Part shown: positions 1-64,000 of the stretch, piece by piece | Layout: each line of letters starts with the position of its first letter | Position numbering within the stretch: position 1 is the first letter of the stretch | DNA from: Escherichia coli | Lineage (GTDB): Bacteria > Pseudomonadota > Gammaproteobacteria > Enterobacterales > Enterobacteriaceae | NCBI RefSeq assembly: GCF_001677475.2 | Contig: NZ_CP015229.1 | Direction: 5' to 3' (one strand) | DNA: 64,000 nucleotides | Translations under genes and position numbers: made by a program | Notes under the pieces: generated by a model | What the model was told of the DNA's origin: nothing | The model's database searches: none | What the model saw: the letters and a program-made list of their open reading frames with translations, nothing else

Positions 1-560
1 TGAACAGCCTGTGCCTGAGCCGGAGTTGCAGATTTGCCAGTACCGATTGCCCATACAGGTTCGTAAGCGATAACCGCACCTTCGAATGCCGCAGCACCCT
101 GAGTTTTCAGTACCGCGTCGATCTGACGTGCGCAAACTTCTTCAGTTTTTCCCGCTTCGTTTTCAGCTTCGGTTTCACCGATGCACAGAACCGGAGTCAG
201 ACCCTGCTCTTTCAGCACCGCGAATTTTTTCGCGATCAGTTCGTCAGACTCGTTGTGGTAAGTACGACGTTCAGAGTGGCCGATGATGATGTACTGTGCG
301 CCGATGTCTTTCAGCATAGCAGCAGAGGTTTCACCGGTGAATGCGCCGGACAGGTTCAGGTCCACGTTTTGCGCACCCAGCATGATGTGGCTGCCTTCAG
401 CTTCGCGCTTCGCCATATCGATGTACATTTCCGGTGGTGCGATTGCAACCGCACAGCCAGCAACACCTGCCAGCTCTTTACGCAGGTTAGAAACCAGCTC
501 GTGAACCATGTGGCGGCTGCCGTTCAGTTTCCAGTTACCCATCACTAAAGGATGTCGCAT
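1..560 (-). CDS. tpiA: Triosephosphate isomerase, N-terminal 186 codons; 3' end lies beyond window start
   Basis: Minus-strand ATG at 558-560 opens a frame translating [15 protein letters not shown]...IIGHSERR, recognised as E. coli TpiA; frame runs off the window edge. Confidence 0.9.
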
Positions 561-667
561 TTTAATTCTCCACGCTTATAAGCGAATAAAGGAAGATGGC
601 CGCCCCGCAGGGCAGCAGGTCTGTGAAACAGTATAGAGATTCATCGGCACAAAGGCTTTGCTTTTTG

Positions 668-1267
668 TCATTTATTCAAACCTTCAAGCGATTCAGATAG
701 CGCCAGCTTAATCGGTTCAACAGCGAAGGTCAGCCCCTTTTCGCCGTTGTCCGCGACAACATAACGCAGTGCACCTTCTGTCTCGGTGTAATAACGTTTG
801 TTTTTCCCCGCCGTTAGTAGCGACTGCAGTTTTTTCTGGCTTTGTGTTTTGGTCATTAATGGGGTGAGTGTGCGGATCACTGCTGCCATGTATTCCTGAG
901 CTTTCGCTTTCGCTGCTTTTTGCTCTGGCCCCTGGATGGGTAGCCAGGTCATTTGAATGCTTTTGATTTTTAAGGTACCGCGCTCCAGCGCAGTAGACGC
1001 ATACAAATTCTCGTTAATTTTACTTGCAGCACGAGTGAGATTGGCTTTGTCGGGACTGCTGTCGATGGCACGAAATTCGTTCAGTGGCAGGCTGGGATTC
1101 TGGCTGTTAAAGTCTTCTCGAAACTGGCTGATGGAGAGATCGAAAGTAGGGGCTCCAGCCAGCAGATAAGGCGCGGTCGTTGCCGTATCTGGTGTTTGTG
1201 CATGCGCCGTTGTTGTAACGGTTAATGCAGAACATAAGAGAAAAAACAGCGTACACCCTGGCTTCAT
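668..1267 (-). CDS. yiiQ: DUF1454 periplasmic protein YiiQ (199 aa) with signal peptide
   Basis: ORF track 199 aa; N-terminal hydrophobic signal (MKPGCTLFFLLCSALTVTTTAHA); position between tpiA and yiiR as in K-12. Confidence 0.85.
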   Translation of the reverse strand: MKPGCTLFFLLCSALTVTTTAHAQTPDTATTAPYLLAGAPTFDLSISQFREDFNSQNPSLPLNEFRAIDSSPDKANLTRAASKINENLYASTALERGTLKIKSIQMTWLPIQGPEQKAAKAKAQEYMAAVIRTLTPLMTKTQSQKKLQSLLTAGKNKRYYTETEGALRYVVADNGEKGLTFAVEPIKLALSESLEGLNK

Positions 1268-1367
1268 TGACAGTACCTTTTGTTATGACTGGCTCCGATT
1301 AAAACGATATCTGTCGCCCTTGTCAAAAGGGTAGAATCCTGGAAAAGACAACCATCAAGGAACTTAC

Positions 1368-1808
1368 ATGACCATACAGCAATGGTTATTCTCATTTAAA
1401 GGGCGTATTGGACGCCGTGATTTCTGGATTTGGATAGGCCTGTGGTTCGCAGGCATGCTGGTGCTTTTCTCACTGGCGGGTAAAAATTTACTCGATATTC
1501 AGACCGCGGCGTTTTGCCTTGTGTGCTTGCTTTGGCCAACAGCGGCAGTAACCGTTAAGCGCTTGCATGATCGCGGGCGTTCCGGCGCATGGGCATTTCT
1601 GATGATTGTGGCGTGGATGCTGCTGGCGGGTAACTGGGCGATTTTACCGGGTGTCTGGCAATGGGCGGTGGGGCGTTTTGTCCCGACGTTGATTCTGGTG
1701 ATGATGCTTATCGATCTTGGTGCGTTTGTTGGCACACAAGGCGAAAATAAATATGGTAAAGATACCCAGGATGTGAAGTATAAAGCCGACAATAAATCAA
1801 GTAATTAA
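1368..1808 (+). CDS. yiiR: DUF805 inner-membrane protein YiiR (146 aa)
   Basis: ORF 146 aa, hydrophobic segments, conserved synteny. Confidence 0.85.
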   Translation: MTIQQWLFSFKGRIGRRDFWIWIGLWFAGMLVLFSLAGKNLLDIQTAAFCLVCLLWPTAAVTVKRLHDRGRSGAWAFLMIVAWMLLAGNWAILPGVWQWAVGRFVPTLILVMMLIDLGAFVGTQGENKYGKDTQDVKYKADNKSSN

Positions 1809-2019
1809 CCTTTAATATATCTCTTACTGCTATTTTTTTCCGGGATTGTTATTTCCACGATGCAAATGACAATGCCCGGAAAATCCTTCTGAACTCTTCA
1901 CCTTAAGCAATATCAAAAAAAATGGTAATCCATAAGATCATTACTTGTTTGTTCTTCCCTTAACGGCGCATTATTCTTAAGTCGTAATCGACAGAGAGGC
2001 GAATATACAGAGGTGCCCT

Positions 2020-2319
2020 ATGAAAGATGTCGTAGATAAATGCAGTACTAAAGGATGTGCGATTGATATCGGTACGGTGATTGATAACGACAACTGTACC
2101 AGTAAGTTTTCGCGCTTTTTTGCCACCCGCGAAGAAGCAGAGTCCTTTATGACCAAACTGAAAGAGCTTGCCGCCGCTGCATCCTCTGCAGATGAAGGGG
2201 CCAGCGTGGCCTATAAGATTAAGGATCTGGAGGGGCAAGTTGAGCTTGATGCGGCCTTCACCTTCTCATGCCAGGCCGAGATGATTATTTTTGAGTTATC
2301 ACTGCGTTCGTTAGCTTGA
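2020..2319 (+). CDS. yiiS: UPF0381/DUF406 protein YiiS (99 aa)
   Basis: ORF 99 aa immediately upstream of uspD, matching K-12 synteny. Confidence 0.8.
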
Positions 2320-2345
2320 TGGAGTTGCTTTAGAAGGAGTTAAAC

Positions 2346-2774
2346 ATGGCTTATAAACACATTGGCGTGGCAATTTCCGGGAATGAAGAAGATGCCTTAC
2401 TGGTGAATAAAGCCCTGGAGCTCGCCAGACATAATGACGCTCACCTGACGTTAATTCATATTGATGATGGCTTAAGCGAGTTGTATCCGGGTATCTACTT
2501 CCCTGCAACAGAAGATATTCTTCAATTGTTGAAGAATAAGTCGGATAACAAGCTGTATAAACTGACGAAAAATATTCAATGGCCGAAGACAAAACTGCGT
2601 ATTGAACGCGGAGAAATGCCGGAAACACTGCTGGAAATTATGCAAAAAGAGCAGTGCGACCTCCTTGTCTGTGGTCATCATCACTCATTTATCAACCGTT
2701 TGATGCCGGCATATCGCGGGATGATCAATAAGTTGAGTGCGGATTTGCTCATCGTGCCGTTTATCGATAAGTAA
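2346..2774 (+). CDS. uspD: Universal stress protein D (142 aa)
   Basis: ORF 142 aa with UspA-like fold sequence; RBS GGAG upstream. Confidence 0.9.
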
Positions 2775-2778
2775 CCGC

Positions 2779-3525
2779 TTACCAGTAATGCTCCGCTGTC
2801 ATATGGCCCGGTCGGCGACGTAAATGTTTCGTCATCTGCCGGGTCTCTTTTAGCAACTGTTGTGTATCGCGCACCATCTGTGGATTGCCGCACAGCATCA
2901 CATGGCTGGTTTCTTTATTCATCGGCAGGCCAATCGCGCTTTCCAGTTCACCACTTTCAATTAACGCCGGTATCCGCCCGGTGAGTGATCCCGCCGCCGT
3001 TTCCCGACTGACCACCGTCTGAATGCGCAGTTTCCCTTCGTAGCGTTTTTCCAGTTCTTGCATCAGTGGCAAATAGCTTAAGTCGGCGGCATAACGTGCG
3101 GCGTGAACCAGGACCAGATTTTTGAAGCGATCTAAATCTTTGCCTAGTTGCAGAATCGATAAATAAGGGCCAATCGCTGTACCGGTTGCCAGCATCCATA
3201 GCGTTTCGCAATCTGGTACTTCCTCCAGAACAAAGAAACCAGCTGCTTCGCTAACTACCTGCACTTCATCGCCCGGTTTCAGTGCCGCCAGTCGTGGGCT
3301 TAATTTGCCATCGGGGACGGTGACCAGGTAAAACTCCAGATCGGGATTATCGGGCGAGTTAACATAGGAGTAGGCGCGCTGGACGCGTTCGCCGTCGATT
3401 TCAAGGCCAAGCTTGGTGAATTGCCCGGCGGTAAACGGAAGCACGGGGGCGTGAACGGTGAGACTAAACAGGGCGTCGGTCCAGTTCTGCACTTTAGTGA
3501 CTTTGCCTGTTACCCAATCAGCCAT
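2779..3525 (-). CDS. fpr: Ferredoxin/flavodoxin-NADP+ reductase (248 aa)
   Basis: ORF 248 aa, recognised as E. coli Fpr (MADWVTGKVTKVQNWTDALFSL...). Confidence 0.92.
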   Translation of the reverse strand: MADWVTGKVTKVQNWTDALFSLTVHAPVLPFTAGQFTKLGLEIDGERVQRAYSYVNSPDNPDLEFYLVTVPDGKLSPRLAALKPGDEVQVVSEAAGFFVLEEVPDCETLWMLATGTAIGPYLSILQLGKDLDRFKNLVLVHAARYAADLSYLPLMQELEKRYEGKLRIQTVVSRETAAGSLTGRIPALIESGELESAIGLPMNKETSHVMLCGNPQMVRDTQQLLKETRQMTKHLRRRPGHMTAEHYW

Positions 3526-3574
3526 GTTTTTCTCCTATTTTGATTGACTTGCCTTATCTTCGTTCTCCGAACAA

Positions 3575-3605
3575 AAAAATTCCAGTCCCGAAGGACTGGA
3601 AGGCT
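3575..3605 (-). terminator. Rho-independent terminator downstream of glpX
   Basis: Hairpin ccagtcc-ttcg-ggactgg followed on the minus strand by a U-run (plus strand aaaaaaatt). Confidence 0.6.
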
Positions 3606-3621
3606 CAATCGATCAAATCAA

Positions 3622-4632
3622 TCAGAGGATGTGCACCTGCATTTCCGGGTCTTTGCGATCCAGATAGTGGATAGACTGAATGCGGCGAATGGTGCGTGAC
3701 TTGCCGCGGATCAGCAGAGTTTCGGTAGTCGCGATATTGCCTTTGCGGCTAATGCCTTCCAGCAGATCGCCTTTGGTAATACCGGTGGCAGAGAAGATGA
3801 CGTTATCGCTGCGCGCCATATCGCCCAGACGCAATACTTTACCGGCTTCGATGCCCATCGCTTTGCAGCGTGCCAGCTCCTGCTCGCCAATGCGACGATT
3901 CTCTTCGTTGTCGCCTTTGACGTCATGACGCGCCAGCAGACGACCATTCATGTCGCCATCTAATGCGCGGATCACCGCCGCAGAAACTACGCCTTCCGGC
4001 GCGCCACCAATACCGTACAGCACGTCAACTTCGCTGTCTGGCATACAGGTGAGAATTGAGGCCGCAACGTCGCCATCCGGAATAGCAAATACGCGTACGC
4101 CGAGTTGCTGCATTTCAGCGATAACGGCATCGTGGCGTGGTTTAGCCAGAATCGTTACCGTCAGTTCGCTCAACGGTTTGCCGAGCGCCGCCGCAACATT
4201 GCGCAGGTTATCCGCCAGCGGCAGGTTCAGATCAATGGTGCCTTTGGCTCCCGGCCCGACAATCAGCTTCTCCATATACATATCCGGCGCATTGAGGAAG
4301 CAGCCTTTATCGCCTACTGCCAGCACCGCCAGCGCGTTAGCCTGGCCCATCGCCGTCATGCGCGTGCCTTCAATCGGATCAACAGCAATATCTACCGCGT
4401 CGCCGCGACCAGTACCGACTTTTTCACCAATGTAGAGCATCGGTGCTTCGTCGATTTCACCTTCACCAATGACGATGGTGCCGTCAATGTTGACCTGGTT
4501 GAGCATAATACGCATGGCGTTTACCGCCGCGCCGTCCGCGGTGTTTTTATCGCCGCGTCCTAACCATTTGTAGCCAGCCAGCGCCGCTGATTCGGTGACG
4601 CGGGAAAATTCGATGGCAAGTTCTCGTCTCAT
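3622..4632 (-). CDS. glpX: Fructose-1,6-bisphosphatase class II (336 aa)
   Basis: ORF 336 aa recognised as GlpX; last gene of glpFKX operon. Confidence 0.92.
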   Translation of the reverse strand: MRRELAIEFSRVTESAALAGYKWLGRGDKNTADGAAVNAMRIMLNQVNIDGTIVIGEGEIDEAPMLYIGEKVGTGRGDAVDIAVDPIEGTRMTAMGQANALAVLAVGDKGCFLNAPDMYMEKLIVGPGAKGTIDLNLPLADNLRNVAAALGKPLSELTVTILAKPRHDAVIAEMQQLGVRVFAIPDGDVAASILTCMPDSEVDVLYGIGGAPEGVVSAAVIRALDGDMNGRLLARHDVKGDNEENRRIGEQELARCKAMGIEAGKVLRLGDMARSDNVIFSATGITKGDLLEGISRKGNIATTETLLIRGKSRTIRRIQSIHYLDRKDPEMQVHIL

Positions 4633-4696
4633 AGCAAACTCTAAGCAGTAAGGAATGGCGCGAAGTGTAGCACAGGGGAAGGGAGGGATTATTGAT

Positions 4697-4762
4697 GTGT
4701 GCGGGGTTGCCCCCGCACGGTTTCAGGACTACCGGATGCGGCATAAACGCTTCATCCGGCAT
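4697..4762. repeat. REP-like palindromic elements in glpK-glpX intergenic region
   Basis: Palindrome gtgcggggttgcccccgcac plus ccggatgcggcataaacgcttcatccgg resembling the REP consensus GCCGGATGCGGCG. Confidence 0.6.
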
Positions 4763-4767
4763 TTACA

Positions 4768-7144
<2,377 letters not shown>

Positions 7145-7400
7145 AATCGGATCCTGAAGAGTTAATGTTTGTTGTATGCGTGAAAGTCACGGACCTCCAC
7201 GATGCTTGTAGGCATGCTGTAAACTTATCGTTAACGAGCAAAAACGAGAAATATCGAACTTAAAATGTGTGTGCTTCGTCATAAAATGAGCGTTATCGCG
7301 CCATTTATTCCATCTGATTGTACATGATGCATGTTTGTTAGATCATTCGCGCAACAAATTTATTAACATTTTCGATTGGTGTGGATTATGTCACCAGGAG
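7145..7400 (-). promoter_or_regulatory. glpFKX promoter/operator region (GlpR and CRP control expected)
   Basis: AT-rich 5' region upstream of glpF; specific operator positions not resolved by eye. Confidence 0.4.
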
Positions 7401-7506
7401 AAGGATGAAAAGTGTGGCAAACCGTAATCTGCAAGGCGTGCCGCTGGACAGCGATGGCGCGGCTTCATACAATCGGAGCTAACTAAAGTGCGCTCGTATT
7501 TATTAA

Positions 7507-7815
<309 letters not shown>

Positions 7816-7867
7816 TTACGCTTCATCTTTCGCGTAATTTCTTTACTGTGTAGGCCAACAGGTAACG

Positions 7868-7900
7868 CAAAAAAAAGGCACCTTGCGGTGCCTTTCTTAT
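7868..7900. terminator. Bidirectional rho-independent terminator between zapB and rraA
   Basis: A-run, hairpin ggcacc-ttgc-ggtgcc, then T-rich tract. Confidence 0.65.
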
Positions 7901-8385
7901 CATTCAATATCCAGCGGATCTTCTGAAAGAATAATCCCAGTATTGTCGGCATAAAGATGGTCGCCGGAGAAGAAGGTGACACCGCCAAAATTGACGCGGA
8001 CATCGCTTTCGCCAATGCCTTCGCCAGCGGCACCAACCGGAATTGCGGCCATTGCCTGGATGCCGATATCCAGCTCTTCCAGGTCATCTACCTGACGCAC
8101 CGCGCCGTAAATGACCAGACCTTCCCATTCATTTTGTACTGCCAGACGCGCCAGTTCAGCATCGACCAGTGCGCGACGAACAGAACCACCGCCATCGACG
8201 ACAAGAACACGACCACGGCCATTCTGTTCGAGCAGATCGTACAGCAACCCGTTGTCCTCGAAACATTTTACCGTGATTATTTGTCCGCCAAACGACGCCC
8301 GTCCGCCAAAGTTGGAGAACAGCGGTTCCACGACGTTAACATCTTCTTGATAGATGTCACAAAGCTCGGAAGTATCGTATTTCAT
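7900..8385 (-). CDS. rraA: RNase E inhibitor RraA (161 aa)
   Basis: ORF 161 aa recognised as RraA ([23 protein letters not shown]...). Confidence 0.9.
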
Positions 8386-8477
8386 AGGCTTAACATTCAG
8401 TTGCTGCGAGAATTTTCAGTATATCGCGCTATGTGGGCTGTTGGCAAAATCATCAATTGTTAATTGATATTTGTCAG

Positions 8478-9404
8478 TTATGCTGCCCACTGGCTTAGGA
8501 ATATCCCTAAAACAAACAGCAGGTTAGTCAGTAACGCTCCCTTGACAGTGCGTTCCAGCATCGGTCGCATCGCCACCGGGTCCATTTCCCGCATCACATA
8601 ACGGGCTTGCTTCACCAGTAATGGTGCCGCCAGCAGGAACAGCCAGCCCCACAGGCTATGCAGCGAAAAGAGATTAAACAGCGCCAGGCACACCAGAGAG
8701 CCCATCAGCAGGCAGGCATGATAACGACGCGCGTTCACTTCACCTAAGCGCACCACCAGCGTGTTTTTGCCATTTTCGCGGTCGCTATTGATATCACGCA
8801 GGTTATTAATGTTCAGTACTGCCGTTGCCAGCAGGCCGCATGCGGTCGCCGGAAGGATCAGTGCCGGAATCAATGTATGAGCCTGTAAATACCAGCTCCC
8901 CATGACGCTTAACCAGCCAAAGAAAACCAGTACGGAAATATCACCCAGACCGATATAACCATAAGGACGATTGCCCACGGTGTAGGTGATAGCGGCAATG
9001 ATCGACAACCCGCCAAGAATCAGGAAGCCGACAAAATCGGCCAGCGTATGGCACGCCACTGCAACCAGTGCCAGCCCGGAGAGACAGATGAGCACGACGG
9101 TAATAATGAGCGCCCGTTTCATCTCTTGCTGGGTAATGACCCCTTTTTGCATGCCGCGTAGCGGTCCGATCCGGTCAGGTTTATCGCTGCCTTTTACCGC
9201 ATCGCCGTAATCATTGGCGAGGTTAGAAAGGATCTGTAATAGCCCGGCGGTAATCAGAGCCAGCAGGGCGACCAGCGGATCAAAATGACCTTGCCACCAT
9301 GCCAGCGCCGTCCCGACGATAATTGCAGCAAAGGCGAGGGGGAGGGTTTTAGGTCGTAAACTTTCCAGCCACGCCTGAGTTCGGCTAATTTGTTGTTCAG
9401 TCAT
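8478..9404 (-). CDS. menA: 1,4-dihydroxy-2-naphthoate octaprenyltransferase (308 aa)
   Basis: ORF frame 312 aa; canonical start MTEQQISRTQAW 4 codons in; UbiA-family membrane prenyltransferase. Confidence 0.88.
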   Translation of the reverse strand: MTEQQISRTQAWLESLRPKTLPLAFAAIIVGTALAWWQGHFDPLVALLALITAGLLQILSNLANDYGDAVKGSDKPDRIGPLRGMQKGVITQQEMKRALIITVVLICLSGLALVAVACHTLADFVGFLILGGLSIIAAITYTVGNRPYGYIGLGDISVLVFFGWLSVMGSWYLQAHTLIPALILPATACGLLATAVLNINNLRDINSDRENGKNTLVVRLGEVNARRYHACLLMGSLVCLALFNLFSLHSLWGWLFLLAAPLLVKQARYVMREMDPVAMRPMLERTVKGALLTNLLFVLGIFLSQWAA

Positions 9405-9470
9405 AATACGCGCCAATAAAAATGGGGCCTTTCAGCCCCATCAAACAATGATGAAAATGATTGAACGCGA

Positions 9471-10802
9471 TTATAGGATAAAACGGCTCAGATCTTCATC
9501 TGCCACCAACGCATCCAGATGTTTGCTCACATAATCTGCGTCAATAGTGATATTTTGACCGCTTAAATCGCTGGCGTCGTAGGAAATCTCTTCCATTAAA
9601 CGCTCCAGAACAGTGTGTAAACGACGAGCACCGATGTTTTCGGTAGATTCGTTCACCTGCCATGCCGCTTCCGCGATGCGCTTAATACCGGAGTCGGTAA
9701 ACTCGATATTTACGCCCTCAGTCGCCATCAGTGCTTTGTACTGCACGGTGATAGAGGCATTCGGCTCGGTCAGAATACGCTCGAAGTCGCTGGTGGTCAG
9801 TGCCTGCAGTTCAACGCGGATTGGCAGACGACCTTGCAGTTCCGGGATCAGGTCAGACGGTTTCGCAATCTGGAACGCGCCAGAAGCGATAAACAGAATG
9901 TGGTCAGTTTTGACCATCCCGTGTTTGGTGGAAACGGTGCAACCTTCTACCAGCGGCAGCAGGTCACGCTGAACACCTTCACGAGAAACATCCGGACCGG
10001 AAGACTCGCCGCGCTTACAGATTTTGTCGATTTCGTCGATAAACACGATCCCGTGCTGCTCAACAGCGTCGATAGCGTCTTGCTTCAGCTCTTCCGGATT
10101 CACCAGTTTCGCCGCTTCTTCTTCAATCAGCAGCTTCATGGCGTCTTTGATTTTCAGCTTACGTGCTTTTTGCTTCTGGCCGCCCAGGTTCTGGAACATG
10201 GACTGCAGCTGGCTGGTCATCTCTTCCATTCCCGGAGGAGCCATAATTTCAACGCCCATCGGTGCTGCGGCAAGATCGATCTCGATTTCTTTGTCATCAA
10301 GCTGGCCTTCACGCAGTTTCTTGCGGAATGCCTGACGAGCAGCGGACGGTTCCTGCTGCTGTTCGGTCTGTCCCCAGTTGTTTTTAGCAGGTGGGATCAG
10401 CACGTCGAGAATACGTTCTTCTGCCAGTTCTTCAGCGCGATAACGGTTTTTCTCGATAGCCTGGACGCGTACCATTTTCACGGCGGCATCGGTCAGATCG
10501 CGAATAATAGAATCCACTTCCTTACCGACATAGCCCACTTCGGTGAATTTGGTCGCTTCAACTTTGATGAACGGCGCATTCGCCAGCTTAGCCAGACGAC
10601 GGGCGATTTCAGTTTTACCGACACCGGTCGGGCCGATCATCAGGATATTTTTCGGGGTCACTTCATGGCGCAGCTCTTCGTTGAGCTGCATGCGACGCCA
10701 GCGGTTACGCAGAGCAATCGCCACGGAACGCTTGGCGTTGTCCTGGCCGATGATGTGCTTATCCAGTTCGCTGACGATTTCGCGTGGGGTCATTTCAGAC
10801 AT
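9471..10802 (-). CDS. hslU: ATP-dependent protease ATPase subunit HslU (443 aa)
   Basis: ORF 443 aa with Walker A GPTGVGKT; recognised as HslU. Confidence 0.95.
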
Positions 10803-10811
10803 GGGAGATCC

Positions 10812-11342
10812 TTACGCTTTGTAGCTTAATTCTTCGATGGTGTGGAAATGGTTGGTATAGATGCAAATGTCGCCTGCAATATCCAACGCCTTTTCAGCAA
10901 TTTCACGGGCGCTAAGTTCAGTGTTTTCTAACAGCGCGCGCGCCGCAGCCTGGGCGTAAGGGCCGCCGGAGCCGATAGCAATAAGATCGTTTTCTGGCTG
11001 CACCACGTCACCGTTACCGGTGATGATAAGCGATGCAGTTTCATCCGCGACTGCCAGCAGTGCTTCAAGTTTGCGCAACATGCGATCGGTACGCCAGTCT
11101 TTTGCCAGCTCAACGGCGGCTTTGACCAGATGGCCCTGATGCATTTCCAGTTTGCGTTCAAACAGTTCGAACAGCGTAAAAGCATCCGCAGTACCGCCCG
11201 CAAAGCCCGCGATGACTTTGTCGTTGTACAGACGGCGGACCTTTTTCACGTTGCCTTTCATTACGGTATTGCCCAACGTGGCCTGACCATCACCAGCGAT
11301 GACCACATGGCCGTTACGGCGTACGCTTACTATAGTTGTCAC
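10812..11342 (-). CDS. hslV: ATP-dependent protease subunit HslV (176 aa)
   Basis: ORF 176 aa, N-terminal [11 protein letters not shown] with catalytic Thr2; directly upstream of hslU. Confidence 0.95.
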
Positions 11343-11434
11343 GAGCTGACCCCTTGGTTACGAATACAGAGTACAAACCCCGTACAAAAGTACGGGGCAT
11401 AATGCAATTATAGATGGGGGGGATTTTGAGGGTT

Positions 11435-12394
11435 TCAACCCCCGGCGGCGAGCCGAATGCAGTTTGTATGACCCGCCATCTTCAACCGATTGAGAGTGCT
11501 GTCTGCGTTCTCTTTGCCTTTCACCGGGCCAATCACCACTCGATTCCAGCCATTGTTGGTGGTGATTTTCGAGTCAAATCCTTCGAACGCCAGCTGAGCA
11601 CGTACCGTCTCTGCCTGTTCCGCGCCTCTGAACGAACCGCACTGCACCATCCAGCGGCGTTCGTCTTTTTTCTCCGCCGTCGGTTTTGGCGCGTCAGCGG
11701 CACGAGTAACCGGCGCAGCTTGCTGCGGCTTCGACTGCGCGGTCGTGTGCGCAGGGGTTTGCAGCAGATCCTGGTACGGCTGCTGAGTAGACGCCGGTTT
11801 AGACTGGCGCGGTTGCGCCTGTACCGGCGCGGCTTGCGACGTACGCGTCTGCTGCTGCCAGCTTTGTTCAGTCGTACGCGACTGCTGAGCCAGGCGTTGC
11901 TGTTCCGCTAATTGCTGCGCCTGACGTTGGCGCTGTAGCGTTTGCTGACGCTGTTCCGGCGTCTGTTCATTCCACGGAACCTCAACCAGCTGCGTTGGCT
12001 GCTGGCGCATATCAGCCTGCATTTGTTCAAGAAGCTGACGTTGTTCTGGTGTCAGTTGCTCCGGCGTTTTCACTTCACCACCAGCAGAAGGTTCTGTGGG
12101 CGCACGCACACCCGGCTGGCGACTTTCCAGCTCTTTGATGTAGCGCCAGCGTTCTTCTGGTTTTGGTGGTAGTCCGTTTCCGGTCACTTTCTGGCTTTGC
12201 AGCGTCTCGGACTCTTCTTTCTTGTGATGCGTAATGAAGTACAGACCACCGATAAAGGTCACAAGAACGGCGGCAGCAATAGCGACCATAGCGGGAGAAA
12301 CCGCAGGCAGATTTCGTTGCTTTTTCCGTGAGGTGCTCTTTTTTCGCCGCGAAGGTGCCGGTTGGCTGCGGCGTACATAATCTCGTTGTGCCAC
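11435..12394 (-). CDS. ftsN: Cell division protein FtsN (319 aa)
   Basis: ORF 319 aa; Gln/Pro-rich linker and C-terminal SPOR-like region. Confidence 0.92.
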   Translation of the reverse strand: MAQRDYVRRSQPAPSRRKKSTSRKKQRNLPAVSPAMVAIAAAVLVTFIGGLYFITHHKKEESETLQSQKVTGNGLPPKPEERWRYIKELESRQPGVRAPTEPSAGGEVKTPEQLTPEQRQLLEQMQADMRQQPTQLVEVPWNEQTPEQRQQTLQRQRQAQQLAEQQRLAQQSRTTEQSWQQQTRTSQAAPVQAQPRQSKPASTQQPYQDLLQTPAHTTAQSKPQQAAPVTRAADAPKPTAEKKDERRWMVQCGSFRGAEQAETVRAQLAFEGFDSKITTNNGWNRVVIGPVKGKENADSTLNRLKMAGHTNCIRLAAGG

Positions 12395-12485
12395 TATCGT
12401 TTCGCTGTATTTATTCGTTCGTCAGCCCGCCATGTTACTTAAGCGGCGGGCCTTTGACCAGTCACGGCAGTCTTAAAGGTTTACT

Positions 12486-13511
12486 TTAAGGTAACGCGCG
12501 TGTTGATCCCCGGATGATAAGTTCGCAGTCCATTAAACGAGAGCCACTGCCAACGTGTTGCCCCTGCATTTGATCAAGCAATAACAGCATAGCTTCCCGA
12601 CCGATTTCGTAACGCGGCTGCGCGATGGTTGTCAGCGGCGGATCACAAAATTGCGTCAGGTCGATGTTATCAAAACCGATTATGGAAAGGTCTTCCGGTA
12701 CTTTTAGCCCCTGGCGTTTTGCCTGCGAAAGTGCGCCGAGCGCCATCACATCACTATGGCAGAAGACAGCAGTAGGCGGTTGTGGAAGATCAAGCAGCTG
12801 TTGCATTGCTTTGCTTCCGGCTTCGAAGGTGAAGTCGCCACGGGCGATGTATTGCGGATCAATCATAATGCCGCAGCGACGCAGCGCCTGAATGTAGCCT
12901 TGCAGGCGGTAGTGACACAGCGGCATCTCTTCGGGACCGGCTATACAGCCAATCCGTTTATGCCCTTGCTCATATAAATAATTTACTGCATCAAATGCGG
13001 CGGTCAGATTGTCGATATGAACTGTAGGCAGCTCCAGTTCCGGTGCAAATTCGTTCGCCATCACCATCGGCGGCAGATTACGCTGTTCCTCAATGCTGGC
13101 ATCAAACGGCAGCCTTGAACCCAGCAGCAACATGCCATCAATTTGCTTGGTGATGATCAAATCGATAAAGGTTTTTTCCTGCTGATTTTGATGCGCACAG
13201 TCGCCAATCAGCACCAGATATCCGTGATTTGCCGCCGTAACTTCGATACCGCGAATAATTTCGCTAAAGAAGGGATCGCAGATATCCGGGACAATCACCA
13301 GAATGGTACGGGATTCATTACGCTTGACGTTGCGCCCCATAGGCTGAGGTAAATAACCCACTTCCCGGGCCGCTTTTTCAACCCGATTACGGGTGGCCTG
13401 GGAGACTTTATCGGGATTCATTAATGCTCGGGAGACGGTCGCTGTAGAGACTTTTGCCTTGAGGGCAACGTCTTTCATGGTCGCGGCAGTTTCCTGCTTC
13501 TTCGCTTTCAC
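12486..13511 (-). CDS. cytR: LacI-family transcriptional repressor CytR (341 aa, GTG start)
   Basis: Frame contains VKAKKQETAATMKDVA...; 341 aa from GTG at 13509-13511; HTH plus periplasmic-binding-like domain. Confidence 0.88.
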   Translation of the reverse strand: MKAKKQETAATMKDVALKAKVSTATVSRALMNPDKVSQATRNRVEKAAREVGYLPQPMGRNVKRNESRTILVIVPDICDPFFSEIIRGIEVTAANHGYLVLIGDCAHQNQQEKTFIDLIITKQIDGMLLLGSRLPFDASIEEQRNLPPMVMANEFAPELELPTVHIDNLTAAFDAVNYLYEQGHKRIGCIAGPEEMPLCHYRLQGYIQALRRCGIMIDPQYIARGDFTFEAGSKAMQQLLDLPQPPTAVFCHSDVMALGALSQAKRQGLKVPEDLSIIGFDNIDLTQFCDPPLTTIAQPRYEIGREAMLLLLDQMQGQHVGSGSRLMDCELIIRGSTRALP

Positions 13512-13666
13512 ACTCACTCCTCGCCTGGCACGGCAGGCGTACTACTTCCATGTTTACTTCACATCGGCAACATTTTTAGCAGATAGCGCGTGAAAACGGT
13601 TACAGAATTTTCATGAAAAGTGTGATGAATATTGAATTTTTCGATCCGCCTCGCATCGTTTGCGCA

Positions 13667-16024
<2,358 letters not shown>

Positions 16025-16028
16025 TTAG

Positions 16029-16280
<252 letters not shown>

Positions 16281-16293
16281 GACCGGATTTCCG

Positions 16294-16320
16294 AAAAAAG
16301 CGCCGCACGGCGCTTTTTTT
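16294..16320. terminator. Bidirectional rho-independent terminator between rpmE and yiiX
   Basis: aaaaagcgccgcacggcgcttttttt: perfect hairpin flanked by A-run and T-run. Confidence 0.8.
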
Positions 16321-16340
16321 GTGCCTGAATTTTGGTCGTA

Positions 16341-16949
16341 TTACCAGGAAAACAGCGGCCATTCTTTGGCGACCGTGGTGAGTTGTGGCGCGTCGAAAAC
16401 GGCTTGTGGTGAAACTACCGTTTCCTCAAGCGGAATATTTTTGCCGTAGCGTTCTTTGAGCTTTGCCTGAACTAGCGGGTTACTCAGATCGAACTCTTTC
16501 AGCTTCTGCTGTTTGCCCACACGCATTCCCAGCGCATTCTGGTAAACCTTCCACACCACTTCCGAACAGTACTGGTGATCGTCGCTCCACGAGAAGCTGG
16601 AGTCATACGGTTTACCGAGATAACGTTTTGCCGTTTGCGCCAGTTTTTGCTGTTGTTCAACACTCAGTCCGCCTTCAACGCGGCGAACAACGTATTTGCC
16701 CTTTTCACCATGCGCGATCCACTGCTTGAGTGGGGTGTATTTTACCGGGCCGACCGCTTCAAAAACGTAGGGCTTTTTGTTGCGTATCACCAGCATACCG
16801 GTGTGGCTGTAATCGGAATGGGTCGCCAGTTGGATCGCTTTACTTTGCGATGAGCGAGAGATCTGAAAGATGATGTCGCCGGTTTGTGGTTGCCAGGCAA
16901 ATGCAGGCACAGAAACCAGCAGGCTGAGGATCAGTAGCCTGATTTTCAT
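16341..16949 (-). CDS. yiiX: Putative lipid-binding hydrolase / peptidoglycan peptidase YiiX (202 aa), secreted
   Basis: ORF 202 aa with signal peptide MKIRLLILSLLVSVPAFA; K-12 synteny. Confidence 0.85.
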   Translation of the reverse strand: MKIRLLILSLLVSVPAFAWQPQTGDIIFQISRSSQSKAIQLATHSDYSHTGMLVIRNKKPYVFEAVGPVKYTPLKQWIAHGEKGKYVVRRVEGGLSVEQQQKLAQTAKRYLGKPYDSSFSWSDDHQYCSEVVWKVYQNALGMRVGKQQKLKEFDLSNPLVQAKLKERYGKNIPLEETVVSPQAVFDAPQLTTVAKEWPLFSW

Positions 16950-17008
16950 CGTTAAACGTCCATGTATGAAAAAAGCGGCTGGTTAACTCCGCGCCGCTCT
17001 TTTCCGCT

Positions 17009-17326
17009 TTAGTATTCCCACGTCTCCGGGTTAATCCCCATCTCACGCATGATCTCTTTTGCCGCCTCCGGGATTTCGTCGCTGCGCTCTTTACGCAGGT
17101 CGGCATCATCCGGCAAAGGTTGCCCGGTAAAGGCATGCAGAAACGCTTCGCACAGCAGCTCGCTGTTGGTAGCGTGACGCAGGTTGTTCACCTGACGACG
17201 CGTGCGTTCATCGGTGAGGATTTTTAACACCTTAAGAGGAATGGAAACCGTAATCTTTTTGACTTGTTCACTCTTCTTGCCGTGCTCAGCGTATGGGCTG
17301 ATATATTCGCCGCTCCATTCAGCCAT
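17009..17326 (-). CDS. metJ: Methionine repressor MetJ (105 aa)
   Basis: [37 protein letters not shown]...; canonical start at codon 16 of the ORF-track frame. Confidence 0.95.
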
Positions 17327-17514
17327 GAGATACTTAATCCTCTTCGTCAATAAATTGAGACCAGACCACACAATTTATGTGGGTACTGACCGTAAACCCG
17401 CATAGTTTACCGTACAGGCGTTACCGTGACATCGTGTAATGCACCTGTCGGCGTGATAATGCATATAATTTTAACGGCTATTTGAGATTTGCTCAATCTA
17501 TACGCAAAGAAGTT

Positions 17515-17543
17515 TAGATGTCCAGGTGTATTGACGTCCATTA
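17515..17543. promoter_or_regulatory. Tandem MetJ boxes in metJ-metB divergent control region
   Basis: agatgtcc / aggtgtat / tgacgtcc tandem 8-mers resembling AGACGTCT met-box consensus upstream of metB. Confidence 0.55.
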
Positions 17544-17602
17544 ACACAATGTTTACTCTGGTGCCTGACATTTCACCGACCAAGCCCAGGGAACTTCATC
17601 AC

Positions 17603-18763
17603 ATGACGCGTAAACAGGCCACCATCGCAGTGCGTAGCGGGTTAAATGACGACGAACAGTATGGTTGCGTTGTCCCGCCTATTCATCTTTCCAGCACCTA
17701 TAACTTTACCGGATTTAATGAACCACGCGCGCATGATTACTCGCGTCGCGGCAACCCAACGCGCGATGTGGTTCAGCGTGCGCTGGCAGAACTGGAAGGC
17801 GGTGCAGGTGCGGTGCTAACCAATACCGGCATGTCAGCTATTCACCTGGTCACGACTGTCTTTTTGAAACCCGGCGATCTGCTGGTTGCGCCGCACGACT
17901 GCTACGGCGGCAGCTATCGCCTGTTCGACAGCCTGGCGAAACGCGGTTGCTATCGCGTGTTGTTTGTTGATCAGGGCGATGAGCAGGCATTACGGGCGGC
18001 ACTGGCAGAAAAACCTAAACTGGTGCTGGTAGAAAGCCCAAGTAATCCATTGTTACGCGTCGTGGATATTGCGAAAATCTGCCATCTGGCAAGGGAAGTC
18101 GGGGCGGTGAGCGTGGTGGATAACACCTTCTTAAGCCCGGCATTACAAAATCCACTGGCATTAGGTGCCGATCTGGTGTTGCATTCATGTACGAAATATC
18201 TGAACGGTCACTCAGACGTGGTGGCGGGCGTGGTGATTGCTAAAGATCCAGATGTTGTCACCGAACTGGCCTGGTGGGCAAACAATATTGGCGTAACGGG
18301 CGGCGCGTTTGACAGCTATCTGCTGCTACGTGGGTTGCGAACGCTGGTGCCGCGTATGGAGCTGGCGCAGCGCAACGCGCAGGCGATTGTGAAATATCTG
18401 CAAACCCAGCCGTTGGTGAAAAAACTTTATCACCCATCGCTGCCGGAAAATCAGGGGCATGAAATTGCCGTGCGCCAGCAAAAAGGCTTTGGCGCAATGT
18501 TGAGTTTTGAGCTGGATGGCGATGAGCAAACGCTGCGTCGTTTCCTGGGAGGGCTGTCGTTGTTTACGCTGGCGGAATCGTTAGGGGGAGTGGAAAGTTT
18601 AATCTCTCACGCCGCAACCATGACACATGCAGGCATGGCGCCAGAAGCGCGTGCTGCCGCCGGGATCTCCGAGACGCTGTTGCGTATCTCCACCGGTATA
18701 GAAGATGGCGAAGATTTAATTGCCGACCTGGAAAATGGCTTCCGGGCTGCAAACAAGGGGTAA
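17603..18763 (+). CDS. metB: Cystathionine gamma-synthase (386 aa)
   Basis: MTRKQATIAVRSGLNDDEQYGCVVPPIHLSSTY; ATG at 17603; PLP-dependent fold. Confidence 0.95.
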   Translation: MTRKQATIAVRSGLNDDEQYGCVVPPIHLSSTYNFTGFNEPRAHDYSRRGNPTRDVVQRALAELEGGAGAVLTNTGMSAIHLVTTVFLKPGDLLVAPHDCYGGSYRLFDSLAKRGCYRVLFVDQGDEQALRAALAEKPKLVLVESPSNPLLRVVDIAKICHLAREVGAVSVVDNTFLSPALQNPLALGADLVLHSCTKYLNGHSDVVAGVVIAKDPDVVTELAWWANNIGVTGGAFDSYLLLRGLRTLVPRMELAQRNAQAIVKYLQTQPLVKKLYHPSLPENQGHEIAVRQQKGFGAMLSFELDGDEQTLRRFLGGLSLFTLAESLGGVESLISHAATMTHAGMAPEARAAAGISETLLRISTGIEDGEDLIADLENGFRAANKG

Positions 18764-18765
18764 AA

Positions 18766-21198
18766 ATGAGTGTGATTGCGCAGGCAGGGGCGAAAGGTCG
18801 TCAACTGCATAAATTTGGTGGCAGTAGTCTGGCTGATGTGAAGTGTTATTTGCGTGTCGCGGGCATTATGGCGGAGTACTCTCAGCCCGACGATATGATG
18901 GTGGTTTCCGCCGCCGGTAGCACCACTAACCAGTTGATTAACTGGTTGAAACTAAGCCAGACCGATCGTCTCTCTGCGCATCAGGTTCAACAAACGCTAC
19001 GTCGTTATCAATGCGATCTGATTAGCGGCCTGTTACCCGCTGAAGAAGCCGATAGCCTTATTAGCGCCTTTGTCAGCGATCTTGAACGCCTGGCGGCGCT
19101 ACTCGACAGCGGTATTAACGACGCGGTGTATGCGGAAGTGGTGGGCCACGGTGAAGTGTGGTCGGCGCGCCTGATGTCTGCGGTGCTTAACCAACAAGGG
19201 CTGTCAGCGGCCTGGCTTGATGCCCGCGAGTTTTTACGCGCTGAACGCGCTGCGCAACCGCAGGTTGATGAAGGGCTTTCTTACCCGTTGCTGCAACAGC
19301 TACTGGTACAACATCCGGGCAAACGTCTGGTGGTGACCGGGTTTATCAGCCGTAACAACGCCGGTGAAACGGTGCTGCTGGGGCGTAACGGTTCCGACTA
19401 TTCCGCGACACAAATCGGTGCGCTGGCGGGTGTTTCTCGTGTAACCATCTGGAGCGACGTCGCCGGGGTATACAGTGCCGACCCGCGTAAAGTGAAAGAT
19501 GCCTGTCTGCTGCCATTGCTGCGTCTGGATGAGGCCAGCGAACTGGCGCGTCTGGCGGCTCCCGTTCTTCACGCCCGTACTTTACAGCCGGTTTCTGGCA
19601 GCGAAATTGACCTGCAGCTGCGCTGTAGCTACACGCCGGATCAAGGTTCCACGCGCATTGAACGCGTGCTGGCCTCCGGTACTGGTGCGCGTATTGTCAC
19701 CAGCCACGATGATGTCTGTTTGATTGAGTTCCAGGTGCCCGCCAGTCAGGATTTCAAACTGGCGCATAAAGAGATCGACCAAATCCTGAAACGTGCCCAG
19801 GTGCGTCCACTGGCGGTTGGCGTGCATAACGATCGCCAGTTGCTGCAATTTTGCTACACCTCCGAAGTGGCCGACAGTGCGCTGAAAATCCTCGACGAAG
19901 CTGGATTACCTGGCGAACTGCGCCTGCGTCAGGGGCTGGCGCTGGTGGCGATGGTTGGGGCGGGCGTAACCCGTAACCCGCTGCATTGCCACCGCTTCTG
20001 GCAGCAACTGAAAGGCCAGCCGGTCGAATTTACCTGGCAGTCGGATGACGGCATCAGCCTGGTGGCAGTACTGCGCACCGGACCGACCGAAAGCCTGATT
20101 CAGGGGCTGCATCAGTCCGTCTTCCGCGCAGAAAAACGCATCGGCCTGGTATTGTTCGGCAAGGGCAATATCGGTTCCCGCTGGCTGGAACTGTTCGCCC
20201 GTGAGCAGAGCACGCTCTCGGCGCGTACCGGCTTTGAATTTGTGCTGGCAGGCGTGGTGGACAGCCGCCGCAGCCTGTTGAGCTATGACGGGCTGGACGC
20301 CAGCCGCGCGTTAGCCTTCTTCAACGATGAAGCGGTCGAGCAGGATGAAGAGTCGCTGTTCCTGTGGATGCGCGCCCATCCGTATGATGATTTAGTGGTG
20401 TTGGACGTTACCGCCAGCCAGCAGCTTGCTGATCAGTATCTCGATTTTGCCAGCCACGGTTTCCACGTCATCAGCGCCAACAAACTAGCAGGAGCCAGCG
20501 ACAGCAATAAATATCGCCAGATCCACGACGCCTTCGAAAAAACCGGGCGTCACTGGCTGTACAACGCCACCGTCGGTGTGGGCTTGCCGATCAACCATAC
20601 CGTGCGCGATCTGATCGACAGCGGCGATACTATTTTGTCGATCAGTGGGATCTTCTCCGGCACGCTCTCCTGGCTGTTCCTGCAATTCGACGGTAGCGTG
20701 CCGTTTACCGAGCTGGTGGATCAGGCGTGGCAGCAGGGCTTAACCGAGCCTGATCCGCGTGATGACCTTTCCGGCAAAGACGTGATGCGCAAGCTGGTGA
20801 TTCTGGCGCGTGAAGCGGGTTACGACATCGAACCAGATCAGGTGCGCGTGGAATCGCTGGTGCCTGCCCATTGCGAAGGCGGTAGCATCGACCATTTCTT
20901 TGAAAACGGCGATGAACTCAACGAGCAGATGTTGCAACGGCTGGAAGCGGCCCGCGAAATGGGGCTGGTGCTGCGCTACGTGGCGCGTTTCGATGCCAAT
21001 GGCAAAGCGCGTGTGGGCGTGGAAGCGGTGCGTGAAGACCATCCGCTGGCATCACTGCTGCCGTGCGATAACGTCTTTGCCATCGAAAGCCGCTGGTATC
21101 GCGATAACCCGCTGGTGATCCGTGGGCCAGGCGCAGGGCGGGATGTCACCGCCGGGGCGATTCAGTCGGATATTAATCGTCTGGCGCAGTTGTTGTAA
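18766..21198 (+). CDS. metL: Bifunctional aspartokinase II / homoserine dehydrogenase II (810 aa)
   Basis: ORF 810 aa starting 3 nt after metB stop; recognised as MetL. Confidence 0.95.
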   Translation: MSVIAQAGAKGRQLHKFGGSSLADVKCYLRVAGIMAEYSQPDDMMVVSAAGSTTNQLINWLKLSQTDRLSAHQVQQTLRRYQCDLISGLLPAEEADSLISAFVSDLERLAALLDSGINDAVYAEVVGHGEVWSARLMSAVLNQQGLSAAWLDAREFLRAERAAQPQVDEGLSYPLLQQLLVQHPGKRLVVTGFISRNNAGETVLLGRNGSDYSATQIGALAGVSRVTIWSDVAGVYSADPRKVKDACLLPLLRLDEASELARLAAPVLHARTLQPVSGSEIDLQLRCSYTPDQGSTRIERVLASGTGARIVTSHDDVCLIEFQVPASQDFKLAHKEIDQILKRAQVRPLAVGVHNDRQLLQFCYTSEVADSALKILDEAGLPGELRLRQGLALVAMVGAGVTRNPLHCHRFWQQLKGQPVEFTWQSDDGISLVAVLRTGPTESLIQGLHQSVFRAEKRIGLVLFGKGNIGSRWLELFAREQSTLSARTGFEFVLAGVVDSRRSLLSYDGLDASRALAFFNDEAVEQDEESLFLWMRAHPYDDLVVLDVTASQQLADQYLDFASHGFHVISANKLAGASDSNKYRQIHDAFEKTGRHWLYNATVGVGLPINHTVRDLIDSGDTILSISGIFSGTLSWLFLQFDGSVPFTELVDQAWQQGLTEPDPRDDLSGKDVMRKLVILAREAGYDIEPDQVRVESLVPAHCEGGSIDHFFENGDELNEQMLQRLEAAREMGLVLRYVARFDANGKARVGVEAVREDHPLASLLPCDNVFAIESRWYRDNPLVIRGPGAGRDVTAGAIQSDINRLAQLL

Positions 21199-21284
21199 GT
21201 TCAGGAGCCCAATTAGGCATGATGCACATGCTTGTTGGGCTTATGGCCTTTAACACAATTTACCTAATTATCATTGAGTTGTAA

Positions 21285-21314
21285 GCCGGATAAGGTGTTC
21301 ACGCTGCATCCGGC
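21285..21314. repeat. REP element downstream of metL
   Basis: gccggataaggtgttcacgctgcatccggc matches REP consensus in inverted orientation. Confidence 0.6.
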
Positions 21315-21443
21315 AAGAAACAATAAATCCGTCTGCCAGGTTTCTTGTAATTCCCATCCTGAATCTTTTTCATCTTCCCTGATTTTTCCTCACCATCATT
21401 GGTCATTTTTCGGTTGACGCCCTTTAGCTTTTCCTTCATCTTT

Positions 21444-21480
21444 ACATCTGGACGTCTAAATGGATAGATGTTCACAACAC
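21444..21480 (+). promoter_or_regulatory. metF operator with MetJ boxes
   Basis: acatctggacgtctaaatggatagatg contains GGACGTCT-type met boxes just upstream of metF. Confidence 0.6.
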
Positions 21481-21511
21481 AACATATAACTACAAGCGAT
21501 TGATGAGGTAA

Positions 21512-22405
<894 letters not shown>

Positions 22406-22679
22406 GTATTGTGGCTCTTGTAAAAATCACACAGTGATCACAAATTTTAAACAGAGCACAAAATGCTGCCTCGAAATGAGGGCGGGAAAATAAGGTTATC
22501 AACCTTGTTTTCTCCCTCATTACTTGAAGGGTACCAAGCTAAAACCTTTTTTTATAAAGCACTTGTCCGAAATCGGACATAATCAAAAAGGCTTAATTAC
22601 GATCAATTTGATCTACATCTCTTTAACCAACAATATGTAAGATCTCAACTATCGCATCCGTGGATTAATTCAATTATAA

Positions 22680-24914
<2,235 letters not shown>

Positions 24915-25007
24915 TCTGACCTTCTTCAGCGACTGCCTTTCATGCAGTCGCTGAAGTTTCTTTACCGGCGTATAGTGTCCACAGGAAAACTACACACTGG
25001 ATCTCAC

Positions 25008-25446
25008 ATGTCTGCCGCAGGAAAGAGCAACCCACTGGCAATCAGTGGCCTGGTTGTGCTCACACTTATCTGGAGTTATAGCTGGATTTTCATGAAGCAA
25101 GTCACCAGCTACATCGGTGCCTTCGACTTCACCGCCTTACGCTGCATTTTCGGCGCTCTCGTTTTATTCATCGTCCTTTTATTACGTGGTCGCGGAATGC
25201 GCCCGACGCCGTTTAAATACACCTTAGCCATCGCCCTGTTACAAACCTGTGGGATGGTTGGCCTGGCGCAGTGGGCGCTGGTCAGCGGCGGAGCGGGGAA
25301 GGTGGCGATCCTGAGCTATACCATGCCGTTCTGGGTGGTGATTTTCGCCGCGTTGTTTCTCGGTGAACGCCTGCGACGTGGGCAATATTTCGCGATAATG
25401 ATTGCCGCTTTCGGCTTATTTTTGGTGTTGCAGCCGTGGCAACTCG
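25008..25446 (+). pseudogene. yijE: yijE 5' fragment (codons 1-146 of a 301-aa EamA/DMT transporter), truncated by IS insertion
   Basis: [22 protein letters not shown]...LVLQPWQL then frame enters the IS and stops after 1 codon; 146 + 155 native codons = 301, the K-12 YijE length. Confidence 0.85.
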
Positions 25447-25539
25447 TATGAGACGACAATAACTCAGTCCGCCTGGCGCCGATTATTCTGGCCGGTTTTG
25501 TAACCTGAGTGTCATTTACATGATCCAACAGGAAATGGC

Positions 25540-27039
25540 GTGACGCTCAATACTTCTCAGGTCAGTTACTATATGACTCAGCGTAAGAAAGGTATAACTC
25601 AGCATATCTCGGCCATGAAGGCTGGTATCTCAGTCCGTTCTGGTCGTCGGATCGAAAAAGGAGAGTGGGCAAAAAACAGTGTTCGGCACTGGCGCACACG
25701 CAAAGATCCTCTGGAAGCTGTGTGGGACAGCATGCTTGTTCCTCTGTTGAAAGAGAGGCCGGCTCTGACACCAACAACTCTACTGGAGATGCTACAGGAT
25801 AAATATCCCGGCCAGTACCCCAACAGCCTTCGAAGAACAATGCAACGGCGGGTTCGCGAATGGAAACTACAGTATGGTACAGAGCAGGAGGTCATGTTCC
25901 GCCAGCAACATCAGCCCGGCCTGCGAGGCCTGTCGGACTTTACTGAACTGAAAGGTGTAGTTGTCACCATCGCCGGTAAGTTGTTGGCGCATAAGTTGTA
26001 TCACTTCCGTCTGGAATGGAGCCACTGGAGCTGGATGCGGGTTGTTCTGGGTGGTGAGAGCTTCTCTGCTCTGGCTGAAGGCCTGCAGGAAGCCCTCGGA
26101 CAACTGGGCGGAGTGCCGGTAGAACATAAAACGGACAGCCTGAGGGCAGCATGGAAACAACAGGGCGAAGATGGACGCCGCGAGCTGACTGAGCGTTATG
26201 CTACTCTCTGTCAGCACTACGGAATGCAGGGCGTACACAATAATGCCGGTCGGGGCCACGAAAATGGCTCGGTTGAAAGTGCCCACGGACATCTGAAAAG
26301 GCGTATCTGTCAGGCGCTGATACTGCGGGGCAGTAACGACTTCAGCACCATAGAAGAATATCAGGCCTTCATCACTCAGCAGGTTATGCGGCACAACCGT
26401 AACAATCAGGATCTGGTCAAGGAAGAACGTCTTCATCTGAAACCGCTGCCGCTTCGTCGCAGTGCTGACTATGATGAGCTGACTGTGAGGGTTAGTCGCA
26501 GCAGTACCATCAATGTGAAGCACGTCGTCTACAGCGTACCTTCCCGGCTTGTAGGTCAACTGTTACGGGTCAGGTTATGGGACGATCGTCTGAGCTGTTA
26601 CGTTGGCAGCAGCGAGGTCATGAGCTGCCCTCGCGTCAGACCAGAAAAAGGGAAGACGCGGGCCCGTCGTATCGACTTCCGACATGTGATCGACAGTCTG
26701 GCAAAAAAGCCCGGTGCGTTCTGCCATGCAACGCTGAGAAATGACATCCTGCCGGACGATGAATGGCGGAGGCTGTGGCGTCGCTTATGTAATCATCTGG
26801 AGCCCGATATGGCAGGAAGGCTGATGGTACATGCCCTGAAACTGGCTGCAGGATACGACGATATCTCAGTCGTGGCAAAAGGTATGGAGCAGATGCTGAA
26901 TACCCCGGGAAACGTGGATCTGCACCGGCTGATGCGCTTCCTGGGTATAAAAGAAAAGGCGTTGCCGGTAGTCAATGTGATACAGCATAACCTGAGCAGT
27001 TATGAGCAACTACTGCGTGGCAAGGGAGGTTCGCAGTGA
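25540..27039 (+). CDS. istA: IS21-family transposase IstA (up to 499 aa; start uncertain, GTG at 25540 or ATG at 25573)
   Basis: N-terminal HTH-like region, central DDE-type integrase-like region, C-terminal extension; followed by overlapping istB. Confidence 0.8.
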   Translation: MTLNTSQVSYYMTQRKKGITQHISAMKAGISVRSGRRIEKGEWAKNSVRHWRTRKDPLEAVWDSMLVPLLKERPALTPTTLLEMLQDKYPGQYPNSLRRTMQRRVREWKLQYGTEQEVMFRQQHQPGLRGLSDFTELKGVVVTIAGKLLAHKLYHFRLEWSHWSWMRVVLGGESFSALAEGLQEALGQLGGVPVEHKTDSLRAAWKQQGEDGRRELTERYATLCQHYGMQGVHNNAGRGHENGSVESAHGHLKRRICQALILRGSNDFSTIEEYQAFITQQVMRHNRNNQDLVKEERLHLKPLPLRRSADYDELTVRVSRSSTINVKHVVYSVPSRLVGQLLRVRLWDDRLSCYVGSSEVMSCPRVRPEKGKTRARRIDFRHVIDSLAKKPGAFCHATLRNDILPDDEWRRLWRRLCNHLEPDMAGRLMVHALKLAAGYDDISVVAKGMEQMLNTPGNVDLHRLMRFLGIKEKALPVVNVIQHNLSSYEQLLRGKGGSQ

Positions 27040-27791
27040 GCAATATCCATCACCTTGAACATAGCCTGCGTAAACTACGCCTGACACGAGTTGGAGCTGA
27101 ATGGCACGCTCTGGAAAAACGAGCGCTGGCAGAAGGCTGGACACCATCGCGCTATCTTCTGACGCTATGCAATGAAGAACTCCTGTGGCGCGAGAGTGAA
27201 AAACTGCGTCGTTATAAAAAGGAGGCCCGGTTGCCAGTTGCCAAAACGCTGAGCGAATACGACTTCAGTCAGGTGCCGGAACTGAATGGAGCTCAGTTCC
27301 GGCAACTCTGTGAAACGACAGACTGGGTTGATGCAGGAGAAAACGTTCTGCTGTTCGGAGCCAGCGGGTTGGGGAAAAGCCATCTGGCGGCAGCGATCGT
27401 GGATGGCGTAGTAGGTCAGGGCTACCGGGCCCGGTTCTACAGCGCAGGAGAGCTGTTGCAGGAACTACGTAAAGCCAGAGCTCAGTTGAAACTGAATGAG
27501 CTGCTACTGAAACTGGATCGCTACCGGGTGATAGTGGTGGATGATCTTGGCTATGTAAAACGCGATAGTGCCGAAACGGGTGTGCTGTTCGAGTTAATAG
27601 CGCATCGCTATGAACGTGGGAGCCTGGTGATAACCAGTAACCATCCGTTCAGCATGTGGGGCAGCATCTTCGTGGATGAGACTATGGCGGTGGCTGCGGC
27701 AGACAGGCTGATCCATCACGGATATATGTTCGAACTGAAAGGGGAAAGCTACAGGAAAAAGACAGCGAAGGCAGTAACAAGCGCGACTTGA
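27036..27791 (+). CDS. istB: IS21-family helper ATPase IstB (251 aa, GTG start overlapping istA stop)
   Basis: Walker A GASGLGKSH and Walker B VIVVDDLGY (AAA+/DnaC-like); GGAGG RBS at 27025-27029; GTG at 27036 overlaps TGA of istA. Confidence 0.85.
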   Translation: MSNIHHLEHSLRKLRLTRVGAEWHALEKRALAEGWTPSRYLLTLCNEELLWRESEKLRRYKKEARLPVAKTLSEYDFSQVPELNGAQFRQLCETTDWVDAGENVLLFGASGLGKSHLAAAIVDGVVGQGYRARFYSAGELLQELRKARAQLKLNELLLKLDRYRVIVVDDLGYVKRDSAETGVLFELIAHRYERGSLVITSNHPFSMWGSIFVDETMAVAAADRLIHHGYMFELKGESYRKKTAKAVTSAT

Positions 27792-27856
27792 TGTCGCCCT
27801 GAAGGGTGCGGCCAGTATAGTTGGCGCGAGTCGGCAAAACTAGTTGACGTCTAATA

Positions 27857-28329
27857 AACTCGATTTTTCTTCGATGAAAAGTGCCATGCTGGCAATCCTC
27901 TCCGGTGTTAGTTGGGGGGCGAGCGCGATTGTTGCTAAACGTCTGTATGCCCGTCATCCGCGCGTGGATTTATTGTCGTTAACATCCTGGCAGATGCTCT
28001 ATGCGGCGCTGGTGATGAGTGTGGTCGCTTTACTGGTGCCGCAACGTGAAATTGACTGGCAGCCCACCGTGTTCTGGGCGCTGGCCTACAGTGCGATTCT
28101 GGCGACGGCGCTGGCGTGGAGCTTATGGCTGTTTGTGCTGAAAAACTTGCCTGCCAGTATTGCCAGCTTAAGCACACTGGCCGTTCCCGTTTGCGGCGTA
28201 CTCTTTTCCTGGTGGCTGCTCGGTGAGAATCCGGGGGCCGTTGAAGGTAGCGGTATTGTGCTGATTGTGCTGGCACTGGCGCTGGTGAGCCGTAAGAAAA
28301 AAGAAGCCGTCAGTGTAAAAAGGATCTGA
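27857..28329 (+). pseudogene. yijE: yijE 3' fragment (codons 147-301), separated from the 5' fragment by the IS
   Basis: Frame [20 protein letters not shown]...[10 protein letters not shown] continues the EamA-domain transporter; first two codons derive from the target-site duplication. Confidence 0.85.
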
Positions 28330-28355
28330 ATTTTTTCTTCATGTGGGGCGATCTC

Positions 28356-28973
28356 TTATTTAACAAAATAACGATAATGCCCCACCATCCGCCAGCTAAA
28401 CAGCACATCTTCTTCCTGCGCGCCTGCGCCAATGTTATGTATCACCAGCGGCGTACCGTCGCGGGCGAAGCCATCTGACACCACCCCAATATGTGCCAGC
28501 CCGTTATCTAATCGCCAGGAGACAATATCGCCCGCTTGATAGTCACTGGGGTTCTTGCTGGTGGGGCGTGTTTTATCGTGGCGGGTAAACCAGGTTTCCA
28601 GATTAGGCACCCGACGGTGATCGATGTTGCTGTCCGGGCGCTTTAACTTCCACTTTTGCGGATAATCGGCAAAATTCTTCGCCATATCTTCGTGAACCAG
28701 TTTCTGCAAATCGACCTTCTGGCTGCGCAATGCACGGATCACCACATCGGAACATACACCGCGTTCTTGCGGGACATCACCGCCAGGATAGGTAAGCTGC
28801 ATATACGCCGGATCGTAAAATAGCGTGCTGCCGATTTGCTGTCTGGCACCGTCTGCGATGGCAAGGTTGGTATTGGCCTGGATTTGTACCACGGTTGGTG
28901 GAACGGCGGGAGATTTTAAGGAGTTGCTGGTAAATGCCGTTAGCAGGCTGAGCAGCGCCAGTGAAGCTTTCAT
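28356..28973 (-). CDS. yijF: DUF1287 secreted protein YijF (205 aa)
   Basis: ORF 205 aa with signal peptide MKASLALLSLLTAFTS; K-12 synteny. Confidence 0.85.
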   Translation of the reverse strand: MKASLALLSLLTAFTSNSLKSPAVPPTVVQIQANTNLAIADGARQQIGSTLFYDPAYMQLTYPGGDVPQERGVCSDVVIRALRSQKVDLQKLVHEDMAKNFADYPQKWKLKRPDSNIDHRRVPNLETWFTRHDKTRPTSKNPSDYQAGDIVSWRLDNGLAHIGVVSDGFARDGTPLVIHNIGAGAQEEDVLFSWRMVGHYRYFVK

Positions 28974-29098
28974 CTGGTTCGTCCGTGAAAATAAGAGTCA
29001 CAGATTCGACCTTCTGGGCTAACGATTGTTCTGTAGAGAAAATGTCCAGAAGCGGATAAAAAACTCCTGAACAACGTGGGAGTTTCAGATTACTGGCA

Positions 29099-29245
29099 CA
29101 GAGTGCCGGATGCGGCGTGAACGCCTTATCTGGCCTAAAAAGAAAGCAAATTCAATATATTGCAGAGATTGCGTAGGCCTGATAAGCGTAGCGCATCAGG
29201 CAATTTTGCGTTCAAACTCCCGGACAAGCCGGGAGTTTGGAGTAG
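29099..29245. repeat. BIME-like cluster of REP palindromes between yijF and gldA
   Basis: tgccggatgcggcgtgaacgccttatctggcc and gtaggcctgataagcgtagcgcatcaggc (REP consensus), plus hairpin aaactcccggacaagccgggagttt. Confidence 0.7.
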
Positions 29246-29246
29246 G

Positions 29247-30350
29247 TTATTCGTACTCTTGCAGGAAACGCTGACCGTACTGGTCGGCTACCAGCAGTGC
29301 GGCGTAAACCTGATCTGGCGTCGCGCCGCCAGGCATGTTGTGAATGGTTTCACCTTCTGCACATGCCGCTTCTGCCACAATTCGCATTTTCGCCGGGACA
29401 TCTTCTTTAATATCCAGTTGAGCGAGAGTTATTGGCAAACCTACCGCATGGCTAAGTGCAGCTACGGTTTCGATTTCCTCAACCGGCGCGTTTTCCAGTA
29501 CCAGCTGCGTCAGCGTACCAAATGCCACTTTTTCACCGTGGTAATAGTGATGCGCGTCCGGGATAGCGGTCAGGCCGTTATGCACCGCGTGAGCCGCCGC
29601 CAGCCCGCCGCTTTCAAAACCAACGCCGCTCAAATAGGTGTTCGCTTCAATCACGCGCTCCAGCGCCGGAGTCACTACATGCTGTTCGGCGGCAAGCATC
29701 GCTTTTTCGCCTTCTTCCAGTAGGGTGTTGTAGCACAGTTCAGCCAGTGCCAGCGCCGCTTGGGTGCACTTGCCGCCCGCCATGGTGGTCGCGCCGCTAC
29801 GAGAGCAGGCACGCGCTTCAAACCAGGTTGCCAGCGCATCGCCGATACCCGCCGCTAACAGACGTGCAGGTGCGCCAGCGACGATTTTGGTGTCGACAAT
29901 GACCATATTCGGGTTATTTGGCAGCATCAGATAGCGGTCAAATTCACCATCATCGGTGTAGATAACAGACAATGCGCTGCACGGTGCGTCGGTAGAGGCG
30001 ATAGTCGGTGCGATCGCTACCGGAACACCCATGAAATGTGCCAGTGCTTTGGCAGTATCGAGAGTTTTTCCGCCACCGATACCGAGAATTGCGCCACACT
30101 GCGCAGTCTCCGCGATGCCACGCAGACGGTCGATCTCATTTTGCGAACATTCACCGCCAAACGGCGCAATTTCTACTACCAGTCCAGCATCTTTAAAGCT
30201 TTTCTCGACAGTGGATTGAGCAAAACCTAAAACAAATTTGTCACCCACCACTAACCAGCGTTCTGCCAGCGGCTTCAGGTATTCGCCCAGACGATTAATC
30301 ACATCAGCGCCCTGGATGTATTTACCCGGTGATTGAATAATGCGGTCCAT
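29247..30350 (-). CDS. gldA: Glycerol dehydrogenase (367 aa)
   Basis: [24 protein letters not shown]...; iron-type alcohol dehydrogenase family; canonical start at codon 14 of ORF-track frame. Confidence 0.93.
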
Positions 30351-30360
30351 AATTGCTCCT

Positions 30361-31023
30361 TTAGAGATGAGTAGTGCCAAATGCGGCATTCCAGTCGTGT
30401 TCGAACTTCTCTATAGCTGACTCTACCGCAGGGGTGTTGAGCATTTGTTGCGCTACATCTAAGGGCAGGGTGATGGATTCACATCCTGCCAGTAAACAGT
30501 CCAGCGCCTGACGCGGCGTTTTAAAGCTGGCCGCCAGCACCATGCTTTCTGGTGCGTGCATTTCCAACAGCGCTTGCAGCTCATGAACCGTACGAATGCC
30601 GTCTCCGCCCTGGGCGTCTACGCGGTTAACATACGGAGCAACGTATTTTGCCCCTGCCAGTGCGGCTAATAACCCTTGTGCGGCGCTATATACAGCGGTG
30701 CCAAGTGTAGTAATACCCTCTTTTTTCAGCATCTTAATGGCGGCCAGACCTTCGGAAGTCACCGGGATTTTCACCACAATACCCGGAATGGCGTCGCGCA
30801 GGCGCTTCGCTTCTTCCACCATCCCCTGCGCGTCGCGGCTCATGGTCTGAGCAAACAGAATGCCCTCATCACCAATCGCTTTTTGCAGACGCGGCAGCAC
30901 TTCCCAGATGGACTCCTTGCTGGCAGCGATAATGCTCGGGTTAGTTGTCACCCCGGCAATGGGGAATATGCGTGCCAGACGTTCGACTTCTGCGACGTTA
31001 GCGGTGTCCAGATACAGTTCCAT
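30361..31023 (-). CDS. fsaB: Fructose-6-phosphate aldolase 2 (220 aa)
   Basis: [32 protein letters not shown]; transaldolase-like fold. Confidence 0.93.
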
Positions 31024-31034
31024 GATGTTTCCTT

Positions 31035-33536
31035 TTACAGTTCCAGTTCATGTTGCAGCAGGCTGGCGATAGCGTCGGCAGAGGCGGCGTTAACCAGCGC
31101 GTTACGGAATTCTTCGTGCATAATGCGACGAGCGAGGCGCGAGAAAATGCGCATATGCTGATCGCCCGCAGCGTGTTTGTTCAGGGTTAACATGATGATG
31201 AATTGCGCTTCATCATCGCCCCAGCGCACCGGCGCTTGCAGACGCGCCACGCTGATGGTGGATTGCTCAATATGTTCTGATTTGCTGTGTGGAATGGCAA
31301 AACTAAAGCCCAGACCGGTAGAGAAAACGGCCTCGCGCGCCCACAAGTCGGCTTCCAGTTTACGCGGATAGCGGCAGCGCCCTGCCAGCAGCAGGTTATC
31401 GGTCATGCCTTTGAGCACTTCTTCTTTGCTGCGCCAGTCGCTTTCCAGCGTGATGCACTCGGCGGTGACCAGTGGTGCGTCCTGTTGGGTCATGCGGAAT
31501 TGCGCCAGCAGATGTTCCACTTCCAGCGAAGTACGGCAGGCCATTGCCTGGTTGAGCAACTGGCGGCACTCACGGCTATCAAGTTGCGCCATTCGCGCTT
31601 TCGCCGCCGGAATTGACGGTGCGCTCATGCTGAGTTCATCCAGCCCTAAACCGACCAGTAACGGCAGCACGGAACCTTTCGCTCCCAGTTCACCGCACAG
31701 ACCAATCCATTTCCCCTGGCGATGCACCGCCTGCACGGCGTAATCGAGCGCCCGCAAGAAGGCCGGATTCAGGCTGTTGTAGTGACGAGTAACCTTAGCG
31801 TTATCGCGATCCACTGCCAGCAGATATTGCGTCAGGTCATTACTACCAATACTAAAGAAATCAATCTCTTCGCAGCATTGATCGATGATGAACATCACCG
31901 ACGGCACTTCCAGCATAATGCCGAGCTGGATCTTCTCATCAAACGGAATGTGTTCGTTACGTAGTTGCTGTTTGGCTTCTGCCAGTTTTTCTTTCACCCA
32001 TAAGATCTCTTCCATTGAGGAGATCATCGGGATCATGATTTTCAGGCTGCCGTGAGCGGAGGCGCGCAGGATCGAGCGTAGTTGTGTGGTAAATAACGAC
32101 GCGTATTCTTCATAAATACGCACCGCGCGATAACCGAGGAACGGGTTAGCTTCTGCCGGAATGTTCAGATAATCAACGGGTTTGTCACCGCCAATGTCCA
32201 TAGTGCGCACAATAATGCTGCGTCCGTTGGCGGACTCCAGCGCCTGACAAAAAATGTTGTACAGCTCGCTTTCGCCCGGTGCGCTGGTGCGATCCATATA
32301 GAGCATTTCAGTGCGGAACAAACCAACGCCTTCCGCACCATTGCCGAATGCGGCCTGCGCTTCCACGGAGTGAGCGATGTTAGCGGCAATTTCAATGCGG
32401 ATACCGTCAGCGGTACGGGCTTGTTGGGTCAGCCAGACACGCTGTTGCTCACGCAGGGCGTCCTGTACGCGGGCTTCCTGCTGATAATAACGAGCTACGG
32501 CTTCCCCTGGCTCAACCACAATCGCCCCAGCGTTGCCGTCGATATAAATCGTTTGATGCTGCCACGGAGTGAGGGCATCAATATCCACACCAACCAGCGT
32601 CGGAATGTTGAACGAACGGGCAAGGATCACCGTATGTGAGGTGGTGCCGCCGCTTTTGAGCAACAATCCTTTGAGGTGATTTTTATCCAATTCGAGGAAC
32701 TGGCTGGGGGTCAGTTCATCAGCCATACAAATGGCGGGCTGCGTCAGTTTGCCCGGTGCCGGGAAGCGTTGCTCACCGTAGATTTGCTGGAGTAACTGGA
32801 AGCAGACGTCGCGTACGTCCAGGGCGCGTTCTTGCAGGTAGCTGCTGCTGGAACGGGCGAACTCTTCGCAGAAGTGGTGTGCACTGGCGACAATCGCTTC
32901 GGCACAGCTTAATCCCTCGCTGACGCCTGCCAGTAAGTGCTGACGTAAAGAAGTATCGCCAGCCAGGGATCGGTGAGCTTCCAGTATCGCGCTGGTAGCA
33001 CCGTCGCTATCCAGCAGACGAAATTCAATGTTTTTCATCACCAGTGTCAGGCCGTTTTCCAGCGCGGATTGCTCGGCGTCAACGTCTTTGGCTGCGGGAA
33101 GATTACCCAGCGCATTGAGATCTAAAGAAGAGATCGGCGTCAGAATGCCGCCTGCGCTACCGCTGCACACGGTGCGGGCGCGGATAATTTGCGGATTCAG
33201 ATTGGTCAGTGAAACCGGCAGTGGTTCCAGTTCGTCAGATTTTACTTCCGCCAGCGGTGCGTCGCAGTGGGGGAATTCATCGCGCAGCCATTGGCTTAAA
33301 CGCTGGTGCGCTTCCTGTTCGTCGGCCCCGGAAATCAGTAACTGGCAGTTATCGCCCACCAGCGTATCGGTGCCAATCAGCGCAAGGGCGCTTTTGGCGT
33401 TGCCCTTGCGGTCAGTGCGCAGGTTATGCCACTCAATTTGTGATGAAAAAGTATTACACAGCGTTTCAACGTGGCTTGCCGGACGCGCATGTACGCCGTT
33501 AGGTAGCTCACAAATAAATTCCACAATCAGGGCCAT
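31035..33536 (-). CDS. ptsA: Multidomain PTS protein (HPr-like / Enzyme I-like / EIIA-Fru-like), 833 aa
   Basis: ORF 833 aa; N-terminal HPr-like GVHARPAS, central PEP-utilising enzyme region, C-terminal EIIA-like region. Confidence 0.9.
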
Positions 33537-33844
33537 TGCCTCTCTCCCGGTACGGTTTTCTGTTTACAGGATAAGAGCGCATGGCAACGACCTGCCATGT
33601 GACAAATCTGCCAAAAGCTGGACAAATGTAATGTAACCGCCAATTTGCGACGCGTCTCACAAGACGCCGTTTTGCGGCATGCTTCCGGATTATCGCAAGT
33701 TATGAGGCGGATCGCATTTTTGTACTGATATTACAAAAGTCCAGTAAATGGCCTTTTTATCCACTGTTTGCTCCGCCTGCGATTGCCTATTGTTTCCTCC
33801 ATCAAAAATATGGACATGGGCTTTCGCAAGCCCGGGAGCAGCTT

Positions 33845-34924
33845 ATGAATGAGTTGGTGCAGATCCTGAAAAATACCCGTCAGCATTTAATGACGGGCGT
33901 TTCACACATGATTCCCTTCGTGGTATCGGGCGGTATTTTGCTGGCGGTTTCCGTCATGTTGTATGGCAAAGGCGCAGTGCCGGATGCCGTAGCCGATCCG
34001 AATCTGAAAAAACTGTTTGATATCGGCGTTGCGGGTTTGACGCTGATGGTGCCTTTCCTCGCCGCTTACATTGGTTACTCCATTGCAGAGCGTTCTGCGC
34101 TGGCTCCGTGCGCTATCGGTGCCTGGGTCGGCAACAGCTTTGGTGCGGGTTTCTTTGGTGCGCTGATCGCCGGGATTATCGGCGGCATCGTGGTGCATTA
34201 TCTGAAGAAAATTCCGGTGCATAAAGTTCTGCGCTCGGTGATGCCCATCTTCATCATTCCTATCGTCGGCACACTGATTACCGCAGGCATCATGATGTGG
34301 GGCTTGGGCGAGCCTGTAGGGGCGTTGACCAACAGCCTGACTCAGTGGCTACAGGGGATGCAGCAGGGCAGCATTGTTATGCTGGCGGTGATCATGGGGC
34401 TGATGCTGGCGTTCGATATGGGCGGTCCGGTTAACAAAGTGGCCTATGCCTTCATGCTGATTTGCGTTGCTCAGGGTGTTTATACCGTGGTGGCTATTGC
34501 CGCTGTTGGGATTTGTGTTCCACCGCTGGGCATGGGGCTGGCGACGCTGATTGGTCGTAGAAATTTCTCCGCAGAAGAGCGCGAAACCGGTAAAGCAGCG
34601 CTAGTGATGGGGTGCGTTGGGGTTACTGAAGGGGCGATTCCTTTCGCCGCTGCCGATCCGCTGCGTGTTATTCCTTCCATCATGGTCGGTTCAGTTTGTG
34701 GTGCAGTAACTGCGGCGCTGGTCGGTGCGCAGTGCTATGCAGGCTGGGGTGGTCTGATTGTGCTGCCGGTGGTTGAAGGTAAGTTGGGTTATATCGCGGC
34801 AGTGGCTGTCGGGGCGGTTGTGACGGCAGTCTGCGTGAACGTGCTGAAAAGTCTGGCGCGTAAAAATGGGTCTTCGACTGATGAAAAAGAAGACGACCTG
34901 GATTTGGATTTTGAAATTAATTAA
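33845..34924 (+). CDS. frwC: PTS fructose-like EIIC permease (359 aa)
   Basis: ORF 359 aa polytopic membrane protein; K-12 synteny. Confidence 0.9.
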   Translation: MNELVQILKNTRQHLMTGVSHMIPFVVSGGILLAVSVMLYGKGAVPDAVADPNLKKLFDIGVAGLTLMVPFLAAYIGYSIAERSALAPCAIGAWVGNSFGAGFFGALIAGIIGGIVVHYLKKIPVHKVLRSVMPIFIIPIVGTLITAGIMMWGLGEPVGALTNSLTQWLQGMQQGSIVMLAVIMGLMLAFDMGGPVNKVAYAFMLICVAQGVYTVVAIAAVGICVPPLGMGLATLIGRRNFSAEERETGKAALVMGCVGVTEGAIPFAAADPLRVIPSIMVGSVCGAVTAALVGAQCYAGWGGLIVLPVVEGKLGYIAAVAVGAVVTAVCVNVLKSLARKNGSSTDEKEDDLDLDFEIN

Positions 34925-34938
34925 TTGAGGAACGAGCC

Positions 34939-35259
34939 ATGACGAAAATTATTGCAGTAACCGCGTGTCCATCTGGTGTTGCCCATACCTATATGGCGGC
35001 AGAGGCGCTGGAAAGTGCCGCGAAAGCGAAAGGCTGGGAAGTGAAAGTAGAAACCCAGGGCTCGATTGGTCTGGAAAATGAACTGACTGCGGAAGACGTG
35101 GCGAGCGCCGATATGGTGATTCTGACCAAAGATATCGGCATCAAGTTTGAAGAGCGTTTTGCTGGCAAGACCATCGTGCGCGTCAACATCAGCGACGCGG
35201 TAAAACGCGCTGATGCCATTATGAGCAAAATTGAAGCTCACCTGGCACAAACCGCTTAA
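34939..35259 (+). CDS. frwB: PTS fructose-like EIIB component (106 aa)
   Basis: MTKIIAVTACPSGVAHTYMAAEAL; active-site Cys motif of EIIB-Fru type. Confidence 0.9.
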   Translation: MTKIIAVTACPSGVAHTYMAAEALESAAKAKGWEVKVETQGSIGLENELTAEDVASADMVILTKDIGIKFEERFAGKTIVRVNISDAVKRADAIMSKIEAHLAQTA

Positions 35260-35267
35260 GTTCTTAT

Positions 35268-35292
35268 CCCGCCCGTAAGGGCGGGTTCGCTT
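35268..35292 (+). terminator. Possible hairpin/attenuator between frwB and pflD
   Basis: cccgcccgtaagggcggg hairpin followed by a T-containing tract; weak U-run. Confidence 0.35.
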
Positions 35293-35309
35293 TCCCACAG
35301 GAGTTCCTC

Positions 35310-37607
35310 ATGACGAATCGTATCTCTCGCCTCAAAACTGCACTGTTTGCCAATACCCGTGAAATCTCGCTGGAGCGGGCGCTGCTTTATACCGCCAGCC
35401 ATAAGCAAACCGAAGGCGAACCGGTGATTATTCGTCGGGCAAAAGCCACGGCGTATATCCTTGAACATGTTGAAATTTCGATTCGTGATGAAGAACTGAT
35501 TGCTGGTAACCGCACCGTAAAACCTCGCGCCGGGATTATGTCGCCGGAAATGGATCCTTACTGGTTGCTGAAAGAGCTGGAGCAATTCCCGACGCGACCG
35601 CAGGATCGCTTTGCTATCAGTGAAGAAGATAAACGTATCTACCGCGAAGAGTTGTTCCCGTACTGGGAAAAACGTTCGATGAAAGATTTCATCAACGGGC
35701 AGATGACGGATGAAGTAAAAGCCGCAACCAGCACGCAGATTTTCAGCATCAACCAGACGGATAAAGGCCAGGGGCACATTATTATTGATTACCCACGCCT
35801 GTTGAATCACGGGCTGGGGGAGCTGGTGGCACAGATGCAGCAACATTGTCAGCAACAGCCGGAGAATCACTTTTATCAGGCCGCGCTGTTACTGCTGGAA
35901 GCTTCACAAAAACACATTTTGCGTTACGCCGAACTGGCAGAAACGATGGCGGCAAACTGCACCGATGCCCAGCGTCGCGACGAATTGCTGACTATTGCGG
36001 AGATCTCCCGCCATAACGCGCAACATAAGCCGCAGACGTTCTGGCAGGCGTGCCAGTTATTCTGGTACATGAACATCATTCTGCAATACGAATCCAACGC
36101 CAGTTCGCTGTCGTTAGGGCGCTTCGACCAGTATATGTTGCCGTTCTATCAGACATCATTAACCCAGGGCGAAGACCCGGCGTTCCTGAAAGAACTGCTC
36201 GAATCTTTATGGGTGAAGTGCAACGACATCGTGCTGTTACGCTCCACCAGCAGCGCGCGCTATTTCGCAGGTTTCCCGACCGGCTATACCGCGCTGCTCG
36301 GCGGTTTAACGGAAAACGGACGTAGTGCGGTGAACGTGCTTTCGTTCCTCTGCCTCGACGCCTATCAAAGCGTGCAATTACCGCAACCGAACCTGGGCGT
36401 GCGCACTAACGCCTTGATCGACACGCCGTTCCTGATGAAAACCGCAGAAACCATTCGCCTCGGCACCGGTATTCCGCAAATCTTTAACGATGAAGTGGTG
36501 GTGCCAGCGTTCCTCAACCGTGGCGTTTCGCTGGAAGATGCGCGCGACTATTCAGTAGTGGGCTGTGTGGAATTATCTATTCCCGGCAGAACCTACGGCT
36601 TGCATGACATCGCGATGTTTAACCTGCTGAAAGTGATGGAAATCTGCCTGCATGAAAATGAAGGCAATGCTGCGCTGACTTATGAAGGTTTACTGGAGCA
36701 GATCCGCGCCAAGATCAGCCACTACATCACCCTGATGGTTGAGGGCAGCAATATTTGCGATATCGGTCACCGTGACTGGGCACCTGTACCGCTGCTCTCA
36801 TCGTTTATCAGCGATTGTCTGGAAAAAGGCCGCGATATTACCGATGGCGGTGCGCGTTATAACTTCTCCGGCGTACAGGGGATCGGTATCGCCAACCTGA
36901 GCGATTCTCTCCATGCGTTGAAAGGTATGGTTTTTGAGCAACAGCGTTTAAGTTTTGACGAATTGCTGTCGGTATTAAAAGCCAACTTTGCAACGCCAGA
37001 AGGCGAAAAAGTCCGCGCTCGCTTAATTAACCGCTTTGAGAAATACGGTAACGATATCGACGAGGTGGATAACATTAGCGCCGAACTGTTGCGCCACTAC
37101 TGCAAAGAAGTGGAAAAATACCAGAACCCGCGCGGCGGCTACTTCACGCCGGGATCGTATACCGTTTCTGCTCACGTCCCGTTGGGATCGGTGGTTGGCG
37201 CGACGCCAGACGGTCGTTTTGCCGGGGAACAACTGGCAGACGGCGGCTTGTCACCTATGCTGGGTCAGGACGCACAAGGGCCAACGGCGGTACTGAAGTC
37301 AGTCAGTAAGCTCGATAATACGCTGCTGTCTAACGGTACGTTGCTGAACGTGAAATTCACTCCGGCGACCCTGGAAGGTGAAGCGGGATTACGCAAACTG
37401 GCCGACTTCTTACGGGCGTTTACCCAGCTTAAGTTGCAGCATATTCAGTTTAACGTGGTGAACGCCGACACGTTGCGGGAAGCGCAACAGCGCCCACAAG
37501 ATTATGCCGGGCTGGTGGTGCGCGTTGCCGGATACAGCGCCTTCTTTGTCGAATTGTCGAAGGAGATCCAGGATGACATCATCCGCCGGACAGCGCATCA
37601 GCTGTAA
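35310..37607 (+). CDS. pflD: Glycyl-radical enzyme, pyruvate formate-lyase paralogue (765 aa)
   Basis: ORF 765 aa; C-terminal glycyl radical motif VRVAGYSAFF. Confidence 0.93.
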   Translation: MTNRISRLKTALFANTREISLERALLYTASHKQTEGEPVIIRRAKATAYILEHVEISIRDEELIAGNRTVKPRAGIMSPEMDPYWLLKELEQFPTRPQDRFAISEEDKRIYREELFPYWEKRSMKDFINGQMTDEVKAATSTQIFSINQTDKGQGHIIIDYPRLLNHGLGELVAQMQQHCQQQPENHFYQAALLLLEASQKHILRYAELAETMAANCTDAQRRDELLTIAEISRHNAQHKPQTFWQACQLFWYMNIILQYESNASSLSLGRFDQYMLPFYQTSLTQGEDPAFLKELLESLWVKCNDIVLLRSTSSARYFAGFPTGYTALLGGLTENGRSAVNVLSFLCLDAYQSVQLPQPNLGVRTNALIDTPFLMKTAETIRLGTGIPQIFNDEVVVPAFLNRGVSLEDARDYSVVGCVELSIPGRTYGLHDIAMFNLLKVMEICLHENEGNAALTYEGLLEQIRAKISHYITLMVEGSNICDIGHRDWAPVPLLSSFISDCLEKGRDITDGGARYNFSGVQGIGIANLSDSLHALKGMVFEQQRLSFDELLSVLKANFATPEGEKVRARLINRFEKYGNDIDEVDNISAELLRHYCKEVEKYQNPRGGYFTPGSYTVSAHVPLGSVVGATPDGRFAGEQLADGGLSPMLGQDAQGPTAVLKSVSKLDNTLLSNGTLLNVKFTPATLEGEAGLRKLADFLRAFTQLKLQHIQFNVVNADTLREAQQRPQDYAGLVVRVAGYSAFFVELSKEIQDDIIRRTAHQL

Positions 37608-38451
37608 CGTTGTGGAAACGCGCCGCAATGATGTGGCGCGCATTTTCAACATTCAGCGTTATTCACTGAATGACGGCGAGGGCATTCGTACGGTGGTCTT
37701 TTTTAAAGGCTGTCCGCATCTTTGCCCATGGTGTGCTAATCCGGAGTCGATCTCCGGCAAAATCCAGACGGTACGCAGAGAGGCGAAATGTCTGCACTGT
37801 GCGAAATGTTTGCGTGATGCGGATGAATGCCCGTCCGGGGCGTTTGAACGGATTGGTCGCGATATCAGCCTTGACGCGCTGGAGCGGGAAGTGATGAAAG
37901 ATGACATTTTCTTTCGCACGTCCGGCGGCGGCGTCACGCTTTCTGGCGGCGAAGTGTTAATGCAGGCGGAGTTTGCGACCCGTTTTTTACAGCGACTTCG
38001 GCTGTGGGGGGTGTCATGCGCCATTGAAACTGCCGGAGACGCGCCAACCAGCAAGTTGTTACCGCTGGCGAAATTGTGCGATGAAGTGTTGTTCGATTTA
38101 AAAATTATGGACGTAACTCAGGCGCGGGATGTGGTGAAGATGAACCTGCCACGCGTGCTGGAGAATTTGCGTTTGCTGGTGAGTGAGGGTGTCAACGTGA
38201 TCCCGCGTTTACCGCTGATCCCTGGTTTCACGCTCAGCCGGGAGAATATGCAGCAGGCGCTGGACGTGCTGATCCCGCTGAATATCAGGCAGATCCATCT
38301 GTTACCGTTTCATCAGTACGGCGAACCAAAATACCGCCTGCTGGGGAAAACATGGTCGATGAAAGAGGTTGCTGCGCCGTCGTCAGCCGATGTGGCAACG
38401 ATGCGCGAAATGGCAGAACGGGCCGGATTTCAGGTTACCGTGGGAGGTTAA
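37573..38451 (+). CDS. pflC: Glycyl-radical enzyme activating protein, radical SAM (292 aa)
   Basis: CPHLCPWCANPE radical-SAM Cys cluster; start ATG 37573 overlaps pflD 3' end by 35 nt. Confidence 0.9.
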   Translation: MTSSAGQRISCNVVETRRNDVARIFNIQRYSLNDGEGIRTVVFFKGCPHLCPWCANPESISGKIQTVRREAKCLHCAKCLRDADECPSGAFERIGRDISLDALEREVMKDDIFFRTSGGGVTLSGGEVLMQAEFATRFLQRLRLWGVSCAIETAGDAPTSKLLPLAKLCDEVLFDLKIMDVTQARDVVKMNLPRVLENLRLLVSEGVNVIPRLPLIPGFTLSRENMQQALDVLIPLNIRQIHLLPFHQYGEPKYRLLGKTWSMKEVAAPSSADVATMREMAERAGFQVTVGG

Positions 38452-38452
38452 A

Positions 38453-38794
38453 ATGGCATATCTGGTGGCAGTAACCGCCTGCGTAAGCGGCGTGGCGCAT
38501 ACTTATATGGCGGCGGAACGGCTGGAAAAGTTGTGCCAGTTAGAGAAGTGGGGCGTCAGCATTGAAACTCAGGGCGCGCTGGGAACGGAGAATCGTTTAG
38601 CGGACGAGGATATCCGCCGGGCGGATGTTGCGCTGCTGATTACGGATATCGAGCTTGCCGGTGCCGAGCGATTTGAACATTGCCGCTACGTGCAATGCAG
38701 CATCTACGCTTTCCTGCGTGAGCCGCAGCGGGTGATGAGCGCGGTACGCAAAGTGCTTTCTGCGCCGCAGCAAACCCATCTTATTCTGGAGTAG
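38453..38794 (+). CDS. frwD: PTS fructose-like EIIB component 2 (113 aa)
   Basis: MAYLVAVTACVSGVAHTYMAAERL; ATG 38453 two nt after pflC stop. Confidence 0.88.
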   Translation: MAYLVAVTACVSGVAHTYMAAERLEKLCQLEKWGVSIETQGALGTENRLADEDIRRADVALLITDIELAGAERFEHCRYVQCSIYAFLREPQRVMSAVRKVLSAPQQTHLILE

Positions 38795-39632
38795 TCGGTT
38801 TTTCTGTCAGTTGGCTGTGGTACTGCCGACGATATTCCGACGGTGAGCGTTCGGTATTTTTACGAAACAGACGGCAGAAGTAGTTGCTGTCGACAAAGCC
38901 GCAGGCGTGCGCCACTTCTTTTACCTTCAGGTCATAGCCTTTCAATAACGTCTTAGCGTGCTCCAGTCGCGTGTGATTCAGGTATTCGTTAAAACCAATG
39001 GCCCCCGTTTTTTGAAACAGGTGCGAGAGGTAATTTGGCGAAATATAGAATGCCTGTGCGACAGATTCGCGGGTAAGCGCGGAGGCATAGCGTTCGTCGA
39101 TATAATCACGAATAGCTTCGAACAGTGCCTGGCTGCGTGAGGCGGTCTGGATTTGGCTGCCAAGCAAATCGCGGCAGTGGCTAAGCAGGCTGGCGACGAT
39201 AAGCCTTGCCGTTTGCTGCTCTTGCGACTGCATTTGCATTTCATTGAGCGTTTGTAGCAGAAAAGAACCAATGCGCGGGCCGCGTCGGGCGACGTGTTGC
39301 TTCGCCAGATTTTGATATTGTTTGCCATCCCATTGCACGACGCTGAAGCCGAGTTGCTGTTTGCCAAACAGCACGCTAAAGGTAGTGGCGGGGGCTTGCC
39401 ATTGTGGAAAATTCCAGCCACCAGCGGGAACGTACAGCACATCGCCGGGAACTAACGTTGCTCCAGCGCCGGTATCAACAAACTCACCTTCCAGCACAAT
39501 TTCCAGCCGTGGAAAATCGACCTGATACGCGAGATCGGGGACCGGACCGTTGCTGCTGGCAAAGTAAATCTGGCGCAGGGACAGCGGGCCGTTGATCAGG
39601 CGGGAGAGCAGATAGCTGACGTCGTGATACAT
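38781..39632 (-). CDS. yijO: AraC/XylS-family transcriptional regulator (283 aa)
   Basis: ORF 283 aa with C-terminal AraC-type HTH; K-12 synteny. Confidence 0.85.
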   Translation of the reverse strand: MYHDVSYLLSRLINGPLSLRQIYFASSNGPVPDLAYQVDFPRLEIVLEGEFVDTGAGATLVPGDVLYVPAGGWNFPQWQAPATTFSVLFGKQQLGFSVVQWDGKQYQNLAKQHVARRGPRIGSFLLQTLNEMQMQSQEQQTARLIVASLLSHCRDLLGSQIQTASRSQALFEAIRDYIDERYASALTRESVAQAFYISPNYLSHLFQKTGAIGFNEYLNHTRLEHAKTLLKGYDLKVKEVAHACGFVDSNYFCRLFRKNTERSPSEYRRQYHSQLTEKPTTPE

Positions 39633-39780
39633 GTTATTCCCTTAGGTATGTAGACGGGAAAACAGTAACTGGCATTATTAAAAAAGGCCACCTGAAAAGT
39701 GTGGCCTGAGGGGAGTTCGATGTAAACATTGCGACAGTATCGCATCCGGCAAATAGCGCCAGACGCGATACAAAGGTCAT

Positions 39781-41514
39781 TTACTGATTACCTACCTGGT
39801 CGCCATACGGCAGCGTGTCGTAATCGATCAGCGCGTTTTTCTTGTACGGGTTACCAATCCAGCGGGTAGTTTCTTTGAACTGCGGATTCACCACTGAACG
39901 GGTTGGGTCGTAACCGTCGTAAGATAAGCCCGCCAAATCTGACCAGGTGTGGATCAGTTCCGCCAGGCTGTATTTACGATCAACATCCTGTGAGAAATCA
40001 CGCGGATGAGTCGCTTGCCATTTTTCCGACGTCCACAGCAGGAACGGAATGGTGTACATATGACGCGTCGGGTTGTCCTCATTACGCCCCTGAGTTTTGT
40101 GCGGCGGCGTGTCGTAAACCTCTTCACCGTGGTCAGAGAAGTAAACCAGGAAACCGTTCGGGTCTGCTGCTTTAAAGTCTTTAATCAGGCTGGCAACCAC
40201 ATGATCGTTATACAAGTTAGCGTTGTCATAATCGTTATATGACTCCAGTTCTTCTGCGCTTAATCCCGGCGGAACATGATCGGTATTGCCATCAAACTTG
40301 CCCTGATTTTCCGGGTAGCGGTATTTGTATTTGATATGCGTACCCAGCAGATGAACGATGATCAGTTTCTTCGGCGCAGGGTCATTCAGCACTTCCTGGA
40401 ACGGCTTCAGCACGTTGGTGTCGTATTCACGCGCACTCTGCGTACGTTGCTGGTTCATGTAGTACTGCTTGTCGGTCTGGCGCGAAAATACCGTCAGCAT
40501 GGTATTGCGGGCGGTCATCGTCTGCTGGTTGGTGATCCAGAAGGTTTTATAACCTGCCTGTTTCATCATGTTCATCAGCGACGGCTGTGTCAGATACAGG
40601 TCCGGGTTCTTTTCATTGGCAAAAGTCAGCGCCTGTTGCAGGATTTCAATGGTGTACGGACGAGACGTCACCACGTTATTAAACACGGTCAGATTCGGAT
40701 CGGTTTTATGCAGCGCATCCAGCTCCGGCGTGGTTTCACGCGGATAACCGTACAGACTCATGCGGCCACGCTGGGTCGACTCGCCAATCACCAGCACTAA
40801 AGTGCGCGGTTCGTTACCCGATTCATCTTTGAAATTCGCCAACGGCGGCAAGGCATTATTTTCATTCAGTAGCTTTGTTAGCGAGTTTAGTTGCTGACGA
40901 TACTGATAATAGCCGGTCAGGAATTGCCACGGTGCGGCAGGCTCCATACGCGATGCCAGGTTATCCAACGTTTTCTCAAACGGCTTGTTTTTGATAAACG
41001 TATTCATGGCGATCGGATGCAGAATCAAGCCATAAAGCAGGGCAAAAGAGACAACATAACGCCACGGCTTTGGAATATAGACCGGGCGCAGGCGTGTCCA
41101 CAGCAGAACTGCCACCGCCGTATAGGCCAGCGCGATAAGCACAATTTTCAGGCTGAAATACTGGCTTAAATACTCGCTGGCTTCGTTGGTGTTGGTTTCG
41201 AACATCACAAACAGAACGCTCTGCGAGAACTCCTGACCGTAGATGACGTAGTAGCACAGCGCCGCCAGAGAGGCCGCCCATAGCACCACGCCGATTACTG
41301 CGGCAATAATTTTAATCCGCTTCGGAAAGAGGAATACCGGGATCAACCACAGCGAACTGAATAACAGCGAGTCGCGAATGCCGTTAGTGCCACTATAACC
41401 ACTGATGTAAATAATGGCCTGTAGCAGAGTAGAGAAAAACCAAAAGTAGAGCAGTGCCCAACCCAGGGCTTTCCAGCTAAAAAGAGGTTTAGCCTGGACT
41501 TCTGTGGAATGCAT
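39781..41514 (-). CDS. eptC: Phosphoethanolamine transferase EptC (577 aa)
   Basis: MHSTEVQAKPLFSWKALGWALLYF...; N-terminal TM helices plus sulfatase-like domain; canonical start at codon 16 of ORF-track frame. Confidence 0.9.
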   Translation of the reverse strand: MHSTEVQAKPLFSWKALGWALLYFWFFSTLLQAIIYISGYSGTNGIRDSLLFSSLWLIPVFLFPKRIKIIAAVIGVVLWAASLAALCYYVIYGQEFSQSVLFVMFETNTNEASEYLSQYFSLKIVLIALAYTAVAVLLWTRLRPVYIPKPWRYVVSFALLYGLILHPIAMNTFIKNKPFEKTLDNLASRMEPAAPWQFLTGYYQYRQQLNSLTKLLNENNALPPLANFKDESGNEPRTLVLVIGESTQRGRMSLYGYPRETTPELDALHKTDPNLTVFNNVVTSRPYTIEILQQALTFANEKNPDLYLTQPSLMNMMKQAGYKTFWITNQQTMTARNTMLTVFSRQTDKQYYMNQQRTQSAREYDTNVLKPFQEVLNDPAPKKLIIVHLLGTHIKYKYRYPENQGKFDGNTDHVPPGLSAEELESYNDYDNANLYNDHVVASLIKDFKAADPNGFLVYFSDHGEEVYDTPPHKTQGRNEDNPTRHMYTIPFLLWTSEKWQATHPRDFSQDVDRKYSLAELIHTWSDLAGLSYDGYDPTRSVVNPQFKETTRWIGNPYKKNALIDYDTLPYGDQVGNQ

Positions 41515-41653
41515 AGTAAGAACCTGTCTTGAAAAAAATATCGCCGAATGTACCGACAATTCCTTAAGGATATCTGAAGGGATATCCAGAATTTGAATAA
41601 AATGCAGACAGAAATATATTGAAAACGAGGGTGTTAGAACAGAAGTATTTCAG

Positions 41654-41682
41654 AAAACCCTCGCGCAAAAGCGCGAGGGTTT
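41654..41682 (-). terminator. Rho-independent terminator downstream of ppc
   Basis: aaaaccctcgcgcaaaagcgcgagggttt perfect hairpin; minus-strand RNA followed by U-rich tract. Confidence 0.75.
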
Positions 41683-41696
41683 GCAGGAGAGGAAGA

Positions 41697-44348
41697 TTAG
41701 CCGGTATTACGCATACCTGCCGCAATCCCGGCAATAGTGACCATTAACGCCTGCTCGACGCGAGGATCCGGCTCATGGCCTTCTTTTTCTGCCTGGCGGG
41801 AGCGGTGCAGCAACTCGGCCTGCAATACGTTCAGCGGGTCGGTGTAAATATTCCGTAGCTGAATAGACTCTGCAATCCACGGCAGATCGGCCATCAGATG
41901 GGAATCGTTGGCAATCGCCAGCACCACTTTGATGTCTTCTTCTTGCAGATTGCGTAACTCTTTACCTAACGGCCACAGTGCTTTGTCTACCAGACGTTGA
42001 TCATAGTATTCCGCCAGCCACAGGTCTGCTTTGGCGAATACCATTTCCAGCATACCCAGACGCGTCGAGAAGAACGGCCAATCGCGGCACATAGCCTCCA
42101 GCTCGCTCTGTTTGCCGTCTTCGACCACTTTTTGCAGCGCCGTACCTGCACCCAGCCAGGCGGGGAGCATCAGGCGGTTTTGCGTCCAGGCGAAAATCCA
42201 CGGAATGGCGCGTAGTGACTCGACGCCGCCGGTTGGGCGACGTTTCGCCGGACGTGAACCCAACGGCAGTTTGCCCAGTTCTTGTTCCGGCGTAGCGGAG
42301 CGGAAGTAAGGCACAAAATCTTTGTTTTCACGTACGTAGCCACGGTAGAGATCGCAGGAGATGACTGACAGTTCATCCATAATGCGACGCCAGCTCTCTT
42401 TCGGCTCAGGTGGTGGCAGCAGGTTGGCTTCCAGAATCGCCCCGGTGTACAGCGACAGGCTGCTGACGGTGATTTCTGGCAGACCATATTTAAAGCGGAT
42501 CATCTCGCCCTGTTCAGTCACGCGCAGGCCACCTTTCAGGCTTCCTGGCGGTTGTGACAGCAGCGCCGCATGAGCAGGTGCGCCGCCACGACCAATGGAA
42601 CCGCCGCGACCGTGGAACAACGTCAGCTCAATACCCGCTTTTTCGCAGGTTTTGATTAATGCATCCTGTGCCTGATATTGCGCCCAGGAAGCTGCCATCA
42701 CGCCCGCATCTTTTGCTGAGTCGGAATAGCCAATCATCACCATCTGTTTGCCCTGAATCAGGCCGCGATACCAGTCGATATTGAGCAGCTGGGTCATGAC
42801 ATCGTTGGCGTTGTTCAGGTCATCGAGAGTTTCAAACAGCGGAGCAACCGGCATTGCAAACCCGATACCCGCTTCTTTCAGCAGCAGGTGGACAGCCAGC
42901 ACGTCGGACGGCGTTTTCGCCATCGAGATCACGTAGGCGGCAATGGAGCCTTGCGGCGCTTCGGCAATCACCTGGCAGGTATCGAGCACTTCGCGCGTTT
43001 CGGCGCTTGGTTGCCAGTTGCGCGGCAGAAGCGGACGTTTGGAGTTCAGTTCGCGGATCAGGAACGCCTGTTTGTCGGCCTCTGACCAGCTTTCGTAGTC
43101 GCCGATACCGAGGTAGCGGGTCAGCTCGCCCAGCGCTTCGGTATGGCGGGTGCTCTCCTGACGGATATCAATACGGACCAGCGGTACGCCGAAACATTTC
43201 ACGCGGCGCAGGGTGTCGAGCAGATCGCCGTTGGCGATAATACCCATGCCACACGCCTGAAGTGACTGGTAGCAAGCGTAGAGCGGTTCCCACAGTTCTT
43301 CGTTTTGTGTCAGCAGGCCTTCTGGTTTTGGCAGTTCTTCGCCTTTCAGGCGCGCTTCCAGCCATGCCTGTGTCGCCATCAGGCGAGAACGCAGGTTTTT
43401 CATCAGATAGCGATACGGTTCTGCGGCACCTTCTTCGCCAACCAGCGCCAGCAGTTCAGGGGTCGCTTCAACCATCGACAGTTCAGAAACCAGCACCTGA
43501 ATATCTTTCAGGAACAGATCGGTGGCTTTCCAGCGACTGAGCAGCAGGACGTGGCGGGTGATATCGGCAGTGACGTTCGGGTTGCCGTCGCGGTCACCGC
43601 CCATCCACGAGGTAAAACGGACCGGAACAAATTCGACGGGCAGTTTGTAGCCGAGATTCTCTTCCAGTTGTTCGTTCAGTTCGCGCAGGTAATTTGGTAC
43701 GCCTTGCCACAGGCTGTTTTCTACTACGGCAAAGCCCCATTTGGCTTCATCTACCGGGCTTGGACGCAGCTTACGGATTTCATCGGTATGCCATGACTGG
43801 GCGATCAACTGGCGCAGGCGGCGCATCAGCTGGTTGTGTTCGTAGTCAGCGATATCTTTGTTATCGAGCTGTTTTAAACAGGCGTTCACTTCCACCATTT
43901 TGTGGATCAGCGTACGACGGGTAATTTCGGTTGGGTGAGCCGTGAGGACCAGTTCCAGCGACAGCGATTCCACTGCTTTTTTGATGGTGTCTTCGCTCAG
44001 TTCCGGCTGGTTTTTCAGTTTACGCAGGGTGCGGGCGATCACTTCCGGGTTGCTGGCAGCTTCGCCTTTCGGCGAAATGCTGTGGTATTGCTCGGCGGTG
44101 TTGGCCAGGTTCAGGAACTGACTAAACGCACGCGCAACGGGCAGCAGCTCGTCGTTCGACAAATTTTGTAAGGTGGTGAGCAACTCCTGGCGGTTAGCAT
44201 CATTGCCAGCGCGTGAAGATTTGGACAACTTACGGATAGTTTCTACGCGTTCAAGAATGTGTTCTCCCAACGCATCCTTGATGGTTTCTCCCAGCACTTT
44301 GCCGAGCATACTGACATTACTACGCAATGCGGAATATTGTTCGTTCAT
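41697..44348 (-). CDS. ppc: Phosphoenolpyruvate carboxylase (883 aa)
   Basis: ORF 883 aa recognised as Ppc ([29 protein letters not shown]). Confidence 0.96.
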
Positions 44349-44676
44349 ATTACCCCAGACACCCCATCTTATCGTTTGATAGCCCTGTATCCTTCACGTC
44401 GCATTGGCGCGAATATGCTCGGGCTTTGCTTTTCGTCGTCTTTTATAAAGCCACGTAAAAGCGGTGACGTCAAATGCTGCGAAATCGCTTCAGCAAACGA
44501 ATAAATAGCAGGAATTTACGTCATTAAATTCACGACGCTTTAAATAAGCGTAACTTATGGGAATGTTAAAAAATCGCCTCAAGTAACACCAAAGAGTTAT
44601 GAGTTGTAGTTACCATTTGGGCAATCATCTGAGATTGCTGACAAACTCGTTTACGGGTCAGTATGGGCACGGTTTT

Positions 44677-44716
44677 CCCCTCACCCTAACCCTCTCCCCG
44701 AAGGGGCGAGGGGACT
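44677..44716. repeat. GC-rich imperfect palindromic element in ppc-argE intergenic region
   Basis: cccctcaccctaaccctctcccc-gaa-ggggcgaggggac; stem cctctcccc / ggggcgagg; resembles a dispersed E. coli intergenic repeat family, exact family not assigned. Confidence 0.45.
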
Positions 44717-44760
44717 GTCCGTGCGCTTGCATGGCTTTGTCATCAGCCTGATTTGCTTTT

Positions 44761-45912
44761 TTAATGCCAGCAAAAATGATGAATTACCTGGGTTATCAGT
44801 TCGCGGGTGGGCTTGATAAACCGTGTTTCCAGATATTCATCAGGCTGATGAGCCTGATTAATTGAGCCAGGGCCCAGAACCAGCGTCGGGCATAACGTTT
44901 GAATAAACGGCGCTTCGGTACAGTAATTCACCACTTCGGTCTTTGCTCCGAGCAATTTCTCAACTACTTCAACCAGTTGATGATTTGGCGGGCATTCATA
45001 GCCAGGGATCGGCGGATGCAGCTCGTCGACCGTCAGACGACCCGGCCAGCGTTCGCTCACCGGAGCCAGCGCATCGTTGAGTAGGCCATTAAGTTCATTG
45101 AGTGTCATGCCCGGCAGCGGACGAATATCCATATGCAACTCACAGCAAGCGCAGATACGGTTAGCCGCGTCGCCGCCGTGAATATGACCGAGGTTAAGCG
45201 TGGGGTAAGGCACGGTAAATGCCTCATAGTGATAGCGTTCTTTAAGATTGTCACGCAGTTGCAGGATATGACCGATGGCGTCGTGCATCAGTTCGATAGC
45301 GTTAACTCCGCGTGCTGGATCGCTGGAGTGGCCCGACTGGCCCTGAATACGGATGGCGTTAGAGATATGACCTTTATGTGCGCGTACCGGTTGTAGTGAC
45401 GTCGGTTCGCCAATGATGGCGCAATCCGGGCGCAGGGCGGTAGTTTCGGCAAAATAACGCGCTCCGGCCATACTGGTTTCTTCATCGGCAGTCGCCAGAA
45501 TGTAGAGCGGTTTTTTCAGTTTCGTGACGTCGACATCGCGTAGCGCATCAAGGATAAACGCAAAAAAGCCTTTCATGTCGGCGGTGCCTAAGCCGTAAAG
45601 CTTGCCGTCATGCTCCGTCAGTGTAAACGGATCGCGCGTCCAGCGTCCGTCATCAAATGGCACCGTATCGGTATGCCCCGCCAGCAACAAGCCGCCAGCC
45701 CCCTGTCCGGTACTTGCCAGCATATTAAATTTGTTGCGAGTTCCTGGCACAGGCTGCACTTCCACATTGAAGCCTAAATCTTTAAACCAGTCCGCCAGCA
45801 GAGTGATTAAATCTGCATTGCTTTGATCGAGTGCCTCTTCCGTGGCGCTTATTGAAGGTGTGGCAATCAGAGCACGGTAAATCTCGATAAATGGCGGTAA
45901 TTTGTTTTTCAT
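44761..45912 (-). CDS. argE: Acetylornithine deacetylase (383 aa)
   Basis: [23 protein letters not shown]...; M20 peptidase family; canonical start at codon 14 of ORF-track frame. Confidence 0.93.
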
Positions 45913-46065
45913 TGTTGACACACCTCTGGTCATGATAGTATCAATATTCATGCAGTATTTATGAATAAAAATACACTAACGTTGAGCGTAATAAAACCCA
46001 CCAGCCGTAAGGTGAATGTTTTACGTTTAACCTGGCAACCAGACATAAGAAGGTGAATAGCCCCG
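45913..46065. promoter_or_regulatory. argE / argCBH divergent promoter region with ARG boxes
   Basis: AT-rich block aatattcatgcagtatttatgaataaaaatacact containing TGAAT...ATTCA-type ArgR operator half-sites. Confidence 0.6.
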
Positions 46066-47070
46066 ATGTTGAATACGCTGATTGTGGGTGCCAGCGGCTA
46101 CGCTGGCGCAGAGCTAGTGACCTATGTAAATCGCCATCCGCATATGAACATAACCGCTTTGACTGTTTCAGCGCAAAGCAATGATGCGGGAAAGTTAATC
46201 TCCGATTTGCATCCGCAGCTAAAAGGCATCGTTGATCTGCCGTTGCAGCCGATGTCGGATATCAGCGAGTTTAGCCCAGGGGTGGACGTGGTGTTTCTCG
46301 CCACCGCCCATGACGTTAGCCACGATTTAGCGCCGCAATTTCTTGAAGCCGGCTGCGTGGTGTTCGACCTTTCCGGCGCGTTTCGTGTTAACGACGCCAC
46401 CTTCTATGAAAAATATTACGGCTTTACCCATCAGTATCCGGAACTGCTGGAACAGGCAGCCTACGGTCTGGCCGAGTGGTGCGGTAATAAATTAAAAGAA
46501 GCGAACTTGATTGCGGTGCCAGGCTGTTATCCGACGGCGGCACAGCTGGCGCTGAAACCGTTGATAGATGCCGATCTTCTTGACCTCAATCAGTGGCCGG
46601 TGATCAACGCCACCAGCGGCGTGAGCGGTGCAGGACGTAAGGCAGCGATTTCAAATAGTTTTTGTGAAGTTAGCCTGCAACCGTATGGCATCTTTACCCA
46701 TCGCCATCAACCAGAGATCGCCACACACCTCGGTGCTGACGTTATCTTCACCCCGCATCTGGGCAATTTCCCGCGCGGCATTCTCGAAACCATTACCTGC
46801 CGCCTGAAATCGGGTGTGACCCAGGCGCAAGTCGCGCAAGTGTTACAGCAGGCGTATGCCCATAAACCGCTGGTGCGGCTGTATGACAAAGGCGTTCCGG
46901 CGCTGAAAAATGTCGTTGGGCTGCCATTTTGCGATATCGGGTTTGCCGTTCAGGGCGAGCATCTGATTATTGTGGCGACCGAAGACAACTTACTGAAAGG
47001 CGCGGCGGCACAAGCGGTACAGTGCGCCAATATTCGTTTCGGCTATGCGGAAACGCAGTCTCTTATTTAA
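46066..47070 (+). CDS. argC: N-acetyl-gamma-glutamyl-phosphate reductase (334 aa)
   Basis: ORF 334 aa, [20 protein letters not shown]-binding N-terminus. Confidence 0.95.
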
Positions 47071-47077
47071 GGGTGCA

Positions 47078-47854
47078 ATGATGAATCCATTAATTATCAA
47101 ACTGGGCGGCGTACTGCTGGATAGTGAAGAGGCGCTGGAACGTCTGTTTAGCGCACTGGTGAATTATCGTGAGTCACATCAGCGTCCGCTGGTGATTGTG
47201 CACGGCGGCGGTTGCGTGGTGGATGAGCTGATGAAAGGGCTGAATCTGCCGGTGAAAAAGAAAAATGGCCTGCGGGTGACGCCTGCTGATCAGATAGACA
47301 TTATCACCGGAGCACTGGCGGGAACGGCAAATAAAACCCTGCTGGCATGGGCGAAGAAACATCAGATTGCGTCCGTAGGTTTGTTTCTCGGTGACGGCGA
47401 CAGCGTCAAAGTGATCCAGCTTGATGAAGAGTTAGGCCATGTTGGACTGGCGCAGCCAGGTTCGCCTAAGCTTATCAACTCCTTGCTGGAGAACGGCTAT
47501 CTGCCGGTGGTCAGCTCCATTGGCGTAACAGACGAAGGGCAACTGATGAACGTCAATGCTGACCAGGCAGCGACGGCGCTGGCGGCAACGCTGGGCGCGG
47601 ATCTGATTTTGCTCTCCGACGTCAGTGGCATTCTCGACGGCAAAGGGCAACGCATTGCCGAAATGACCGCCGCGAAAGCAGAACAACTGATTGAGCAGGG
47701 CATTATTACTGACGGCATGATAGTGAAAGTGAACGCGGCGCTGGATGCTGCGCGCACGTTGGGCCGTCCGGTAGATATCGCCTCCTGGCGTCATGCGGAA
47801 CAGCTTCCGGCACTGTTTAACGGTATGCCGATGGGTACGCGGATTTTAGCTTAA
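47078..47854 (+). CDS. argB: Acetylglutamate kinase (258 aa)
   Basis: [20 protein letters not shown]; canonical ATG 47078 eight nt after argC stop. Confidence 0.93.
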
Positions 47855-47914
47855 GTTTTGTTAGCCGGAGGCGCAGCTTTCCGGCATTGAATTTCAAAAT
47901 AAGGAAACAGAGTT

Positions 47915-49288
47915 ATGGCACTTTGGGGCGGGCGTTTTACCCAGGCAGCAGATCAACGGTTCAAACAATTCAACGACTCACTGCGTTTTGATTACCGTCT
48001 GGCGGAGCAGGATATTGTTGGCTCTGTGGCCTGGTCCAAAGCCCTGGTAACGGTCGGTGTGCTGACCGCAGAAGAACAGGCGCAACTGGAAGAGGCGCTG
48101 AACGTGCTGCTGGAAGATGTTCGCGCCAGGCCACAACAAATCCTTGAAAGCGACGCCGAAGATATCCATAGCTGGGTGGAAGGCAAACTGATCGACAAAG
48201 TGGGTCAGTTAGGCAAAAAACTGCACACCGGGCGTAGCCGTAATGATCAGGTAGCGACTGACCTGAAACTGTGGTGCAAAGATACCGTTAGCGAGTTGCT
48301 GACGGCTAACCGGCAGCTGCAATCGGCGCTGGTGGAAACCGCACAAAACAATCAGGACGCGGTAATGCCAGGTTACACTCACCTGCAACGCGCCCAGCCG
48401 GTGACGTTCGCTCACTGGTGTCTGGCGTATGTTGAGATGCTGGCGCGCGATGAAAGCCGTTTGCAGGATGCGCTTAAGCGTCTGGATGTCAGCCCGCTAG
48501 GCTGTGGCGCGCTGGCGGGAACAGCCTATGAAATCGACCGTGAACAGTTAGCAGGCTGGCTGGGCTTTGCTTCGGCGACCCGTAACAGTCTCGACAGCGT
48601 TTCTGACCGTGACCACGTGCTGGAACTGCTTTCTGCTGCCGCTATCGGCATGGTGCATCTGTCGCGTTTTGCTGAAGACCTGATCTTCTTTAACACCGGC
48701 GAGGCGGGGTTTGTGGAGCTTTCTGACCGCGTGACTTCCGGTTCATCATTAATGCCGCAGAAGAAAAATCCGGATGCGCTGGAGCTGATTCGCGGTAAAT
48801 GCGGTCGGGTGCAGGGTGCGTTAACCGGCATGATGATGACGCTGAAAGGTTTGCCGCTGGCTTACAACAAAGATATGCAGGAAGACAAAGAAGGTCTGTT
48901 CGACGCGCTCGATACCTGGCTGGACTGCCTGCATATGGCGGCGCTGGTGCTGGACGGCATTCAGGTGAAACGTCCGCGTTGCCAGGAAGCGGCTCAGCAG
49001 GGTTACGCCAACGCCACTGAACTGGCGGATTACCTGGTGGCGAAAGGCGTACCGTTCCGCGAGGCGCACCATATTGTTGGTGAAGCGGTGGTGGAAGCCA
49101 TTCGTCAGGGCAAACCGCTGGAAGATCTGCCACTCAGTGAGTTGCAGAAATTCAGTCAGGTGATTGACGAAGATGTCTATCCGATTCTGTCGCTGCAATC
49201 GTGCCTCGACAAGCGTGCGGCAAAAGGCGGCGTCTCACCGCAGCAGGTGGCGCAGGCGATTGCTTTTGCGCAGGCGCGGTTGGGGTAA
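47915..49288 (+). CDS. argH: Argininosuccinate lyase (457 aa)
   Basis: [26 protein letters not shown]; fumarase/aspartase family signature [12 protein letters not shown]. Confidence 0.96.
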
Positions 49289-49312
49289 GAACATTTATAT
49301 GTACAAATTTGA

Positions 49313-49338
49313 GCCTGGCTTATCGCCGGGCTTTTTTA
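49313..49338 (+). terminator. Rho-independent terminator of argCBH
   Basis: gcctggc-ttatc-gccgggc hairpin followed by ttttttat. Confidence 0.7.
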
Positions 49339-49339
49339 T

Positions 49340-49459
49340 GGCAAAAAAAAGCGGATCCTGGAGATCCGCAAAAGTTCACGTTGGCTTTAGTTATTCGAGT
49401 TGAGAAACTCTCGAAACGGGCAGTGACTTCAAGGGTTAAAAGAGGTGCCGCTCCGTTTC
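49340..49459 (-). ncRNA. oxyS: OxyS small regulatory RNA (oxidative-stress sRNA)
   Basis: Minus-strand sequence GAAACGGAGCGGCACCUCUUUUAACCCUUGAAGUCACUGCCCGUUUCGAGAG...GCGGAUCUCCAGGAUCCGCUUUUUUUUGCC matches OxyS as recalled; terminal hairpin plus U8; divergent from oxyR. Confidence 0.9.
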
Positions 49460-49554
49460 TGTGAGCAATTATCAGTCAGAATGCTTGATAGGGATAATCG
49501 TTCGTTGCTATGCTACCTATCGCCGCGAACTATCGTGGCAATGGAGGATGGATA
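49460..49554. promoter_or_regulatory. oxyR-oxyS divergent promoter / OxyR binding region
   Basis: Intergenic region between oxyS 5' end and oxyR ATG; established OxyR autoregulatory site location; individual ATAG-type repeats not mapped here. Confidence 0.55.
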
Positions 49555-50472
49555 ATGAATATTCGTGATCTTGAGTACCTGGTGGCATTGGCCGAACACC
49601 GCCATTTTCGGCGTGCGGCAGATTCCTGCCACGTTAGCCAGCCGACGCTTAGCGGCCAAATTCGTAAGCTGGAAGATGAGCTGGGCGTGATGTTGCTGGA
49701 GCGGACCAGCCGTAAAGTGTTGTTCACCCAGGCGGGAATGCTGCTGGTGGATCAGGCGCGTACCGTGCTGCGTGAGGTGAAAGTCCTTAAAGAGATGGCA
49801 AGCCAGCAGGGCGAGACGATGTCCGGACCGCTGCATATTGGTTTGATTCCTACGGTTGGACCGTACCTGCTACCGCATATTATCCCGATGCTGCACCAGA
49901 CATTTCCAAAGCTGGAAATGTATCTGCATGAAGCACAGACCCACCAGTTACTGGCGCAACTGGACAGCGGCAAACTCGATTGCGTGATCCTCGCGCTGGT
50001 GAAAGAGAGCGAAGCATTCATTGAAGTGCCGTTGTTTGATGAGCCAATGTTGCTGGCTATCTATGAAGATCACCCGTGGGCGAACCGCGAATGCGTACCG
50101 ATGGCCGATCTGGCAGGGGAAAAACTGCTGATGCTGGAAGATGGTCACTGTTTGCGCGATCAGGCAATGGGTTTCTGTTTTGAAGCCGGGGCGGATGAAG
50201 ATACACACTTCCGCGCGACCAGCCTGGAGACGCTGCGCAACATGGTGGCGGCAGGTAGCGGGATCACTTTACTGCCAGCGCTGGCTGTGCCGCCGGAGCG
50301 CAAACGCGATGGGGTTGTTTATCTGCCGTGCATTAAGCCGGAACCACGCCGCACTATTGGCCTGGTTTATCGTCCTGGCTCACCGCTGCGCAGCCGCTAT
50401 GAGCAGCTGGCAGAGGCCATCCGCGCAAGAATGGATGGCCATTTCGATAAAGTGTTAAAACAGGCGGTTTAA
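49555..50472 (+). CDS. oxyR: LysR-family hydrogen-peroxide sensor/regulator OxyR (305 aa)
   Basis: [44 protein letters not shown]; Cys199/Cys208 region present (DGHCLRD ... FCFEAG). Confidence 0.96.
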
Positions 50473-51855
50473 ACCGTTTAACGCAGCTACCCGATAGGCT
50501 TCCGCCATGGTCGGGTAGTTAAAGGTGGTGTTGACGAAGTACTCAATAGTGTTGCCGCCACCTTTCTGTTCCATAATCGCCTGACCGATATGAATAATTT
50601 CGGCAGCGCGCTCGCCAAAGCAGTGAATACCCAGAATCTCTTTTGTTTCCCGATGGAACAAAATTTTCAGCGTGCCCACGTTCATGCCGACGATTTGTGC
50701 ACGTGCCAGATGTTTAAACTGGGCGCGGCCCACTTCATATGGCACTTTCATCGCGGTCAGCTGCTGTTCGGTTTTGCCCACAGAGCTGATTTCCGGGATG
50801 GTGTAAATGCCGGTAGGGATATCTTCAATCAGATGCGCGGTGGCTTCGCCTTTTACCAGCGCCTGCGCGGCAATGCGCCCCTGGTCATAGGCCGCTGATG
50901 CCAGGCTCGGATAACCAATCACGTCGCCCACCGCGTAAACGTGCGGCTGTGCGGTCTGATACATGCTGTTGACCTTCAGCTGTCCGCGACTGTCAGTTTC
51001 CAGCCCAATGTTCTGTAACGCCAGCGAATCGGTATTACCGGTACGACCGTTGGCATAGAGCAGGCAGTCAGCTTTCAGTTTTTTACCCGACTTCAGATGC
51101 ATGATCACACCGTCGTCACAGCCTTCGATCTTCTCGTACTCTTCGTTGTGACGAATCACTACGCCACTGTTCCAGAAGTGATAGGAGAGAGAATCTGACA
51201 TCTCTTGATCGAGAAATGCCAGCAGGCGATCGCGGGTGTTGATCAGATCCACTTTTACATCCATACCGCGGAAGATCGACGCATATTCACAGCCGATCAC
51301 TCCAGCACCATAGATAAGTACATGGCGCGGTTCGTGGTGCATGCTGAGAATTGAGTCGCTGTCGTAAATGCGTGGATGGGTGAAATCAACATCTGTTGGA
51401 TGATATGGACGAGAGCCGCAGGCAATAACAAATTTTTCAGCGGTTAGCGTTTCAACGCTGCCGTCCGGGCAATCCAGCGCCAACGTATGCTCGTCAACAA
51501 AGCGAGCGTTCCCCTGCAATATTTCACAGTGATTACGTTCGTAAAATCCCTGACGCATGCGCGTTTGTTGATTAATCACGTTATCGGCATGGTTAAGGAT
51601 ATCGGCAAAAGAAGAGCGGAGCAGTCGGGAATGGTCGCTGTATAGTGGGTTTTGATTGAATTCTATAATGCGGCTGACGGCGTGACGGAGAGCTTTCGAC
51701 GGGATGGTGCCCCAGTGGGTGCAACCGCCGCCAACATTTTGATAACGCTCGATAACTGCGACGCGCGCACCTTGCTTAACCAGGCCCATTGCAGCGCCTT
51801 CGCCGCCGGGGCCGGAACCTATTACTATGGCATCGTAATCGTAGGAATGTGGCAT
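50455..51855 (-). CDS. sthA: Soluble pyridine nucleotide transhydrogenase (466 aa)
   Basis: [28 protein letters not shown]-binding N-terminus; 3' end overlaps oxyR 3' end convergently by 18 nt. Confidence 0.95.
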
Positions 51856-52184
51856 GGTAGGGCTTACCTGTTCTTATACATAAAAGCAACAGAATGGTAA
51901 CATTTTATCGCGGGTAAGCCAATTGATCCCCGTCATTAATCTGGCTATAGCGTGAGCGGCCTTTGCTTTGTCTGCCCCCTTCTTAACCCATTTATTTACT
52001 ATTAATCGCTTTTTCTTATGGCTGATAGTTTTATCTTGCCGAAGCGTGCTTTTTTGTTATTGTCTTTATGAAATATTCTTATAAAACAAACATATAAATA
52101 TTTTATATTGATGAGTTATTTGTATTTATACCATCAATAAAATCCGTTAATTAGCCTGTTTATAAGTGAATAAAGGAATAGCCG

Positions 52185-53351
52185 ATGATCGAACACTATA
52201 TTCGAGGGTTTGAGGAAGAACTGCGTGAGATCCGCCATCAGATCCACGAAAACCCGGAGCTGGGATTACAAGAATTTAAAACCAGTGCTTTGGTGGCGGA
52301 AAAGCTGCGTCAGTGGGGCTATGAAGTAGAGCAAGGACTGGCGACGACGGGGATAGTGGCCACGTTAAAAGTGGGCGACGGAGAGAAAAGTATTGGCCTG
52401 CGGGCGGATATGGATGCGCTGCCAATTTATGAAAATAGTGGCAAGCCCTGGGCCAGTAAACATCCTGGTTTAATGCACGCCTGCGGGCATGACGGGCATA
52501 CCACCATACTGCTGGGGGCCGCGCGTTATTTTGCCGAAACCCGCCGTTTTAACGGCACGTTACGTCTTATCTTCCAGCCTGCGGAAGAGATGATTAACGG
52601 CGGTGAGATCATGGTTAAAGAGGGGCTTTTTGATCATTTCCCCTGCGATGTCATTTTCGGCATGCATAACATGCCCGGTCTGCCGGTGGGTAAGTTTTAT
52701 TTCCAGCCAGGGGAACTGATGGCGTCAATGGATCAGTTCCATATTACAGTTCGTGGTTGTGGCGGACACGGTGCGATCCCGCACAAAGCCATCGATCCGG
52801 TGCTGGTTGCCGCACATATCACCACCGCATTACAAAGCATTGTGTCGCGCAATGTCGATCCGCTGGAAGCGGCGGTAATTACCGTCGGCAGCATTGTTGC
52901 GGGTGAGGCGGCTAACGTCATTCCTGACAGTGCTGAGATGAAAATCAGCGTCCGCTCTCTTAGCCGCGATACCCGACAACTTCTTCTGACCCGTATTCCT
53001 GCTCTGGCACAAACCCAGGCTGCCAGCTTTGGTGCTACGGCTGAGGTTACGCATGTTAACGGTACACCGGTATTAGTGAATGACGAGGAGATGGCGCGCT
53101 TCGCCTGGCAGGTGGCGTGTAAAACGTTTGGTGAAGATCGGGCCGAGTTTGGCATCAAGCCCCTGATGGGCAGTGAGGATTTCTCTTTCATGCTGGAAGC
53201 CCAGCCGAAAGGCGCTTTTTTGCTGTTCGGTAATGGCGATGTCGGGGAAGGTTCCTGCATGGTGCATAACCCGGGTTACGACTTCAACGATGCAAGTCTG
53301 GTCCCGGCATGCAGCTACTGGGGCGCACTGGTAGAAGCTTGGCTGCAATAA
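52185..53351 (+). CDS. M20D-family amidohydrolase (hippurate hydrolase / N-acyl-amino-acid amidohydrolase-like), 388 aa; accessory gene not in K-12
   Basis: Metal-binding motifs typical of M20D enzymes (HACGHDGH, ...GEE...); GGAA RBS-like upstream; no paralogue recalled at this locus in K-12. Confidence 0.8.
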   Translation: MIEHYIRGFEEELREIRHQIHENPELGLQEFKTSALVAEKLRQWGYEVEQGLATTGIVATLKVGDGEKSIGLRADMDALPIYENSGKPWASKHPGLMHACGHDGHTTILLGAARYFAETRRFNGTLRLIFQPAEEMINGGEIMVKEGLFDHFPCDVIFGMHNMPGLPVGKFYFQPGELMASMDQFHITVRGCGGHGAIPHKAIDPVLVAAHITTALQSIVSRNVDPLEAAVITVGSIVAGEAANVIPDSAEMKISVRSLSRDTRQLLLTRIPALAQTQAASFGATAEVTHVNGTPVLVNDEEMARFAWQVACKTFGEDRAEFGIKPLMGSEDFSFMLEAQPKGAFLLFGNGDVGEGSCMVHNPGYDFNDASLVPACSYWGALVEAWLQ

Positions 53352-53393
53352 ATAAAACAACACACAACAACACTTTTTGGCAAGGAACATGGA

Positions 53394-54710
53394 ATGACGG
53401 CGATCGTAAATGAAACCGTGAGTGTGAAGAAAAAGCCCAGCGGTAAGCGGGTGATTTTTGCTTCGGCGTTTGGCAATGCGCTCGAATTTTTTGATTTTGG
53501 CGTTTACAACTTTTTTGTGGTCTATATCAGTACGCTTTTCTTCCCACCCAGCGCTGATCACAATGTCGCGCTGTTACTGGCATTTGCAACATTTGGCGTG
53601 AGTTTTTTTATGCGCCCGCTTGGTGGAATTATCGTCGGGGCCTGGGCCGATCGCTTCGGACGCAAACCCGCGATGGTGTTCACCATTGCCCTGATGAGCC
53701 TCGGTACACTGATGATCGGCATCGCACCGACGTATGAAACGGCGGGCTATTGGGGAACCGCGACGCTGGTGCTGGCGCGTCTAATTCAGGGCGTTGCGGC
53801 AGGAGGCGAAGTCGGTGCCTCAATGTCTTTGTTGGTTGAATCAGCTCCGGCAAATCGTCGCGGCTTTTACAGCAGTTGGTCACTGGCGACTCAAGGCCTG
53901 GCAACAACCTTTGGTGGTGTTGTCGCTTTAGGTTTAAGCGCATGGCTGCCCTTTGCGACAGGTTCAGAAACCGTAATGGCTGAATGGGGCTGGCGTGTGC
54001 CATTTTTTATTGGCGTGTTATTAGCACCTATCGGTTGCTGGTTGCGTCTGAGCCTGGAAAATGACGTACCTGAGCTAGTGCGCAATAAAAAAGCTGCTAC
54101 CAGCGAAAGCGCGTTCTCTCTGCTCCTGCAACATAAGGCGACTATCGTTAACGGCGTTTTACTCGCTATTGGTAGCACGGTCGCAACCTATATCTCCCTC
54201 TTTTATTACGGCACCTGGGCGGCGAAGTATCTGGCGATGCCTCAACATTATTCTCATGCAGCGATGTTACTGGCGGGCGTTATTACGTTTGTGGGTGCGC
54301 TGCTTGTGGGGATGTTGTGCGATTCGGTCGGGCGTAAAAAGCTGATTTTAATCTCCCGTGTGATGGTGCTGATCTGTAGCTGGCCGTCATTCTGGCTGTT
54401 GGTGAATTACCCAAGCCCTGGCATGTTGCTGACGGTGGTTTTCGTGATGGTCAGCTTTACCACGCTTGGCGGTGTGCCGGTAATGTTGCTGATCTCTGAA
54501 CTGTTGCCGAAACGGATTCGGGCATTGGGTTTTGCGCTGGTTTATAGCATTGGTGTGGCAATCTTTGGCGGTTTTGCTCAATATTTCGCTACGCAATCCA
54601 TCGTGTTGCTGGATAGTTTGACAGCTCCGGCGTGGTATTTGGGTGGAGGCACGTTGCTGTCGATGCTGGCGTTGTTGTACGTAAAAGAACCGGCCAAAGA
54701 ATTGCAGTAA
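53394..54710 (+). CDS. MFS transporter, metabolite:H+ symporter (MHS) family-like (438 aa); accessory gene not in K-12
   Basis: ~12 predicted hydrophobic helices; MFS loop motif [10 protein letters not shown]; MHS-like signatures [26 protein letters not shown] (compare ProP/KgtP/ShiA). Confidence 0.8.
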
Positions 54711-54759
54711 ATATGTTTTATTGCGTTACCGTTCATTCACAATACTGGAGCAATCCAGT

Positions 54760-55464
54760 ATGTTCATTCTCTGGTATAGTGCCAGCAGTACTTTTGGCAA
54801 GGATTCAGACATCGTGATGGGCGTAAGAGCGCAACAAAAAGAAAAAACCCGCCGTTCGCTGGTGGAAGCCGCATTTAGCCAATTAAGTGCTGAACGCAGC
54901 TTCGCCAGCCTGAGTTTGCGTGAAGTGGCGCGTGAAGCGGGCATTGCTCCCACCTCTTTTTACCGGCATTTCCGCGACGTAGACGAACTTGGTCTGACCA
55001 TGGTTGATGAGAGCGGTTTGATGCTGCGCCAACTCATGCGCCAGGCGCGTCAGCGTATTGCCAAAGGCGGGAGTGTGATCCGTACCTCGGTCTCCACATT
55101 TATGGAGTTCATCGGTAATAATCCGAACGCCTTCCGGTTATTATTGCGGGAACGCTCCGGCACTTCCGCTGCGTTTCGTGCCGCCGTTGCGCGTGAAATT
55201 CAGCACTTCATTGCGGAACTTGCGGACTATCTGGAACTCGAAAACCACATGCCTCGTGCGTTTACTGAAGCGCAAGCCGAAGCCATGGTGACGATTGTCT
55301 TCAGTGCGGGTGCCGAGGCGTTGGACGTCGGCGTCGAACAACGTCGGCAATTAGAAGAGCGACTGGTACTGCAACTGCGAATGATTTCGAAAGGGGCTTA
55401 TTACTGGTATCGCCGTGAACAAGAGAAAACCGCAACTATTCCGGGAAATGTGAAGGACGAGTAA
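54760..55464 (+). CDS. fabR: TetR-family repressor of unsaturated fatty acid synthesis FabR (234 aa by K-12 annotation; alternative ATG at 54817 gives 215 aa)
   Basis: ...[52 protein letters not shown] TetR HTH; GGAG RBS 9 nt upstream of ATG 54760. Confidence 0.88.
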
Positions 55465-55823
55465 TGAAACAAGCAAATCAAGATAGAGGTACGCTGCTGC
55501 TGGCGTTGGTTGCTGGCTTATCGATTAATGGTACTTTCGCAGCTCTGTTTAGCTCCATAGTGCCATTTTCTGTATTCCCGATTATTTCCCTGGTGCTGAC
55601 GGTTTACTGCCTGCATCAACGTTATCTTAATCGCACTATGCCGGTAGGCTTGCCGGGTCTGGCAGCTGCCTGTTTTATTCTCGGCGTACTGCTGTACAGC
55701 ACGGTAGTTCGTGCGGAATATCCGGATATCGGCTCTAACTTCTTCCCGGCAGTACTCTCCGTCATTATGGTGTTCTGGATTGGCGCGAAGATGCGTAACC
55801 GTAAGCAGGAAGTTGCTGAGTAA
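55464..55823 (+). CDS. yijD: DUF1422 inner-membrane protein YijD (119 aa)
   Basis: ORF 119 aa; ATG overlaps fabR stop (TAATG). Confidence 0.88.
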
Positions 55824-55831
55824 TCGGTATC

Positions 55832-55857
55832 ATGCCGGATGCTGGCGCATCCGGCAT
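55832..55857. terminator. Bidirectional hairpin terminator between yijD and trmA
   Basis: atgccggatgc-tggc-gcatccggcat palindrome (REP-like) between convergent genes. Confidence 0.6.
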
Positions 55858-55862
55858 GGGTT

Positions 55863-56963
55863 TTACTTCGCGGTCAGTAATACGCCGCACTCCATATGGT
55901 GCGTGTAGGGGAACTGATCAAACAGAGCCAGACGTTCGACCTTGTGCGTCTGGCTTAATGTTTCCAGATTCTTGCATAACGTTTCCGGATTGCAGGAGAT
56001 ATACAGAATACGTGGATACGCCTGCACCATTTTCTCGGTTTCACTGTCCAGACCGCTGCGCGGTGGGTCGACAAAAATGGTTTCGCACTGATAACTCTTT
56101 AAGTCGATCCCTTGCAGGCGGTTAAACTCGCGCACACCATTCATCGCCTGAGTAAATTCTTCTGCCGCCATACGAATAATTTGTACGTTATCAATATGGT
56201 TAGCGGCAATGTTGTATTGCGCAGCAGCAACCGACGGCTTAGCGATTTCGGTGGCTAATACCCGATCAAAATTGCGCGCCAGTGCTAATGAAAAGTTACC
56301 GTTGCCGCAGTACAGCTCCAGTAAATCGCCTTTTGAGCCTTTGGTTACGTCCAGCGCCCATTCCAGCATCTGAATATTCATCGCCGCGTTCGGCTGGGTA
56401 AAGCTGTTTTCTACCTGACGGTAGATCATCTCTTTCCCTGCGACCGGCAGACGTTCATCGATGTAATCTTGATCCAGCTCGATTTTGGTTTTCGTTGCCC
56501 GACCAATCAGATGCACATTCAGATTCTGCGCTCGCAGTGCATCGCGCAGGGCTTCCGCTTCCTGACGCCACTCATCATCCAGCTTTTTATGGTACAGCAG
56601 GGAAACCACCGCCTGATTACTCAACGTAGTGAGGTAATCAATCTGGAACAACTTGTGGCGCAGAACGGGATTATTACGCACACCCGCAATCATCGCCGTC
56701 ATCAACTGGTTGATGAGTTCACTGGCAGCGGGGAAGCTATCCACGCGGATGCGGCTTTTGGTTTGTTGATCGAAAATGATGTGGTACAGGTCATCGCCAT
56801 CGTGCCAGATGCGGAACTCCGCGCGCATCCGGTAATGACTGACCGGCGAGCGAAACACTTCCGGAACCAGGTCAGAAAACGGTGCCATCATACTTTGCAA
56901 ACGTACCACTTTTTCGGCTAACTGCGCTTCATACTGTTCTGTTGGAAGGTGTTCGGGGGTCAT
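55863..56963 (-). CDS. trmA: tRNA (uracil54-C5)-methyltransferase (366 aa)
   Basis: ORF 366 aa recognised as TrmA ([29 protein letters not shown]). Confidence 0.94.
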
Positions 56964-57090
56964 GATGTATCCTGAAAAATTAAAGTACGCGGCGATTGTA
57001 GGGATTGCTCATCAGATGTCCAGATCTTGATGAATTCCTATTTGTGAGCTACGTCTGGACAGTAACTTGTTACAACCTGTAGCATCCACT

Positions 57091-57331
57091 TGCCGGTCCT
57101 GTGAGTTAATAGGGAATCCAGTGCGAATCTGGAGCTGACGCGCAGCGGTAAGGAAAGGTGCGATGATCGCGTTATGCGGACACTGCCATTCGGTGGGAAG
57201 TCATCATCTCTTAGTATCTTAGATACCCCTCCAAGCCCGAAGACCTGCCGGCCAACGTCGCATCTGGTTCTCATCATCGCGTAATATTGATGAAACCTGC
57301 GGCATCCTTCTTCTATTGTGGATGCTTTACA
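57091..57331 (+). promoter_or_regulatory. btuB 5' leader containing adenosylcobalamin riboswitch
   Basis: Leader matches the btuB riboswitch as recalled (gccggtcctgtgagttaatagggaatccagtgcgaatctggagctgacgcgcagcggtaaggaaaggtgcg...gaagacctgccggcc B12-box region). Confidence 0.85.
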
Positions 57332-59176
57332 ATGATTAAAAAAGCTTCGCTGCTGACGGCGTGTTCTGTCACAGCCTTTTCCGCTTGGGCACAGGATACC
57401 AGCCCGGATACTCTCGTTGTTACTGCTAACCGTTTTGAACAGCCGCGCAGCACTGTGCTTGCACCAACCACCGTTGTGACGCGTCAGGATATCGACCGCT
57501 GGCAGTCGACCTCGGTCAATGATGTGCTGCGCCGTCTCCCTGGTGTGGATATCACCCAAAACGGCGGTTCAGGTCAGCTCTCATCTATTTTTATTCGCGG
57601 TACAAATGCCAGTCATGTGTTGGTGTTAATTGATGGCGTCCGCCTGAATCTGGCGGGGGTGAGTGGTTCTGCTGACCTTAGTCAGTTCCCTATTGCGCTT
57701 GTCCAGCGTGTTGAATATATCCGTGGGCCGCGCTCCGCTGTTTATGGTTCAGATGCAATAGGCGGGGTCGTGAATATCATCACGACGCGCGATCACCCCG
57801 GAACGGAAATTTCAGCAGGGTGGGGAAGCAATAGCTATCAGAACTATGATGTCTCTACACAGCAACAACTGGGGGATAAGACACGGGTAACGCTGTTGGG
57901 CGATTATGCCCATACTCATGGTTATGATGTTGTCGCCTATGGTAATACCGGAACGCAAGCGCAGCCAGATAACGATGGTTTTTTAAGTAAAACGCTTTAT
58001 GGCGCGCTGGAGCATAATTTTACTGATGTCTGGAGCGGCTTTGTGCGCGGCTATGGCTATGATAATCGTACTAATTATGACGCATATTATTCTCCCGGCT
58101 CGCCGCTGGTCGATACACGTAAACTCTATAGCCAAAGTTGGGATGCCGGACTGCGCTATAACGGCGAACTGATTAAATCACAACTCATTACCAGCTACAG
58201 CCATAGCAAAGATTACAACTACGATCCGCATTATGGTCGTTATGATTCGTCCGCGACGCTCGATGAGATGAAACAGTACACCGTCCAGTGGGCAAACAAT
58301 GTCATCGTTGGTCACGGTAGTATTGGTGCGGGTGTCGACTGGCAGAAACAGACTACGACGCCGGGTACAGGTTATGTTGAGGATGGATATGATCAACGTA
58401 ATACCGGCATCTATCTGACCGGGCTGCAACAAGTCGGCGATTTTACCTTTGAAGGCGCAGCACGCAGCGACGATAACTCACAGTTTGGTCGTCATGGAAC
58501 CTGGCAAACCAGCGTCGGTTGGGAATTCATCGAAGGTTATCGGTTTATCGCTTCTTATGGTACGTCGTACAAGGCACCTAATCTTGGGCAACTCTACGGC
58601 TTCTACGGTAATCCGGATCTGAACCCTGAGAAAAGCAAACAGTGGGAAGGGGCGTTTGAAGGCTTAACCGCTGGAGTGAACTGGCGTATTTCCGGATACC
58701 GTAACGATGTTAGTGACTTGATCGATTACGATGATCACACCCTCAAATACTACAATGAAGGGAAAGCGCGAATTAAGGGCGTCGAGGCGACCGCCAATTT
58801 TGATACCGGACCGCTGACGCATACGGTGAGTTATGATTATGTCGATGCGCGTAACGCGATTACCGACACGCCGTTGCTACGTCGCGCTAAACAGCAGGTG
58901 AAATATCAGCTCGACTGGCAACTGTATGACTTCGACTGGGGTATTACTTATCAGTATTTAGGCACTCGCTATGATAAGGATTACTCATCTTATCCTTATC
59001 AAACCGTTAAAATGGGCGGTGTGAGCTTGTGGGATCTTGCGGTTGCGTATCCGGTCACCTCTCACCTGACAGTTCGTGGTAAAATAGCCAACCTGTTCGA
59101 CAAAGATTATGAGACAGTCTATGGCTACCAAACTGCAGGACGGGAATACACCTTGTCTGGCAGCTACACCTTCTGA
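57332..59176 (+). CDS. btuB: TonB-dependent vitamin B12 outer-membrane transporter (614 aa)
   Basis: [38 protein letters not shown] (signal peptide plus TonB box DTLVVTA); C-terminal ...SGSYTF. Confidence 0.96.
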
Positions 59177-59978
59177 ACCACGTCCCACCGTGCTGGTGTT
59201 TGACTCCGGCGTCGGTGGGTTGTCGGTCTATGACGAGATCCGGCATCTCTTACCGGATCTCCATTACATTTATGCTTTCGATAACGTCGCTTTCCCGTAT
59301 GGCGAAAAAAGCGAAGAGTTTATTGTTGAGCGAGTGGTGGCAATTGTCACCGCGGTGCAAGAACGTTATCCCCTTGCGCTGGCTGTGGTCGCTTGCAACA
59401 CTGCCAGTACCGTTTCACTTCCTGCATTACGCGAAAAGTTCGACTTCCCGGTTGTTGGTGTCGTGCCGGCGATTAAACCTGCTGCACGTCTGACGGCAAA
59501 TGGCATTGTCGGATTACTGGCAACCCGCGGAACAGTTAAACGTTCTTATACTCATGAGCTGATCGCGCGTTTCGCTAATGAATGCCAGATAGAAATGCTG
59601 GGCTCGGCAGAGATGGTTGAGTTGGCTGAAGCGAAGCTGCATGGCGAAGATGTTTCTCTGGATGCACTAAAACGTATCCTACGCCCGTGGTTAAGAATGA
59701 AAGAGCCGCCAGATACCGTTGTATTGGGTTGCACCCATTTCCCTCTACTACAAGAAGAACTGTTACAAGTGCTGCCAGAGGGAACCCGGCTGGTGGATTC
59801 TGGCGCAGCGATTGCTCGCCGAACGGCTTGGTTGTTAGAACATGAAGCCCCGGATGCAAAATCTGCCGATGCGAATATTGCCTTTTGTATGGCAATGACG
59901 CCAGAAGCTGAACAATTATTGCCCGTTTTACAGCGTTACGGCTTCGAAACGCTCGAAAAACTGGCAGTTTTAGGCTGA
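59121..59978 (+). CDS. murI: Glutamate racemase (285 aa)
   Basis: [40 protein letters not shown]; 5' end overlaps btuB 3' end by 56 nt in a different frame. Confidence 0.94.
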
Positions 59979-60000
59979 TTTGGTTGAATGTTGCGCGGTC

Positions 60001-60060
60001 AGAAAATTATTTTAAATTTCCTCTTGTCAGGCCGGAATAACTCCCTATAATGCGCCACCA
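60001..60060 (+). promoter_or_regulatory. rrnB P1 promoter with AT-rich UP element
   Basis: -35 TTGTCA (60024-60029), 16-bp spacer, -10 TATAAT (60046-60051), GC-rich discriminator GCGCCACC; AT-rich UP element 60001-60020. Confidence 0.9.
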
Positions 60061-60142
60061 CTGACACGGAACAACGGCAAACACGCCGCCGGGTCAGCGG
60101 GGTTCTCCTGAGAATTCCGGCAGAGAAAGCAAAAATAAATGC

Positions 60143-60180
60143 TTGACTCTGTAGCGGGAAAGCGTATTATGCACACCCCG
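60143..60180 (+). promoter_or_regulatory. rrnB P2 promoter
   Basis: -35 TTGACT (60143-60148) and -10 TATTAT (60166-60171). Confidence 0.85.
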
Positions 60181-60351
60181 CGCCGCTGAGAAAAAGCGAA
60201 GCGGCACTGCTCTTTAACAATTTATCAGACAATCTGTGTGGGCACTCGAAGATACGGATTCTTAACGTCGCAAGACGAAAAATGAATACCAAGTCTCAAG
60301 AGTGAACACGTAATTCATTACGAAGTTTAATTCTTTGAGCATCAAACTTTT

Positions 60352-61893
<1,542 letters not shown>

Positions 61894-61978
61894 CCTTAAA
61901 GAACTGTGCTTTGCAGTGCTCACACAGATTGTCTGATAGAAAGTGAAAAGCAAGGCGTCTTGCGAAGCAGACTGATAC

Positions 61979-62054
61979 GTCCCCTTCGTCTAGAGGCCCA
62001 GGACACCGCCCTTTCACGGCGGTAACAGGGGTTCGAATCCCCTAGGGGACGCCA
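61979..62054 (+). tRNA. gltT: tRNA-Glu (anticodon UUC) in 16S-23S spacer
   Basis: GTCCCCTTCGTCTAGAGGCCCAGGACACCGCCCTTTCACGGCGGTAACAGGGGTTCGAATCCCCTAGGGGACGCCA; cloverleaf with TTC anticodon. Confidence 0.97.
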
Positions 62055-62247
62055 CTTGCTGGTTTGTGAGTGAAAGTCACCTGCCTTAATATCTCAAAAC
62101 TCATCTTCGGGTGACGTTTGAGATATTTGCTCTTTAAAAATCTGGATCAAGCTGAAAATTGAAACACTGAACAACGAAAGTTGTTCGTGAGTCTCTCAAA
62201 TTTTCGCAACACGATGATGAATCGAAAGAAACATCTTCGGGTTGTGA

Positions 62248-64000
<1,753 letters not shown>

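Follow-up and report, generated by a model that had tools for sequence, protein, structure and literature searches.

The yijE gene of this Escherichia coli genome is split by a 2.4-kb mobile element. The explanation in which we have high confidence is transposition of ISEc10 (IS21 family) into yijE, an event that splits the gene, most likely leaves a null allele, and provides a marker for a rare lineage. It is an ordinary knockout by a known mobile element, a routine and correct observation whose practical value is small and which implies no new biology. All positions below refer to the window, i.e., the whole 64-kb stretch of DNA that was analyzed.

On the plus strand, yijE starts with an ATG at 25008 and ends with a TGA stop at 28327–28329, and it is interrupted after nucleotide 439. 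The 5′ fragment (25008–25446, plus strand), in which the frame runs for 146 codons and 1 nt, comprises codons 1–146 and the first base of codon 147, and contains the complete first EamA repeat. The frame is picked up again at 27862/27863, and the 3′ fragment (27863–28329, plus strand) supplies codons 147–301, counting G27862, plus the stop, and contains the complete second EamA repeat. The preliminary description of this locus had placed 146 and 155 codons, 301 together, on the two sides of an element of about 2.4 kb, and each of its coordinates proved correct. Removal of 25447–27862 (the element and one copy of the flanking hexamer AACTCG) gives a 906-nt, 301-codon yijE open reading frame (ORF), in the product of which Pfam EamA domains lie at residues 12–141 and 152–289. 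This rebuilt protein differs by one residue (M131 vs. L131) from WP_001271242.1, named “cystine transporter YijE”, and the gene order at the locus is metF-katG-yijE-yijF-gldA; locus and near-identical sequence without the IS together identify the gene as the yijE ortholog. YijE, of the EamA/DMT family, appears as a cystine exporter in the EcoCyc listing (PMC5210515).

The break made by ISEc10 lies in the linker between the two five-helix EamA repeats of YijE. Instead of standing in tandem on a single polypeptide, the repeats are here divided between two ORFs with 2.4 kb between them, and yijE counts as a disrupted gene rather than as an intact member of its family. On the 5′ side, the fragment encodes a product of 147 aa (146 YijE residues plus Val), ended by a TGA at 25449–25451 inside the left terminal inverted repeat of the element. 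On the 3′ side, the open frame reaches back to a TTG at 27844 within the right terminal inverted repeat, which makes an in-frame ORF of 161 codons.

Direct sequence reading places one copy of AACTCG immediately left of the element (25441–25446) and another immediately right of it (27857–27862). Each copy directly adjoins an outermost base of the 48-nt terminal inverted repeat, and the flanking repeat cannot be extended by even one base on either side. The hexamer occurs 25 times in the 64-kb window, both strands counted; the flanking pair exceeds chance expectation. Uninterrupted alleles bear out the earlier proposal that AACTCG is a target-site duplication: read base by base, yijE of EC1515 and of E. 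coli C aligns without gaps to the rebuilt gene (8 and 10 substitutions), lacks the 2.4-kb insert, and holds a single AACTCG, at nt 434–439. In 5425 of the 5426 complete E. coli genomes, the rebuilt gene had one single-place alignment spanning 80% or more of its length; among the matches listed, query coverage was 100%. Duplication size at 13 other complete ISEc10 copies was 6 bp in eight, 5 bp in two, and 7 bp in one, with no duplication in the remaining two; 6 bp being the commonest size, these copies lend support to AACTCG as a target-site duplication.

The inserted sequence (25447–27856, plus strand, 2410 bp) is ISEc10. Matches to it were found in 898 genomes; the full-length ones span exactly positions 1–2410 and are annotated as ISEc10 istA/istB, and identity to copies annotated as ISEc10 is 98.5–99.8% over exactly that span. 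The name is taken from RefSeq/PGAP labels (“IS21-like element ISEc10 family”), and the exact IstA protein carries the NCBI name ISEc10 family transposase. Assignment to the IS21 family, as first proposed, holds up on two counts: IstA and IstB both score above curated model cutoffs, and RefSeq calls the matching copies ISEc10. As features of the family we used a length of about 2–2.7 kb, imperfect terminal inverted repeats, and a 4–8 bp target-site duplication; the present element has 2410 bp, a 48-nt inverted repeat at its exact ends, and a 6-bp duplication. The left terminal inverted repeat (IRL; 25447–25494, plus strand, 48 nt) is 71% complementary to the right one with which it pairs (IRR; 27809–27856, minus strand), with matches at 11 of the 13 outermost nucleotides, and an outward TTGACG lies in IRR at 27844–27849. 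A 14-mer search allowing up to 3 mismatches returned no multiple internal end repeats or repeated IstA-binding motifs, only the in-register terminal inverted repeat. There is no second copy of ISEc10, complete or partial, within the 64-kb window.

Both genes of the element are intact and lie on the same strand in the order of the IS21 family. The first, istA (25540–27039, plus strand, GTG start), encodes a 499-aa IS21-family transposase that scores 226.4 bits against NF033546 (cutoff 160) over profile positions 2–293 of 294; its sole match in Pfam is Mu-transpos_C_2. A candidate DDE triad, D133/D199/E246, together with K253 seven residues after the E, was picked by eye from motifs. The second, istB (27036–27791, plus strand, GTG start), encodes a 251-aa AAA+ helper ATPase that scores 266.7 bits against NF038214 (cutoff 200), with a Walker A motif (GASGLGKS) at residues 108–115 and a Walker B motif (VIVVDD) at residues 165–170. 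The genes overlap by 4 nt (GTGA), the GTG start of istB lying on the istA stop. Three other intact copies encode IstA and IstB of identical length, with 1–4 residues different; for IstA, the length equals that in four other copies, and 2–4 aa differ from the three intact ones.

The first annotation of ISEc10 was in CFT073, a uropathogenic E. coli. The element in yijE resembles that of CFT073 in its length of 2410 bp, its termini (TATGAGACGACAAT...GTTGACGTCTAATA), and the layout and lengths of istA and istB, and the duplication at the CFT073 copy, GTCTTC, is also 6 bp, the same size as AACTCG. The two differ in insertion site and by a small number of substitutions, which change four residues of IstA and one of IstB. 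At the nucleotide level, the yijE element is 98.5% identical to a CFT073 copy and 99.8% identical to copies in OkiPb01695 and RM9088. Like IS21 and IS5376, the element has a transposase gene followed by that of an AAA+ helper, inverted repeats at its termini that pair imperfectly, and a target duplication of a few base pairs. The IS5376 IstB structures 8q3w, 8q4d, and 5bq5 align to IstB residues 11–243 (E = 4e-45); no solved chain is close enough to IstA for a sequence search to reach it, and a PDB search with IstA gave no match even at E = 10. The ends of IS21 are usually given as TG...CA, in contrast to TATGAG...CTAATA here, where the ends are fixed by the empty site.

If ISEc10 behaves as is established for the IS21 family, one copy would have transposed into chromosomal yijE in a few steps. 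IstA, a DDE transposase, would bind the terminal inverted repeats; IstB, an AAA+ ATPase, would capture and bend the target DNA and then recruit IstA; and strand transfer at staggered positions 6 bp apart, followed by gap repair, would double AACTCG. The exact IstA protein is found in many unrelated contexts (among them prophages, plasmids, and other ISs), and de novo transposition of ISEc10 occurs in CFT073 in the laboratory (PMC7482066). The element has the look of an intact and recently active one, so that the insertion in yijE is probably young, and ISEc10, being intact, has probably kept its mobility in this lineage.

The insertion had initially been described as a strain-specific event usable as a lineage marker. 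This fits the complete genomes, as none of the 5426 examined for E. coli holds an interrupted yijE locus covering at least 80% of the query, but the allele is not confined to one record. A Logan contig (SRR25942434), seen in 7 samples, runs through the left junction with 100% identity over 6468 nt and ends 29 nt into the IS, an end point that suggests at least 2 copies of ISEc10 in the genome. Four NCBI draft assemblies (GCA_012665465.1 and three others) contain a partial YijE of 146 residues that matches; the one draft contig read at the DNA level ends 2 nt short of the junction. The interrupted allele is therefore better described as rare and lineage-specific. An exact 37-nt left-junction pattern had no matches in GTDB species representatives. 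The junction between GCAGCCGTGGCAACTCG and TATGAGACGACAA makes a clean PCR or k-mer marker, tagging a rare E. coli lineage that is absent from the complete genomes and found in a few public drafts and sequencing runs.

Two other accounts of how the locus came to look this way were weighed against transposition, and no observation spoke against the insertion itself. The first is an assembly artefact, in which the IS was misplaced into yijE and the real chromosome has an intact gene; in its favor, copies of ISs are a classic cause of misjoins, and other genomes have this exact IstA variant at many sites. However, a misjoin would not turn a hexamer that stands once in the empty allele into a perfect 6-bp duplication, the Logan contig is an independent short-read product that spans the left junction without a mismatch, and three more assemblies have the same 146-residue partial product as the draft contig that stops just before the junction. 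We consider a misassembly very improbable, and it is already largely refuted. Still less credible, indeed close to negligible, is the idea that the 2.4 kb is ancestral and that uninterrupted yijE elsewhere results from precise deletion. Nothing but logical possibility speaks for it, and it is set against uninterrupted yijE in 5425 of 5426 complete genomes across the species and the interrupted form in none, against the self-contained nature of the 2.4 kb as a mobile element present at hundreds of other sites, and against a flanking duplication that is a signature of insertion. The same counts, with the gapless empty alleles, refute the 2.4 kb as native yijE sequence.

As for the consequences of ISEc10 transposition into yijE, the strain had been expected to lack functional YijE. 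Loss of the full-length protein is read directly from the sequence; loss of function is what we infer, both EamA halves still being intact ORFs. The interrupted allele is most likely null for YijE function, because the native promoter can now give only YijE(1–146) plus Val, and the second EamA repeat, 2.4 kb away, has no recognizable promoter or ribosome-binding site. A promoter scan of 24850–28450 found no outward promoter on the plus strand at the right end of ISEc10, and no Shine-Dalgarno-like sequence precedes either the TTG at 27844 or an ATG at 27874. Some readthrough into the 3′ half is possible, since istAB and this half are on the same strand and no plus-strand terminator is predicted between them. 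Outward transcription from the element is likewise possible in light of ISEc10 insertions that are reported to raise ampC expression (cited in PMC7482066).

Through such readthrough or outward transcription of the 3′ half, with the 5′ half expressed from the yijE promoter, the two pieces could come together in the membrane as a split but functional DMT transporter. The position of the break is compatible with this, as it falls exactly in the inter-repeat linker and leaves both Pfam EamA domains complete, and so are the 161-codon frame that runs from the TTG in IRR through the 3′ half, the lack of a predicted plus-strand terminator after istB, the reported ampC effect, and the outward TTGACG, which is −35-like and might serve in a promoter. 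Against it, nothing promoter-like was scored on the plus strand at the right end, the best −10 partners of TTGACG at 16–17 nt spacing are TTTCTT or TTCTTC, both candidate starts are without a Shine-Dalgarno-like sequence, and the YijE halves would have to be able to assemble. We regard a working two-piece transporter as very unlikely. If true, it would be a natural reversal of internal duplication and fusion, the events from which the EamA/DMT family is thought to stem. Through the probable loss of a cystine exporter, the allele might alter cystine tolerance. The neighboring genes should escape polar effects, because yijF converges on yijE and katG ends in a terminator of its own (24924–24956).

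Shortened forms of YijE encountered elsewhere were compared with the interrupted allele. The same gene is truncated in Shigella sonnei 53G, as a 185-aa frameshifted form found on 315 contigs, and forms of 144–172 aa labelled E. coli also occur; compared as proteins only, these differ from the present allele in their end positions and in having L131, not M131. The TTG-start 161-aa 3′ form had no record in an exact-protein look-up. The 3′ forms of 151, 155, and 154 aa were rejected as representatives of the same allele, being only frameshifted yijE genes or contigs starting there. At the loci from the 151-residue look-up, both halves of yijE lie within about 1 kb, which leaves no IS between them, and some of these loci may be sequencing errors. 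An insertion hotspot, suggested by contigs starting at the 3′ half, was dismissed as an effect of query selection, and the exact KatG protein (62,530 blocks) was too widespread to identify the lineage. Twelve contigs from the 155- and 154-aa look-ups share 94–98% identity with the window; their allele is the common one, ATTTCTC.

The yijE gene is split in the window into a 5′ part, running from the ATG at 25008 to 25446 (+ strand, 146 codons plus one base), and a 3′ part from G27862 to the TGA at 28327–28329 (+ strand, 155 codons). These coordinates and their sum of 301 codons agree with the preliminary description, and the copies of AACTCG it placed at 25441–25446 and 27857–27862 are both present. 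The copies flank a block of 2410 bp (25447–27856, + strand) and adjoin the outermost bases of its imperfect 48-nt terminal inverted repeats (25447–25494 and 27809–27856; 11/13 matches over the first 13 nt). AACTCG is not rare in the window (25 occurrences in the 64 kb, both strands), and the flanking repeat cannot be extended at either side.

The preliminary description had named comparison with the empty site as a check that could refute the insertion; for this we deleted 25447–27862 in silico, leaving a 906-nt ORF. It aligns in one single place in 5425 of the 5426 complete RefSeq E. coli genomes, with 100% coverage among the matches listed and a top identity of 99.1%; the genome matches are annotated “cystine transporter YijE,” and gene order at the locus is the usual metF-katG-yijE-yijF-gldA. 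Compared with the alleles of EC1515 and E. coli C, the rebuilt gene shows no gaps, 8 and 10 substitutions, respectively, and one amino-acid difference (M131 vs. L131), and both alleles contain AACTCG only once, at nt 434–439. As the preliminary description proposed, the 2.4 kb was thus inserted into the gene rather than being native to it, and the AACTCG pair is a true target-site duplication.

The inserted element is, by sequence comparison, ISEc10. Megablast of 25447–27856 against the 5426 complete genomes gave matches in 898, with a near full-length copy in 525. Full-length matches span exactly positions 1–2410 of the query (98.5% identity for a CFT073 copy, up to 99.8% for others), and all carry the annotation [quoted passage not shown] The two genes, both on the + strand with the istA stop overlapping the istB start as GTGA, are istA (25540–27039; 499 aa; NCBIfam NF033546, 226 bits, cutoff 160) and istB (27036–27791; 251 aa; NF038214, 267 bits, cutoff 200); scores above both cutoffs substantiate the original assignment to the IS21 family. 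IstB aligns with the solved IstB structures of IS5376 (E = 4e-45) and has Walker A (GASGLGKS, residues 108–115) and Walker B (VIVVDD, 165–170) motifs. Candidate DDE residues of IstA (D133/D199/E246, with K253) were chosen by eye; PDB sequence searches with IstA returned no match. Both proteins equal in length those of three other intact copies, with 1–4 residue differences. The exact IstA sequence is filed at NCBI under the ISEc10 name and occurs in many unrelated contexts, among them prophages, plasmids, and other ISs.

Among 13 other complete ISEc10 copies, the duplication measures 6 bp in eight (two of which share one site), 5 bp in two, and 7 bp in one, and two copies have none; the 6 bp at yijE is thus the commonest size. 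Under drug selection, de novo insertions of ISEc10 close to lpp have been described in CFT073 (PMC7482066), and an ST131 strain has been described with ISEc10 inserted in its afa promoter region (PMC8764528). At least nine of the listed genomes carry a 2409-bp variant that shares 98.9% identity with the copy in the window. The single example examined (NZ_AP021946.1 4586441–4589449) has a frameshifted istB and no duplication in its flanks, and it adjoins istB of another IS21-like element.

EcoCyc describes YijE as a cystine exporter, crediting Yamamoto et al., 2015 (PMC5210515). Pfam places EamA repeats at residues 12–141 and 152–289 of the rebuilt protein, and the break after codon 146 therefore lies exactly in the inter-repeat linker. 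The 5′ fragment keeps its native start, and its predicted product is YijE(1–146) plus Val, ending at a TGA at 25449–25451. A longest-ORF listing extends this fragment to an ATG at 24942 (24942–25451, 169 aa), inside the katG terminator hairpin (24924–24956); public gene calls contain no 169-aa form, so this start is probably an artefact of the listing. Upstream, the 3′ frame remains open as far as a TTG at 27844, within the right inverted repeat, and no Shine-Dalgarno-like sequence precedes either this TTG or the ATG at 27874. A promoter scan detected no + strand site at the element's right end; TTGACG at 27844–27849 faces outward, and the −10 candidates 16–17 nt from it in yijE are poor (TTTCTT or TTCTTC). 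With the gene split and its 3′ half showing no visible expression signals, the allele is most likely null, in line with the earlier expectation that functional YijE is lacking. Polar effects on neighboring genes are unlikely, because yijF is transcribed convergently and a terminator of its own closes katG.

The interrupted locus (24700–28600, ≥80% coverage) was found in 0 of the 5426 complete E. coli genomes, and the insertion junction is absent from GTDB species representatives. However, the truncated 147-aa product is present in the Logan assembly (from SRA reads) SRR25942434, whose contig, shared by seven samples, is 100% identical to window 19008–25475 and terminates 29 nt into the IS. Four NCBI draft assemblies also annotate a 146-residue YijE, marked “partial,” that carries the lineage-specific M131; the one contig read, from GCA_012665465.1, matches the window at 100% identity over 3437 nt and stops at window 25444. 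The insertion is thus rare yet shared within a small lineage. Of the earlier term “strain-specific,” the rarity holds and the restriction to one record does not. Contig breaks at the IS edge suggest more than one element copy in those genomes.

The draft assemblies matching the window carry the NCBI label E. coli. Across 5425 complete RefSeq genomes of this species, none exceeds 98.0% identity to the chromosomal backbone (1–22000 and 28330–53000), with divergence spread fairly evenly (95–99.6% per kb vs. the best match); on this measure, the lineage seems to have no close complete genome. Other truncated YijE forms include a 185-aa frameshifted one, named in Shigella sonnei 53G and found on 315 contigs, and forms of 144–172 aa labeled E. 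coli. yijE appears to be dispensable and to have been lost repeatedly, though some cases may be sequencing errors.

Misassembly could in principle have placed the IS inside yijE, but the perfect duplication and the independent contigs exclude this in practice. That the 2.4 kb is ancestral is excluded by the near-universal uninterrupted gene and the missing interrupted locus among the complete genomes. Just one reading would be novel, a split transporter whose two EamA halves are produced separately and then reassemble; the position of the break permits this, but the expression signals give it no support, and we regard it as very improbable. What remains is a routine case of a non-essential transporter gene knocked out by an IS, for which the preliminary description was right in both observation and interpretation. 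The yijE::ISEc10 allele has modest value as a lineage marker.

Elsewhere in the window, the interval between sthA and fabR holds a module of two genes (52185–54710): one for an amidohydrolase of the M20 type (388 aa; TIGR01891, 359 bits), the other for an MFS metabolite/H+ symporter (438 aa; best model TIGR00883, below its curated cutoff). Strain 19KM1831 has at least the amidohydrolase gene; K-12 is not known to carry either at this position. In the window, metL (18766–21198) is followed directly by metF (21515–22405), with a spacer at 21199–21514. Ten E. coli contigs from a KatG look-up have two extra genes upstream of metF, encoding a 374–376-aa protein with no Pfam match and a 517-aa metallophosphatase/5′-nucleotidase, with metL just beyond them in seven of the ten. 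Rfam matches to OxyS adjoining oxyR (within 49350–49459), a cobalamin riboswitch upstream of btuB (within 57077–57266), and an rRNA operon (60352–64000; 16S, a tRNA, and the beginning of 23S, plus a spacer match to StyR-44) are consistent with the expected E. coli gene order.

Follow-up and report, generated by a model that had tools for sequence, protein, structure and literature searches.

A complete ISEc10 element of the IS21 family interrupts yijE in an Escherichia coli chromosome

The chromosome analysed here carries yijE, the gene for a cystine exporter, in two pieces separated by an insertion, and the locus raises the question of what the insertion is, where exactly it ends and whether it can still act on itself or on its neighbours. 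Within the window (the whole stretch of DNA that was analysed, 64,000 nucleotides) the segment 25447–27856, on the plus strand and 2410 bp long, is a complete ISEc10 of the IS21 family, present there as a single copy. Almost certainly this is one apparently functional element whose transposition hit yijE where the coding sequence links the two EamA repeats; the event duplicated 6 bp of the target and left the gene inactive. The interrupted gene and the target site are laid out as follows.

25008–25446, plus strand: yijE 5' fragment, nt 1–439 of 906, whose frame ends at TGA 25449–25451 inside the IS
25441–25446, no strand: target-site duplication AACTCG, left copy
27857–27862, no strand: target-site duplication AACTCG, right copy
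27863–28329, plus strand: yijE 3' fragment, nt 440–906, from the K-12 comparison

The boundaries proposed in the preliminary description, 25447 and 27856, are exact, as full-length megablast matches start and stop there in differing genomic contexts. Eight independent insertions, the window copy included, share the start TATGAGACG and the end CGTCTAATA; read as its reverse complement the right end is TATTAGACG, to be set beside TATGAGACG on the left. A direct duplication flanks seven of the eight, and is 6 bp long in six of those. The empty K-12 site holds one AACTCG and the window flanks hold two, the 6 bp lying inside the 4–8 bp range of the IS21 family; the seven further insertions comprise five with 6 bp (L001, L003, L004, L009 and L018), one with 5 bp (L002) and one that adjoins another IS and has no duplication there (L005). 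A Salmonella copy (L010) adds a further 6-bp example, GCGGGT, read by eye, and the duplication is 7 bp long in a relative whose IstA is 68% identical (L011).

Deleting the IS and one AACTCG in silico restores a 301-residue YijE that differs from the K-12 protein by one amino acid, and the insertion point falls in the linker ahead of the second EamA repeat (residues 152–289). The junction was sought elsewhere with a 600-bp left-junction query, covered by none of 5,426 complete E. coli genomes, and with an exact 32-mer scan of species-representative genomes, which gave 0 matches. On these searches the insertion is strain-specific, and it is probably recent, to judge by the flawless target duplication and by a YijE that departs from K-12 at a single residue. 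No complete E. coli genome is more than 97.5% identical to the surrounding chromosome, whereas the IS is 99.8% identical to ordinary E. coli copies; ISEc10 therefore moves between Escherichia lineages faster than these diverge.

The name ISEc10 comes from labels that the NCBI annotation pipeline (PGAP) places on copies of equal length, to which, among the matches listed, the window copy is 98.5–99.8% identical at the nucleotide level over its full length (megablast). ISEc10-like matches occur in 525 of the 5,426 complete E. coli genomes, and matches that cover 80% or more of its length are found in 560 records; the top matches among those listed span positions 1–2410. The nearest copies among the matches listed (99.8%) are those of E. 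coli OkiPb01695 and RM9088, not CFT073. A CFT073 copy (NC_004431.1, 1234406–1236815) nevertheless has the same 2410 bp, termini, 6-bp duplication and istA/istB layout, and the CFT073 copies differ from the window copy in insertion site. Judged by its sequence, the element is an ordinary, already catalogued ISEc10, with nothing new in its identity.

Its coding content is that of an IS21-family element, two consecutive same-strand genes, a long istA followed by a short istB, with a 4-nt overlap.

25540–27039, plus strand: istA, DDE transposase, 499 aa, GTG start (NCBIfam NF033546, 226 bits)
25936–25938, 26134–26136 and 26260–26262, plus strand: IstA catalytic triad D133, D199 and E241, from alignment
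27024–27029, plus strand: GGGAGG, ribosome-binding site for istB, read in the sequence inside the istA 3' end
27036–27791, plus strand: istB, AAA+ helper ATPase, 251 aa (PF01695, NF038214, IS5376 IstB structures)
27357–27383, plus strand: IstB Walker A motif
27528–27554, plus strand: IstB Walker B motif

The family assignment made earlier from the gene arrangement is borne out by both products, each scoring above its curated cut-off. IstA matches NF033546 (transpos_IS21) with 226 bits against a cut-off of 160, over profile positions 2–293 of 294, and IstB matches NF038214 (IS21_help_AAA) with 267 bits against 200. D133, D199 and E241 show no variation among six aligned IstA proteins with identities as low as ~20% (ISBj11, ISRm9, IS1326 and ISPst3 included). 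PGAP picks the same GTG as the istA start, and the 68% relative preserves the sequence around this codon; a predicted stem-loop over the istA Shine–Dalgarno sequence and GUG at the left end (z-score −0.86, one compensatory pair among five relatives) is not established. IstA is otherwise remote from well-studied proteins: Pfam rve gives no match even at E = 10, and phmmer against the sequences of solved structures, among which IS5376 IstA with its published cryo-EM structure (PMC10122671) is to be expected, finds nothing even at E = 10. The ISEc10 transposase (~20% identical to IstA of IS1326 and ISPst3) is thus too distant from that of IS5376 for phmmer detection, and the initial guess of a less common family member was a fair one. 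IstB is easily placed (PF01695, 9.3e-62; IS5376 IstB structures 8q3w, 3.7e-45, and 5bq5, 6.3e-40), and contains the Walker A (GASGLGKSH, residue 108) and Walker B (VIVVDDLGY, residue 165) motifs first noticed by eye. As originally read, the istB GTG (27036–27038) overlaps the istA TGA (27037–27039) as GTGA, and the ribosome-binding site placed in the istA 3' end is found as GGGAGG, 6 nt before the GTG. The 4-nt overlap recurs in ISBj11, ISRm9 and an Acidithiobacillus element (IstA 37–42% identical), a conservation that fits translational coupling of istB to istA.

The two ends of the element combine terminal inverted repeats with smaller internal units and two promoter-like hexamers.

25447–25494, plus strand: left terminal inverted repeat, 48 bp, 34/48 against the right end, with L1 at 25453–25471 and L2 at 25476–25494
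25455–25460, plus strand: GACAAT, putative −10-like hexamer in L1 (left position 9; same position in the 68% relative)
27809–27856, minus strand: right terminal inverted repeat, 48 bp, with R1 at 27832–27850 and R2 at 27809–27827
27844–27849, plus strand: TTGACG, outward −35-like hexamer, the reverse complement of the R1 core CGTCAA

The repeats are imperfect, as had been described (~31/46 at first count), with 32 of 46 positions matching ungapped and 34 of 48 over 48 bp; pairs of 48-mers drawn at random from the window match at 12.1 ± 3.1 positions and reach 26 at most (20,000 trials). Internal multiple repeats, proposed earlier as something to look for, are present as two ~19-bp direct repeats per end, 23 bp apart. 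At this offset the left end matches itself at 12 of 19 positions and the right end at 13 of 19 (for the 68% relative the counts are 15/19 and 16/19). Summed over the four ends the matches number 56, where shuffles give 18.5 ± 3.7; every other offset in the range 10–39 yields 24 or fewer, so that the 23-bp periodicity is unique within it. The L1/L2 and R1/R2 layout is typical of IS21.

The terminal bases depart from the family pattern. TG...CA termini are usual in the IS21 family, typical rather than defining in the ISfinder family description, and ISEc10 ends 5'-TA...TA-3'. The observation that the termini begin with TA rather than TG was correct: TA...TA is real, every ISEc10 copy examined has it, as does the 68% relative, and the duplications lie immediately next to it. 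We treat it as a trait of a subgroup and no ground for exclusion from the IS21 family. An ungapped inverted-repeat search did not define the ends of ISBj11, ISRm9 and the Pseudanabaena and Acidithiobacillus relatives.

These non-canonical termini, together with an IstA that lacks both a Pfam rve match and a phmmer match to a solved structure, are what could be urged for some element other than ISEc10, whether it belongs to another family or is an IS21-family species not yet described. Such a reading is hardly credible given 98.5% nucleotide identity, over the entire 2410 bp, to copies in CFT073 that bear the PGAP label ISEc10, profile scores well over the curated IS21-family cut-offs, and the same TA termini in every ISEc10 copy examined. 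That the window copy of ISEc10 is an inactive relic, whose sole effect is the yijE knock-out, is unlikely. In its favour, the copy differs from a CFT073 copy at 37 nucleotides, four IstA residues and one IstB residue, and frameshifts occur in several copies elsewhere (L005, S103EC, L010, L011). Here, however, neither frame is interrupted or shortened, the DDE and Walker residues are all in place, and both terminal repeats exactly match copies of the active lineage; the perfect target duplication and the near-identity of yijE to K-12 again speak for recent insertion. New ISEc10 insertions beside lpp arose in CFT073 under selection (PMC7482066), and ISEc10 is therefore active as an element.

Whether the inserted ISEc10 also reads out into its neighbours turns on its right end, where an outward promoter affecting the yijE fragment and yijF had been suggested, along with a check for a −35 hexamer there. 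The hexamer exists, as TTGACG 7 bp from the tip, but a usable −10 in the flank does not: the hexamers 16–18 bp downstream are TTTCTT, TTCTTC and TCTTCG, each of which lacks the combination of A at position 2 with T at position 6. Across 25300–28100 a promoter scan reports a single site, which lies internally on the minus strand and is no more than chance would give (1 found, 1.9 expected), and none directed outward; Rfam on 24900–28400 yields a chance-level RNase MRP match alone (E = 0.11, 15.8 bits, threshold 50). The suggested promoter is thus not predicted at the right end, and any read-out from there would be antisense to yijF because yijF is encoded on the other strand and converges with yijE. 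It is accordingly very unlikely that a right-end promoter drives the yijE 3' half, antisense transcription over yijF, or both. An open frame from TTG 27844 does enter the yijE 3' half in frame, but no Shine–Dalgarno sequence precedes that TTG. The AmpC overproduction after ISEc10 insertion that PMC7482066 attributes to Haldorsen 2008 would favour read-out, whereas published ISEc10 insertions reduced lpp expression and afa promoter activity.

The mechanism of the IS21 family and its promoter split into −35 and −10 parts have been described (PMC10122671), and ISEc10 resembles IS21 and IS5376, the prototypes studied by genetics and by cryo-EM (PMC10122671), in its two-gene istA–istB operon for a DDE transposase and an AAA+ helper, in having two direct repeats per end, and in carrying a −35-like hexamer at the right end and a −10-like hexamer at the left. 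It differs from them in ending TA-3' rather than CA-3', and from IS5376 in duplicating 6 bp rather than the reported 5 bp. Any transfer of mechanistic detail from IS5376 IstA to ISEc10 goes by way of the NCBIfam profile and the DDE alignment. By analogy with IS21 and IS5376 (PMC10122671 and studies cited there), IstA would bind the paired repeats L1/L2 and R1/R2 and synapse both ends as a tetramer; IstB–ATP would bind target DNA and be needed for strand transfer and for the correct duplication length; the GTGA overlap would couple translation of istB to that of istA; and a lone copy would express its transposase weakly. A right–left junction of 1–3 bp would rebuild the promoter, as in IS21 tandems, a step suggested by geometry: in the hypothetical junction TTGACGTCTAATA-N(1-3)-TATGAGACGACAAT, TTGACG would stand 16–18 bp upstream of GACAAT, with 9 of 12 consensus matches. 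A query joining the right and left ends found no tandem or head-to-tail ISEc10 junction in the 5,426 complete E. coli genomes.

The closest relatives share much of this design while being distinct IS species. ISBj11 and ISRm9, rhizobial members of the IS21 family, belong to the same IstA subgroup at 37–42% identity, as does the Klebsiella relative (CP044378.1) at 68%, and all three have, like ISEc10, the 4-nt istA/istB overlap and a CG(A/T)CAA repeat core. The Klebsiella relative also has termini reading TATTAG, spaces its repeats by 23 bp and carries TTGACG and GACAAT where ISEc10 has them. To our knowledge a CA-3' end is near-universal in the IS21 family. ISEc10 and its Klebsiella relative could then represent a branch of the family that cleaves and transfers a TA-3' end, with an IstA beyond detection by Pfam rve or from IS5376, and with an end geometry that predicts a promoter rebuilt solely at a 1–3 bp right–left junction; we regard this combined reading as improbable.

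For the strain, the ISEc10 insertion accounts for the split yijE annotation and has little importance beyond annotation. For the element, eight insertions now document exactly where it ends, the 6-bp duplication it makes and the two repeats that build each end. If the doubtful TA-3' branch is real and has so far escaped study, it would offer a natural way to probe how strictly IstA-type DDE enzymes require a given terminal dinucleotide.

The element at 25447–27856 is the already catalogued ISEc10. A megablast search with this interval returned matches in 898 of 5,426 complete E. coli genomes, with at least 80% of the element covered in 525 genomes (560 records); every one of the matches listed is annotated as ISEc10, and among them identity is highest in strains OkiPb01695 and RM9088 (99.8%), with CFT073 at 98.5%. 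The CFT073 copy differs by 37 nucleotides, four IstA residues and one IstB residue, both frames being open. Profile searches bear out the IS21-family assignment made in the preliminary description: IstA matches NCBIfam transpos_IS21 at 226 bits (cut-off 160; profile positions 2–293 of 294), and IstB matches both IS21_help_AAA at 267 bits (cut-off 200) and Pfam IstB_IS21 (9.3e-62). ISEc10 is mobile, as judged from insertions newly arisen adjoining lpp in CFT073 under drug selection (PMC7482066); in the ST131 strain S103EC it is inserted in the afa promoter region (PMC8764528).

The insertion comprises the following features.
25441–25446 and 27857–27862: target duplication AACTCG, 6 bp
25540–27039, plus strand: istA, 499-aa ORF, GTG start, TGA stop
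27036–27791, plus strand: istB, 251-aa ORF, GTG start, TGA stop

Read inward, the ends are TATGAGACGACAA... and TATTAGACGTCAA..., imperfect inverted repeats matching at 32/46 or 34/48 positions (the initial count was about 31/46), against a background for 48-mer pairs of 12.1 ± 3.1 matches (maximum 26 in 20,000 random trials in the window). Seven further independent insertions were compared, from the chromosomes of CFT073, OkiPb01695, EC7 and S103EC, two E. coli plasmids and one Klebsiella plasmid, and a Salmonella copy (L010) was added and read by eye. All compared copies start TATGAGACG and finish CGTCTAATA. Direct repeats lie just outside these ends (GTCTTC, TTTTC (5 bp), GGCTCC, CACGCC, GGTGGC and ACGTCC; GCGGGT in Salmonella); the EC7 copy, which abuts another IS, has no flanking duplication. 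The S103EC insertion has been given as 2,530 bp (PMC8764528); by its ends that copy (NZ_CP076693.1, 3004–5409) is 2406 bp, with duplication ACGTCC and a frameshifted istA. At the K-12 site (GTGGCAACTCGATTTC) AACTCG occurs once, and deleting the IS with one repeat copy from the window leaves a yijE of 906 nt, encoding a protein one residue different from K-12 YijE. The common ends elsewhere, the duplication and the empty K-12 site together make the boundaries 25447 and 27856 exact and the element 2410 bp long, so the coordinates first proposed hold when the termini are compared. Because the duplications directly abut TAT...ATA, the TA termini, TAT(G/T)AG, which had been remarked on for not being TG, are real and reflect no mis-set boundary.

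When self-similarity within each end was scored at offsets 10–39, an offset of 23 bp stood alone, at 12/19 (left) and 13/19 (right) in ISEc10 and 15/19 and 16/19 in a Klebsiella plasmid relative (CP044378.1, 1409–3817), a total of 56 versus 18.5 ± 3.7 in shuffles (maximum 33) and at most 24 at other offsets. Each end is thus built from a 6-nt tip, TAT(G/T)AG, and two ~19-bp direct repeats 23 bp apart (positions 7–25 and 30–48; core CG(A/T)CAA, tail GCCG), which answers the preliminary description's suggestion to look for internal multiple repeats; the inverted-repeat alignment of the ends has two conserved blocks. This is the same L1/L2 and R1/R2 organisation as in IS21-family ends, where integration needs two complete repeats per end (PMC10122671). 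The Klebsiella relative shares the TATTAG tips; its L1/L2 and R1/R2 pairing is cleaner, with GCGACAATTAC occurring twice, and ATCTGAG (7 bp) is repeated on its flanks. It is decayed, with frameshifts in istA and istB, and its IstA is 68% identical to that of ISEc10.

The gene arrangement is as initially read, with the istB start overlapping the istA stop as GTGA (27036–27039) and a ribosome-binding sequence within the istA 3′ end, GGGAGG at 27024–27029, 6 nt upstream of the istB GTG. The same 4-nt overlap occurs in ISBj11, ISRm9, an Acidithiobacillus element and the Klebsiella ISEc10-like copy. The Walker A (GASGLGKSH) and Walker B (VIVVDDLGY) motifs noted in IstB lie at residues 108 and 165, and solved IstB structures of IS5376 match the protein at 3.7e-45. 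By sequence comparison IstA is farther than IstB from the family prototypes. Its sole Pfam domain is the Mu-transposase C-terminal barrel (residues 311–366), an rve domain was not found by Pfam even at E = 10, and phmmer gave no match to IstA among solved-structure sequences, a set that should include IS5376 IstA. In a six-protein IstA alignment D133 (LSDFT), D199 (KTDSL) and E241 (GHENG) are invariant, which identifies them as the DDE triad. A tblastn search against plasmids puts IstA in a subgroup with the Klebsiella element (68%), cyanobacterial elements (44–47%), ISBj11 (42%) and ISRm9 (38%), whereas IS1326, IS1600 and ISPst3 reach ~25% over part of the protein only. The TA termini and diverged IstA are the only mildly unusual features, and belong to a known element and its subgroup, not to this locus.

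Three smaller features accompany the genes. An ATG at codon 12 offers a second in-frame istA start (25540–25575); it is conserved among relatives, and the NCBIfam match to IstA begins there. IS21 makes two IstA forms via alternative starts. A predicted stem-loop at 25506–25549 (10-bp outer stem plus inner stems, retained in four relatives) places the GUG start codon of istA and its Shine-Dalgarno sequence in paired regions; most of the pairs do not vary among the relatives and only one is compensatory, and with a regional folding z-score of −0.86 the structure is not established. A perfect palindrome, GCGAC-TTGAT-GTCGC (27783–27797), covers the stop codon of istB, immediately internal to R2, and lacking a T-run on the plus strand it is not terminator-like for the operon.

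The copy is a complete ISEc10 whose catalytic and ATPase motifs are intact; both ends carry paired repeats resembling binding sites, and the 6-bp duplication is the footprint of a staggered cut. The insertion is probably recent. By analogy with IS21 and IS5376, IstA would assemble on L1/L2 and R1/R2 to synapse the ends, strand transfer would require IstB-ATP on target DNA, with IstB-ATP setting the duplication length, and istB translation would be coupled to that of istA. A lone copy would be weakly expressed on the same analogy, and end-bound IstA would sit over both the −35 and the −10.

Two features bear on whether the right end could drive neighbouring genes, as had been speculated.
27844–27849, outward-facing: TTGACG, 7 bp from the right tip, reverse complement of the R1 core
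28356–28973, minus strand: yijF, convergent with yijE

A −35-like hexamer is indeed present, but a consensus scan of 25300–28100 found one promoter-like site, internal and on the minus strand, versus 1.9 expected in shuffles (chance frequency), and the flank 16–18 bp downstream of TTGACG reads TTTCTT, TTCTTC or TCTTCG, which leaves the yijE site without a hybrid promoter. Nor can read-out activate yijF, which is convergent with its own promoter on the far side, leaving only antisense transcription. Haldorsen 2008 is said to have claimed AmpC overproduction with an ISEc10 insertion. Elsewhere ISEc10 insertions lowered lpp expression 6–10 fold (PMC7482066) and afa promoter activity (PMC8764528). 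In IS21 a −35 in the right end and a −10 in the left end yield a strong promoter when the ends are juxtaposed (PMC10122671). ISEc10 has GACAAT at left-end positions 9–14, and a right–left junction with an n-bp spacer would, on geometry, give TTGACG-(15+n)-GACAAT, a spacing of 16–18 bp for n = 1–3; the two hexamers match consensus at 9/12 positions and their placement is kept in the 68% relative. A natural right–left junction was absent from the 5,426 complete E. coli genomes. Since the IS is oriented like yijE, transcripts started at the yijE promoter run into it.

The insertion cuts the 906-nt yijE after nucleotide 439, where a linker joins the two EamA repeats (residues 152–289 form the second), and a TGA at 25449–25451 inside the IS ends the 5′ fragment's frame. 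An ORF at 27844–28329, with a TTG start in the right terminal repeat, continues in frame into the remaining 3′ part of yijE and would encode 161 aa with one complete EamA repeat; sequence inspection gave no evident ribosome-binding site or promoter for it. Neither the 5,426 complete E. coli genomes nor the genome_contigs species-representative genomes contain this yijE insertion.

Short intergenic differences aside, K-12 4,110,948–4,170,394 and the window are collinear, and the window carries two large insertions, the ISEc10 copy and an islet.
51975–54675: 2.7-kb islet between sthA and fabR, absent from K-12
52185–53351: M20 amidohydrolase (Peptidase_M20), islet
53394–54710: MFS transporter, islet

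No IS or repeat was seen at the islet edges in the stretches inspected. In the yijF–gldA spacer, a ~100-bp segment (29104–29205) is 86% identical to K-12 4127951–4128052, which is intergenic (yiiX–metJ), and is presumably a REP/BIME-type repeat.

The preliminary description was right in its observations, and its reading as an IS21-family element stands, apart from the speculative outward promoter. The chromosomal flank (27863–36000) reaches at best 97.5% identity among the 5,426 complete E. coli genomes versus 99.8% for the IS, and these identities suggest a host from a divergent Escherichia lineage, one that has recently shared the IS with mainstream E. coli.

Follow-up and report, generated by a model that had tools for sequence, protein, structure and literature searches.

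What occupies the spacer between gldA and yijF in Escherichia coli, how did it come to lie there, and what might it do to the transcript that ends at that point? We addressed these questions in a window of 64,000 nucleotides (nt), i.e., the whole stretch of DNA that was analyzed, which is 96 to 98% identical to K-12; over the query stretch 28900-29350, its identity to the best-matching of 5,426 E. coli genomes does not exceed 98%. Both genes were assigned by identity with K-12. An earlier reading based on the letters of the window alone (the sequence-only reading) had described the two genes as convergent and about 270 bp apart. The spacer indeed measures 273 bp (28974-29246), but both genes lie on the minus strand and are therefore arranged in tandem, with gldA upstream.

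Composition and class of the repeat element

Along the gene strand (minus), the gldA stop codon is followed after 7 nt by hairpin B and then by the Z1 REP, the L linker with its single IHF-type site, the inverted Y REP, and hairpin A with the U6 tract; next come an 87-nt leader and the yijF start. The corresponding features, in window coordinates, are as follows:

28356..28973, minus strand: yijF coding sequence (DUF1287; PF06940), given for context; an open reading frame co-directional with gldA
28974..29057, minus strand: yijF leader, in which the patches GGAC, AAGGTCGAAT, and TTCACGGACGAA (the last right before the ATG) are conserved across genera in the alignment
29058..29085 (direct repeat of hairpin B at 29061-29085), minus strand: hairpin A, a weak and imperfect copy of hairpin B that runs into UUUUUU
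29090..29103, no strand: left edge of the variable segment, TTACTGGCACAGAG, placed by alignment and allele comparison
29104..29138, plus strand: Y REP, slightly decayed in the window, with two mismatches to the 34-nt consensus of the sequence-only reading (match span 29105-29138)
29139..29172, no strand: L linker of 34 nt, with the conserved core GCAAATTCAATATATTGCAG at 29146-29165
29150..29162, plus strand: IHF-like site ATTCAATATATTG, with one mismatch to the consensus WATCAANNNNTTR
29173..29202, minus strand: Z1 REP, with an exact match to the 29-nt short Z consensus GCCTGATGCGCTACGCTTATCAGGCCTAC at 29173-29201
29203..29212, no strand: spacer AATTTTGCGT(T) between Z1 and hairpin B, placed by flank comparison
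29213..29239, minus strand: hairpin B, with arms CAAACTCCCGG/CCGGGAGTTTG, a perfect 11-bp stem and a 5-nt loop, 7 nt past the gldA stop
29247..30389, minus strand: gldA coding sequence, given for context; an open reading frame orthologous to K-12 gldA (b3945), with the stop codon TAA at 29249-29247

The sequence-only reading had proposed a BIME-like cluster of at least two REP-like palindromes in alternating orientation, accompanied by one perfect hairpin. Both palindromes were recovered, namely, a Y REP on the plus strand and an inverted Z REP on the minus strand, and their number is exactly two; the perfect hairpin is hairpin B, and a second one, at 29061-29085, had been overlooked. Searching with the REP consensus recovered the Y REP with its two mismatches at 29105-29138, and the same consensus gave no match in 100 dinucleotide shuffles of the window. 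More specifically, the stem CCGG of the Y REP is changed to CTGG and its terminal CTAC to CTAA after a 1-nt deletion, and its RNA is predicted to fold at -14.9 kcal/mol with an internal mismatch. The Z1 REP reads GTAGGCCTGATAAGCGTAGCGCATCAGGCA on the plus strand, with GTAG intact (29173-29176). The GTAG/CTAC ends of both REPs face the L linker, and the repeat finder paired the inverted arms of the facing REPs (29125-29137 with 29174-29186, and 29104-29114 with 29192-29202). Only one site in the spacer, the IHF-like site within the L linker, has at most one mismatch to WATCAANNNNTTR. On the other side of Z1, positions 29203 to 29212 resemble the start of the right external motif found beside Z1 in other K-12 BIME-1 copies, where the yiiF-fdhE and pfkA-sbp copies have aatcttacgctt and atttttgcttc. 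The RNA of the transcribed strand is predicted to fold at -86.3 kcal/mol over the whole spacer (z = -4.75), and the BIME RNA could form one long imperfect hairpin (-36.3 kcal/mol, z = -4.2).

Catalogues of E. coli repeats have included BIME-1/RIP elements from the early 1990s onward. A BIME-1 pairs one y REP with an inversely oriented z1 REP across a long and well-conserved L linker that often carries an IHF site, and occurs in single copies, whereas BIME-2 elements combine y and z2 REPs through short linkers in tandem arrays (PMC3333891; PMC2817692). We checked the naming of the two Z forms against the K-12 rayT flanks, where Y is accompanied by the long Z form with linkers of ~14 nt and the literature name is Y + Z2 (PMC2817692); because the long form flanking rayT is Z2, the short form in the window is Z1. 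Surveying 270 kb of K-12, we found five short-Z REPs, all of them in single units with an L-core linker (the Y partner was detected at four of the five loci), and the core GCAAATTCAATATATTGCAG recurred with zero to three mismatches in the Y-Z1 units of that stretch. Every long Z (Z2) in the same survey was paired with a Y via a short linker, mostly in arrays such as REP325. The window element carries one Y REP and one Z1 rather than Z2, inverted around an L linker that includes an IHF-like site, in a single unit; no Z2 match was found in the spacer, and its linker is 34 nt, versus ~14 nt in the Y/Z2 units of K-12. Over 103 nt, it is 86% identical to the K-12 yiiX-metJ BIME-1. Judged by its sequence, the gldA-yijF element is a single-unit BIME-1 (RIB/RIP), a well-described nonautonomous repeat of E. 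coli, so that the earlier BIME-like reading was correct and is here sharpened.

All features by which BIME-1 is defined in sequence are found in the window element, including a location outside genes, where a transcription unit ends, and nothing categorical sets it apart; the differences are the two degrading changes in its Y REP and the lack of the left external motif ttgctgACAACGTGCGCGTTGTtcat, which abuts the Y REP in three of the four other K-12 copies. BIME-2 elements and REP arrays, e.g., REP325 between yjdM and yjdN, have the Y REP and alternating orientation in common with it, but differ in their long Z2, ~14-nt linkers, and tandem repeats, as opposed to Z1, L linker, and single unit. 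The substrate of TnpA-REP (RayT) is reported to require a conserved GTAG 5′ of the REP foot and a stem mismatch (PMC3333891); Z1 in the window keeps GTAG, the strand of the window Y REP reads TTAG, and the K-12 Y REP keeps GTAG.

This assignment bears on the statement in the sequence-only reading that such clusters bind IHF and gyrase. The IHF part suits the BIME-1 class, but in vivo gyrase cleavage is documented for BIME-2 (PMC2817692; PMC6379681), i.e., for arrays of Y + Z2. Could the element nevertheless be a topological insulator of the BIME-2 type that binds gyrase? The one Y REP would speak for it, as gyrase cuts y-type REPs more often than z2-type ones (PMC6379681). However, the partner is Z1 and not Z2, the linker is a 34-nt L linker and not a short S linker, the unit is single and not part of an array, enrichment in vivo is documented for BIME-2, and a negative correlation holds between gyrase sites and sites occupied by IHF (PMC6379681); we give this alternative hardly any credence.

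A small RNA arising within the BIME, resembling either ES036 (CssrF) or the nucleoid-associated REP RNA naRNA4, is another alternative. Rfam gave two matches, one to ES036 (CssrF) at 29143-29180 on the plus strand, over the L linker (32.8 bits, E = 8e-4), and one to naRNA4 (CssrE) at 29064-29135 on the minus strand, over the Y REP (32.7 bits), and about 80% of E. coli REPs are reported as transcribed (PMC4550694). Yet both scores lie below the respective gathering thresholds (37.6 and 59.5) and reflect shared REP and L sequence, naRNA4 derives from REP325, a six-unit Y/Z2 cluster (array at K-12 4325802-4326384) rather than from a BIME-1, and a scan of the spacer gave no promoter-like site. We therefore regard such a small RNA as highly improbable.

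Elsewhere in the window, REP-like palindromes had also been noted after glpK, metL, and yijD. A clear Y REP does follow metL (21281-21314, minus strand, three mismatches), but the glpK 3′ side holds only a degenerate REP-like palindrome (approximately 4730-4766; 8 of 34 positions mismatched, counted from the sequence) and the yijD 3′ side only a short palindrome, GCCGGATGC-TGG-CGCATCCGGC (also written GCCGGATGC...GCATCCGGC; approximately 55834-55857), which has a REP head and lacks the GTAG/CTAC tail. The whole 64-kb window contains only three strong REPs.

Alleles of the site in Escherichia

Comparison with K-12 found the same element with the same layout at the orthologous site (4137789-4137886, with Y at 4137789 and Z1 at 4137858). 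Both the kind of element and its site are thus already known, and what the sequence-only reading recognized is a copy orthologous to that of K-12. Most E. coli share the element at this site: about 4,588 of the 5,426 complete genomes compared matched a 451-nt query spanning the spacer over at least 80% of its length. In 641 genomes (~12% of E. coli), an unrelated G+C-rich repeat of 179 bp (CCCTCTCCCCTTTGGGGAGAGGGTTAGGGTGAGGGG...) replaces exactly positions 29090 to 29211 between the same two hairpins; this repeat occurs at a median of ~6 places per genome, and an Rfam search of the allele that carries it returned only spurious miRNA-like matches. An allele in which hairpins A and B are directly joined was not seen among the best 40 places found with an artificial joined query, all of which were two-piece matches spanning 322 or 378 bp, and rare empty sites could escape such a ranking.

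Outside E. coli, the order hairpin B, Z1, L, Y, hairpin A is the same in E. albertii and in an Escherichia-like contig (L132), so that the BIME-1 at gldA-yijF predates E. coli. In the Escherichia alignment, Z1, the L core, and the core of the IHF-like site hardly vary, the Y REP and hairpin A accumulate changes (five in the Y REP of E. albertii), and neighboring spacers change. The IHF-like site is conserved in K-12, O121, E. albertii, and L132, and two positions of its core are changed in strain MS8324 (variant ATTTACTATATTG). The BIME-1 that K-12 carries between metJ and yiiX is absent from the window.

IS621 is a bridge-RNA-guided element of the IS110 family. The sequence ATCAGGCCTAC lies in the Z1 REP at 29173-29183 on the minus strand and is described as the natural target of IS621 (PMC11208160). 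We observed IS621 inserted in this Z1 REP in 163 genomes, including strain HS, and in strain M10. The junctions (marked by slashes) read GCGTAG/ATACTG... and ...ATACAAG/GCCTGAT, i.e., the insertion is at the CT core of ATCAGGCCTAC (ATCAGGC/CT/AC). The Z1 REP is thus a demonstrated landing site of IS621; like other IS621 target REPs it holds the exact natural target, and it differs from them in that the window itself has no IS621 at the site.

Hairpins A and B and the gldA terminator

The arms of hairpin B (29213-29223 and 29229-29239) are 100% complementary, and its predicted fold is stable (-19.2 kcal/mol, z = -5.0). Hairpin B is invariant in six Escherichia sequences. Across Escherichia, one related enterobacterium (contig L133), and two Salmonella-type sequences, 95.5% of the cells of its stem are paired and 4 of the 11 pairs have changes on both sides; control stems slid along the alignment were 36 to 47% paired and showed a double change in only one pair, at slide +3. 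Given only four lineages, this is good evidence from sequence comparison that hairpin B is a selected stem-loop. Its tail, UUUGAACG, is not the 7- to 8-nt U-rich tract that directly follows the stem of an intrinsic terminator, and a simple terminator scan of the gldA-yijF spacer called no terminator. Hairpin A is a direct repeat of hairpin B at 20 of 25 positions (80%), a score reached by none of 300 spacer shuffles, and folds weakly (-7.5 kcal/mol, z = -1.5); the K-12 and E. albertii versions are no more stable than shuffled sequence. Compared with an intrinsic terminator, hairpin B has the expected G+C-rich 11-bp stem directly after the stop codon, but in Escherichia it is followed by UUUG only, whereas the U6 tract follows the weak hairpin A some 150 nt further on.

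Using YijF homologues, we reached syntenic fsaB-gldA-yijF loci in other Enterobacteriaceae. The spacer of contig L133 is 122 bp long and has no REP; it contains one canonical terminator 10 nt past the gldA stop, AAACGCCCGGC-GATG-GCCGGGCGUUUUUG (-23.7 kcal/mol), followed by U5, and this counterpart of hairpin B has the U-tract of an intrinsic terminator. Two Salmonella loci (L128 and L134) carry one perfect or near-perfect hairpin, AATACTCCTGAC-GATA-GTCAGGAGTATT, then a different REP pair (Y-like first, with a 17-nt linker and no L motif), and then T-rich sequence, which is the sequence that directly follows the hairpin in L133. In Pseudocitrobacter (L129), a single REP of another type accompanies a different hairpin. 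MAFFT aligned the terminator, T-run, and downstream GTCC...GGAC context of L133 to hairpin A of E. coli, and it is hairpin B that retained the stop-proximal position and the better stem.

Hairpins A and B look, from their sequences, like diverged copies of one ancestral intrinsic terminator that lay directly after gldA. The ancestor would have had a single canonical terminator right after gldA; in Escherichia, its hairpin would be present twice, as copies that have diverged and between which the BIME now parts the strong stem from the U-tract, B having kept the stem, now followed by UUUG, and A having kept the U6 while its stem decayed. We also considered whether hairpin A is merely the left external motif of the BIME-1. 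Its center CTGAACAACGTG does match CTGACAACGTG, but hairpin A aligns with the outgroup terminator over its arms, T-run, and downstream context, and this candidate was set aside. Scanning contigs with AAACTCCCGGNNNNNCCGGGAGTTT gave at least 120 matches, and nearly all of those listed belonged to unrelated Firmicutes or to other phyla; the shape of this stem is generic for terminators, and nothing about a repeat family can be drawn from the scan. The only useful match of that scan was the E. albertii locus.

Two orders of events could yield the present arrangement. The repeated hairpins might be a target-site duplication made by the BIME itself; we do not prefer this candidate, as the same hairpins bracket an unrelated element in 641 genomes and the K-12 yiiX-metJ BIME-1 has no flanking duplication. 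For the same two reasons, i.e., because two unrelated elements fill the same interval between A and B and because the yiiX-metJ copy lacks a flanking duplication, a hairpin duplication followed by insertion is the more parsimonious order. A fuller reading, which we put forward as speculative and rather unlikely in its entirety, is that the gldA terminator hairpin was duplicated in the Escherichia ancestor and that the junction became a recurrent landing pad, first for the BIME-1 and the 179-bp repeat and then for IS621; the canonical terminator would thereby have been split, and the 3′ end of gldA mRNA would now be made by exonuclease trimming or by Rho-dependent termination instead of intrinsic termination. 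More generally, BIME-1 may insert preferentially at terminator hairpins, and the duplicated hairpin on its flanks could be a trace left by its insertion mechanism.

Elsewhere, the metJ terminator of K-12 has a BIME-1 inserted in its loop, and the separate Salmonella REP pair lies between the gldA hairpin and the T-run; these placements point in the same direction as the landing-pad reading.

Possible roles at the 3′ end of gldA

The sequence-only reading had added that such clusters can stabilize upstream mRNA. This makes more sense in the tandem arrangement, because the element lies in the gldA 3′ UTR, upstream of a co-directional gene. Dar and Sorek are said to have dealt with 3′ stem-loops in 2018, and the malE-malF REPs, described by Newbury et al. 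in 1987, are reportedly the classic case of stabilization of an upstream mRNA. Like those REPs, the ones described here are stem-loops between co-directional genes, downstream of the more highly expressed gene, and the expected action is the same barrier to 3′-5′ exonucleases. The two cases differ in that co-transcription is known for malE-malF, whereas the gldA-yijF pair is known only as co-directional, and in that the REP at malE-malF (K-12 4245133) is of the Z2 type.

Stem-loops that are stable but lack a U-tract fix the 3′ ends found at steady state and stop PNPase and RNase II; among the protective 3′ structures, REPs form a known subset, at intrinsic and especially Rho-dependent ends, and 24% of the Rho-dependent ends sit at REPs (PMC6061677). 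By analogy, it is plausible that the REP stem-loops act as a barrier in the gldA 3′ UTR and stabilize the mRNA upstream of them. In the ptsA-fsaB-gldA transcript, hairpin B and the REP stem-loops would form stable 3′ structures that (i) halt 3′-5′ exonucleases and determine where gldA mRNA ends at steady state and (ii) limit or uncouple read-through into yijF. Because the canonical terminator is split, termination probably occurs weakly at hairpin A and the U6 tract, through Rho, or in both ways, and some transcripts would continue into yijF. In the papers and supplementary tables that were searched, neither gldA nor yijF had a listed Term-seq 3′ end or IHF ChIP peak.

IHF is reported to act at REP/BIME elements, a finding said to go back to Boccard and Prentki and to Oppenheim et al., both in 1993. 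Going by its sequence, the L linker is probably bound by IHF, and the linker DNA would be a site of IHF-induced bending. Would such bending serve yijF? The linker lies ~180 bp upstream of the yijF start, and IHF bound at 29150-29162 might, by bending the DNA, govern a yijF promoter located in the conserved leader; in favor of this, the element precedes yijF in the same orientation, and leader patches are conserved across genera. Against this, the promoter scan found no sigma-70 consensus site in the gldA-yijF spacer, the outgroups keep the leader without the L linker (L133 has no REP at all, and the Salmonella REP pair has its 17-nt linker), the 641 E. coli genomes with the alternative repeat have no L linker at all, and of the IHF motifs found in bound regions, fewer than 10% are located upstream of operons (PMC3333857). 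A yijF regulatory region thus appears improbable to us.

A further alternative is that the element has no host function, i.e., that it is a selfish or neutral relic, a BIME-1 that was mobilized long ago, probably by RayT, landed by the gldA terminator, and persists by descent while decaying. BIMEs have been proposed to be nonautonomous transposable elements (PMC2817692), and several observations are in line with such a relic: the locus tolerates complete replacement (641 genomes) and disruption by IS621 (163 genomes), the window Y REP has lost its CTAC tail and one stem pair and that of E. albertii has five changes, hairpin A folds no better than shuffled sequence, and the metJ-yiiX BIME-1 of K-12 is simply missing from the window. 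On the other hand, hardly any change is seen between E. coli and E. albertii in Z1, the L core, or the IHF-like site, although neighboring spacers do change, and hairpin B is invariant in Escherichia with compensatory changes across genera. The relic reading also disputes function only and leaves the BIME-1 identity as it is. We consider it possible, although on balance doubtful.

The replacement in 641 genomes and the interruption by IS621 in 163 make the element look dispensable.

That it can be replaced and interrupted in natural populations, and that parts of it are decaying, counts against a strong function.

As the best explanation overall, we favor with considerable confidence the combination of BIME-1 identity, the terminator history, and the roles in the 3′ UTR and IHF binding suggested here. 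For this copy, orthologous to that of K-12, the analysis adds little beyond correct annotation, and the mildly new material is evolutionary only: a duplicated terminator hairpin that brackets a site of different small repeats, the separation of stem and U-tract, and an IS621 hot spot. The locus offers an example of REP elements entering at or inside terminator hairpins and parting the terminator stem from its U-tract, which is seen independently in Salmonella, and it is a population-level hot spot of IS621 at the exact target of its bridge RNA. It also provides a natural series of four states, namely, no REP (L133), another REP pair (Salmonella), BIME-1, and the alternative repeat or an IS621 insertion (E. 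coli), which could be used to measure the effect of a BIME-1 on the 3′ end of an operon and on read-through into the next gene.

Divergence and insertions in the window

Compared segment by segment with K-12, the window was only 95.6-99.2% identical, and the best full-length match to the stretch at 28900-29350 among 5,426 complete E. coli genomes was no more than 98.0% identical; the lineage of the window is therefore not closely represented among those genomes. The C-terminus of GldA reads ...QEYE in the window versus ...QEWE in K-12. An ISEc10 insertion and a two-gene islet that K-12 lacks were located as follows:

25447-27856, ISEc10 (IS21 family), inside yijE
25540-27039, istA of ISEc10
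27036-27791, istB of ISEc10
51974-54676, two-gene islet between sthA and fabR
52185-53351, M20 aminoacylase gene of the islet
53394-54710, MFS metabolite/H+ symporter gene of the islet

ISEc10 splits the cystine exporter gene yijE, and the K-12 sequence at its two ends overlaps by ~6 bp. The sthA-fabR islet was found in 1,505 of the 5,426 complete genomes.

IS621 and hairpin A at gldA-yijF

IS621, a bridge-RNA element of the IS110 family, lies inside the Z1 REP of the gldA-yijF BIME-1 in 163 of the complete E. coli genomes, strain HS among them; its insertion point is the CT core of ATCAGGCCTAC. The occupied site in strain M10 (locus L003) and the intact target in the window are as follows:

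L003 1779-3056, IS621 in the Z1 REP
window 29173-29183 (-), intact IS621 target ATCAGGCCTAC in the Z1 REP

The centre of hairpin A, the weak, imperfect hairpin of this spacer (window 29061-29085), is CTGAACAACGTG; it matches the motif CTGACAACGTG, by homology or by chance. In three further BIME-1 copies of K-12, this motif immediately adjoins the Y REP. The K-12 left flanks compared with hairpin A, in stretches L006 and L140, were:

L006 19926-19952
L140 about 21994-22019
L006 about 670-695

The ppc-argE spacer

Different elements occupy the same site of this spacer in the window and in K-12:

window 44620-44760, MITE-like element whose terminal inverted repeats are TTGCTGACAAAC...TTTGTCATCAGC
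K-12 L006 45345-45695, three 123-bp tandem REP units

Between its terminal inverted repeats, the MITE-like element carries CCCCTCACCCTAACCCTCTCCCC-GAA-GGGGCGAGGGG. Its G+C-rich module and the alternative allele of the gldA-yijF spacer (the repeat that replaces BIME-1 there in other genomes) are members of one family. The inverted-repeat motifs of the MITE-like element are similar to external motifs beside three of four other K-12 BIME-1 copies.

BIME-1 at metJ-yiiX

Comparison with K-12 revealed an insertion in the metJ-yiiX spacer:

L006 19926-20055 (window counterpart 16982-16986), 130-bp K-12 insertion

The insertion consists of BIME-1 plus an additional small hairpin, ACAACG-TGCT-CGTTGT, and in K-12 the metJ terminator hairpin holds it within its loop. 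The terminator is uninterrupted in the window (folding energy -20.9 kcal/mol, z = -4.9), and in K-12 the outer stem is still closed around the 130-bp insert (-66.5 kcal/mol). At metJ-yiiX, K-12 and the window form a clean filled/empty pair for BIME-1.

Follow-up and report, generated by a model that had tools for sequence, protein, structure and literature searches.

The divergent gldA-fsaB-ptsA and frwCB-pflDC-frwD clusters of Escherichia coli raise the question of what substrate a fructose-type PTS, a glycyl radical enzyme (GRE) with its activase, an aldolase and a dehydrogenase could handle together, and whether this set of genes is still in working order. In the 64-kb stretch of E. coli DNA analysed here (the window), the initial annotation described the locus as cryptic and functionally uncharacterised. 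Our analysis indicates that it very probably encodes the pathway of the E. coli type by which 1,5-anhydromannitol (AM) is used anaerobically, a radical-mediated variant of glycolysis. It is an ordinary, intact E. coli locus, and its function, worked out in 2024, is already known.

Gene coordinates were taken from the list of open reading frames and from the genes that RefSeq annotates in the E. coli sequence matching most closely (Table 1). These two sources and NCBIfam agree with the identities initially given for gldA, fsaB, ptsA, frwC, frwB, pflD, pflC and frwD, and each product matched its NCBIfam equivalog over the full length, with a score exceeding the curated cut-off. The longest open reading frame of gldA reaches 30389, and the start giving 367 aa agrees with the equivalog match (752 bits against a cut-off of 700, residues 1-365 of 365). 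The statement that all frames are intact was borne out by comparison with E. coli RM14516, which revealed neither an internal stop nor a length change in any gene of the locus; GldA differs between the two by one amino acid. The reported 35-nt overlap of pflD and pflC was found at 37573-37607, given the annotated pflC start, and is preserved in most other genera (for example, with a pflC match starting at 12264 and a pflD stop at 12298).

Table 1. Genes and regulatory or structural elements of the locus, in window coordinates.
Feature	Position	Strand	Description	Basis or remark
gldA	29247-30350	-	NAD-dependent glycerol / L-1,2-propanediol dehydrogenase, 367 aa	NCBIfam NF047954 equivalog
fsaB	30361-31023	-	fructose-6-phosphate-aldolase-type class I aldolase, 220 aa	NCBIfam TIGR00875 and NF009296
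ptsA	31035-33536	-	fused HPr - Enzyme I - EIIA (fructose type), 833 aa	Pfam domains
box-L	33613-33632	-	putative degenerate inverted copy of operator-like box, facing ptsA	
CRP-like site 1	33646-33661		TGCGACGCGTCTCACA	1 mismatch to TGTGA-N6-TCACA; consensus match only
CRP site 2	33701-33716		TATGAGGCGGATCGCA, reverse complement of TGCGATCCGCCTCATA	block conserved across genera
box-R	33731-33768	+	TTACAAAAGTCCAGTAAATG (33731-33750) and second half-site TTATCCACTGT; candidate YijO operator	about 114 nt upstream of frwC
frwC	33845-34924	+	PTS EIIC permease, fructose family, 359 aa	NCBIfam NF007787 equivalog
frwB	34939-35259	+	PTS EIIB, 106 aa	NCBIfam NF007783 equivalog
hairpin	35268-35285	+	frwB-pflD intercistronic, CCCGCCC-GTAA-GGGCGGG; terminator-like or stabiliser	terminator scan
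pflD	35310-37607	+	glycyl radical enzyme, 765 aa	PDB 8yjo, TIGR01774
pflC	37573-38451	+	radical-SAM activase of PflD, 292 aa	NCBIfam NF007483 equivalog
frwD	38453-38794	+	second PTS EIIB, 113 aa	NCBIfam NF007747 equivalog
yijO	38781-39632	-	AraC-family regulator, 283 aa	Pfam HTH_18, HTH_AraC

The dN/dS ratios of all nine genes lie between 0 and 0.18 (0.027 for gldA), indicating that every gene of the locus is under strong purifying selection. The locus was found in 5393 of 5426 complete E. coli genomes (99%), Escherichia-type loci outside E. coli are 91-95% identical to that of the window, and its spread takes in Enterobacterales, Orbaceae, Pasteurellaceae and Vibrio. With such ratios, and with the module conserved across orders, the label 'cryptic' is unsupported. 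The E. coli K-12 locus (b3945-b3953) has the same gene order, orientation, gene lengths and 35-nt pflD/pflC overlap.

PflD is 99.1% identical to PDB entry 8yjo ('Probable dehydratase PflD'), aligned over residues 1-765 with seven conservative substitutions. Pfam places PF02901 (PFL-like) at residues 1-626 and PF01228 (Gly_radical) at 645-747, and the score against TIGR01774, the PFL2/glycerol-dehydratase subfamily, is 1349 bits for a cut-off of 678. The motif VRVAGYSAFF noted earlier is present at residues 737-746; within it, RVAGYS (738-743) contains Gly741, which is invariant in an alignment of nine PflD-type sequences from Proteobacteria and Firmicutes. Also invariant in this alignment are C419 and E421 of VGCVE (417-421), a G-C-x-E loop typical of dehydratase/lyase GREs, and beyond 8yjo the nearest solved structures are GREs of this dehydratase/lyase type. 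The group is represented in the PDB by PflD (8yjo), YbiW (8id7 and 8yjn) and a Streptococcus homologue (8id0). The activase PflC matches NF007483 over residues 1-292 of 292 and carries the cysteines C47-x3-C51-x2-C54 (CX3CX2C) as well as C73-x2-C76-x2-C79...C86. In a search of 50%-identity representatives, the PflD cluster was followed directly by relatives of no more than 47% identity; the contig of the one 47% relative inspected is 3.8 kb long and offers no useful gene context.

Judged by full-length identity and gene order, PflD is the orthologue of the characterised E. coli PflD. The passages of PMC12441222 that deal with this enzyme, drawing on Ma et al. (2024, JACS 146:26187, doi 10.1021/jacs.4c07718), describe the conversion of 1,5-anhydromannitol-6-phosphate to 1-deoxyfructose-6-phosphate by glycyl-radical ring opening; according to section 5.1 the reaction supports anaerobic growth, and AM is said there to be phosphorylated by a PTS, which these passages leave unnamed. 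YbiW and PflD are also listed as GREs of E. coli in a second paper, which likewise cites Ma et al. The earlier view, in which the module was functionally uncharacterised and the substrate of PflD and the frw PTS unknown, is therefore outdated, because the literature, as represented by these passages, defines a substrate for PflD.

The same passages of PMC12441222 assign the paralogue YbiW to the same enzyme class, with an identical product, formed in its case from 1,5-anhydroglucitol-6-phosphate, the C2 epimer of the PflD substrate, and have both pathways begin with phosphorylation by a PTS. YbiW is a distant paralogue (482 bits, compared with 1728 for PflD) and is absent from the window. From the K-12 map, we take YbiW, YbiY and FsaA to be a further pairing of a GRE and its activase with an FSA-type aldolase. 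The B12-independent glycerol dehydratase 1r8w, CutC, HypD and propanediol dehydratase share with PflD the TIGR01774 fold family, the Gly loop, the Cys-x-Glu loop and a dedicated radical-SAM activase. PflD is unlike these enzymes in that it acts, as the relevant part of PMC12441222 has it, on a phosphorylated cyclic polyol by ring-opening C-O cleavage, whereas they perform 1,2-diol dehydration or C-N cleavage.

The other products of the locus were likewise found to be complete. FsaB matches TIGR00875 (350 bits, cut-off 246) and NF009296 over the full length and contains Lys85 (VVK85IP), the Schiff-base lysine of FSA established from the FSA crystal structure, while the family to which GldA belongs is named 'bifunctional L-1,2-propanediol dehydrogenase/glycerol dehydrogenase' in NCBIfam. 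PtsA had been described as a multidomain EI/HPr/EIIA protein, rightly so; Pfam gives the order HPr - EI - EIIA, with PTS-HPr at residues 7-84, PEP-utilisers_N at 123-237, PEP-utilizers at 266-337, PEP-utilizers_C at 363-653 and PTS_EIIA_2 at 690-829. The phosphorylation sites His16 (GVHARP), His301 (GGTTSHT) and His750 (AIPH) are kept. FrwC matches NF007787 with 719 bits over residues 1-359 of 359, FrwB matches NF007783 over residues 1-106 of 106, and Cys10 lies within CPSGVAHT in FrwB and within CVSGVAHT in FrwD. The phosphorelay is thus complete from EI, HPr and EIIA to EIIB and EIIC. Frw/PtsA is assigned by gene linkage as the likely PTS for AM uptake, because the corresponding passage of PMC12441222 says only 'via a PTS'.

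In the proposed pathway, PtsA would take phosphate from PEP and hand it to FrwB and/or FrwD, and from there to the sugar entering via FrwC, yielding AM-6-phosphate. PflC would put a glycyl radical on Gly741 of PflD, where a thiyl radical on Cys419, with Glu421 serving as base, would bring about C-O cleavage and open the ring to form 1-deoxyfructose-6-phosphate. FsaB, through a Schiff base at Lys85, would cleave this product into glyceraldehyde-3-phosphate, bound for glycolysis, and hydroxyacetone, which GldA would reduce with NADH to 1,2-propanediol. The FsaB and GldA steps are reportedly given in the abstract of the 2024 work of Ma et al. and follow known enzyme chemistry. The catalytic residues of the route, namely Gly741, Cys419 and Glu421 of PflD, the CX3CX2C motif of PflC, the His and Cys residues of the phosphorelay and Lys85 of FsaB, are all present. 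To our knowledge, AM has no abundant gut source, and for this reason Frw/PflD may in nature act on a wider range of substrates than the one assayed, or on a different one. For mammals, AM is termed a 'non-physiological polyol' in the part of PMC12441222 that treats it, a point that counts against the pathway.

Co-occurrence of pflDC with the frw genes, proposed earlier as a check, was examined in 80 species-level gammaproteobacterial loci. A pflC gene adjoins pflD in 77 of them; frwB, frwD and a yijO-like gene are each found in 74 (the last including Edwardsiella, in another genomic context), frwC in 72, ptsA in 71, fsaB in 61 and gldA in 41. Flanking genes are far rarer among the same loci, with eptC in 20 and yijF in three, and in Edwardsiella tarda the same gene block stands in a different chromosomal context. 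A TAL_FSA gene also adjoins PflD homologues in Streptococcus, Clostridium, Bacillus and Xylocopilactobacillus. The Streptococcus dysgalactiae homologue (8id0) is a GRE about 61% identical to PflD, encoded in one operon of the order EIIA-EIIB-EIIC-GRE-activase-TAL_FSA-Fe-ADH; unlike the E. coli locus, this operon is co-directional and is without a fused PtsA, a second EIIB, an AraC regulator and the conserved 20-nt box. The order is EIIC...EIIA-EIIB-GRE-activase-TAL_FSA-HPr-EI in Bacillus sp. HMF5848 and GRE-activase-TAL_FSA in Clostridium sp. cel8. This comparative linkage agrees with the published anhydromannitol pathway. Five loci, from three Kluyvera, one Enterobacteriaceae isolate and Edwardsiella piscicida, have pflDC together with an AraC gene but neither a PTS nor an aldolase nearby; these, together with the linkage of gldA in only about half of the loci, are observations that run against the pathway.

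The ptsA and frwC operons diverge from one conserved 308-nt control region, in which paired boxes, box-L and box-R, flank two CRP sites. CRP-like site 1 is one of only two sites with at most one mismatch in the whole window and has the form GTGAGA-N5-CTCACA in other genera; for site 2, TGCGATCCGCCTCATA was reported as the ptsA/frwC site from CRP ChIP-seq in ETEC H10407 (PMC4287617). The half-sites of box-R, TCCAGT and TCCACT, are 21 bp apart, and box-R is the only match with at most four mismatches in the window. It recurs at the same position, with at most three mismatches, in nearly all gammaproteobacterial loci. At frw-less loci the box lies about 108 nt upstream of pflD, with four mismatches in the Kluyvera-type loci and two in Edwardsiella piscicida. 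The block containing box-L is conserved across 19 genera, and 13 of its 20 positions equal box-R when reverse-complemented; loci of Klebsiella, Enterobacter and Vibrio have a minus-strand copy of the box within four mismatches of the box-R sequence. The repeat search did not report an inverted repeat formed by box-L and box-R, and the support for box-L comes mainly from its conservation across genera.

Conservation alone suggests candidate -10 and -35 elements in this region. No promoter was called, because a simple sigma-70 scan found no site between ptsA and frwC; taken together, the locus contains fewer promoter-like sites than shuffled sequence. FNR-like (TTGAT-N4-ATCAA, at most two mismatches), ArcA-like and Cra-like sites were not found in the intergenic regions, so that consensus matches give no sign of anaerobic control.

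The yijO gene is convergent with frwD, which it overlaps by 14 nt, and its product has a C-terminal double helix-turn-helix (HTH_18 at residues 192-270, HTH_AraC at 233-269 in Pfam). The function of YijO was listed as unknown in 2022 (PMC9308461), and neither an operator nor a function for it was found in the published literature. Across genomes, the box and the yijO-like gene co-vary, including at pflDC loci without a PTS. On these grounds YijO is probably a regulator of the pathway, and the divergent ptsA and frwC promoters would be under CRP and probably also under the adjacent YijO. There is about an even chance that YijO is, more specifically, a pathway-specific activator responsive to anhydro-sugars that acts via TTACAAAAGTCCAGTAAATG, the second half-site and the degenerate inverted copy facing ptsA. 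Within the frw operon, the hairpin between frwB and pflD has a centroid fold of -16.4 kcal/mol; a hairpin occupies this position in many genera, with differing stem sequences and often followed by a T-run.

An older annotation takes PflD for a second pyruvate formate-lyase (PFL) and Frw/PtsA for a fructose PTS serving anaerobic fructose catabolism. It survives in the RefSeq and NCBIfam names of PflD ('formate C-acetyltransferase') and PflC ('[formate-C-acetyltransferase]-activating enzyme'); the Frw proteins do belong to the fructose PTS family, and earlier work cited in PMC6643234 connected PtsA with a putative PTS that would serve the catabolism of fructose without oxygen. However, PflD scores 121 bits against TIGR01255, the equivalog of true PFL, and with a cut-off of 994 it falls outside that class. 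In the PDB search it is likewise much nearer to glycerol dehydratase 1r8w (649 bits) than to pyruvate formate-lyase 1h16 (118 bits), and the depositors of 8yjo named it a probable dehydratase. The reaction on anhydromannitol-6-phosphate described in PMC12441222 and the fact that in Proteobacteria and Firmicutes alike the GRE is linked to an FSA-type aldolase for which PFL chemistry has no need argue in the same direction and make the older reading highly improbable.

It is also unlikely, if somewhat less remote, that gldA-fsaB-ptsA forms a separate dihydroxyacetone (DHA)/glycerol module, interconverting fructose-6-phosphate with DHA and glyceraldehyde-3-phosphate and turning DHA into glycerol, and merely adjoins frw-pflDC. 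FsaB and GldA are indeed able to act on DHA, a point that also counts against the anhydromannitol pathway, and their overexpression restores fast growth on DHA (PMC6643234); the absence of gldA from about half of the PflD loci fits such a separation. At wild-type levels, though, aerobic expression of the genes is poor, and DHA does not induce them (PMC6643234). Moreover, fsaB is linked to pflD in most of the gammaproteobacterial loci, the aldolase gene belongs to the GRE operon in Streptococcus and Bacillus and is directly adjacent in Clostridium, and the two divergent operons share their conserved control region. That the locus is a decaying remnant and cryptic, currently serving no function in this strain, is barely conceivable. 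The historical label, the low aerobic expression in the laboratory (PMC6643234) and an insertion sequence about 1.4 kb away might be read in this way, but the frames are intact, purifying selection is evident, the catalytic residues are kept, and the locus is present in nearly all complete E. coli genomes and in further families. The anhydromannitol pathway thus remains the reading that we prefer.

A paper of 2019 (PMC6643234) still called it unclear what FsaA does physiologically and what part the gldA-fsaB-ptsA operon plays. The pathway explains the formerly puzzling roles of PflD, FsaB and GldA, which amounts to a textbook clean-up and not a discovery, and shows gut enterobacteria fermenting anhydro-sugars to 1,2-propanediol, as published in 2024. 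The contribution of the window is confined to showing that a somewhat divergent strain of the E. coli group retains the entire module intact; YijO, the operator-like box, the two EIIB proteins and the hairpin will be of interest mainly to specialists in PTS and GREs and to engineers of 1,2-propanediol production. In nucleotide sequence, the window differs by about 2.3% from the nearest complete E. coli genome; among the 5426 such genomes compared, the best match has 97.7-98.6% identity. Relative to the known E. coli locus, the sole indel within the locus is a silent 4-nt AATT duplication at the stop codon of frwC, which changes TGA to TAA and leaves the protein the same. Nearby, about 57 nt of REP-like sequence between yijF and gldA are absent from the window, and the insertion sequence mentioned above is ISEc10, inserted in yijE.

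The region 29247-38794 contains exactly the genes named for it in the initial annotation, gldA-fsaB-ptsA on the minus strand and frwCB-pflDC-frwD on the plus strand, as established from the ORF list and RefSeq annotation. Comparison with the E. coli RM14516 genome revealed no internal stops or length changes in any gene of the locus, confirming that all frames are intact, and all products matched their NCBIfam equivalogs from the first to the last residue, with scores above the curated cut-offs. The other structural details reported earlier were also found: the 35-nt overlap between pflD and pflC is borne out when the annotated start is used, and it recurs in most other genera, the VRVAGYSAFF motif occupies residues 737-746 of PflD, and PtsA is a multidomain protein with the order HPr, Enzyme I, EIIA. 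The sole indel within the locus relative to RM14516 is a 4-nt duplication of AATT (34915-34918) located exactly at the frwC stop, which changes the stop codon from TGA to TAA and widens the gap between frwC and frwB from 10 nt to 14 nt, leaving the FrwC protein the same. In the yijF-gldA spacer (29146-29206), about 57 nt of repeat-like sequence is missing relative to RM14516.

Features of the locus and its surroundings; positions of gldA to frwD are from the ORF list together with RefSeq's annotation of the best-matching E. coli genome
Feature	Coordinates	Strand	Remarks
gldA	29247-30350	-	
fsaB	30361-31023	-	
ptsA	31035-33536	-	
box-L	33613-33632		inverted, more degenerate copy of box-R, faces ptsA
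CRP-like site	33646-33661		TGCGACGCGTCTCACA; within one mismatch of consensus, as is just one other site in the 64-kb window
CRP site	33701-33716		matches, on the opposite strand, the ptsA/frwC site from CRP ChIP-seq
box-R	33731-33750		TTACAAAAGTCCAGTAAATG; followed by a second half-site; TCCAGT and TCCACT 21 bp apart
frwC	33845-34924	+	
frwB	34939-35259	+	
G+C hairpin, frwB-pflD spacer	35268-35285		CCCGCCC-GTAA-GGGCGGG, GTAA loop
pflD	35310-37607	+	
pflC	37573-38451	+	
frwD	38453-38794	+	
frwD/yijO overlap	38781-38794		14 nt
yijO (AraC family)	38781-39632	-	after frwD
yijE pieces	24942-25451, 27844-28329		ORFs left by the ISEc10 insertion
ISEc10 (IS21 family)	25447-27856		inserted in yijE, a cystine-transporter gene
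istA	25540-27039		ISEc10
istB	27036-27791		ISEc10
ClpQY (hslVU) promoter element	11340-11397		RNA feature
L31 leader	16009-16061		RNA feature
OxyS	49350-49459		RNA feature
Cobalamin riboswitch	57077-57266		RNA feature, upstream of btuB
rrn operon	60352-64000		16S, tRNA-Glu (61979-62054), 23S start
Stand-alone pflDC loci of other genomes	around 9876-14990 (own coordinates)		L039, L040, L048, L059: three Kluyvera and one Enterobacteriaceae isolate; L085: Edwardsiella piscicida

The database name of PflD, pyruvate formate-lyase (PFL), was ruled out, since the protein scores 121 bits with the PFL equivalog against a cut-off of 994, and it is much nearer to glycerol dehydratase (649 bits) than to PFL (118 bits). 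According to the passage of a review (PMC12441222) that summarises Ma et al. 2024, both 1,5-anhydroglucitol and 1,5-anhydromannitol are phosphorylated by a PTS, and their respective 6-phosphates are converted to 1-deoxyfructose-6-phosphate by E. coli YbiW and PflD in an oxygen-sensitive glycyl-radical cleavage that supports anaerobic growth. A second paper, in a passage citing Ma et al. 2024, places YbiW and PflD among the glycyl radical enzymes of E. coli. Structures have been solved for PflD (PDB 8yjo; 99.1% identity to the window protein, with seven conservative substitutions), YbiW (8id7, 8yjn), and a Streptococcus dysgalactiae homologue (8id0). The initial annotation's statement that the substrate of this system is unknown is therefore out of date, being refuted by these structures and by the 2024 literature as summarised in that review (PMC12441222). 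In NCBIfam, GldA is named 'bifunctional L-1,2-propanediol dehydrogenase/glycerol dehydrogenase'. Enzymes of the fructose-6-phosphate aldolase (FSA) type can use hydroxyacetone as a donor. Both of these facts are consistent with the downstream steps, in which FsaA or FsaB reportedly cleaves 1-deoxyfructose-6-phosphate to yield glyceraldehyde-3-phosphate plus hydroxyacetone, the latter being reduced to 1,2-propanediol by GldA.

A scan for PflD with one genome per species yielded 80 loci in Enterobacterales, Orbaceae, Pasteurellaceae, and Vibrio, with PflD identities of 75-100%. A check of the co-occurrence of pflDC with the frw genes, suggested in the initial annotation, bore out their association: when the window's proteins were searched against these loci, pflC was present in 77 of the 80, frwB and frwD in 74 each, and frwC in 72, followed by ptsA (71) and fsaB (61). 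A yijO-like AraC gene was found in 74 loci and gldA in 41, while the flanking genes eptC and yijF were found in 20 and 3, respectively. Contig ends explain some of the absences. In Edwardsiella tarda, the fsaB-ptsA / frwCB-pflDC-frwD / yijO block sits amid unrelated genes, indicating that the unit moves as a whole, yijO included. In Firmicutes, genes for the same functions adjoin that of the enzyme: S. dysgalactiae carries a single operon EIIA-EIIB-EIIC-GRE-activase-aldolase-Fe-ADH (GRE, glycyl radical enzyme), Bacillus sp. HMF5848 has the order EIIC...EIIA-EIIB-GRE-activase-aldolase-HPr-EI, and in Clostridium sp. cel8 the order is GRE-activase-aldolase, with another GRE adjoining a mannose-type PTS. 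One could regard gldA-fsaB-ptsA as an unrelated dihydroxyacetone module that merely adjoins the frw-pfl genes; however, the co-location of PTS genes with those of a radical enzyme and an FSA-type aldolase argues against this and is what the published pathway would predict.

The possibility of a decaying cryptic remnant was likewise ruled out. Gly741, Cys419, and Glu421 of PflD are invariant in an alignment spanning Proteobacteria and Firmicutes, and PflC (C47-x3-C51-x2-C54), PtsA (His16, His301, and His750), FrwB and FrwD (Cys10 in both), and FsaB (Lys85) retain their residues, so that the catalytic equipment of the locus is complete. The dN/dS values relative to the closest E. coli are 0-0.18 for all nine genes, and the locus is present at no less than 80% length coverage in 5393 of 5426 complete E. 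coli genomes. The label 'cryptic' thus does not hold in the sense of decay, and the locus is an intact and ordinary example of a system already described.

Five loci are exceptions, in which pflDC is accompanied by an AraC gene of the YijO type but frw, ptsA, and fsaB are all missing from the vicinity; in L039, the only annotated one, the neighbours are hyp and haem-uptake genes. At the Clostridium sp. cel8 locus (L006, 9001-20298), a PflD-like GRE of 765 aa, accompanied by an activase, a TAL_FSA aldolase, and a GFO/IDH/MocA oxidoreductase, adjoins a GRE of 801 aa that has a separate activase and the mannose-type PTS beside it; this pair of GREs may represent the anhydromannitol and anhydroglucitol branches at one locus. 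An ENA metagenome relative of PflD (P0001, 908 aa) has 97% identity to the window protein, with the best local alignment covering 69% of the query. Its bit score of 2027 exceeds the 1728 of the full-length 99%-identical cluster despite this coverage, which suggests an internal duplication or assembly artefact.

The ptsA/frwC intergenic region has a near-constant length of 301-316 nt across Enterobacteriaceae, and an alignment of 19 genera revealed four conserved blocks in it. Two are CRP-like, and a CRP ChIP-seq site was assigned to ptsA/frwC in ETEC H10407 (PMC4287617); the other two, box-L and box-R, lie on either side of the CRP sites. Nothing else in the window matches box-R at up to four mismatches. 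Box-R occurs at the same position, with at most three, in nearly all gammaproteobacterial loci. In frw-less genomes, it precedes pflD by about 108 nt, with four mismatches in Kluyvera-type loci and two in E. piscicida. The Firmicute loci examined lack box-R and have DeoR-type regulators. In the intergenic regions of the window's locus, a motif scan detected no FNR-like site at consensus level. AraC-family activators usually bind paired direct half-sites spaced by two helical turns, the proximal one adjoining the -35 element. Since the half-site spacing of box-R and the proximity of its proximal half-site to a putative -35 element match this layout, we propose, by inference, box-R and box-L as a candidate operator for YijO. 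This protein appeared among factors of unknown function in a 2022 list (PMC9308461). In Yersinia pekkanenii (L053, ~15348), a weaker second box with four mismatches lies on the minus strand downstream of the yijO-like gene and may be a further target or a chance match.

Many genera keep a hairpin at the frwB-pflD position; its stem sequence varies, and a T-run often comes after it. Some Citrobacter genomes have longer repeat-like palindromes in its place, and Rahnella lacks it. It may act as a partial terminator or mRNA stabiliser setting the transporter:enzyme ratio. The convergent frwD and yijO genes overlap tail-to-tail, leaving no room for terminators, and PMC12288877 includes this overlap among its candidate excludons.

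Gene order in the window follows that of the E. coli K-12 map between hslUV and rrnB. The best identity among the 5426 complete E. coli genomes was 97.7% for the locus and 98.6% for ppc-argECBH, and identities to the fetched non-coli Escherichia-type loci (one of them in a record titled E. coli E69) were 91-95%. The ISEc10 element interrupting yijE ends in the inverted repeats TATGAGACG / TATTAGACG, and a 6-bp target duplication, AACTCG, borders it on either side. The RNA features of the window are ordinary and expected.

Follow-up and report, generated by a model that had tools for sequence, protein, structure and literature searches.

BoxC elements, also called PIT elements, are reportedly treated in work by Bergler (1992), by Bachellier, and by Hoyne and Maher (2000 and 2002). 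Under the name TMECO, a consensus and a table of the K-12 copies were given by Holder et al. (2015, PMC4666352), who equate TMECO both with BoxC, a repeat described in the 1990s, and with Hoyne and Maher's PIT elements. BoxC is recorded as one of the known E. coli families, with a length of 56 bp and 32 copies (PMC2267715), and 23 TMECO copies are listed for K-12 MG1655 (PMC4666352). Copies of the ‘type A mm’ class have been shown by CD and NMR to form an intrastrand triplex as isolated single strands in vitro, and no triplex was detected in vivo by DMS footprinting (PMC4666352). The literature since the 1990s gives no function to the BoxC/TMECO family (PMC4666352), and in earlier reporter work its copies acted neither as promoters nor as terminators and had no effect in vivo (Hoyne and Maher, as reported in PMC4666352). 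Two further systems invite comparison, namely the REP/BIME (PU) sequences, which like BoxC are dispersed intergenic palindromic repeats, and the stable stem-loops without a U-tract just past which Rho-dependent transcripts end, protected from 3' exonucleases (Dar and Sorek 2018, PMC6061677).

Our study concerns an element in the spacer between ppc and argE, where CCCCTCACCCTAACCCTCTCCCCGAAGGGGCGAGGGGACT was read directly at positions 44677-44716 of the window, that is, the whole 64-kb stretch of E. coli DNA that was analysed. The initial annotation had described this sequence as an imperfect GC-rich stem-loop past the argE stop codon that lacks a U-tract and resembles a dispersed intergenic repeat family other than REP, and its interpretation is supported by our results; the sequence itself stands as it was described. 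The term palindromic is borne out as far as the imperfect stem-loop is concerned, but it understates what proved to be a three-block C-G-G motif within a unit larger than 40 nt. Three features had thus been missed: the blocks number three and not two, the unit exceeds 40 nt, and the copy is absent from most strains. We consider it very likely that the element is one copy of the BoxC (PIT, TMECO) repeat in a lineage-specific allele, a level of confidence that covers its identity and origin and excludes the RNA role discussed below. The two genes that frame it are as follows.

41697-44348, minus strand: ppc, 883 aa (from the list of open reading frames)
44761-45912, minus strand: argE, 383 aa, with its stop codon at 44761-44763 (from the list of open reading frames and the translation)

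The spacer is 412 bp long, and 44 nt separate the edge of the element from the argE stop codon. In strain 1190, the closest complete genome, PGAP annotates ppc and argE only and leaves the spacer without any feature; argE measures 1152 bp in that annotation and is the same gene as in the window. The exact ArgE protein and the 412-bp spacer are also present in GCA_002516285.1. Positions 43261-47412 of the window are identical to contig NJSK01000001.1 of that assembly across all 4,152 bp, and the best match to the spacer among complete RefSeq E. coli genomes is 98.8 %.

Membership of the BoxC family is indicated by the TMECO pattern CCCTCNCCC N3-6 GGGNGAGGG N3 GGGNGAGGG, which is matched exactly at 44678-44712 on the minus strand. 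This is the single match in the 64-kb window, the pattern occurs in none of 100 dinucleotide-preserving shuffles, and a 23-mer from the element gave the same result (one match in the window and none in 100 such shuffles), which places the sequence far from chance. The core and its blocks are arranged as follows.

44677-44713, minus strand: BoxC/TMECO core of 37 nt, CCCCTCGCCCC-TTC-GGGGAGAGGG-TTA-GGGTGAGGGG, ‘type A, one mismatch’
44703-44713, minus strand: pyrimidine block Y, CCCCTCGCCCC, which pairs with R1 or with R2
44690-44699, minus strand: purine block R1, GGGGAGAGGG, which forms Watson-Crick pairs with Y in the triplex model (PMC4666352)
44677-44686, minus strand: purine block R2, GGGTGAGGGG, the mirror of R1 and the third strand in the triplex model (PMC4666352)

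Pairing of Y with R1 gives nine Watson-Crick pairs and one G x A mismatch, and pairing of Y with R2 gives nine Watson-Crick pairs and one G.T wobble. When the blocks are placed in the triplex register, nine of the ten triads are canonical for the purine motif (G*G-C and T*A-T) and the tenth is a G-A*A mismatch, the arrangement termed ‘type A mm’; Table 1 of PMC4666352 gives identical blocks for its ‘type A mm’ copies. Compared with K-12 copies 7, 11 and 15 of that table, the sole difference is found in loop 1, which reads TTC here and TTT there, the K-12 copies in general having TTT, TCT or TCC at this position. The copy next to argE shares with BoxC the three blocks and their one mismatched triad, a second loop of TTA (‘type A’), flanks of conserved sequence, a site between genes and tens of copies per genome. 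It differs in being absent from the 23 copies listed for K-12 MG1655 (PMC4666352), and in that its homology to some copies covers at least 95 bp, compared with the 56 bp or 36 nt usually quoted. No entry for ppc or argE was found in the accessible part of the supplement of Holder et al. (63 loci; PMC4666352). A search of the spacer against Rfam, with E-values up to 10 admitted, returned Antizyme_FSE as the sole match, with 18.6 bits, well below the gathering threshold of 40 (E = 0.36), and this was attributed to chance.

The extent of the unit was examined by fetching 10 MG1655 copies by their published coordinates, all of them intergenic, and aligning them with the copy in the window. Over the 11 copies the consensus of the flanks is cG.Gc.CGgACGGTC-[core]-AA.A.c. 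The degenerate K-12 copy between yjbD and rluF yields an ungapped alignment of 95 nt at 82 % identity to 44657-44751, so the repeat unit is at least 95 bp long; homology to the fimH-gntP, yihR-yihS and aaeR-tldD copies extends to 44749-44751, and homology to the adk-hemH copy extends to 44629. These alignments reveal that the 15-27 other genomic matches share more with the element than low-complexity runs of G and C. Outside the core, the following parts were distinguished.

44667-44724, minus strand: BoxC unit of about 58 bp, the core with its conserved flanks GCNCGGACRGTC and GAAAACC..GC (alignment of 10 MG1655 copies)
44667-44672: left arm of the outer stem, GCACGG on the plus strand, paired with 44719-44724 whichever strand is folded
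44719-44724: right arm of the outer stem, CCGTGC on the plus strand, in the folds of both strands
44657-44751, minus strand: extended repeat homology of at least 95 bp (K-12 yjbD-rluF copy)
44733-44748, minus strand: small hairpin GGCU-GAUGACAA-AGCC in the 5' extension of the repeat (predicted fold)

At the site of the small hairpin the fimH-gntP copy reads GACT...AGTC, so that both sides of one pair have changed, a comparison of three copies that hints weakly at conservation of this hairpin by paired change.

Folding with ViennaRNA gave a main hairpin formed by Y and R2, compared with the Y:R1 pairing of the triplex model, and most of the 10 K-12 copies are predicted to fold in the same way, usually with additional flanking pairs whose sequence differs outside the core. 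The stretch 44660-44735 (76 nt) reaches −37.4 kcal/mol as minus-strand RNA (z = −3.7) and −36.5 kcal/mol as plus-strand RNA (z = −3.5), and none of 200 shuffles was as stable in either case. The imperfect GC-rich stem-loop reported past the argE stop codon is thus recovered in the folds of both strands as a stable predicted structure. When folded as DNA, a 61-mer gave z of about −2.7 and the bare 40-mer z of about −1.2, with 23-27 of 200 shuffles equally stable; the bare 40-mer is unexceptional because shuffles of a composition so rich in G and C runs also fold well. The significance of the predicted fold stems from the unit that includes the outer stem (44667-44672 with 44719-44724) and not from the bare 40-mer.

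Copy number was determined with an 86-nt query (44655-44740) against 5,426 complete E. coli genomes, in which 76,675 places were matched. The query was present in 5,408 genomes, with up to 27 places per genome (median 16), so the element is not single-copy and the earlier assignment to a dispersed intergenic family distinct from REP is confirmed as an exact fit to BoxC/PIT/TMECO. The element belongs to a non-coding dispersed repeat family of E. coli and its relatives that has already been described, and it is ordinary in that it is a known repeat occurring at about 16 places per E. coli genome. The significance of the finding is accordingly small: a stretch that was unannotated is identified as a known repeat, with the caution that it should not be taken for a terminator or a gene.

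What distinguishes this copy is its location, and alignment with strain CEC01311 and with K-12 delimited the segment in which it is carried.

44595-44758: allele-specific segment of 164 bp that holds the BoxC unit (alignments with CEC01311 and K-12)

The segment starts 2 nt past the argE stop codon and its other junction lies 246 bp upstream of the ppc ATG. At the same junctions CEC01311 carries about 103 bp with one REP/BIME unit, giving a spacer of 351 bp, and K-12 MG1655 carries three REP/BIME units, giving a spacer of 597 bp. The 246 bp before the ppc ATG (44349-44594) align across the three alleles with two substitutions, both in MG1655; this part of the window is 100 % identical to CEC01311. 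The spacer of MG1655 holds REP/BIME only and no BoxC, which agrees with the lack of any copy near 4.15 Mb in the table of Holder et al. (PMC4666352). At least 80 % of the 412-bp spacer is covered in only 284 of the 5,426 genomes, and most of the genomes match just the 246 bp proximal to ppc. The BoxC copy adjacent to argE is lineage-specific, and the slot that it occupies holds REP/BIME in the two other strains aligned. The initial annotation had called the spacer unusually long, a description that does not hold for this locus, where 412 bp falls between the 351 bp of CEC01311 and the 597 bp of K-12; the length is not unusual because the part next to argE is a slot whose repeats differ between alleles.

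A 79-nt query (44590-44668) that covers the non-repeat part of the segment was single-copy and was found in the same 284 genomes only, and the segment therefore consists of locus-specific sequence together with BoxC, rather than of one large dispersed element. All 284 carriers among the complete genomes differ from the window by at least 3 of 79 positions in this unique part. The BoxC segment is kept in all of them, and the 86-nt region is 100 % identical in 251 of the 284. Inspection of the segment boundaries revealed no convincing terminal inverted repeats or target-site duplications, and no genome with an empty site at the ppc-argE slot was found. REP elements have a known mobilising transposase (RAYT); to our knowledge, no mobilising transposase has been identified for BoxC. 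The REP consensus GCCGGATGCGGCG...CGCCTTATCCGGCCTAC and its Z variant are absent from 44595-44758, and no homology to the REP alleles was seen across that segment. The copy is most simply regarded as a passenger or selfish repeat, as its presence can be explained without any locus-specific function. The ppc-argE spacer nevertheless offers a clean natural exchange of alleles, BoxC against one or three BIME units at identical junctions, which could be used to test the effect of either repeat on the stability of argE mRNA or on the expression of ppc.

A local role would most plausibly be played at the level of RNA. The argE mRNA would carry the C-G-G strand, and BoxC is the strongest structure of its predicted 3' UTR fold, the hairpin being retained when the whole 211-nt argE 3' UTR is folded. 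As a single strand, BoxC would adopt the hairpin or, as described in vitro in the literature, an intrastrand purine-motif triplex. The hairpin may form a barrier to 3'-to-5' exonucleases, and such a barrier could define or stabilize the 3' end of the mRNA after termination that would be independent of a U-tract and probably dependent on Rho, the same role that REP hairpins appear to play in K-12. With the protective stem-loops of Dar and Sorek the element has in common a stable stem-loop without U-tract shortly past a stop codon, and some K-12 BoxC copies share with them a 3' end 3-12 nt past the stem; however, those stem-loops are a functional class and not a sequence family, and the element resembles them in structure only (PMC6061677). 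We judge a role as exonuclease barrier and 3'-end determinant of argE mRNA to be a tentative proposal, with slightly less than an even chance of being correct, and the remainder of the probability lies mostly with this copy being inert here.

The proposed role was compared with mapped 3' ends of K-12 in the curated Term-seq table of Adams et al. (2021; PMC7815308, Supplementary file 1), the sequences of which span −50 to +10 around the 3' end, as checked on the chiX terminator. At a distance of 3-12 nt beyond BoxC copies, 3' ends are mapped at 164636 (plus strand), 624567 (minus) and 632098 (plus), at 3781065 (plus), which is the primary 3' end of lldD, and at 4231270 (minus), downstream of yjbD. 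A further 3' end at 3959467 (minus), downstream of ppiC, falls between R1 and R2 of a copy oriented as at argE. These ends suggest a testable RNA-level role for the family (PMC7815308). However, five of the seven coincidences between Term-seq ends and BoxC involve the opposite orientation, in which the RNA is C-rich, and this counts against the role at argE. For type-A copies in the orientation seen at argE, GGGAGAGGGTTAG had no match among the curated 3' ends (PMC7815308), and no 3' ends were found just past the adk, tauD and zntA copies in the K-12 Term-seq coordinates. The adk mRNA reads through a BoxC copy of the same orientation and has its 3' end about 60 nt further on, past a hairpin followed by a T-run. 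The overlap with Term-seq may mean no more than that exonucleases are stopped by stable hairpins of any kind.

The slot after argE itself provides a second line of comparison. On the minus strand of K-12 a 3' end at 4153343 corresponds to the base of the last REP and to the junction of conserved and variable sequence (at about 44594 in the window); a mapped 3' end, probably the end of the argE mRNA, is thus found at the repeat slot. REP/BIME and BoxC are alike in occupying the same slot after argE in different strains, and in K-12 an RNA 3' end has been mapped where the last REP of the slot has its base. A second K-12 3' end was noted at 4153127, 29 nt upstream of the ppc ATG. The single BIME of the CEC01311-type slot is predicted to form a hairpin of −54.6 kcal/mol, compared with −37 for BoxC. 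A wider proposal would be that BoxC elements serve as orientation-dependent mRNA 3'-end modules that are exchangeable with REP/BIME, two unrelated families having been recruited in different E. coli lineages for one job at one position, 2 nt past the argE stop codon. This we find doubtful, although not so much so as to withhold it; were it true, BoxC would gain a cellular role that was found neither by the 2015 study nor by the earlier reporter work.

An explanation at the level of DNA, by which a triplex or hairpin formed transiently during replication would render the locus prone to recombination or deletion and so account for the diversity of ppc-argE alleles, was also considered and is thought improbable. 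More rearrangement has been reported around TMECO loci than around control sites among strains (PMC4666352), the spacer has at least three alleles (351, 412 and 597 bp) and nine of the ten triads in the argE-adjacent copy are canonical. However, the variation in length sits among the REP/BIME alleles, with one or three units and without BoxC, whereas the BoxC allele has kept its segment in 284 of 284 genomes, with an identical 86-nt region in 251, and in vivo footprinting revealed no triplex (PMC4666352). Such instability is compatible with our preferred explanation, a BoxC copy in a lineage-specific allele with a tentative role at the end of the argE mRNA, and does not exclude it.

The same hairpin, strong and 44 nt past the argE stop codon, could be taken for an intrinsic (Rho-independent) terminator at which RNA polymerase is released, the more so as primary 3' ends of mRNAs, such as that of lldD, are found at some of the K-12 BoxC copies. 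Intrinsic terminators do have a GC-rich hairpin downstream of a gene in common with BoxC, but BoxC lacks a U-tract and any reported terminator activity. The minus strand reads GGGGAAAACCGUGCCCAUAC, the sequence after the stem is GAAAACCGUGCCCAUAC, and a scan of the argE (minus) strand detected no terminator-like site, in line with the absence of a U-tract noted in the initial annotation; an intrinsic terminator is rejected on these grounds. In addition, the family was inactive as a terminator in the earlier reporter tests (PMC4666352) and adk transcripts pass a copy of the same orientation. We therefore regard intrinsic termination at this site as very unlikely. The scan of the spacer for promoter and terminator consensus sequences did return one weak terminator-like site on the plus strand, at a rate equal to chance expectation.

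A cis-regulatory site for ppc, in the form of a distal operator or a topological barrier upstream of the ppc promoter, is suggested by the position of the element in the ppc-argE spacer, about 330 bp before the start codon of ppc. This role is highly improbable because about 95 % of E. coli genomes lack the segment while the adjoining 246 bp are conserved across the alleles compared, and copies of the family show no link to gene function or distance (PMC4666352). The initial annotation also assigned the ppc promoter to the spacer; a crude scan of the ppc strand of the spacer revealed no match to the sigma-70 consensus.

A small protein-coding gene is extremely unlikely, even though an ATG-initiated open reading frame of 50 aa (44599-44751, plus strand) spans the element. 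This reading frame is rejected because it is disrupted in strain 1190, where, owing to a 1-bp indel, it lacks its ATG and first 10 codons and is reduced to a 40-aa frame starting with TTG; PGAP annotates nothing there, and the central peptide, GFPLTLTLSPKGRGD, is merely the translation of the BoxC repeat. Open reading frames across BoxC repeats could be miscalled as hypothetical proteins.

Finally, the possibility that the element is a GC-rich palindrome that arose by chance or is unique to this locus, or that it belongs to REP/BIME, has a practically negligible probability, for although the bare 40-mer folds no better than shuffles of its own composition, the element is multi-copy with conserved flanks, its pattern occurs in none of 100 shuffles, and the REP alleles at the same site, GCCGGATGCGGCG...CCGGCCTAC, are unrelated to it in sequence.

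Some minor observations were made on sequences beyond the unit. The 13-mer TCAGCAATCTCAG (minus strand, 44629-44643) lies 3' of BoxC here and also between adk and hemH in K-12, in which spacer it stands immediately before a terminator-like hairpin bearing a mapped 3' end, and a similar sequence, TTAGCAATCTC, precedes another 3' end at K-12 489902. At argE, TCAGCAATCTCAG forms a 6-bp hairpin (GCAATC/GATTGC) without a U-tract. This 13-mer may be due to chance or may be a decayed part of the repeat.

Holder et al. found no TMECO on plasmids, phages or transposons (PMC4666352); 41 of the 76,675 BoxC-like places in our search are on plasmids. The TMECO pattern was also sought in 100,044 species genomes, and among the matches listed at least about 150 exact copies lie outside Enterobacteria, mostly in Mitsuaria chitosanitabida NBRC 102408, where they frequently form inverted pairs 80-300 bp apart with flanks of their own. 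Also among the matches listed were at least three copies in a Ca. Contendobacter MAG and at least 13 in a groundwater MAG of the Methylomirabilota (NC10), for which contamination of the MAG is possible.

Follow-up and report, generated by a model that had tools for sequence, protein, structure and literature searches.

An apparently intact oxyS locus between argH and oxyR in an Escherichia coli genome, with tail-to-tail argH and oxyS terminators

INTRODUCTION

The small RNA (sRNA) OxyS represses rpoS by competing for Hfq. Its gene in Escherichia coli K-12 is recorded for strain MG1655 as a 117-nt oxyS, separated by 54 nt from the argH stop codon that precedes it and by 95 nt from the oxyR start codon that follows. 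The activities described for the RNA include a bipartite kissing complex with fhlA (PMC10578473), repression of nusG through the linker and the second hairpin, by which kilR comes to be expressed and division is transiently arrested to the benefit of DNA repair (PMC5793797), and repression of rpoS (Zhang et al. 1998). More recent work adds control of iscR and of Fe-S cluster biogenesis (PMC11572966). The proposed ancestor of oxyS is the mRNA 3' end of prx, a gene for an OxyR-regulated peroxiredoxin-glutaredoxin in other Enterobacterales families (Krieger et al. 2022, PMC8825220). Like oxyS, this 3' end is divergent from oxyR across the same OxyR-bound region and has the inherited intrinsic terminator that faces argH (PMC8825220).

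Here, we describe the corresponding locus in a 64,000-nt stretch of E. coli DNA (the window), in which an earlier reading of the bare letters had placed a minus-strand OxyS gene between argH and oxyR (the original prediction). The arrangement of argH, oxyS, and oxyR in the window agrees with that of the locus in PMC8825220. It differs from prx in that no peroxidase coding sequence is left and in that OxyS arises as a primary transcript from a promoter of its own rather than as a fragment of an mRNA. On the evidence presented below, the locus is an ordinary, already described feature that departs from the known system by ordinary polymorphism at most.

RESULTS

Identity and extent of the oxyS gene

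A scan of the whole window with Rfam 15 recovered a full-length match to the OxyS family (RF00035) on the minus strand (49350..49459; model positions 1 to 110 of 110). The match scores 139.5 bits, where the gathering score is 75 (E = 4.6e-29), which puts it well outside chance, and all consensus pairs are formed, none of them non-canonical. A permissive local re-scan of 49200..49700 returned the same family with E = 3.6e-31 and gave no further significant match besides OxyS. Hits to Hrs12, Trp leader, and anti-hemB on the plus-strand argH terminator reached 17 to 21 bits (E = 0.1 to 0.5), far below their gathering scores, and were set aside as terminator-shaped chance matches. Alignment to the MG1655 noncoding RNA gene oxyS (b4458) gave identity at 117 of 117 positions, and the distances from the argH stop codon and to the oxyR start codon (54 nt and 95 nt) are the same as in K-12. 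The two checks suggested with the original prediction, a covariance-model scan and a K-12 alignment, thus both came out as foreseen. From the covariance-model match and this identity, we consider 49343..49459 (minus strand) very likely, with a probability of about 0.97, to be a fully intact oxyS gene, predicted to encode the Hfq-dependent OxyS sRNA of the OxyR peroxide-stress regulon.

The 5' end of the RNA, from 49459 on the minus strand, reads GAAACGGAGCGGCACC, and its 3' end consists of the hairpin GCGGAUCUCCAGGAUCCGC (49369..49351) followed by U8 (49350..49343). Thus, the 5' sequence, terminal hairpin, and U8 quoted in the original prediction are all present on the minus strand, and so is the RNA gene itself, in its usual place and identical to that of the laboratory strain, as expected of what had been called a known feature. 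Two details needed correction. The length had been put at about 120 nt; OxyS has 109 to 110 nt plus the U tail, and the extent annotated in K-12 is 117 nt including U8. The interval assigned to the RNA, 49340..49554, does hold the gene, but it also takes in the 95-bp oxyS/oxyR promoter-operator region (49460..49554).

Across complete E. coli genomes, oxyS was found in 5,425 of 5,426, with at least 99% identity in 4,878. A single complete genome yielded no oxyS match, and two of the matches sit on plasmid records. PGAP-annotated RefSeq genomes of E. coli carry no feature under the name oxyS, and the curated MG1655 record alone has one. Among the E. coli genomes listed, automatic RefSeq annotation leaves the gene out, and recording it calls for a covariance-model scan.

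Anatomy and fold of the RNA

The minimum free energy fold of OxyS contains three hairpins (-32.9 kcal/mol; z = -2.84 against shuffles) and agrees with the Rfam consensus in its layout: a long stem-loop at the 5' end, a small one in the middle, an A/U-rich linker, and a terminator at the 3' end. Stem-loop 1 (SL1; nt 1 to 47, 49413..49459, minus strand, as are all the elements of the RNA) is delineated by the fold, the Rfam structure, compensatory changes in homologs, and the NMR description (PMC10578473), and its apical loop (nt 22 to 30, 49430..49438) is complementary to positions +34 to +42 of fhlA. Stem-loop 2 (SL2; nt 50 to 63, 49397..49410) is found both in the fold and in the Rfam structure. 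It is followed by the A/U-rich unpaired linker (nt 64 to 90, 49370..49396), which is the region of Hfq binding and nusG pairing (PMC10578473, PMC5793797). Stem-loop 3 (SL3; nt 91 to 109, 49351..49369), recovered by both the terminator scan and the fold, is the intrinsic terminator; its loop, UCCAGGA (49356..49362), is complementary to the ribosome-binding region of fhlA, and the U8 tail (nt 110 to 117, 49343..49350) completes the transcript. The NMR/SAXS study of the identical RNA (PMC10578473) reported the same layout, plus a weak fourth hairpin inside the linker. At the level of sequence, the predicted Hfq-binding module, comprising A/U-rich single strand, terminator hairpin, and poly-U, is present and identical to that of K-12.

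OxyS in other Enterobacteriaceae

For comparison, we assembled 37 loci from about a dozen genera of other Enterobacteriaceae, which were fetched by the exact 22-nt linker block AATAACTAAAGCCAACGTGAAC; because the loci were selected by that pattern, its invariance among them carries no weight. The linker is the most conserved part of OxyS, and the independent consensus of Rfam is highly conserved there too. In 33 of the 37 loci, oxyS has argH on one side and oxyR on the other, in the order seen in the window; of the other four, three have argH outside the fetched stretch, and the fourth is a 2-kb locus that holds neither gene.

The 37 loci reduce to 32 distinct OxyS sequences, nearly all of which keep the same layout when folded singly. 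The stems of SL1 differ from that of the window, with the pairing kept by compensatory changes, e.g., GGAGCGG/CUGCCC in Escherichia versus GGAACGG/CUGUCC in Citrobacter, and the arms are quite different in Franconibacter, Siccibacter, and Klebsiella spallanzanii, the last having an SL1 unrelated in sequence. The terminator stem likewise shows a compensatory change from U-A to C-G. SL2 is present in most homologs and is missing entirely from several Citrobacter sequences (five loci). RNAalifold applied to a MAFFT alignment of the 32 homologs gave five invariant pairs and no useful structure, a failure attributable not to absent pairing but to indels in SL1 and SL2 and a 1-nt register shift in SL3 that misalign the arms.

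The homologs from Salmonella, Citrobacter, Trabulsiella, Siccibacter, Franconibacter, and others share with the window the site between argH and oxyR, the linker, the SL1 loop motif AACCCUUGAAG, the terminator with its poly-U and, usually, a tail-to-tail argH terminator (see below). [quoted passage not shown]

The divergent promoters and the OxyR operator

The oxyS and oxyR genes are arranged head to head across the 95-bp region 49460..49554. On the minus strand, the oxyS -10 hexamer GATAAT (49468..49473) precedes the G of +1 (49459), a position inferred from the K-12 annotation, by 8 nt, and (G/A)ATAAT occurs at the same distance from +1 in all OxyS homologs. We found no good -35 hexamer upstream of GATAAT, which fits an activator-dependent promoter.

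To score the operator, the published OxyR consensus ATAGnTnnnAnCTAT-N7-ATAGnTnnnAnCTAT (20 specified positions) was run over both strands of the 64-kb window. The best match by letters is 49497..49533 (16 of 20), beside which there is an extra overlapping repeat at 49488..49502; the operator is therefore made up of three ATAG-n7-CTAT-like repeats (49488..49502, 49497..49511, and 49519..49533). Relative to the start of oxyS, their centers fall at about -36, -45, and -67, within one nucleotide of the -35, -44, and -66 given for E. coli (PMC5002191). The arms of the repeats (GATAGGGATAATCGTT, TTGCTAT, CTATCGC, and CTATC) are invariant across 36 loci of other Enterobacteriaceae. On the plus strand, a promoter scan based on consensus match alone returned an oxyR promoter-like site (49485..49514) with TTGATA, an 18-nt spacer, and TATGCT preceded by TG, from which oxyR transcription may start near 49521. 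The operator covers both the -10 hexamer and the inferred start site of oxyR, and this overlap is consistent with autorepression of oxyR by OxyR. The oxyR Shine-Dalgarno sequence, GGAGG, is at 49543..49547 (plus strand).

The next-best matches to the OxyR consensus in the window are at 21464-21500 (15 of 20) and 22638-22674 (14 of 20). The former is just upstream of metF, overlaps a MetJ-box-like sequence, AGACGTCT, and was left as a probable chance match; the latter lies just upstream of katG. The katG gene is an OxyR target.

Operator haplotype

The window and K-12 share the oxyS sequence, the strand relation to oxyR, the distance to argH, the terminators, the -10 box, and the OxyR repeats. 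Between 49289 and 49557, they differ at 49304, in the argH-oxyS spacer, and at 49504, 49512, 49525, 49526, and 49540, in the operator region, and at no other position. The window has G, G, GC, and A at 49504, 49512, 49525-6, and 49540, respectively, where K-12 has A, T, AT, and G.

That these five differences in the operator and oxyR leader crowd into 37 bp beside about 160 invariant bp raises the question of a weakened or deregulated allele, in which altered OxyR binding or an altered oxyR promoter would change oxyS induction and oxyR autoregulation. The concentration of the substitutions in the operator favors such an allele, as do the T-to-G change at 49512, which falls in the predicted oxyR -10 hexamer (TATTCT to TATGCT), and the minority status of the haplotype, which is matched at 99% or better in 728 complete E. 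coli genomes versus 3,991 in the 90 to 95% band into which K-12 falls (94.7% to the window haplotype). However, each of the five changes either hits a position that the consensus leaves unspecified or falls beyond the motif, which leaves both haplotypes at 16 of 20, and the oxyR -10 hexamer keeps an equal number of consensus matches. Moreover, the same five positions vary freely between genera in the cross-genus alignment while the ATAG/CTAT arms stay invariant, and at 49504 and 49512 the window carries the commonest state of the other genera. Hence, a deregulated allele appears very unlikely, and we read the five substitutions, all at non-contact positions, as neutral polymorphism and not as damage to the locus. 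With the -10 box, the OxyR repeats, the three stem-loops, the A/U-rich linker, and the poly-U tail all in place, and with the operator differences confined to unspecified consensus positions, the statement that the regulatory locus is intact holds.

As a side effect, the change at 49512 creates an in-frame ATG (49510-49512) 45 nt upstream of the oxyR start codon, as a result of which the mechanical list of open reading frames shows an oxyR frame of 320 aa. K-12 has an in-frame ATG instead at the position of 49525-49527; both ATGs are upstream of GGAGG. The ATG at 49510 is probably upstream of the inferred oxyR start, and that of K-12 at 49525 is just downstream of it.

Separate terminators for argH and oxyS

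Scanning 49200..49650 for terminators returned exactly two terminator-like sites, against 0.5 expected from shuffles. The first is the intrinsic terminator of argH and hence of argCBH (49311..49339, plus strand), a 9-bp stem (GAGCCUGGC/GCCGGGCUU, 49311..49333, with six G-C pairs) with a 5-nt loop and a T-run at 49332..49337, the letters past the stem being TTTT(AT), which folds with -16.4 kcal/mol (z = -3.6). The second is that of oxyS on the minus strand, with its stem at 49369..49351 followed by T8 (-12.4 kcal/mol; z = -3.8). Both hairpins fold stably, alone and in their joint 76-nt context. The argH T-run and the A-run complementary to the oxyS U-run are separated by the 5-nt spacer ATGGC (49338..49342), and the two stems are 17 nt (TTTTATGGCAAAAAAAA) apart, so that the predicted 3' ends of the argH and oxyS transcripts lie about 4 to 16 nt apart, without overlap. 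The original prediction that the oxyS terminator abuts the argCBH terminator hairpin is thus borne out at the level of sequence, as two separate hairpins 17 nt apart, and its companion statement, that the convergent transcripts end within a few nucleotides of each other, is a fair one given these predicted ends.

Bidirectional intrinsic terminators serve convergent genes by means of one shared hairpin with an adjoining T-run and A-run. The window resembles this class in that convergent transcripts would stop in a very short intergenic stretch with a T-run beside an A-run. We therefore considered whether a single hairpin, flanked by an A-tract and a U-tract, might serve both the argH and oxyS transcripts, as might be suggested by the T6 and A8 runs being merely 5 nt apart and by the loci of Trabulsiella and Yokenella, which lack the argH hairpin and have no structure downstream of argH other than the oxyS hairpin. 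Unlike a bidirectional terminator, however, the window has an independent hairpin for each strand, with a T-run following each on the strand concerned. When the strands are exchanged, the oxyS hairpin (plus) is followed by AAAAGTT and the argH hairpin (minus) by CAAATTTGT, neither of which is a proper U-tract; the two are therefore separate tail-to-tail terminators and not a shared bidirectional one. The argH hairpin also has compensatory substitutions of its own across genera (see below). A shared terminator is thus extremely improbable, and the convergent argCBH and oxyS transcripts would each stop at their own hairpin, with predicted 3' ends that do not overlap.

Conservation of the back-to-back arrangement and an insertion point

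We compared the terminators in the 28 other Enterobacteriaceae loci in which argH adjoins oxyS directly. A stable hairpin and T-run ending 2 to 8 nt (usually 4, 'ATGC') before the A-run was found in 18, and a stable hairpin and T-run with a gap of 15 to 18 nt to the A-run was found in two more; in the remaining eight, the argH hairpin is degenerate, replaced by other palindromes, located elsewhere, or absent. Within the 18 to 20 of the 28 loci that conserve it, the hairpin shows compensatory substitutions across genera, e.g., GCCGGGCU to ACCAGGCU opposite AGCCUGG. Trabulsiella and Yokenella (three loci) differ from the window in having no argH hairpin, and their argH stop codon is 2 to 9 nt from the oxyS A-run. 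The abutting layout is the common state in Enterobacteriaceae and probably the ancestral one, and the arrangement fits the proposal that the oxyS terminator was inherited from an ancestral OxyR-regulated peroxidase gene facing argH (PMC8825220).

Within E. coli, full-length matches to a 267-nt query showed that the argH-oxyS arrangement of the window is present in 3,556 of 5,426 complete genomes. An islet-junction query found an islet of about 3.1 kb (10899-14000 in locus L006), encoding ManD (D-mannonate dehydratase) and a major facilitator superfamily (MFS) transporter, between argH and oxyS in 1,869 of the 5,426 (34%). Together these make 5,425, i.e., every complete E. coli genome with oxyS. 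(An 87-nt junction query gave 2,944 K-12-like genomes, an undercount because it misses strains with a more divergent spacer; the 267-nt and islet-junction counts are those to be used.) Alignment with the islet-bearing strains O103:H2 12009 and CUVET19-1704 showed that the islet takes the place of the entire spacer between the argH stop codon and the A-run, argH terminator included, and that it extends exactly to the A-run for the OxyS U tail (window junction 49342/49343). The window and K-12 are both without it. Other islands occur at the same spot in E. whittamii, Escherichia sp. E1V33, Citrobacter braakii, and C. amalonaticus. In E. coli CUVET19-1704, there is also a 5-nt duplication, GCGGA, between the OxyS terminator hairpin and the U-run (L004, about 1494-1505), which could shift the register of the terminator.

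One might propose from this that the tail-to-tail pair (argH hairpin, T6, ATG(G)C, A8, oxyS hairpin) is conserved as a unit that insulates OxyS from antisense read-through of argCBH, an operon under arginine control, and vice versa and that its boundary is a preferred insertion point for accessory DNA. The presence of the islet in 34% of E. coli and of islands at the same spot in other species supports this reading, which we nevertheless regard as doubtful.

Predicted action of OxyS and its targets

In the light of K-12 work, peroxide would be expected to oxidize OxyR, the tetramer of which, bound at about -30 to -75, would activate the oxyS promoter, and the same OxyR-bound site, which overlaps the oxyR promoter, would repress oxyR. 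The resulting RNA of about 110 nt would, as the identical RNA does, bind Hfq via the A/U-rich linker and the poly-U tail (PMC10578473) and would block translation of its targets by base pairing, that of fhlA via two kissing loops and that of nusG via the linker and the second hairpin. By analogy with K-12, this action would limit mutagenesis and transiently arrest division. We checked the fhlA pairing against the K-12 copy of that gene, since fhlA of the source strain is outside the window: nt 22 to 30 of OxyS pair with +34 to +42 of fhlA, and UCCAGGA, the loop of SL3, with UCCUGGA at -15 to -9, which agrees with the published bipartite kissing complex (PMC10578473). Inspection of OxyS also turns up a short open frame of 13 codons initiated by UUG (nt 28 to 69), but a dual-function RNA that also encodes this small peptide deserves next to no credence, as the frame has neither an AUG nor a Shine-Dalgarno sequence, lies inside SL1 and SL2, and is broken by indels in the homologs, several of which (Citrobacter) delete the whole SL2 segment.

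Flanking genes and the wider window

The neighbors of oxyS are readily recognized. The upstream gene on the plus strand, argH (47915..49288), encodes argininosuccinate lyase and is the last gene of argCBH (NCBIfam equivalogs NF008964, 864 bits, and TIGR00838, 717 bits). It is followed, beyond oxyS, by oxyR (49555..50472, plus strand), which codes for the LysR-type peroxide sensor (NCBIfam equivalog NF008361, 632.9 bits, positions 1 to 305 of 305), and by sthA (50455..51855, minus strand; NCBIfam equivalog match). Strain 2012C-4221 is 100% identical to the window over 49289..49555, and its RefSeq annotation agrees on argH, oxyR (WP_001025939.1), and sthA.

Some features farther out were recorded in passing. 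Between sthA and fabR there is an islet of about 2.6 kb (approximately 52185-54800), absent from K-12, with genes for an M20-family aminoacylase/amidohydrolase (52185-53351) and for a citrate-proton symporter, the latter frameshifted in PCN033, the closest complete genome. Over the 14 kb from 42000 to 56000, the best identity to any of the 5,426 complete E. coli genomes is 98.1%, with the differences evenly spread; by this comparison, the DNA appears to come from an E. coli-like lineage that has no close relative among those complete genomes. The other Rfam matches above gathering score (11340-11397, 16009-16061, 57077-57266, 60352-64000, and 62132-62240) are all expected here and comprise the ClpQY (hslVU) promoter element, the L31 leader, the cobalamin riboswitch upstream of btuB, and an rrn operon with 16S, a spacer tRNA, a partial 23S, and StyR-44 in the spacer.

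Significance

The population and cross-genus comparisons add modest context, namely, that a two-gene islet replaces the argH-oxyS layout in about one-third of E. coli. Were the tail-to-tail pair indeed an insulating unit, strains with the islet, having lost the argH-type hairpin beside oxyS, might show a different antisense pressure on OxyS. The main value of the analysis is as a quality check, in which oxyR, the operator, and oxyS are complete and unaltered in this genome; hence, the peroxide response, the repression of fhlA and nusG, and the Hfq-linked effects of OxyS would be expected to operate as in K-12.

Follow-up and report, generated by a model that had tools for sequence, protein, structure and literature searches.

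How two transcription units that converge on each other bring their messages to an end, when not even their stop codons are separated, is the question raised by the junction of oxyR and sthA in Escherichia coli. In the window, the 64,000-nucleotide stretch of E. coli DNA that was analysed, oxyR lies on the plus strand and sthA on the minus strand, and a sequence-only reading had noted that their 3' ends overlap, that this leaves no room for terminators, and that each gene should be transcribed into the other, with possible mutual interference. Taken as a whole, the overlap is probably best explained as an ordinary, ancient tail-to-tail coding overlap that is no special device, and the arrangement is already known, being annotated in K-12 RefSeq and having its transcripts mapped. 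What is new here concerns a stem-loop of the sthA mRNA that lies inside oxyR, namely its conservation and its compensatory evolution, and two further conserved stems that lie in sthA past the oxyR stop codon; the position of the sthA 3' end itself has been published.

Geometry, conservation, and proposed origin of the overlap

The convergent 18-nt overlap is confirmed by the ORF table, the sequence, and the K-12 annotation, which agree with one another (Table 1). It had been described as comprising the last six codons of each gene; the 18 shared nucleotides stand, but they amount to five sense codons and a stop codon per gene. Read on the plus strand, TTAAAACAGGCGGTTTAA encodes L K Q A V followed by a stop, and on the minus strand L N R L F followed by a stop; the antiparallel codon register is exact, and the TAA of each gene faces a TTA leucine codon of the other. 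The same geometry is found in the K-12 RefSeq coordinates (oxyR 4158490-4159407 and sthA 4159390-4160790). The ORF called mechanically for oxyR begins at 49510; the true start codon is the ATG at 49555, and the sthA product is soluble pyridine nucleotide transhydrogenase (RefSeq annotation). Pfam matches to HTH_1 and LysR_substrate in OxyR, and to Pyr_redox_2 and Pyr_redox_dim in SthA, identify both proteins, and both protein tails fall outside these domain matches. Residues 87-305 of the OxyR regulatory domain match the E. coli OxyR PDB constructs 1I69/1I6A with few substitutions, these constructs extending to ...KVLKQAV305, and the alignment of SthA with a distant solved homologue (PDB 9N4Y) reaches the last residue, 466. 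Two bona fide protein-coding genes share their 3' ends, including the stop codons, and form a convergent overlapping pair; with both stop codons genuine, whether such an overlap might occur by chance is beside the point. An overlap of 18 nt in exact antiparallel register lies toward the longer end for convergent overlaps.

Table 1. Genes, overlap, stem-loops, and transcript-end features at the oxyR-sthA junction (window coordinates)
Feature	Position	Strand	Remarks
oxyR	49555..50472	+	305 codons plus TAA; stop TAA at 50470-50472 (ORF table, sequence)
sthA	51855..50455	-	466 codons plus TAA; stop is the reverse complement of 50455-50457
18-nt convergent coding overlap TTAAAACAGGCGGTTTAA	50455..50472	both strands	OxyR L301-V305 plus stop opposite SthA L462-F466 plus stop
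Hairpin A, GGCCAUCC-N10-GGAUGGCC	50415..50440	-	sthA 3' UTR stem-loop in oxyR codons 287-296; no U-tract
Published sthA mRNA 3' end	50410	-	PMC7815308 Supplementary file 1; coordinate transferred from K-12
Hairpin B, 11-bp stem, core CUACCCGA/UCGGGUAG	50485..50520	+	begins 13 nt after the oxyR stop; sthA codons 446-457
Hairpin C, AAAGGUGG-N29-CCACCUUU	50521..50565	+	sthA codons 431-445
Rho-termination region peak, oxyR-sense, antisense to sthA	50574 (K-12 4159509)	+	Rho score 5.10, p = 3.2e-16; PMC7815308 Supplementary file 2
Rho-termination region peak, sthA-sense, antisense to oxyR	50080 (K-12 4159015)	-	Rho score 5.81, p = 5.9e-31; PMC7815308 Supplementary file 2
C-rich, G-poor tract, C/G ~2.3	50115..50194	- (sthA-sense RNA)	candidate rut; composition scan
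C>G tract, C/G 1.3-1.6	50533..50692	+ (oxyR-sense RNA)	candidate rut; starts inside hairpin C and closely follows hairpin B; composition scan

The arrangement had also been called conserved in K-12. Conserved it is, but the window is not K-12; it belongs to another E. coli lineage (98.3-98.5% identity to K-12, plus a 2.7-kb insertion beside sthA), and the conservation spans most Enterobacterales. The locus was found in 5,425 of 5,426 complete E. coli genomes, and the oxyR and sthA orthologues are 91-100% identical across 80 species. Of 79 Enterobacteriaceae species, 77 have an overlap of 18 nt; in the other two, a change of the TAA to CAG moves the stop to the following in-frame TAG, and the overlap is 27 nt. 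An 18-nt overlap also occurs in Erwinia, Tatumella, Hafnia, Edwardsiella, Serratia, and Prodigiosinella. Closer relatives filled both the genome scan and the list of homologues, so that the outgroups all belong to Enterobacterales and the age of the overlap is bounded only within that order.

The two protein tails are conserved to different degrees. The last 15 residues of SthA are invariant in six loci from other families, including that of Dickeya, and the last 10 are unchanged in 76 of 79 Enterobacteriaceae loci, while alignments with distant OxyR structures extend no further than about residue 291; synonymous diversity at oxyR codons 299-306 is 0.08 of that expected. The overlap may have arisen as a poorly conserved OxyR tail came to read into the antisense of the codons for a strongly constrained SthA C-terminus, the OxyR frame ending at a TAA that is the complement of the SthA Leu462 codon TTA, and the shared 18 nt would be held fixed mainly through selection on SthA. 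The exact overlap is dispensable, because the genes lie 116 nt apart in Dickeya, where the OxyR tail has drifted to SKQSA, and because the homologous OxyR frame overlaps sthA by only 9 nt in Pectobacterium. A 43-nt overlap called in Pectobacterium zantedeschiae was set aside, since it comes from a frame-shift in the gene call; 9 nt is the overlap in the homologous OxyR frame.

Transcript ends inside the partner gene

On neither strand did the consensus scan call an intrinsic terminator at the junction; the closest true ones belong to argH and oxyS, near 49311-49369, and the Rfam search at E <= 1 over 49200-52200 returned only OxyS (49350-49459, 139.5 bits) and one sub-threshold chance match. 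The 12-nt palindrome CGGTTTAAACCG, which spans the oxyR stop codon, was rejected as a terminator, as its stem of at most 4 bp gives no useful hairpin. The expectation that the overlap leaves no room for terminators holds for the intergenic space only, but the elements at the 3' ends are embedded in the coding sequence of the partner.

Strand-specific mapping of 3' ends, which the sequence-only reading had proposed as a check on the junction, has already been published, and it places the sthA end inside oxyR: by Term-seq, the steady-state 3' end of the sthA mRNA lies at K-12 4159345 on the minus strand, 45 nt beyond the sthA stop codon (PMC7815308). This end is recorded in the sheets for two conditions, at mean read counts of 78,428 and 54,987, similar to the count for OxyS in the same table (PMC7815308). 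The coordinate was transferred from K-12 to the window through an ungapped alignment, in which the flanking sequence is identical except for one SNP at window position 50454, and only 63 nt of the mature sthA RNA lie opposite oxyR, reaching from 50410 to the last base of the oxyR stop codon at 50472. A plus-strand 3' end for oxyR is absent from the Term-seq table of PMC7815308, and the TERMITe supplements mention neither gene.

Bicyclomycin data reveal Rho-dependent termination in both directions, in each case within the opposing gene (PMC7815308); the peaks derive from 800-nt comparison windows, and their positions are imprecise. Base composition points to a candidate rut tract on each strand, the C-rich tract of the minus strand lying at +261 to +340, not directly downstream of the stem, and the C>G tract of the plus strand at +61 to +220. 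Transcription of each gene into the other, as had been expected, is borne out by published Term-seq and DirectRNA-seq data, which give the sthA end inside oxyR and the Rho regions in both opposing genes, and by the excludon listing discussed below. As no spacer separates the genes, each RNA polymerase runs into the other gene, as the published data show, and Rho-dependent termination in untranslated antisense RNA halts transcription, as the published bicyclomycin data show for both directions; the two mRNAs are therefore complementary to each other over at least 63 nt at their 3' ends. Non-canonical intrinsic termination or cleavage by an endonuclease could instead produce the sthA 3' end after hairpin A.

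Stem-loops on either side of the junction

Hairpin A, found as an inverted repeat and by folding, has a GC-rich 8-bp stem of -15.1 kcal/mol, and the published Term-seq 3' end of sthA lies 5 nt downstream of it. None of the three hairpins is followed by the U-tract of an intrinsic terminator, the tails being UCUGCC (A), AAAGGU (B), and CUGUUC (C); for sthA, and for sthA only, a stem-loop without a U-tract coincides with a mapped end. Pairing in hairpin A is maintained at 97.3% in 80 species, with three of the eight pairs changed on both sides. Switches from A-U to G-C have occurred in at least three independent clades with only two uncompensated intermediates, and two of the compensations use OxyR replacements (Ile to Val and Ala to Thr) together with synonymous changes. 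The synonymous sites of the stem are frozen (A288 GCC in 71 of 71, I289 ATC in 63 of 64, and G295 GGC in 71 of 72), and the four-fold degenerate sites show a diversity of 0.00-0.03 against an expected 0.4-0.5, whereas the loop is hypervariable and the codons between the arms differ even in amino acid. Other families possess different but stable stems at this position, with z from -1.9 to -6.3.

Shuffle-based significance is inflated, since related sequences share ancestry, and when the protein is held fixed in a codon-resampling null, hairpin A is marginally unusual (z = -1.9, p ~0.05). In the slide control, one shifted register (+1) equals the real structure in double-sided changes, with only 46% of its cells paired, and the G.U versus C.A asymmetry, used to judge which strand's RNA is under selection, gives equal counts for hairpin A on both strands. 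Most likely, hairpin A acts as a protective structure at the 3' end, as described for Rho-dependent transcripts, and would thereby contribute to the stability of the sthA mRNA.

On the oxyR-sense RNA, hairpin B folds with z = -4.07, remains unusual against the codon-resampling null (z = -4.1, p ~0.002), and ranks first in structure among 90 tiled windows antisense to sthA; it contains a rare Arg codon, CGG, that is retained in 78 of 79 species. Hairpin C is 99.8% paired on the plus strand in 80 species, its sole variable stem sites giving G.U on that strand, and the sites at which a transition breaks plus-strand pairing are frozen (T443 and T444 ACC in 79 of 79, and K431 AAA in 78 of 79). A G.U-rich stem related to hairpin C occurs in other families, and hairpin C alone is marginal (codon-null p = 0.065). 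Compensatory, double-sided changes were found in neither hairpin B nor hairpin C among the 80 species. Selection on the plus strand fits all five synonymous stem sites of hairpin C and four of the six in hairpin B, an asymmetry of G.U over C.A that may be read as suggestive only, since most sites can change in only one way, their partner being fixed by the amino acid. Several other families show only weak structure in the oxyR-sense RNA (z from -0.3 to -1.9). Amino-acid constraint and codon preference could explain part of the conservation of both hairpins, as sthA favours Asn, Tyr, and Thr codons that end in C along its whole length. When each gene was tiled and scored against a protein-preserving null, its antisense window with the strongest structure was the one adjoining the junction. 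The conserved stems in sthA codons 431-457 would probably do the same protective job for the oxyR-sense RNA.

These hairpins might also be functionless by-products of the encoded amino acids and codon bias, with the Term-seq end being a decay intermediate at a chance stem. When the hairpin A region is recoded synonymously, about 5% of the variants fold as well as the real one, hairpins B and C lack double-sided changes, sthA has strong codon preferences even away from the stems, at many of its Asn, Tyr, Ile, and Thr codons, and shared ancestry adds to the apparent significance. However, chance stems would account poorly for four-fold sites that are frozen next to varying loop codons, for A-U to G-C switches that recur across clades and are twice compensated at the cost of an OxyR residue, for the persistence of CGG in hairpin B, for different stems at the same site in other families, and for the placement of the top structured windows of both genes beside the junction, and the by-product explanation is unlikely. 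The sharp, abundant end 5 nt past a GC-rich 8-bp stem would also be expected if hairpin A were a non-canonical Rho-independent terminator of sthA, which ends transcription directly rather than limiting trimming after Rho. Yet the sequence after the stem, UCUGCCAGC, holds no U-tract, the consensus scan makes no call, a bicyclomycin-sensitive region lies downstream on the same strand, and the published class of Rho-dependent ends (PMC6061677) has exactly such anatomy; direct termination at hairpin A is decidedly unlikely, and protection of an end generated through Rho remains the preferred reading.

Regulatory readings and comparison with known systems

The pair is among the 165 convergent excludons of MG1655 identified with ExcludonFinder (PMC12288877), and a regulatory excludon would couple the expression of OxyR and SthA reciprocally through RNA polymerase collision and/or cleavage of the RNA duplex by RNase III. 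RNA-seq classes the pair as a convergent excludon in no fewer than half of 58 MG1655 transcriptomes (PMC12288877), transcripts from both directions enter the partner gene, adjacency and overlap are kept across Enterobacterales, and both genes concern redox balance, OxyR as a peroxide regulator and SthA as an NADPH-consuming enzyme. The listing, however, is automatic for any pair with overlapping coding sequences, no experiment on the oxyR-sthA pair was found in the literature searched, most sthA RNA stops just 45 nt beyond its stop codon, and the Dickeya gap and the short Pectobacterium overlap speak for a dispensable overlap. Moreover, oxyR transcription is weak and roughly constitutive and OxyR is activated post-translationally; therefore, interference would not track peroxide stress. 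Reciprocal control of this kind is highly improbable, and the mutual transcriptional interference raised by the sequence-only reading is plausible, though it finds no support in the evidence gathered. A joint reading would hold that oxyR codons 287-296 are selected mainly for the sthA stem-loop, with OxyR Ile289Val, Ala288Thr, and Asp294Asn fixed alongside pairing-restoring changes, that sthA codons 431-457 reciprocally host oxyR-sense stems, that the arrangement has been kept for hundreds of millions of years, and that the complementary ends could couple the levels of a redox regulator and an enzyme; this is a tentative proposal, and a somewhat doubtful one.

The overlap itself, to return to the ordinary tail-to-tail reading, matters little: E. 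coli has dozens of convergent coding overlaps, and one study counted 75 convergent pairs among its 663 overlapping pairs (PMC4161906). Its modest value lies in offering a clean, well-conserved case of how converging units are ended without a spacer, through Rho and stem-loops hidden in the partner genes. It also calls for caution in engineering: C-terminal tags on OxyR, deletions, and 'silent' recoding of codons 287-305 alter the SthA C-terminus or the 3' end of the sthA mRNA, and edits to sthA codons 431-466 likewise affect oxyR.

Like other convergent overlapping pairs of bacteria, oxyR and sthA are two real genes on opposite strands that share their 3' ends; the overlap would have originated by movement of a stop codon, and it is more conserved than its surroundings. 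The pair is unusually old, being present in several Enterobacterales families, and otherwise differs in nothing essential. With the convergent excludons it has in common the overlapping transcripts of neighbouring opposite-strand genes, but it is placed among them by a transcript overlap that follows trivially from the coding overlap, whereas their hallmark is mutually exclusive expression by interference or RNase III.

[quoted passage not shown] With this class sthA shares the GC-rich stem-loop without a U-run, the precise end a few nucleotides downstream, and the bicyclomycin-sensitive read-through, and its C-rich tract further downstream is a candidate for the rut region; it differs in that its stem-loop lies wholly inside the coding sequence of another gene and co-evolves with the codons of that gene. 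Bidirectional intrinsic terminators, which SEnd-seq work has reportedly placed between convergent genes, are another way to end two converging units where there is very little room. Those terminators use one GC-rich hairpin, with an A-tract before it and a U-tract after it, for both directions; the oxyR-sthA junction has instead separate hairpins on each side, together with Rho.

Geometry of the oxyR–sthA overlap

The plus-strand oxyR gene and the minus-strand sthA gene converge and have their last 18 nt in common (TTAAAACAGGCGGTTTAA, 50455–50472), as the sequence-only reading had claimed and as the sequence and the mechanical ORF table bear out; the six codons that it counted as shared are actually five sense codons and a stop. 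TTAAAACAGGCGGTTTAA encodes L-K-Q-A-V-stop forward (oxyR) and L-N-R-L-F-stop in reverse (sthA), and the two frames lie in exact antiparallel codon register, so that each TAA faces a TTA leucine codon of the partner. Both genes are genuine: OxyR matches the Pfam families HTH_1 and LysR_substrate, SthA matches Pyr_redox_2, Pyr_redox, and Pyr_redox_dim, and the E. coli OxyR crystal constructs 1I69 and 1I6A reach ...KVLKQAV305. The mechanical oxyR ORF is longer, starting at 49510 rather than at the real ATG. The arrangement had been called conserved in K-12, and the identical geometry is indeed annotated in K-12 RefSeq (oxyR 4158490–4159407, sthA 4159390–4160790), although the window itself is not K-12: it aligns with MG1655 without gaps at 98.3–98.5% identity and carries 2.7 kb of additional sequence in the sthA–fabR interval.

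A second in-frame oxyR stop, the TAA at 50479–50481, lies 9 nt past the first and opposite SthA Leu459, because the SthA codons repeat (TTA-AAC-GGT-TTA-AAC, LNGLN). The same codon repeat also produces a perfect 12-nt palindrome, CGGTTTAAACCG (50465–50476), across the oxyR stop codon, which at that length cannot fold into a stable hairpin.

Features of the oxyR–sthA junction (window positions; Rho-termination peaks from PMC7815308)
Feature	Position	Strand	Description
oxyR	start ATG 49555, stop TAA 50470–50472	+	305 residues, N-terminus MNIRDLEYL; from sequence and mechanical ORF table
sthA	51855 to 50455	-	466 residues; TAA is the reverse complement of 50455–50457
Hairpin A	50415–50422 pairing with 50433–50440	- (sthA-sense)	GGCCAUCC-N10-GGAUGGCC
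Hairpin B	50485–50520	+ (oxyR-sense)	downstream of oxyR stop; within sthA codons 431–457 (shared with C)
Hairpin C	50521–50565	+ (oxyR-sense)	downstream of oxyR stop; within sthA codons 431–457 (shared with B)
Rho-termination peak	50574 (K-12 4159509)	+	antisense to sthA; Rho score 5.10, p = 3.2e-16
Rho-termination peak	50080 (K-12 4159015)	-	antisense to oxyR; Rho score 5.81, p = 5.9e-31

Distribution of the overlap and constraint on its genes

Convergent overlap is ordinary as a class, with 75 convergent cases among the 663 overlapping adjacent pairs in a survey of E. coli (PMC4161906). The oxyR–sthA locus occurs in 5,425 of 5,426 complete E. coli genomes, and a SthA-query scan of species-representative genomes gave 80 Enterobacteriaceae loci, 79 of which contain oxyR. 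Of these 79, 77 have an overlap of exactly 18 nt. In the other two, Enterobacter soli and Pluralibacter gergoviae, CAG replaces the oxyR TAA and the overlap grows to 27 nt, the frame ending at the next in-frame TAG, opposite SthA Leu459. The same 18-nt overlap is present in the contexts fetched from other Enterobacterales families for Erwinia, Tatumella, Hafnia, Edwardsiella, Serratia, and Prodigiosinella, and the Pectobacteriaceae (Dickeya, Pectobacterium) deviate from it. In Dickeya dianthicola, the genes are separated by a 116-nt AT-rich spacer (3908–4023 of locus L084), in which an 18-nt unit is tandemly repeated 3.3–3.6 times and the motif GTCGGCTTAA is duplicated; this suggests that an insertion split an ancestral overlap. 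In the homologous frame, which ends MENLSK-stop, oxyR of Pectobacterium zantedeschiae overlaps sthA by 9 nt; the 43-nt overlap of the gene call (3365–3407 of L089) was rejected as a frame-shift artefact, since the C-terminus of that 314-residue OxyR is in a non-homologous frame. The frame switch may be a genuine frameshift or may come from an error in the assembly.

Of the 79 Enterobacteriaceae loci, 76 share the same last 10 SthA residues, and the last 15 are identical across six other-family loci compared, including Dickeya, whose sthA end carries synonymous DNA changes (CGG TTA TTT TGA) that leave the SthA C-terminus as it was; one of the 15 is different in Prodigiosinella (EAFRV…). The distant solved SthA homologue 9N4Y aligns up to residue 466. 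OxyR LKQAV is kept only where it overlaps sthA (Dickeya OxyR ends SKQSA), the approximately 12 residues upstream of it are hypervariable between families, alignments with distant OxyR structures stop near residue 291, and the LysR_substrate match at residue 293. Synonymous diversity relative to expectation is 0.08 in oxyR codons 299–306 and 0.40 in sthA codons 461–467, in agreement with strong dual constraint. The overlap probably originated through extension of the OxyR frame into the antisense of the constrained sthA 3' end, and would since then have been maintained mainly via selection on SthA.

The insertion relative to K-12 (51975–54675) carries genes for an M20 aminoacylase (52185–53351) and an MFS transporter (53394–54710), annotated elsewhere as a citrate–proton symporter. 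Of the 5,426 complete E. coli genomes, 1,507 have this insertion, none with an identity above 97.3%; the lineage of the window is therefore not closely represented among them. In E. coli strain 600468, argH and oxyR are separated by manD and an MFS transporter gene (540–3104 of locus L002), which makes the region upstream of oxyR an accessory-gene insertion site as well. Outside Enterobacteriaceae (L083 and L085–L088, ~4930–5700), the gene divergent from oxyR encodes a peroxiredoxin–glutaredoxin hybrid with AhpC-TSA and Glutaredoxin domains, in place of which E. coli has the oxyS/argH arrangement.

Transcript ends and embedded stem-loops

No canonical intrinsic terminator was found at the junction, consistent with the earlier claim of no terminator between the genes, the nearest being those of argH and oxyS (~49311–49369). 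The strand-specific 3'-end mapping that was to check this claim is already published: in Supplementary file 1 of Adams et al. 2021 (PMC7815308), K-12 4159345 (-) is given as a Term-seq 3' end, classed as 'primary' for sthA and antisense to oxyR, with average read counts of 78,428 (LB OD 0.4 sheet) and 54,987 (assigned to the LB OD 2.0 sheet by position in the file). This end corresponds to 50410, 45 nt beyond the sthA stop, and demonstrates that the sthA RNA ends inside oxyR after hairpin A, a stem-loop in sthA-sense RNA within oxyR codons 287–296; a mapped oxyR 3' end was not found in the Term-seq table. Supplementary file 2, DirectRNA-seq with and without bicyclomycin, places two Rho-termination regions at the junction, showing that Rho limits read-through both ways, and ExcludonFinder (PMC12288877) includes oxyR–sthA in its list of 165 convergent excludons, found in half or more of the 58 MG1655 transcriptomes. 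Together, these data establish the convergent transcription of each gene into the other that the sequence-only reading had proposed. On both strands, a composition scan finds C-rich, G-poor tracts beyond the hairpins, either upstream of the Rho peaks or around them. The OxyS sRNA gene (49350–49459, -; Rfam RF00035, 139.5 bits) is divergent from oxyR, and its terminator (49369–49351, -) lies back-to-back with that of argH (49311–49333, +); sthA-sense read-through escaping Rho would run into the OxyS terminator.

Within 110 nt of the junction there are three perfect inverted repeats of 8 nt. Hairpin A ends 5 nt ahead of the published sthA 3' end and is without a U-tract, the anatomy described for steady-state ends of Rho-dependent transcripts by Dar & Sorek (PMC6061677). 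Its arms are near-invariant in 80 sequences, and its 10-nt loop (oxyR codons 290–292) varies even in amino acid. The stem codons are almost without synonymous variation (A288 GCC 71/71, I289 ATC 63/64, G295 GGC 71/72), against an expected diversity of 0.4–0.5. Both-sided changes occur in three of eight pairs, A-U to G-C (10 sequences), G-C to A-U (2), and C-G to U-A (1), and these 13 cells are matched by 0 of 500 shuffles; one shifted register in a slide control equals the real structure in double-sided changes. The gene-body tree gives the A-U to G-C switch three or more origins (Kluyvera; Cedecea colo with Dryocola and one related isolate; Intestinirhabdus), and two species have uncompensated A.C intermediates. 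In several compensations, an OxyR replacement (Ile to Val, Ala to Thr, Asp to Asn) is accompanied by a synonymous change in the opposite arm. At the same site, stable stems that differ from it occur in other families (z -1.9 to -6.3), such as GCUCGCGGA/UCCGCGAGC in Hafnia and Edwardsiella. Under a codon null, hairpins A and C are each marginal alone (p about 0.05–0.07). The most structured antisense window of oxyR, among 57 tiled under a protein-preserving null, is the 45-nt window from 50380, beside the junction. Directly downstream of the sthA 3' end, an 8-bp stem, CAGCUGCU-CAU-AGCGGCUG (50384–50404, -), is conserved across families together with the S-R-Y-E-Q-L amino acids of its oxyR codons.

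Hairpins B and C are stems in oxyR-sense RNA inside sthA. Hairpin B is strongly unusual (z = -4.1) against both dinucleotide shuffles and a SthA-preserving codon-resampling null, and its rare CGG codon is kept in 78 of 79 species. In hairpin C, 99.8% of cells are paired on the plus strand, variable sites yield only G.U there, and sites whose transition breaks plus-strand pairing are frozen. Neither hairpin has compensatory change among the aligned Enterobacteriaceae sequences, part of the low diversity in sthA is attributable to codon preference, and several other families show only weak oxyR-sense structure. The most structured antisense window of sthA (50488; 90 tiled, protein-preserving null) also lies beside the junction.

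Possible interference, proposed 3' UTR hosting, and known systems

The complementary oxyR and sthA 3' regions span at least 63 nt (50410–50472), and up to ~165 nt if the oxyR RNA reaches 50574. Regulatory interference of importance, which the sequence-only reading had raised as a possibility, is improbable, as excludon status is automatic for this pair, most sthA RNA ends after 45 nt, and the junction is altered in two genera. As to the stems themselves, hairpin A is most likely under selection as a 3'-end protective structure within the partner's coding sequence, and hairpins B and C probably are as well. It is put forward more tentatively that each gene hosts the 3' UTR structures of the other, and that OxyR residues have co-evolved so as to preserve the sthA RNA stem.

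Prior work already covers the overlap and its annotation, as well as the transcripts that overlap and the 3' ends; what is new is a small detail, namely that the embedded hairpin is conserved and has evolved by compensatory change. No Rfam family matches the junction. The genes show every defining feature tested of a convergent overlapping gene pair, and published data show the transcript overlap of an excludon, a class of opposite-strand neighbors whose functional hallmark is mutually exclusive expression. The junction differs from an intrinsic or bidirectional terminator, for which it was tested, and matches, on the checkable features, a Rho-dependent 3' end with a protective stem-loop.
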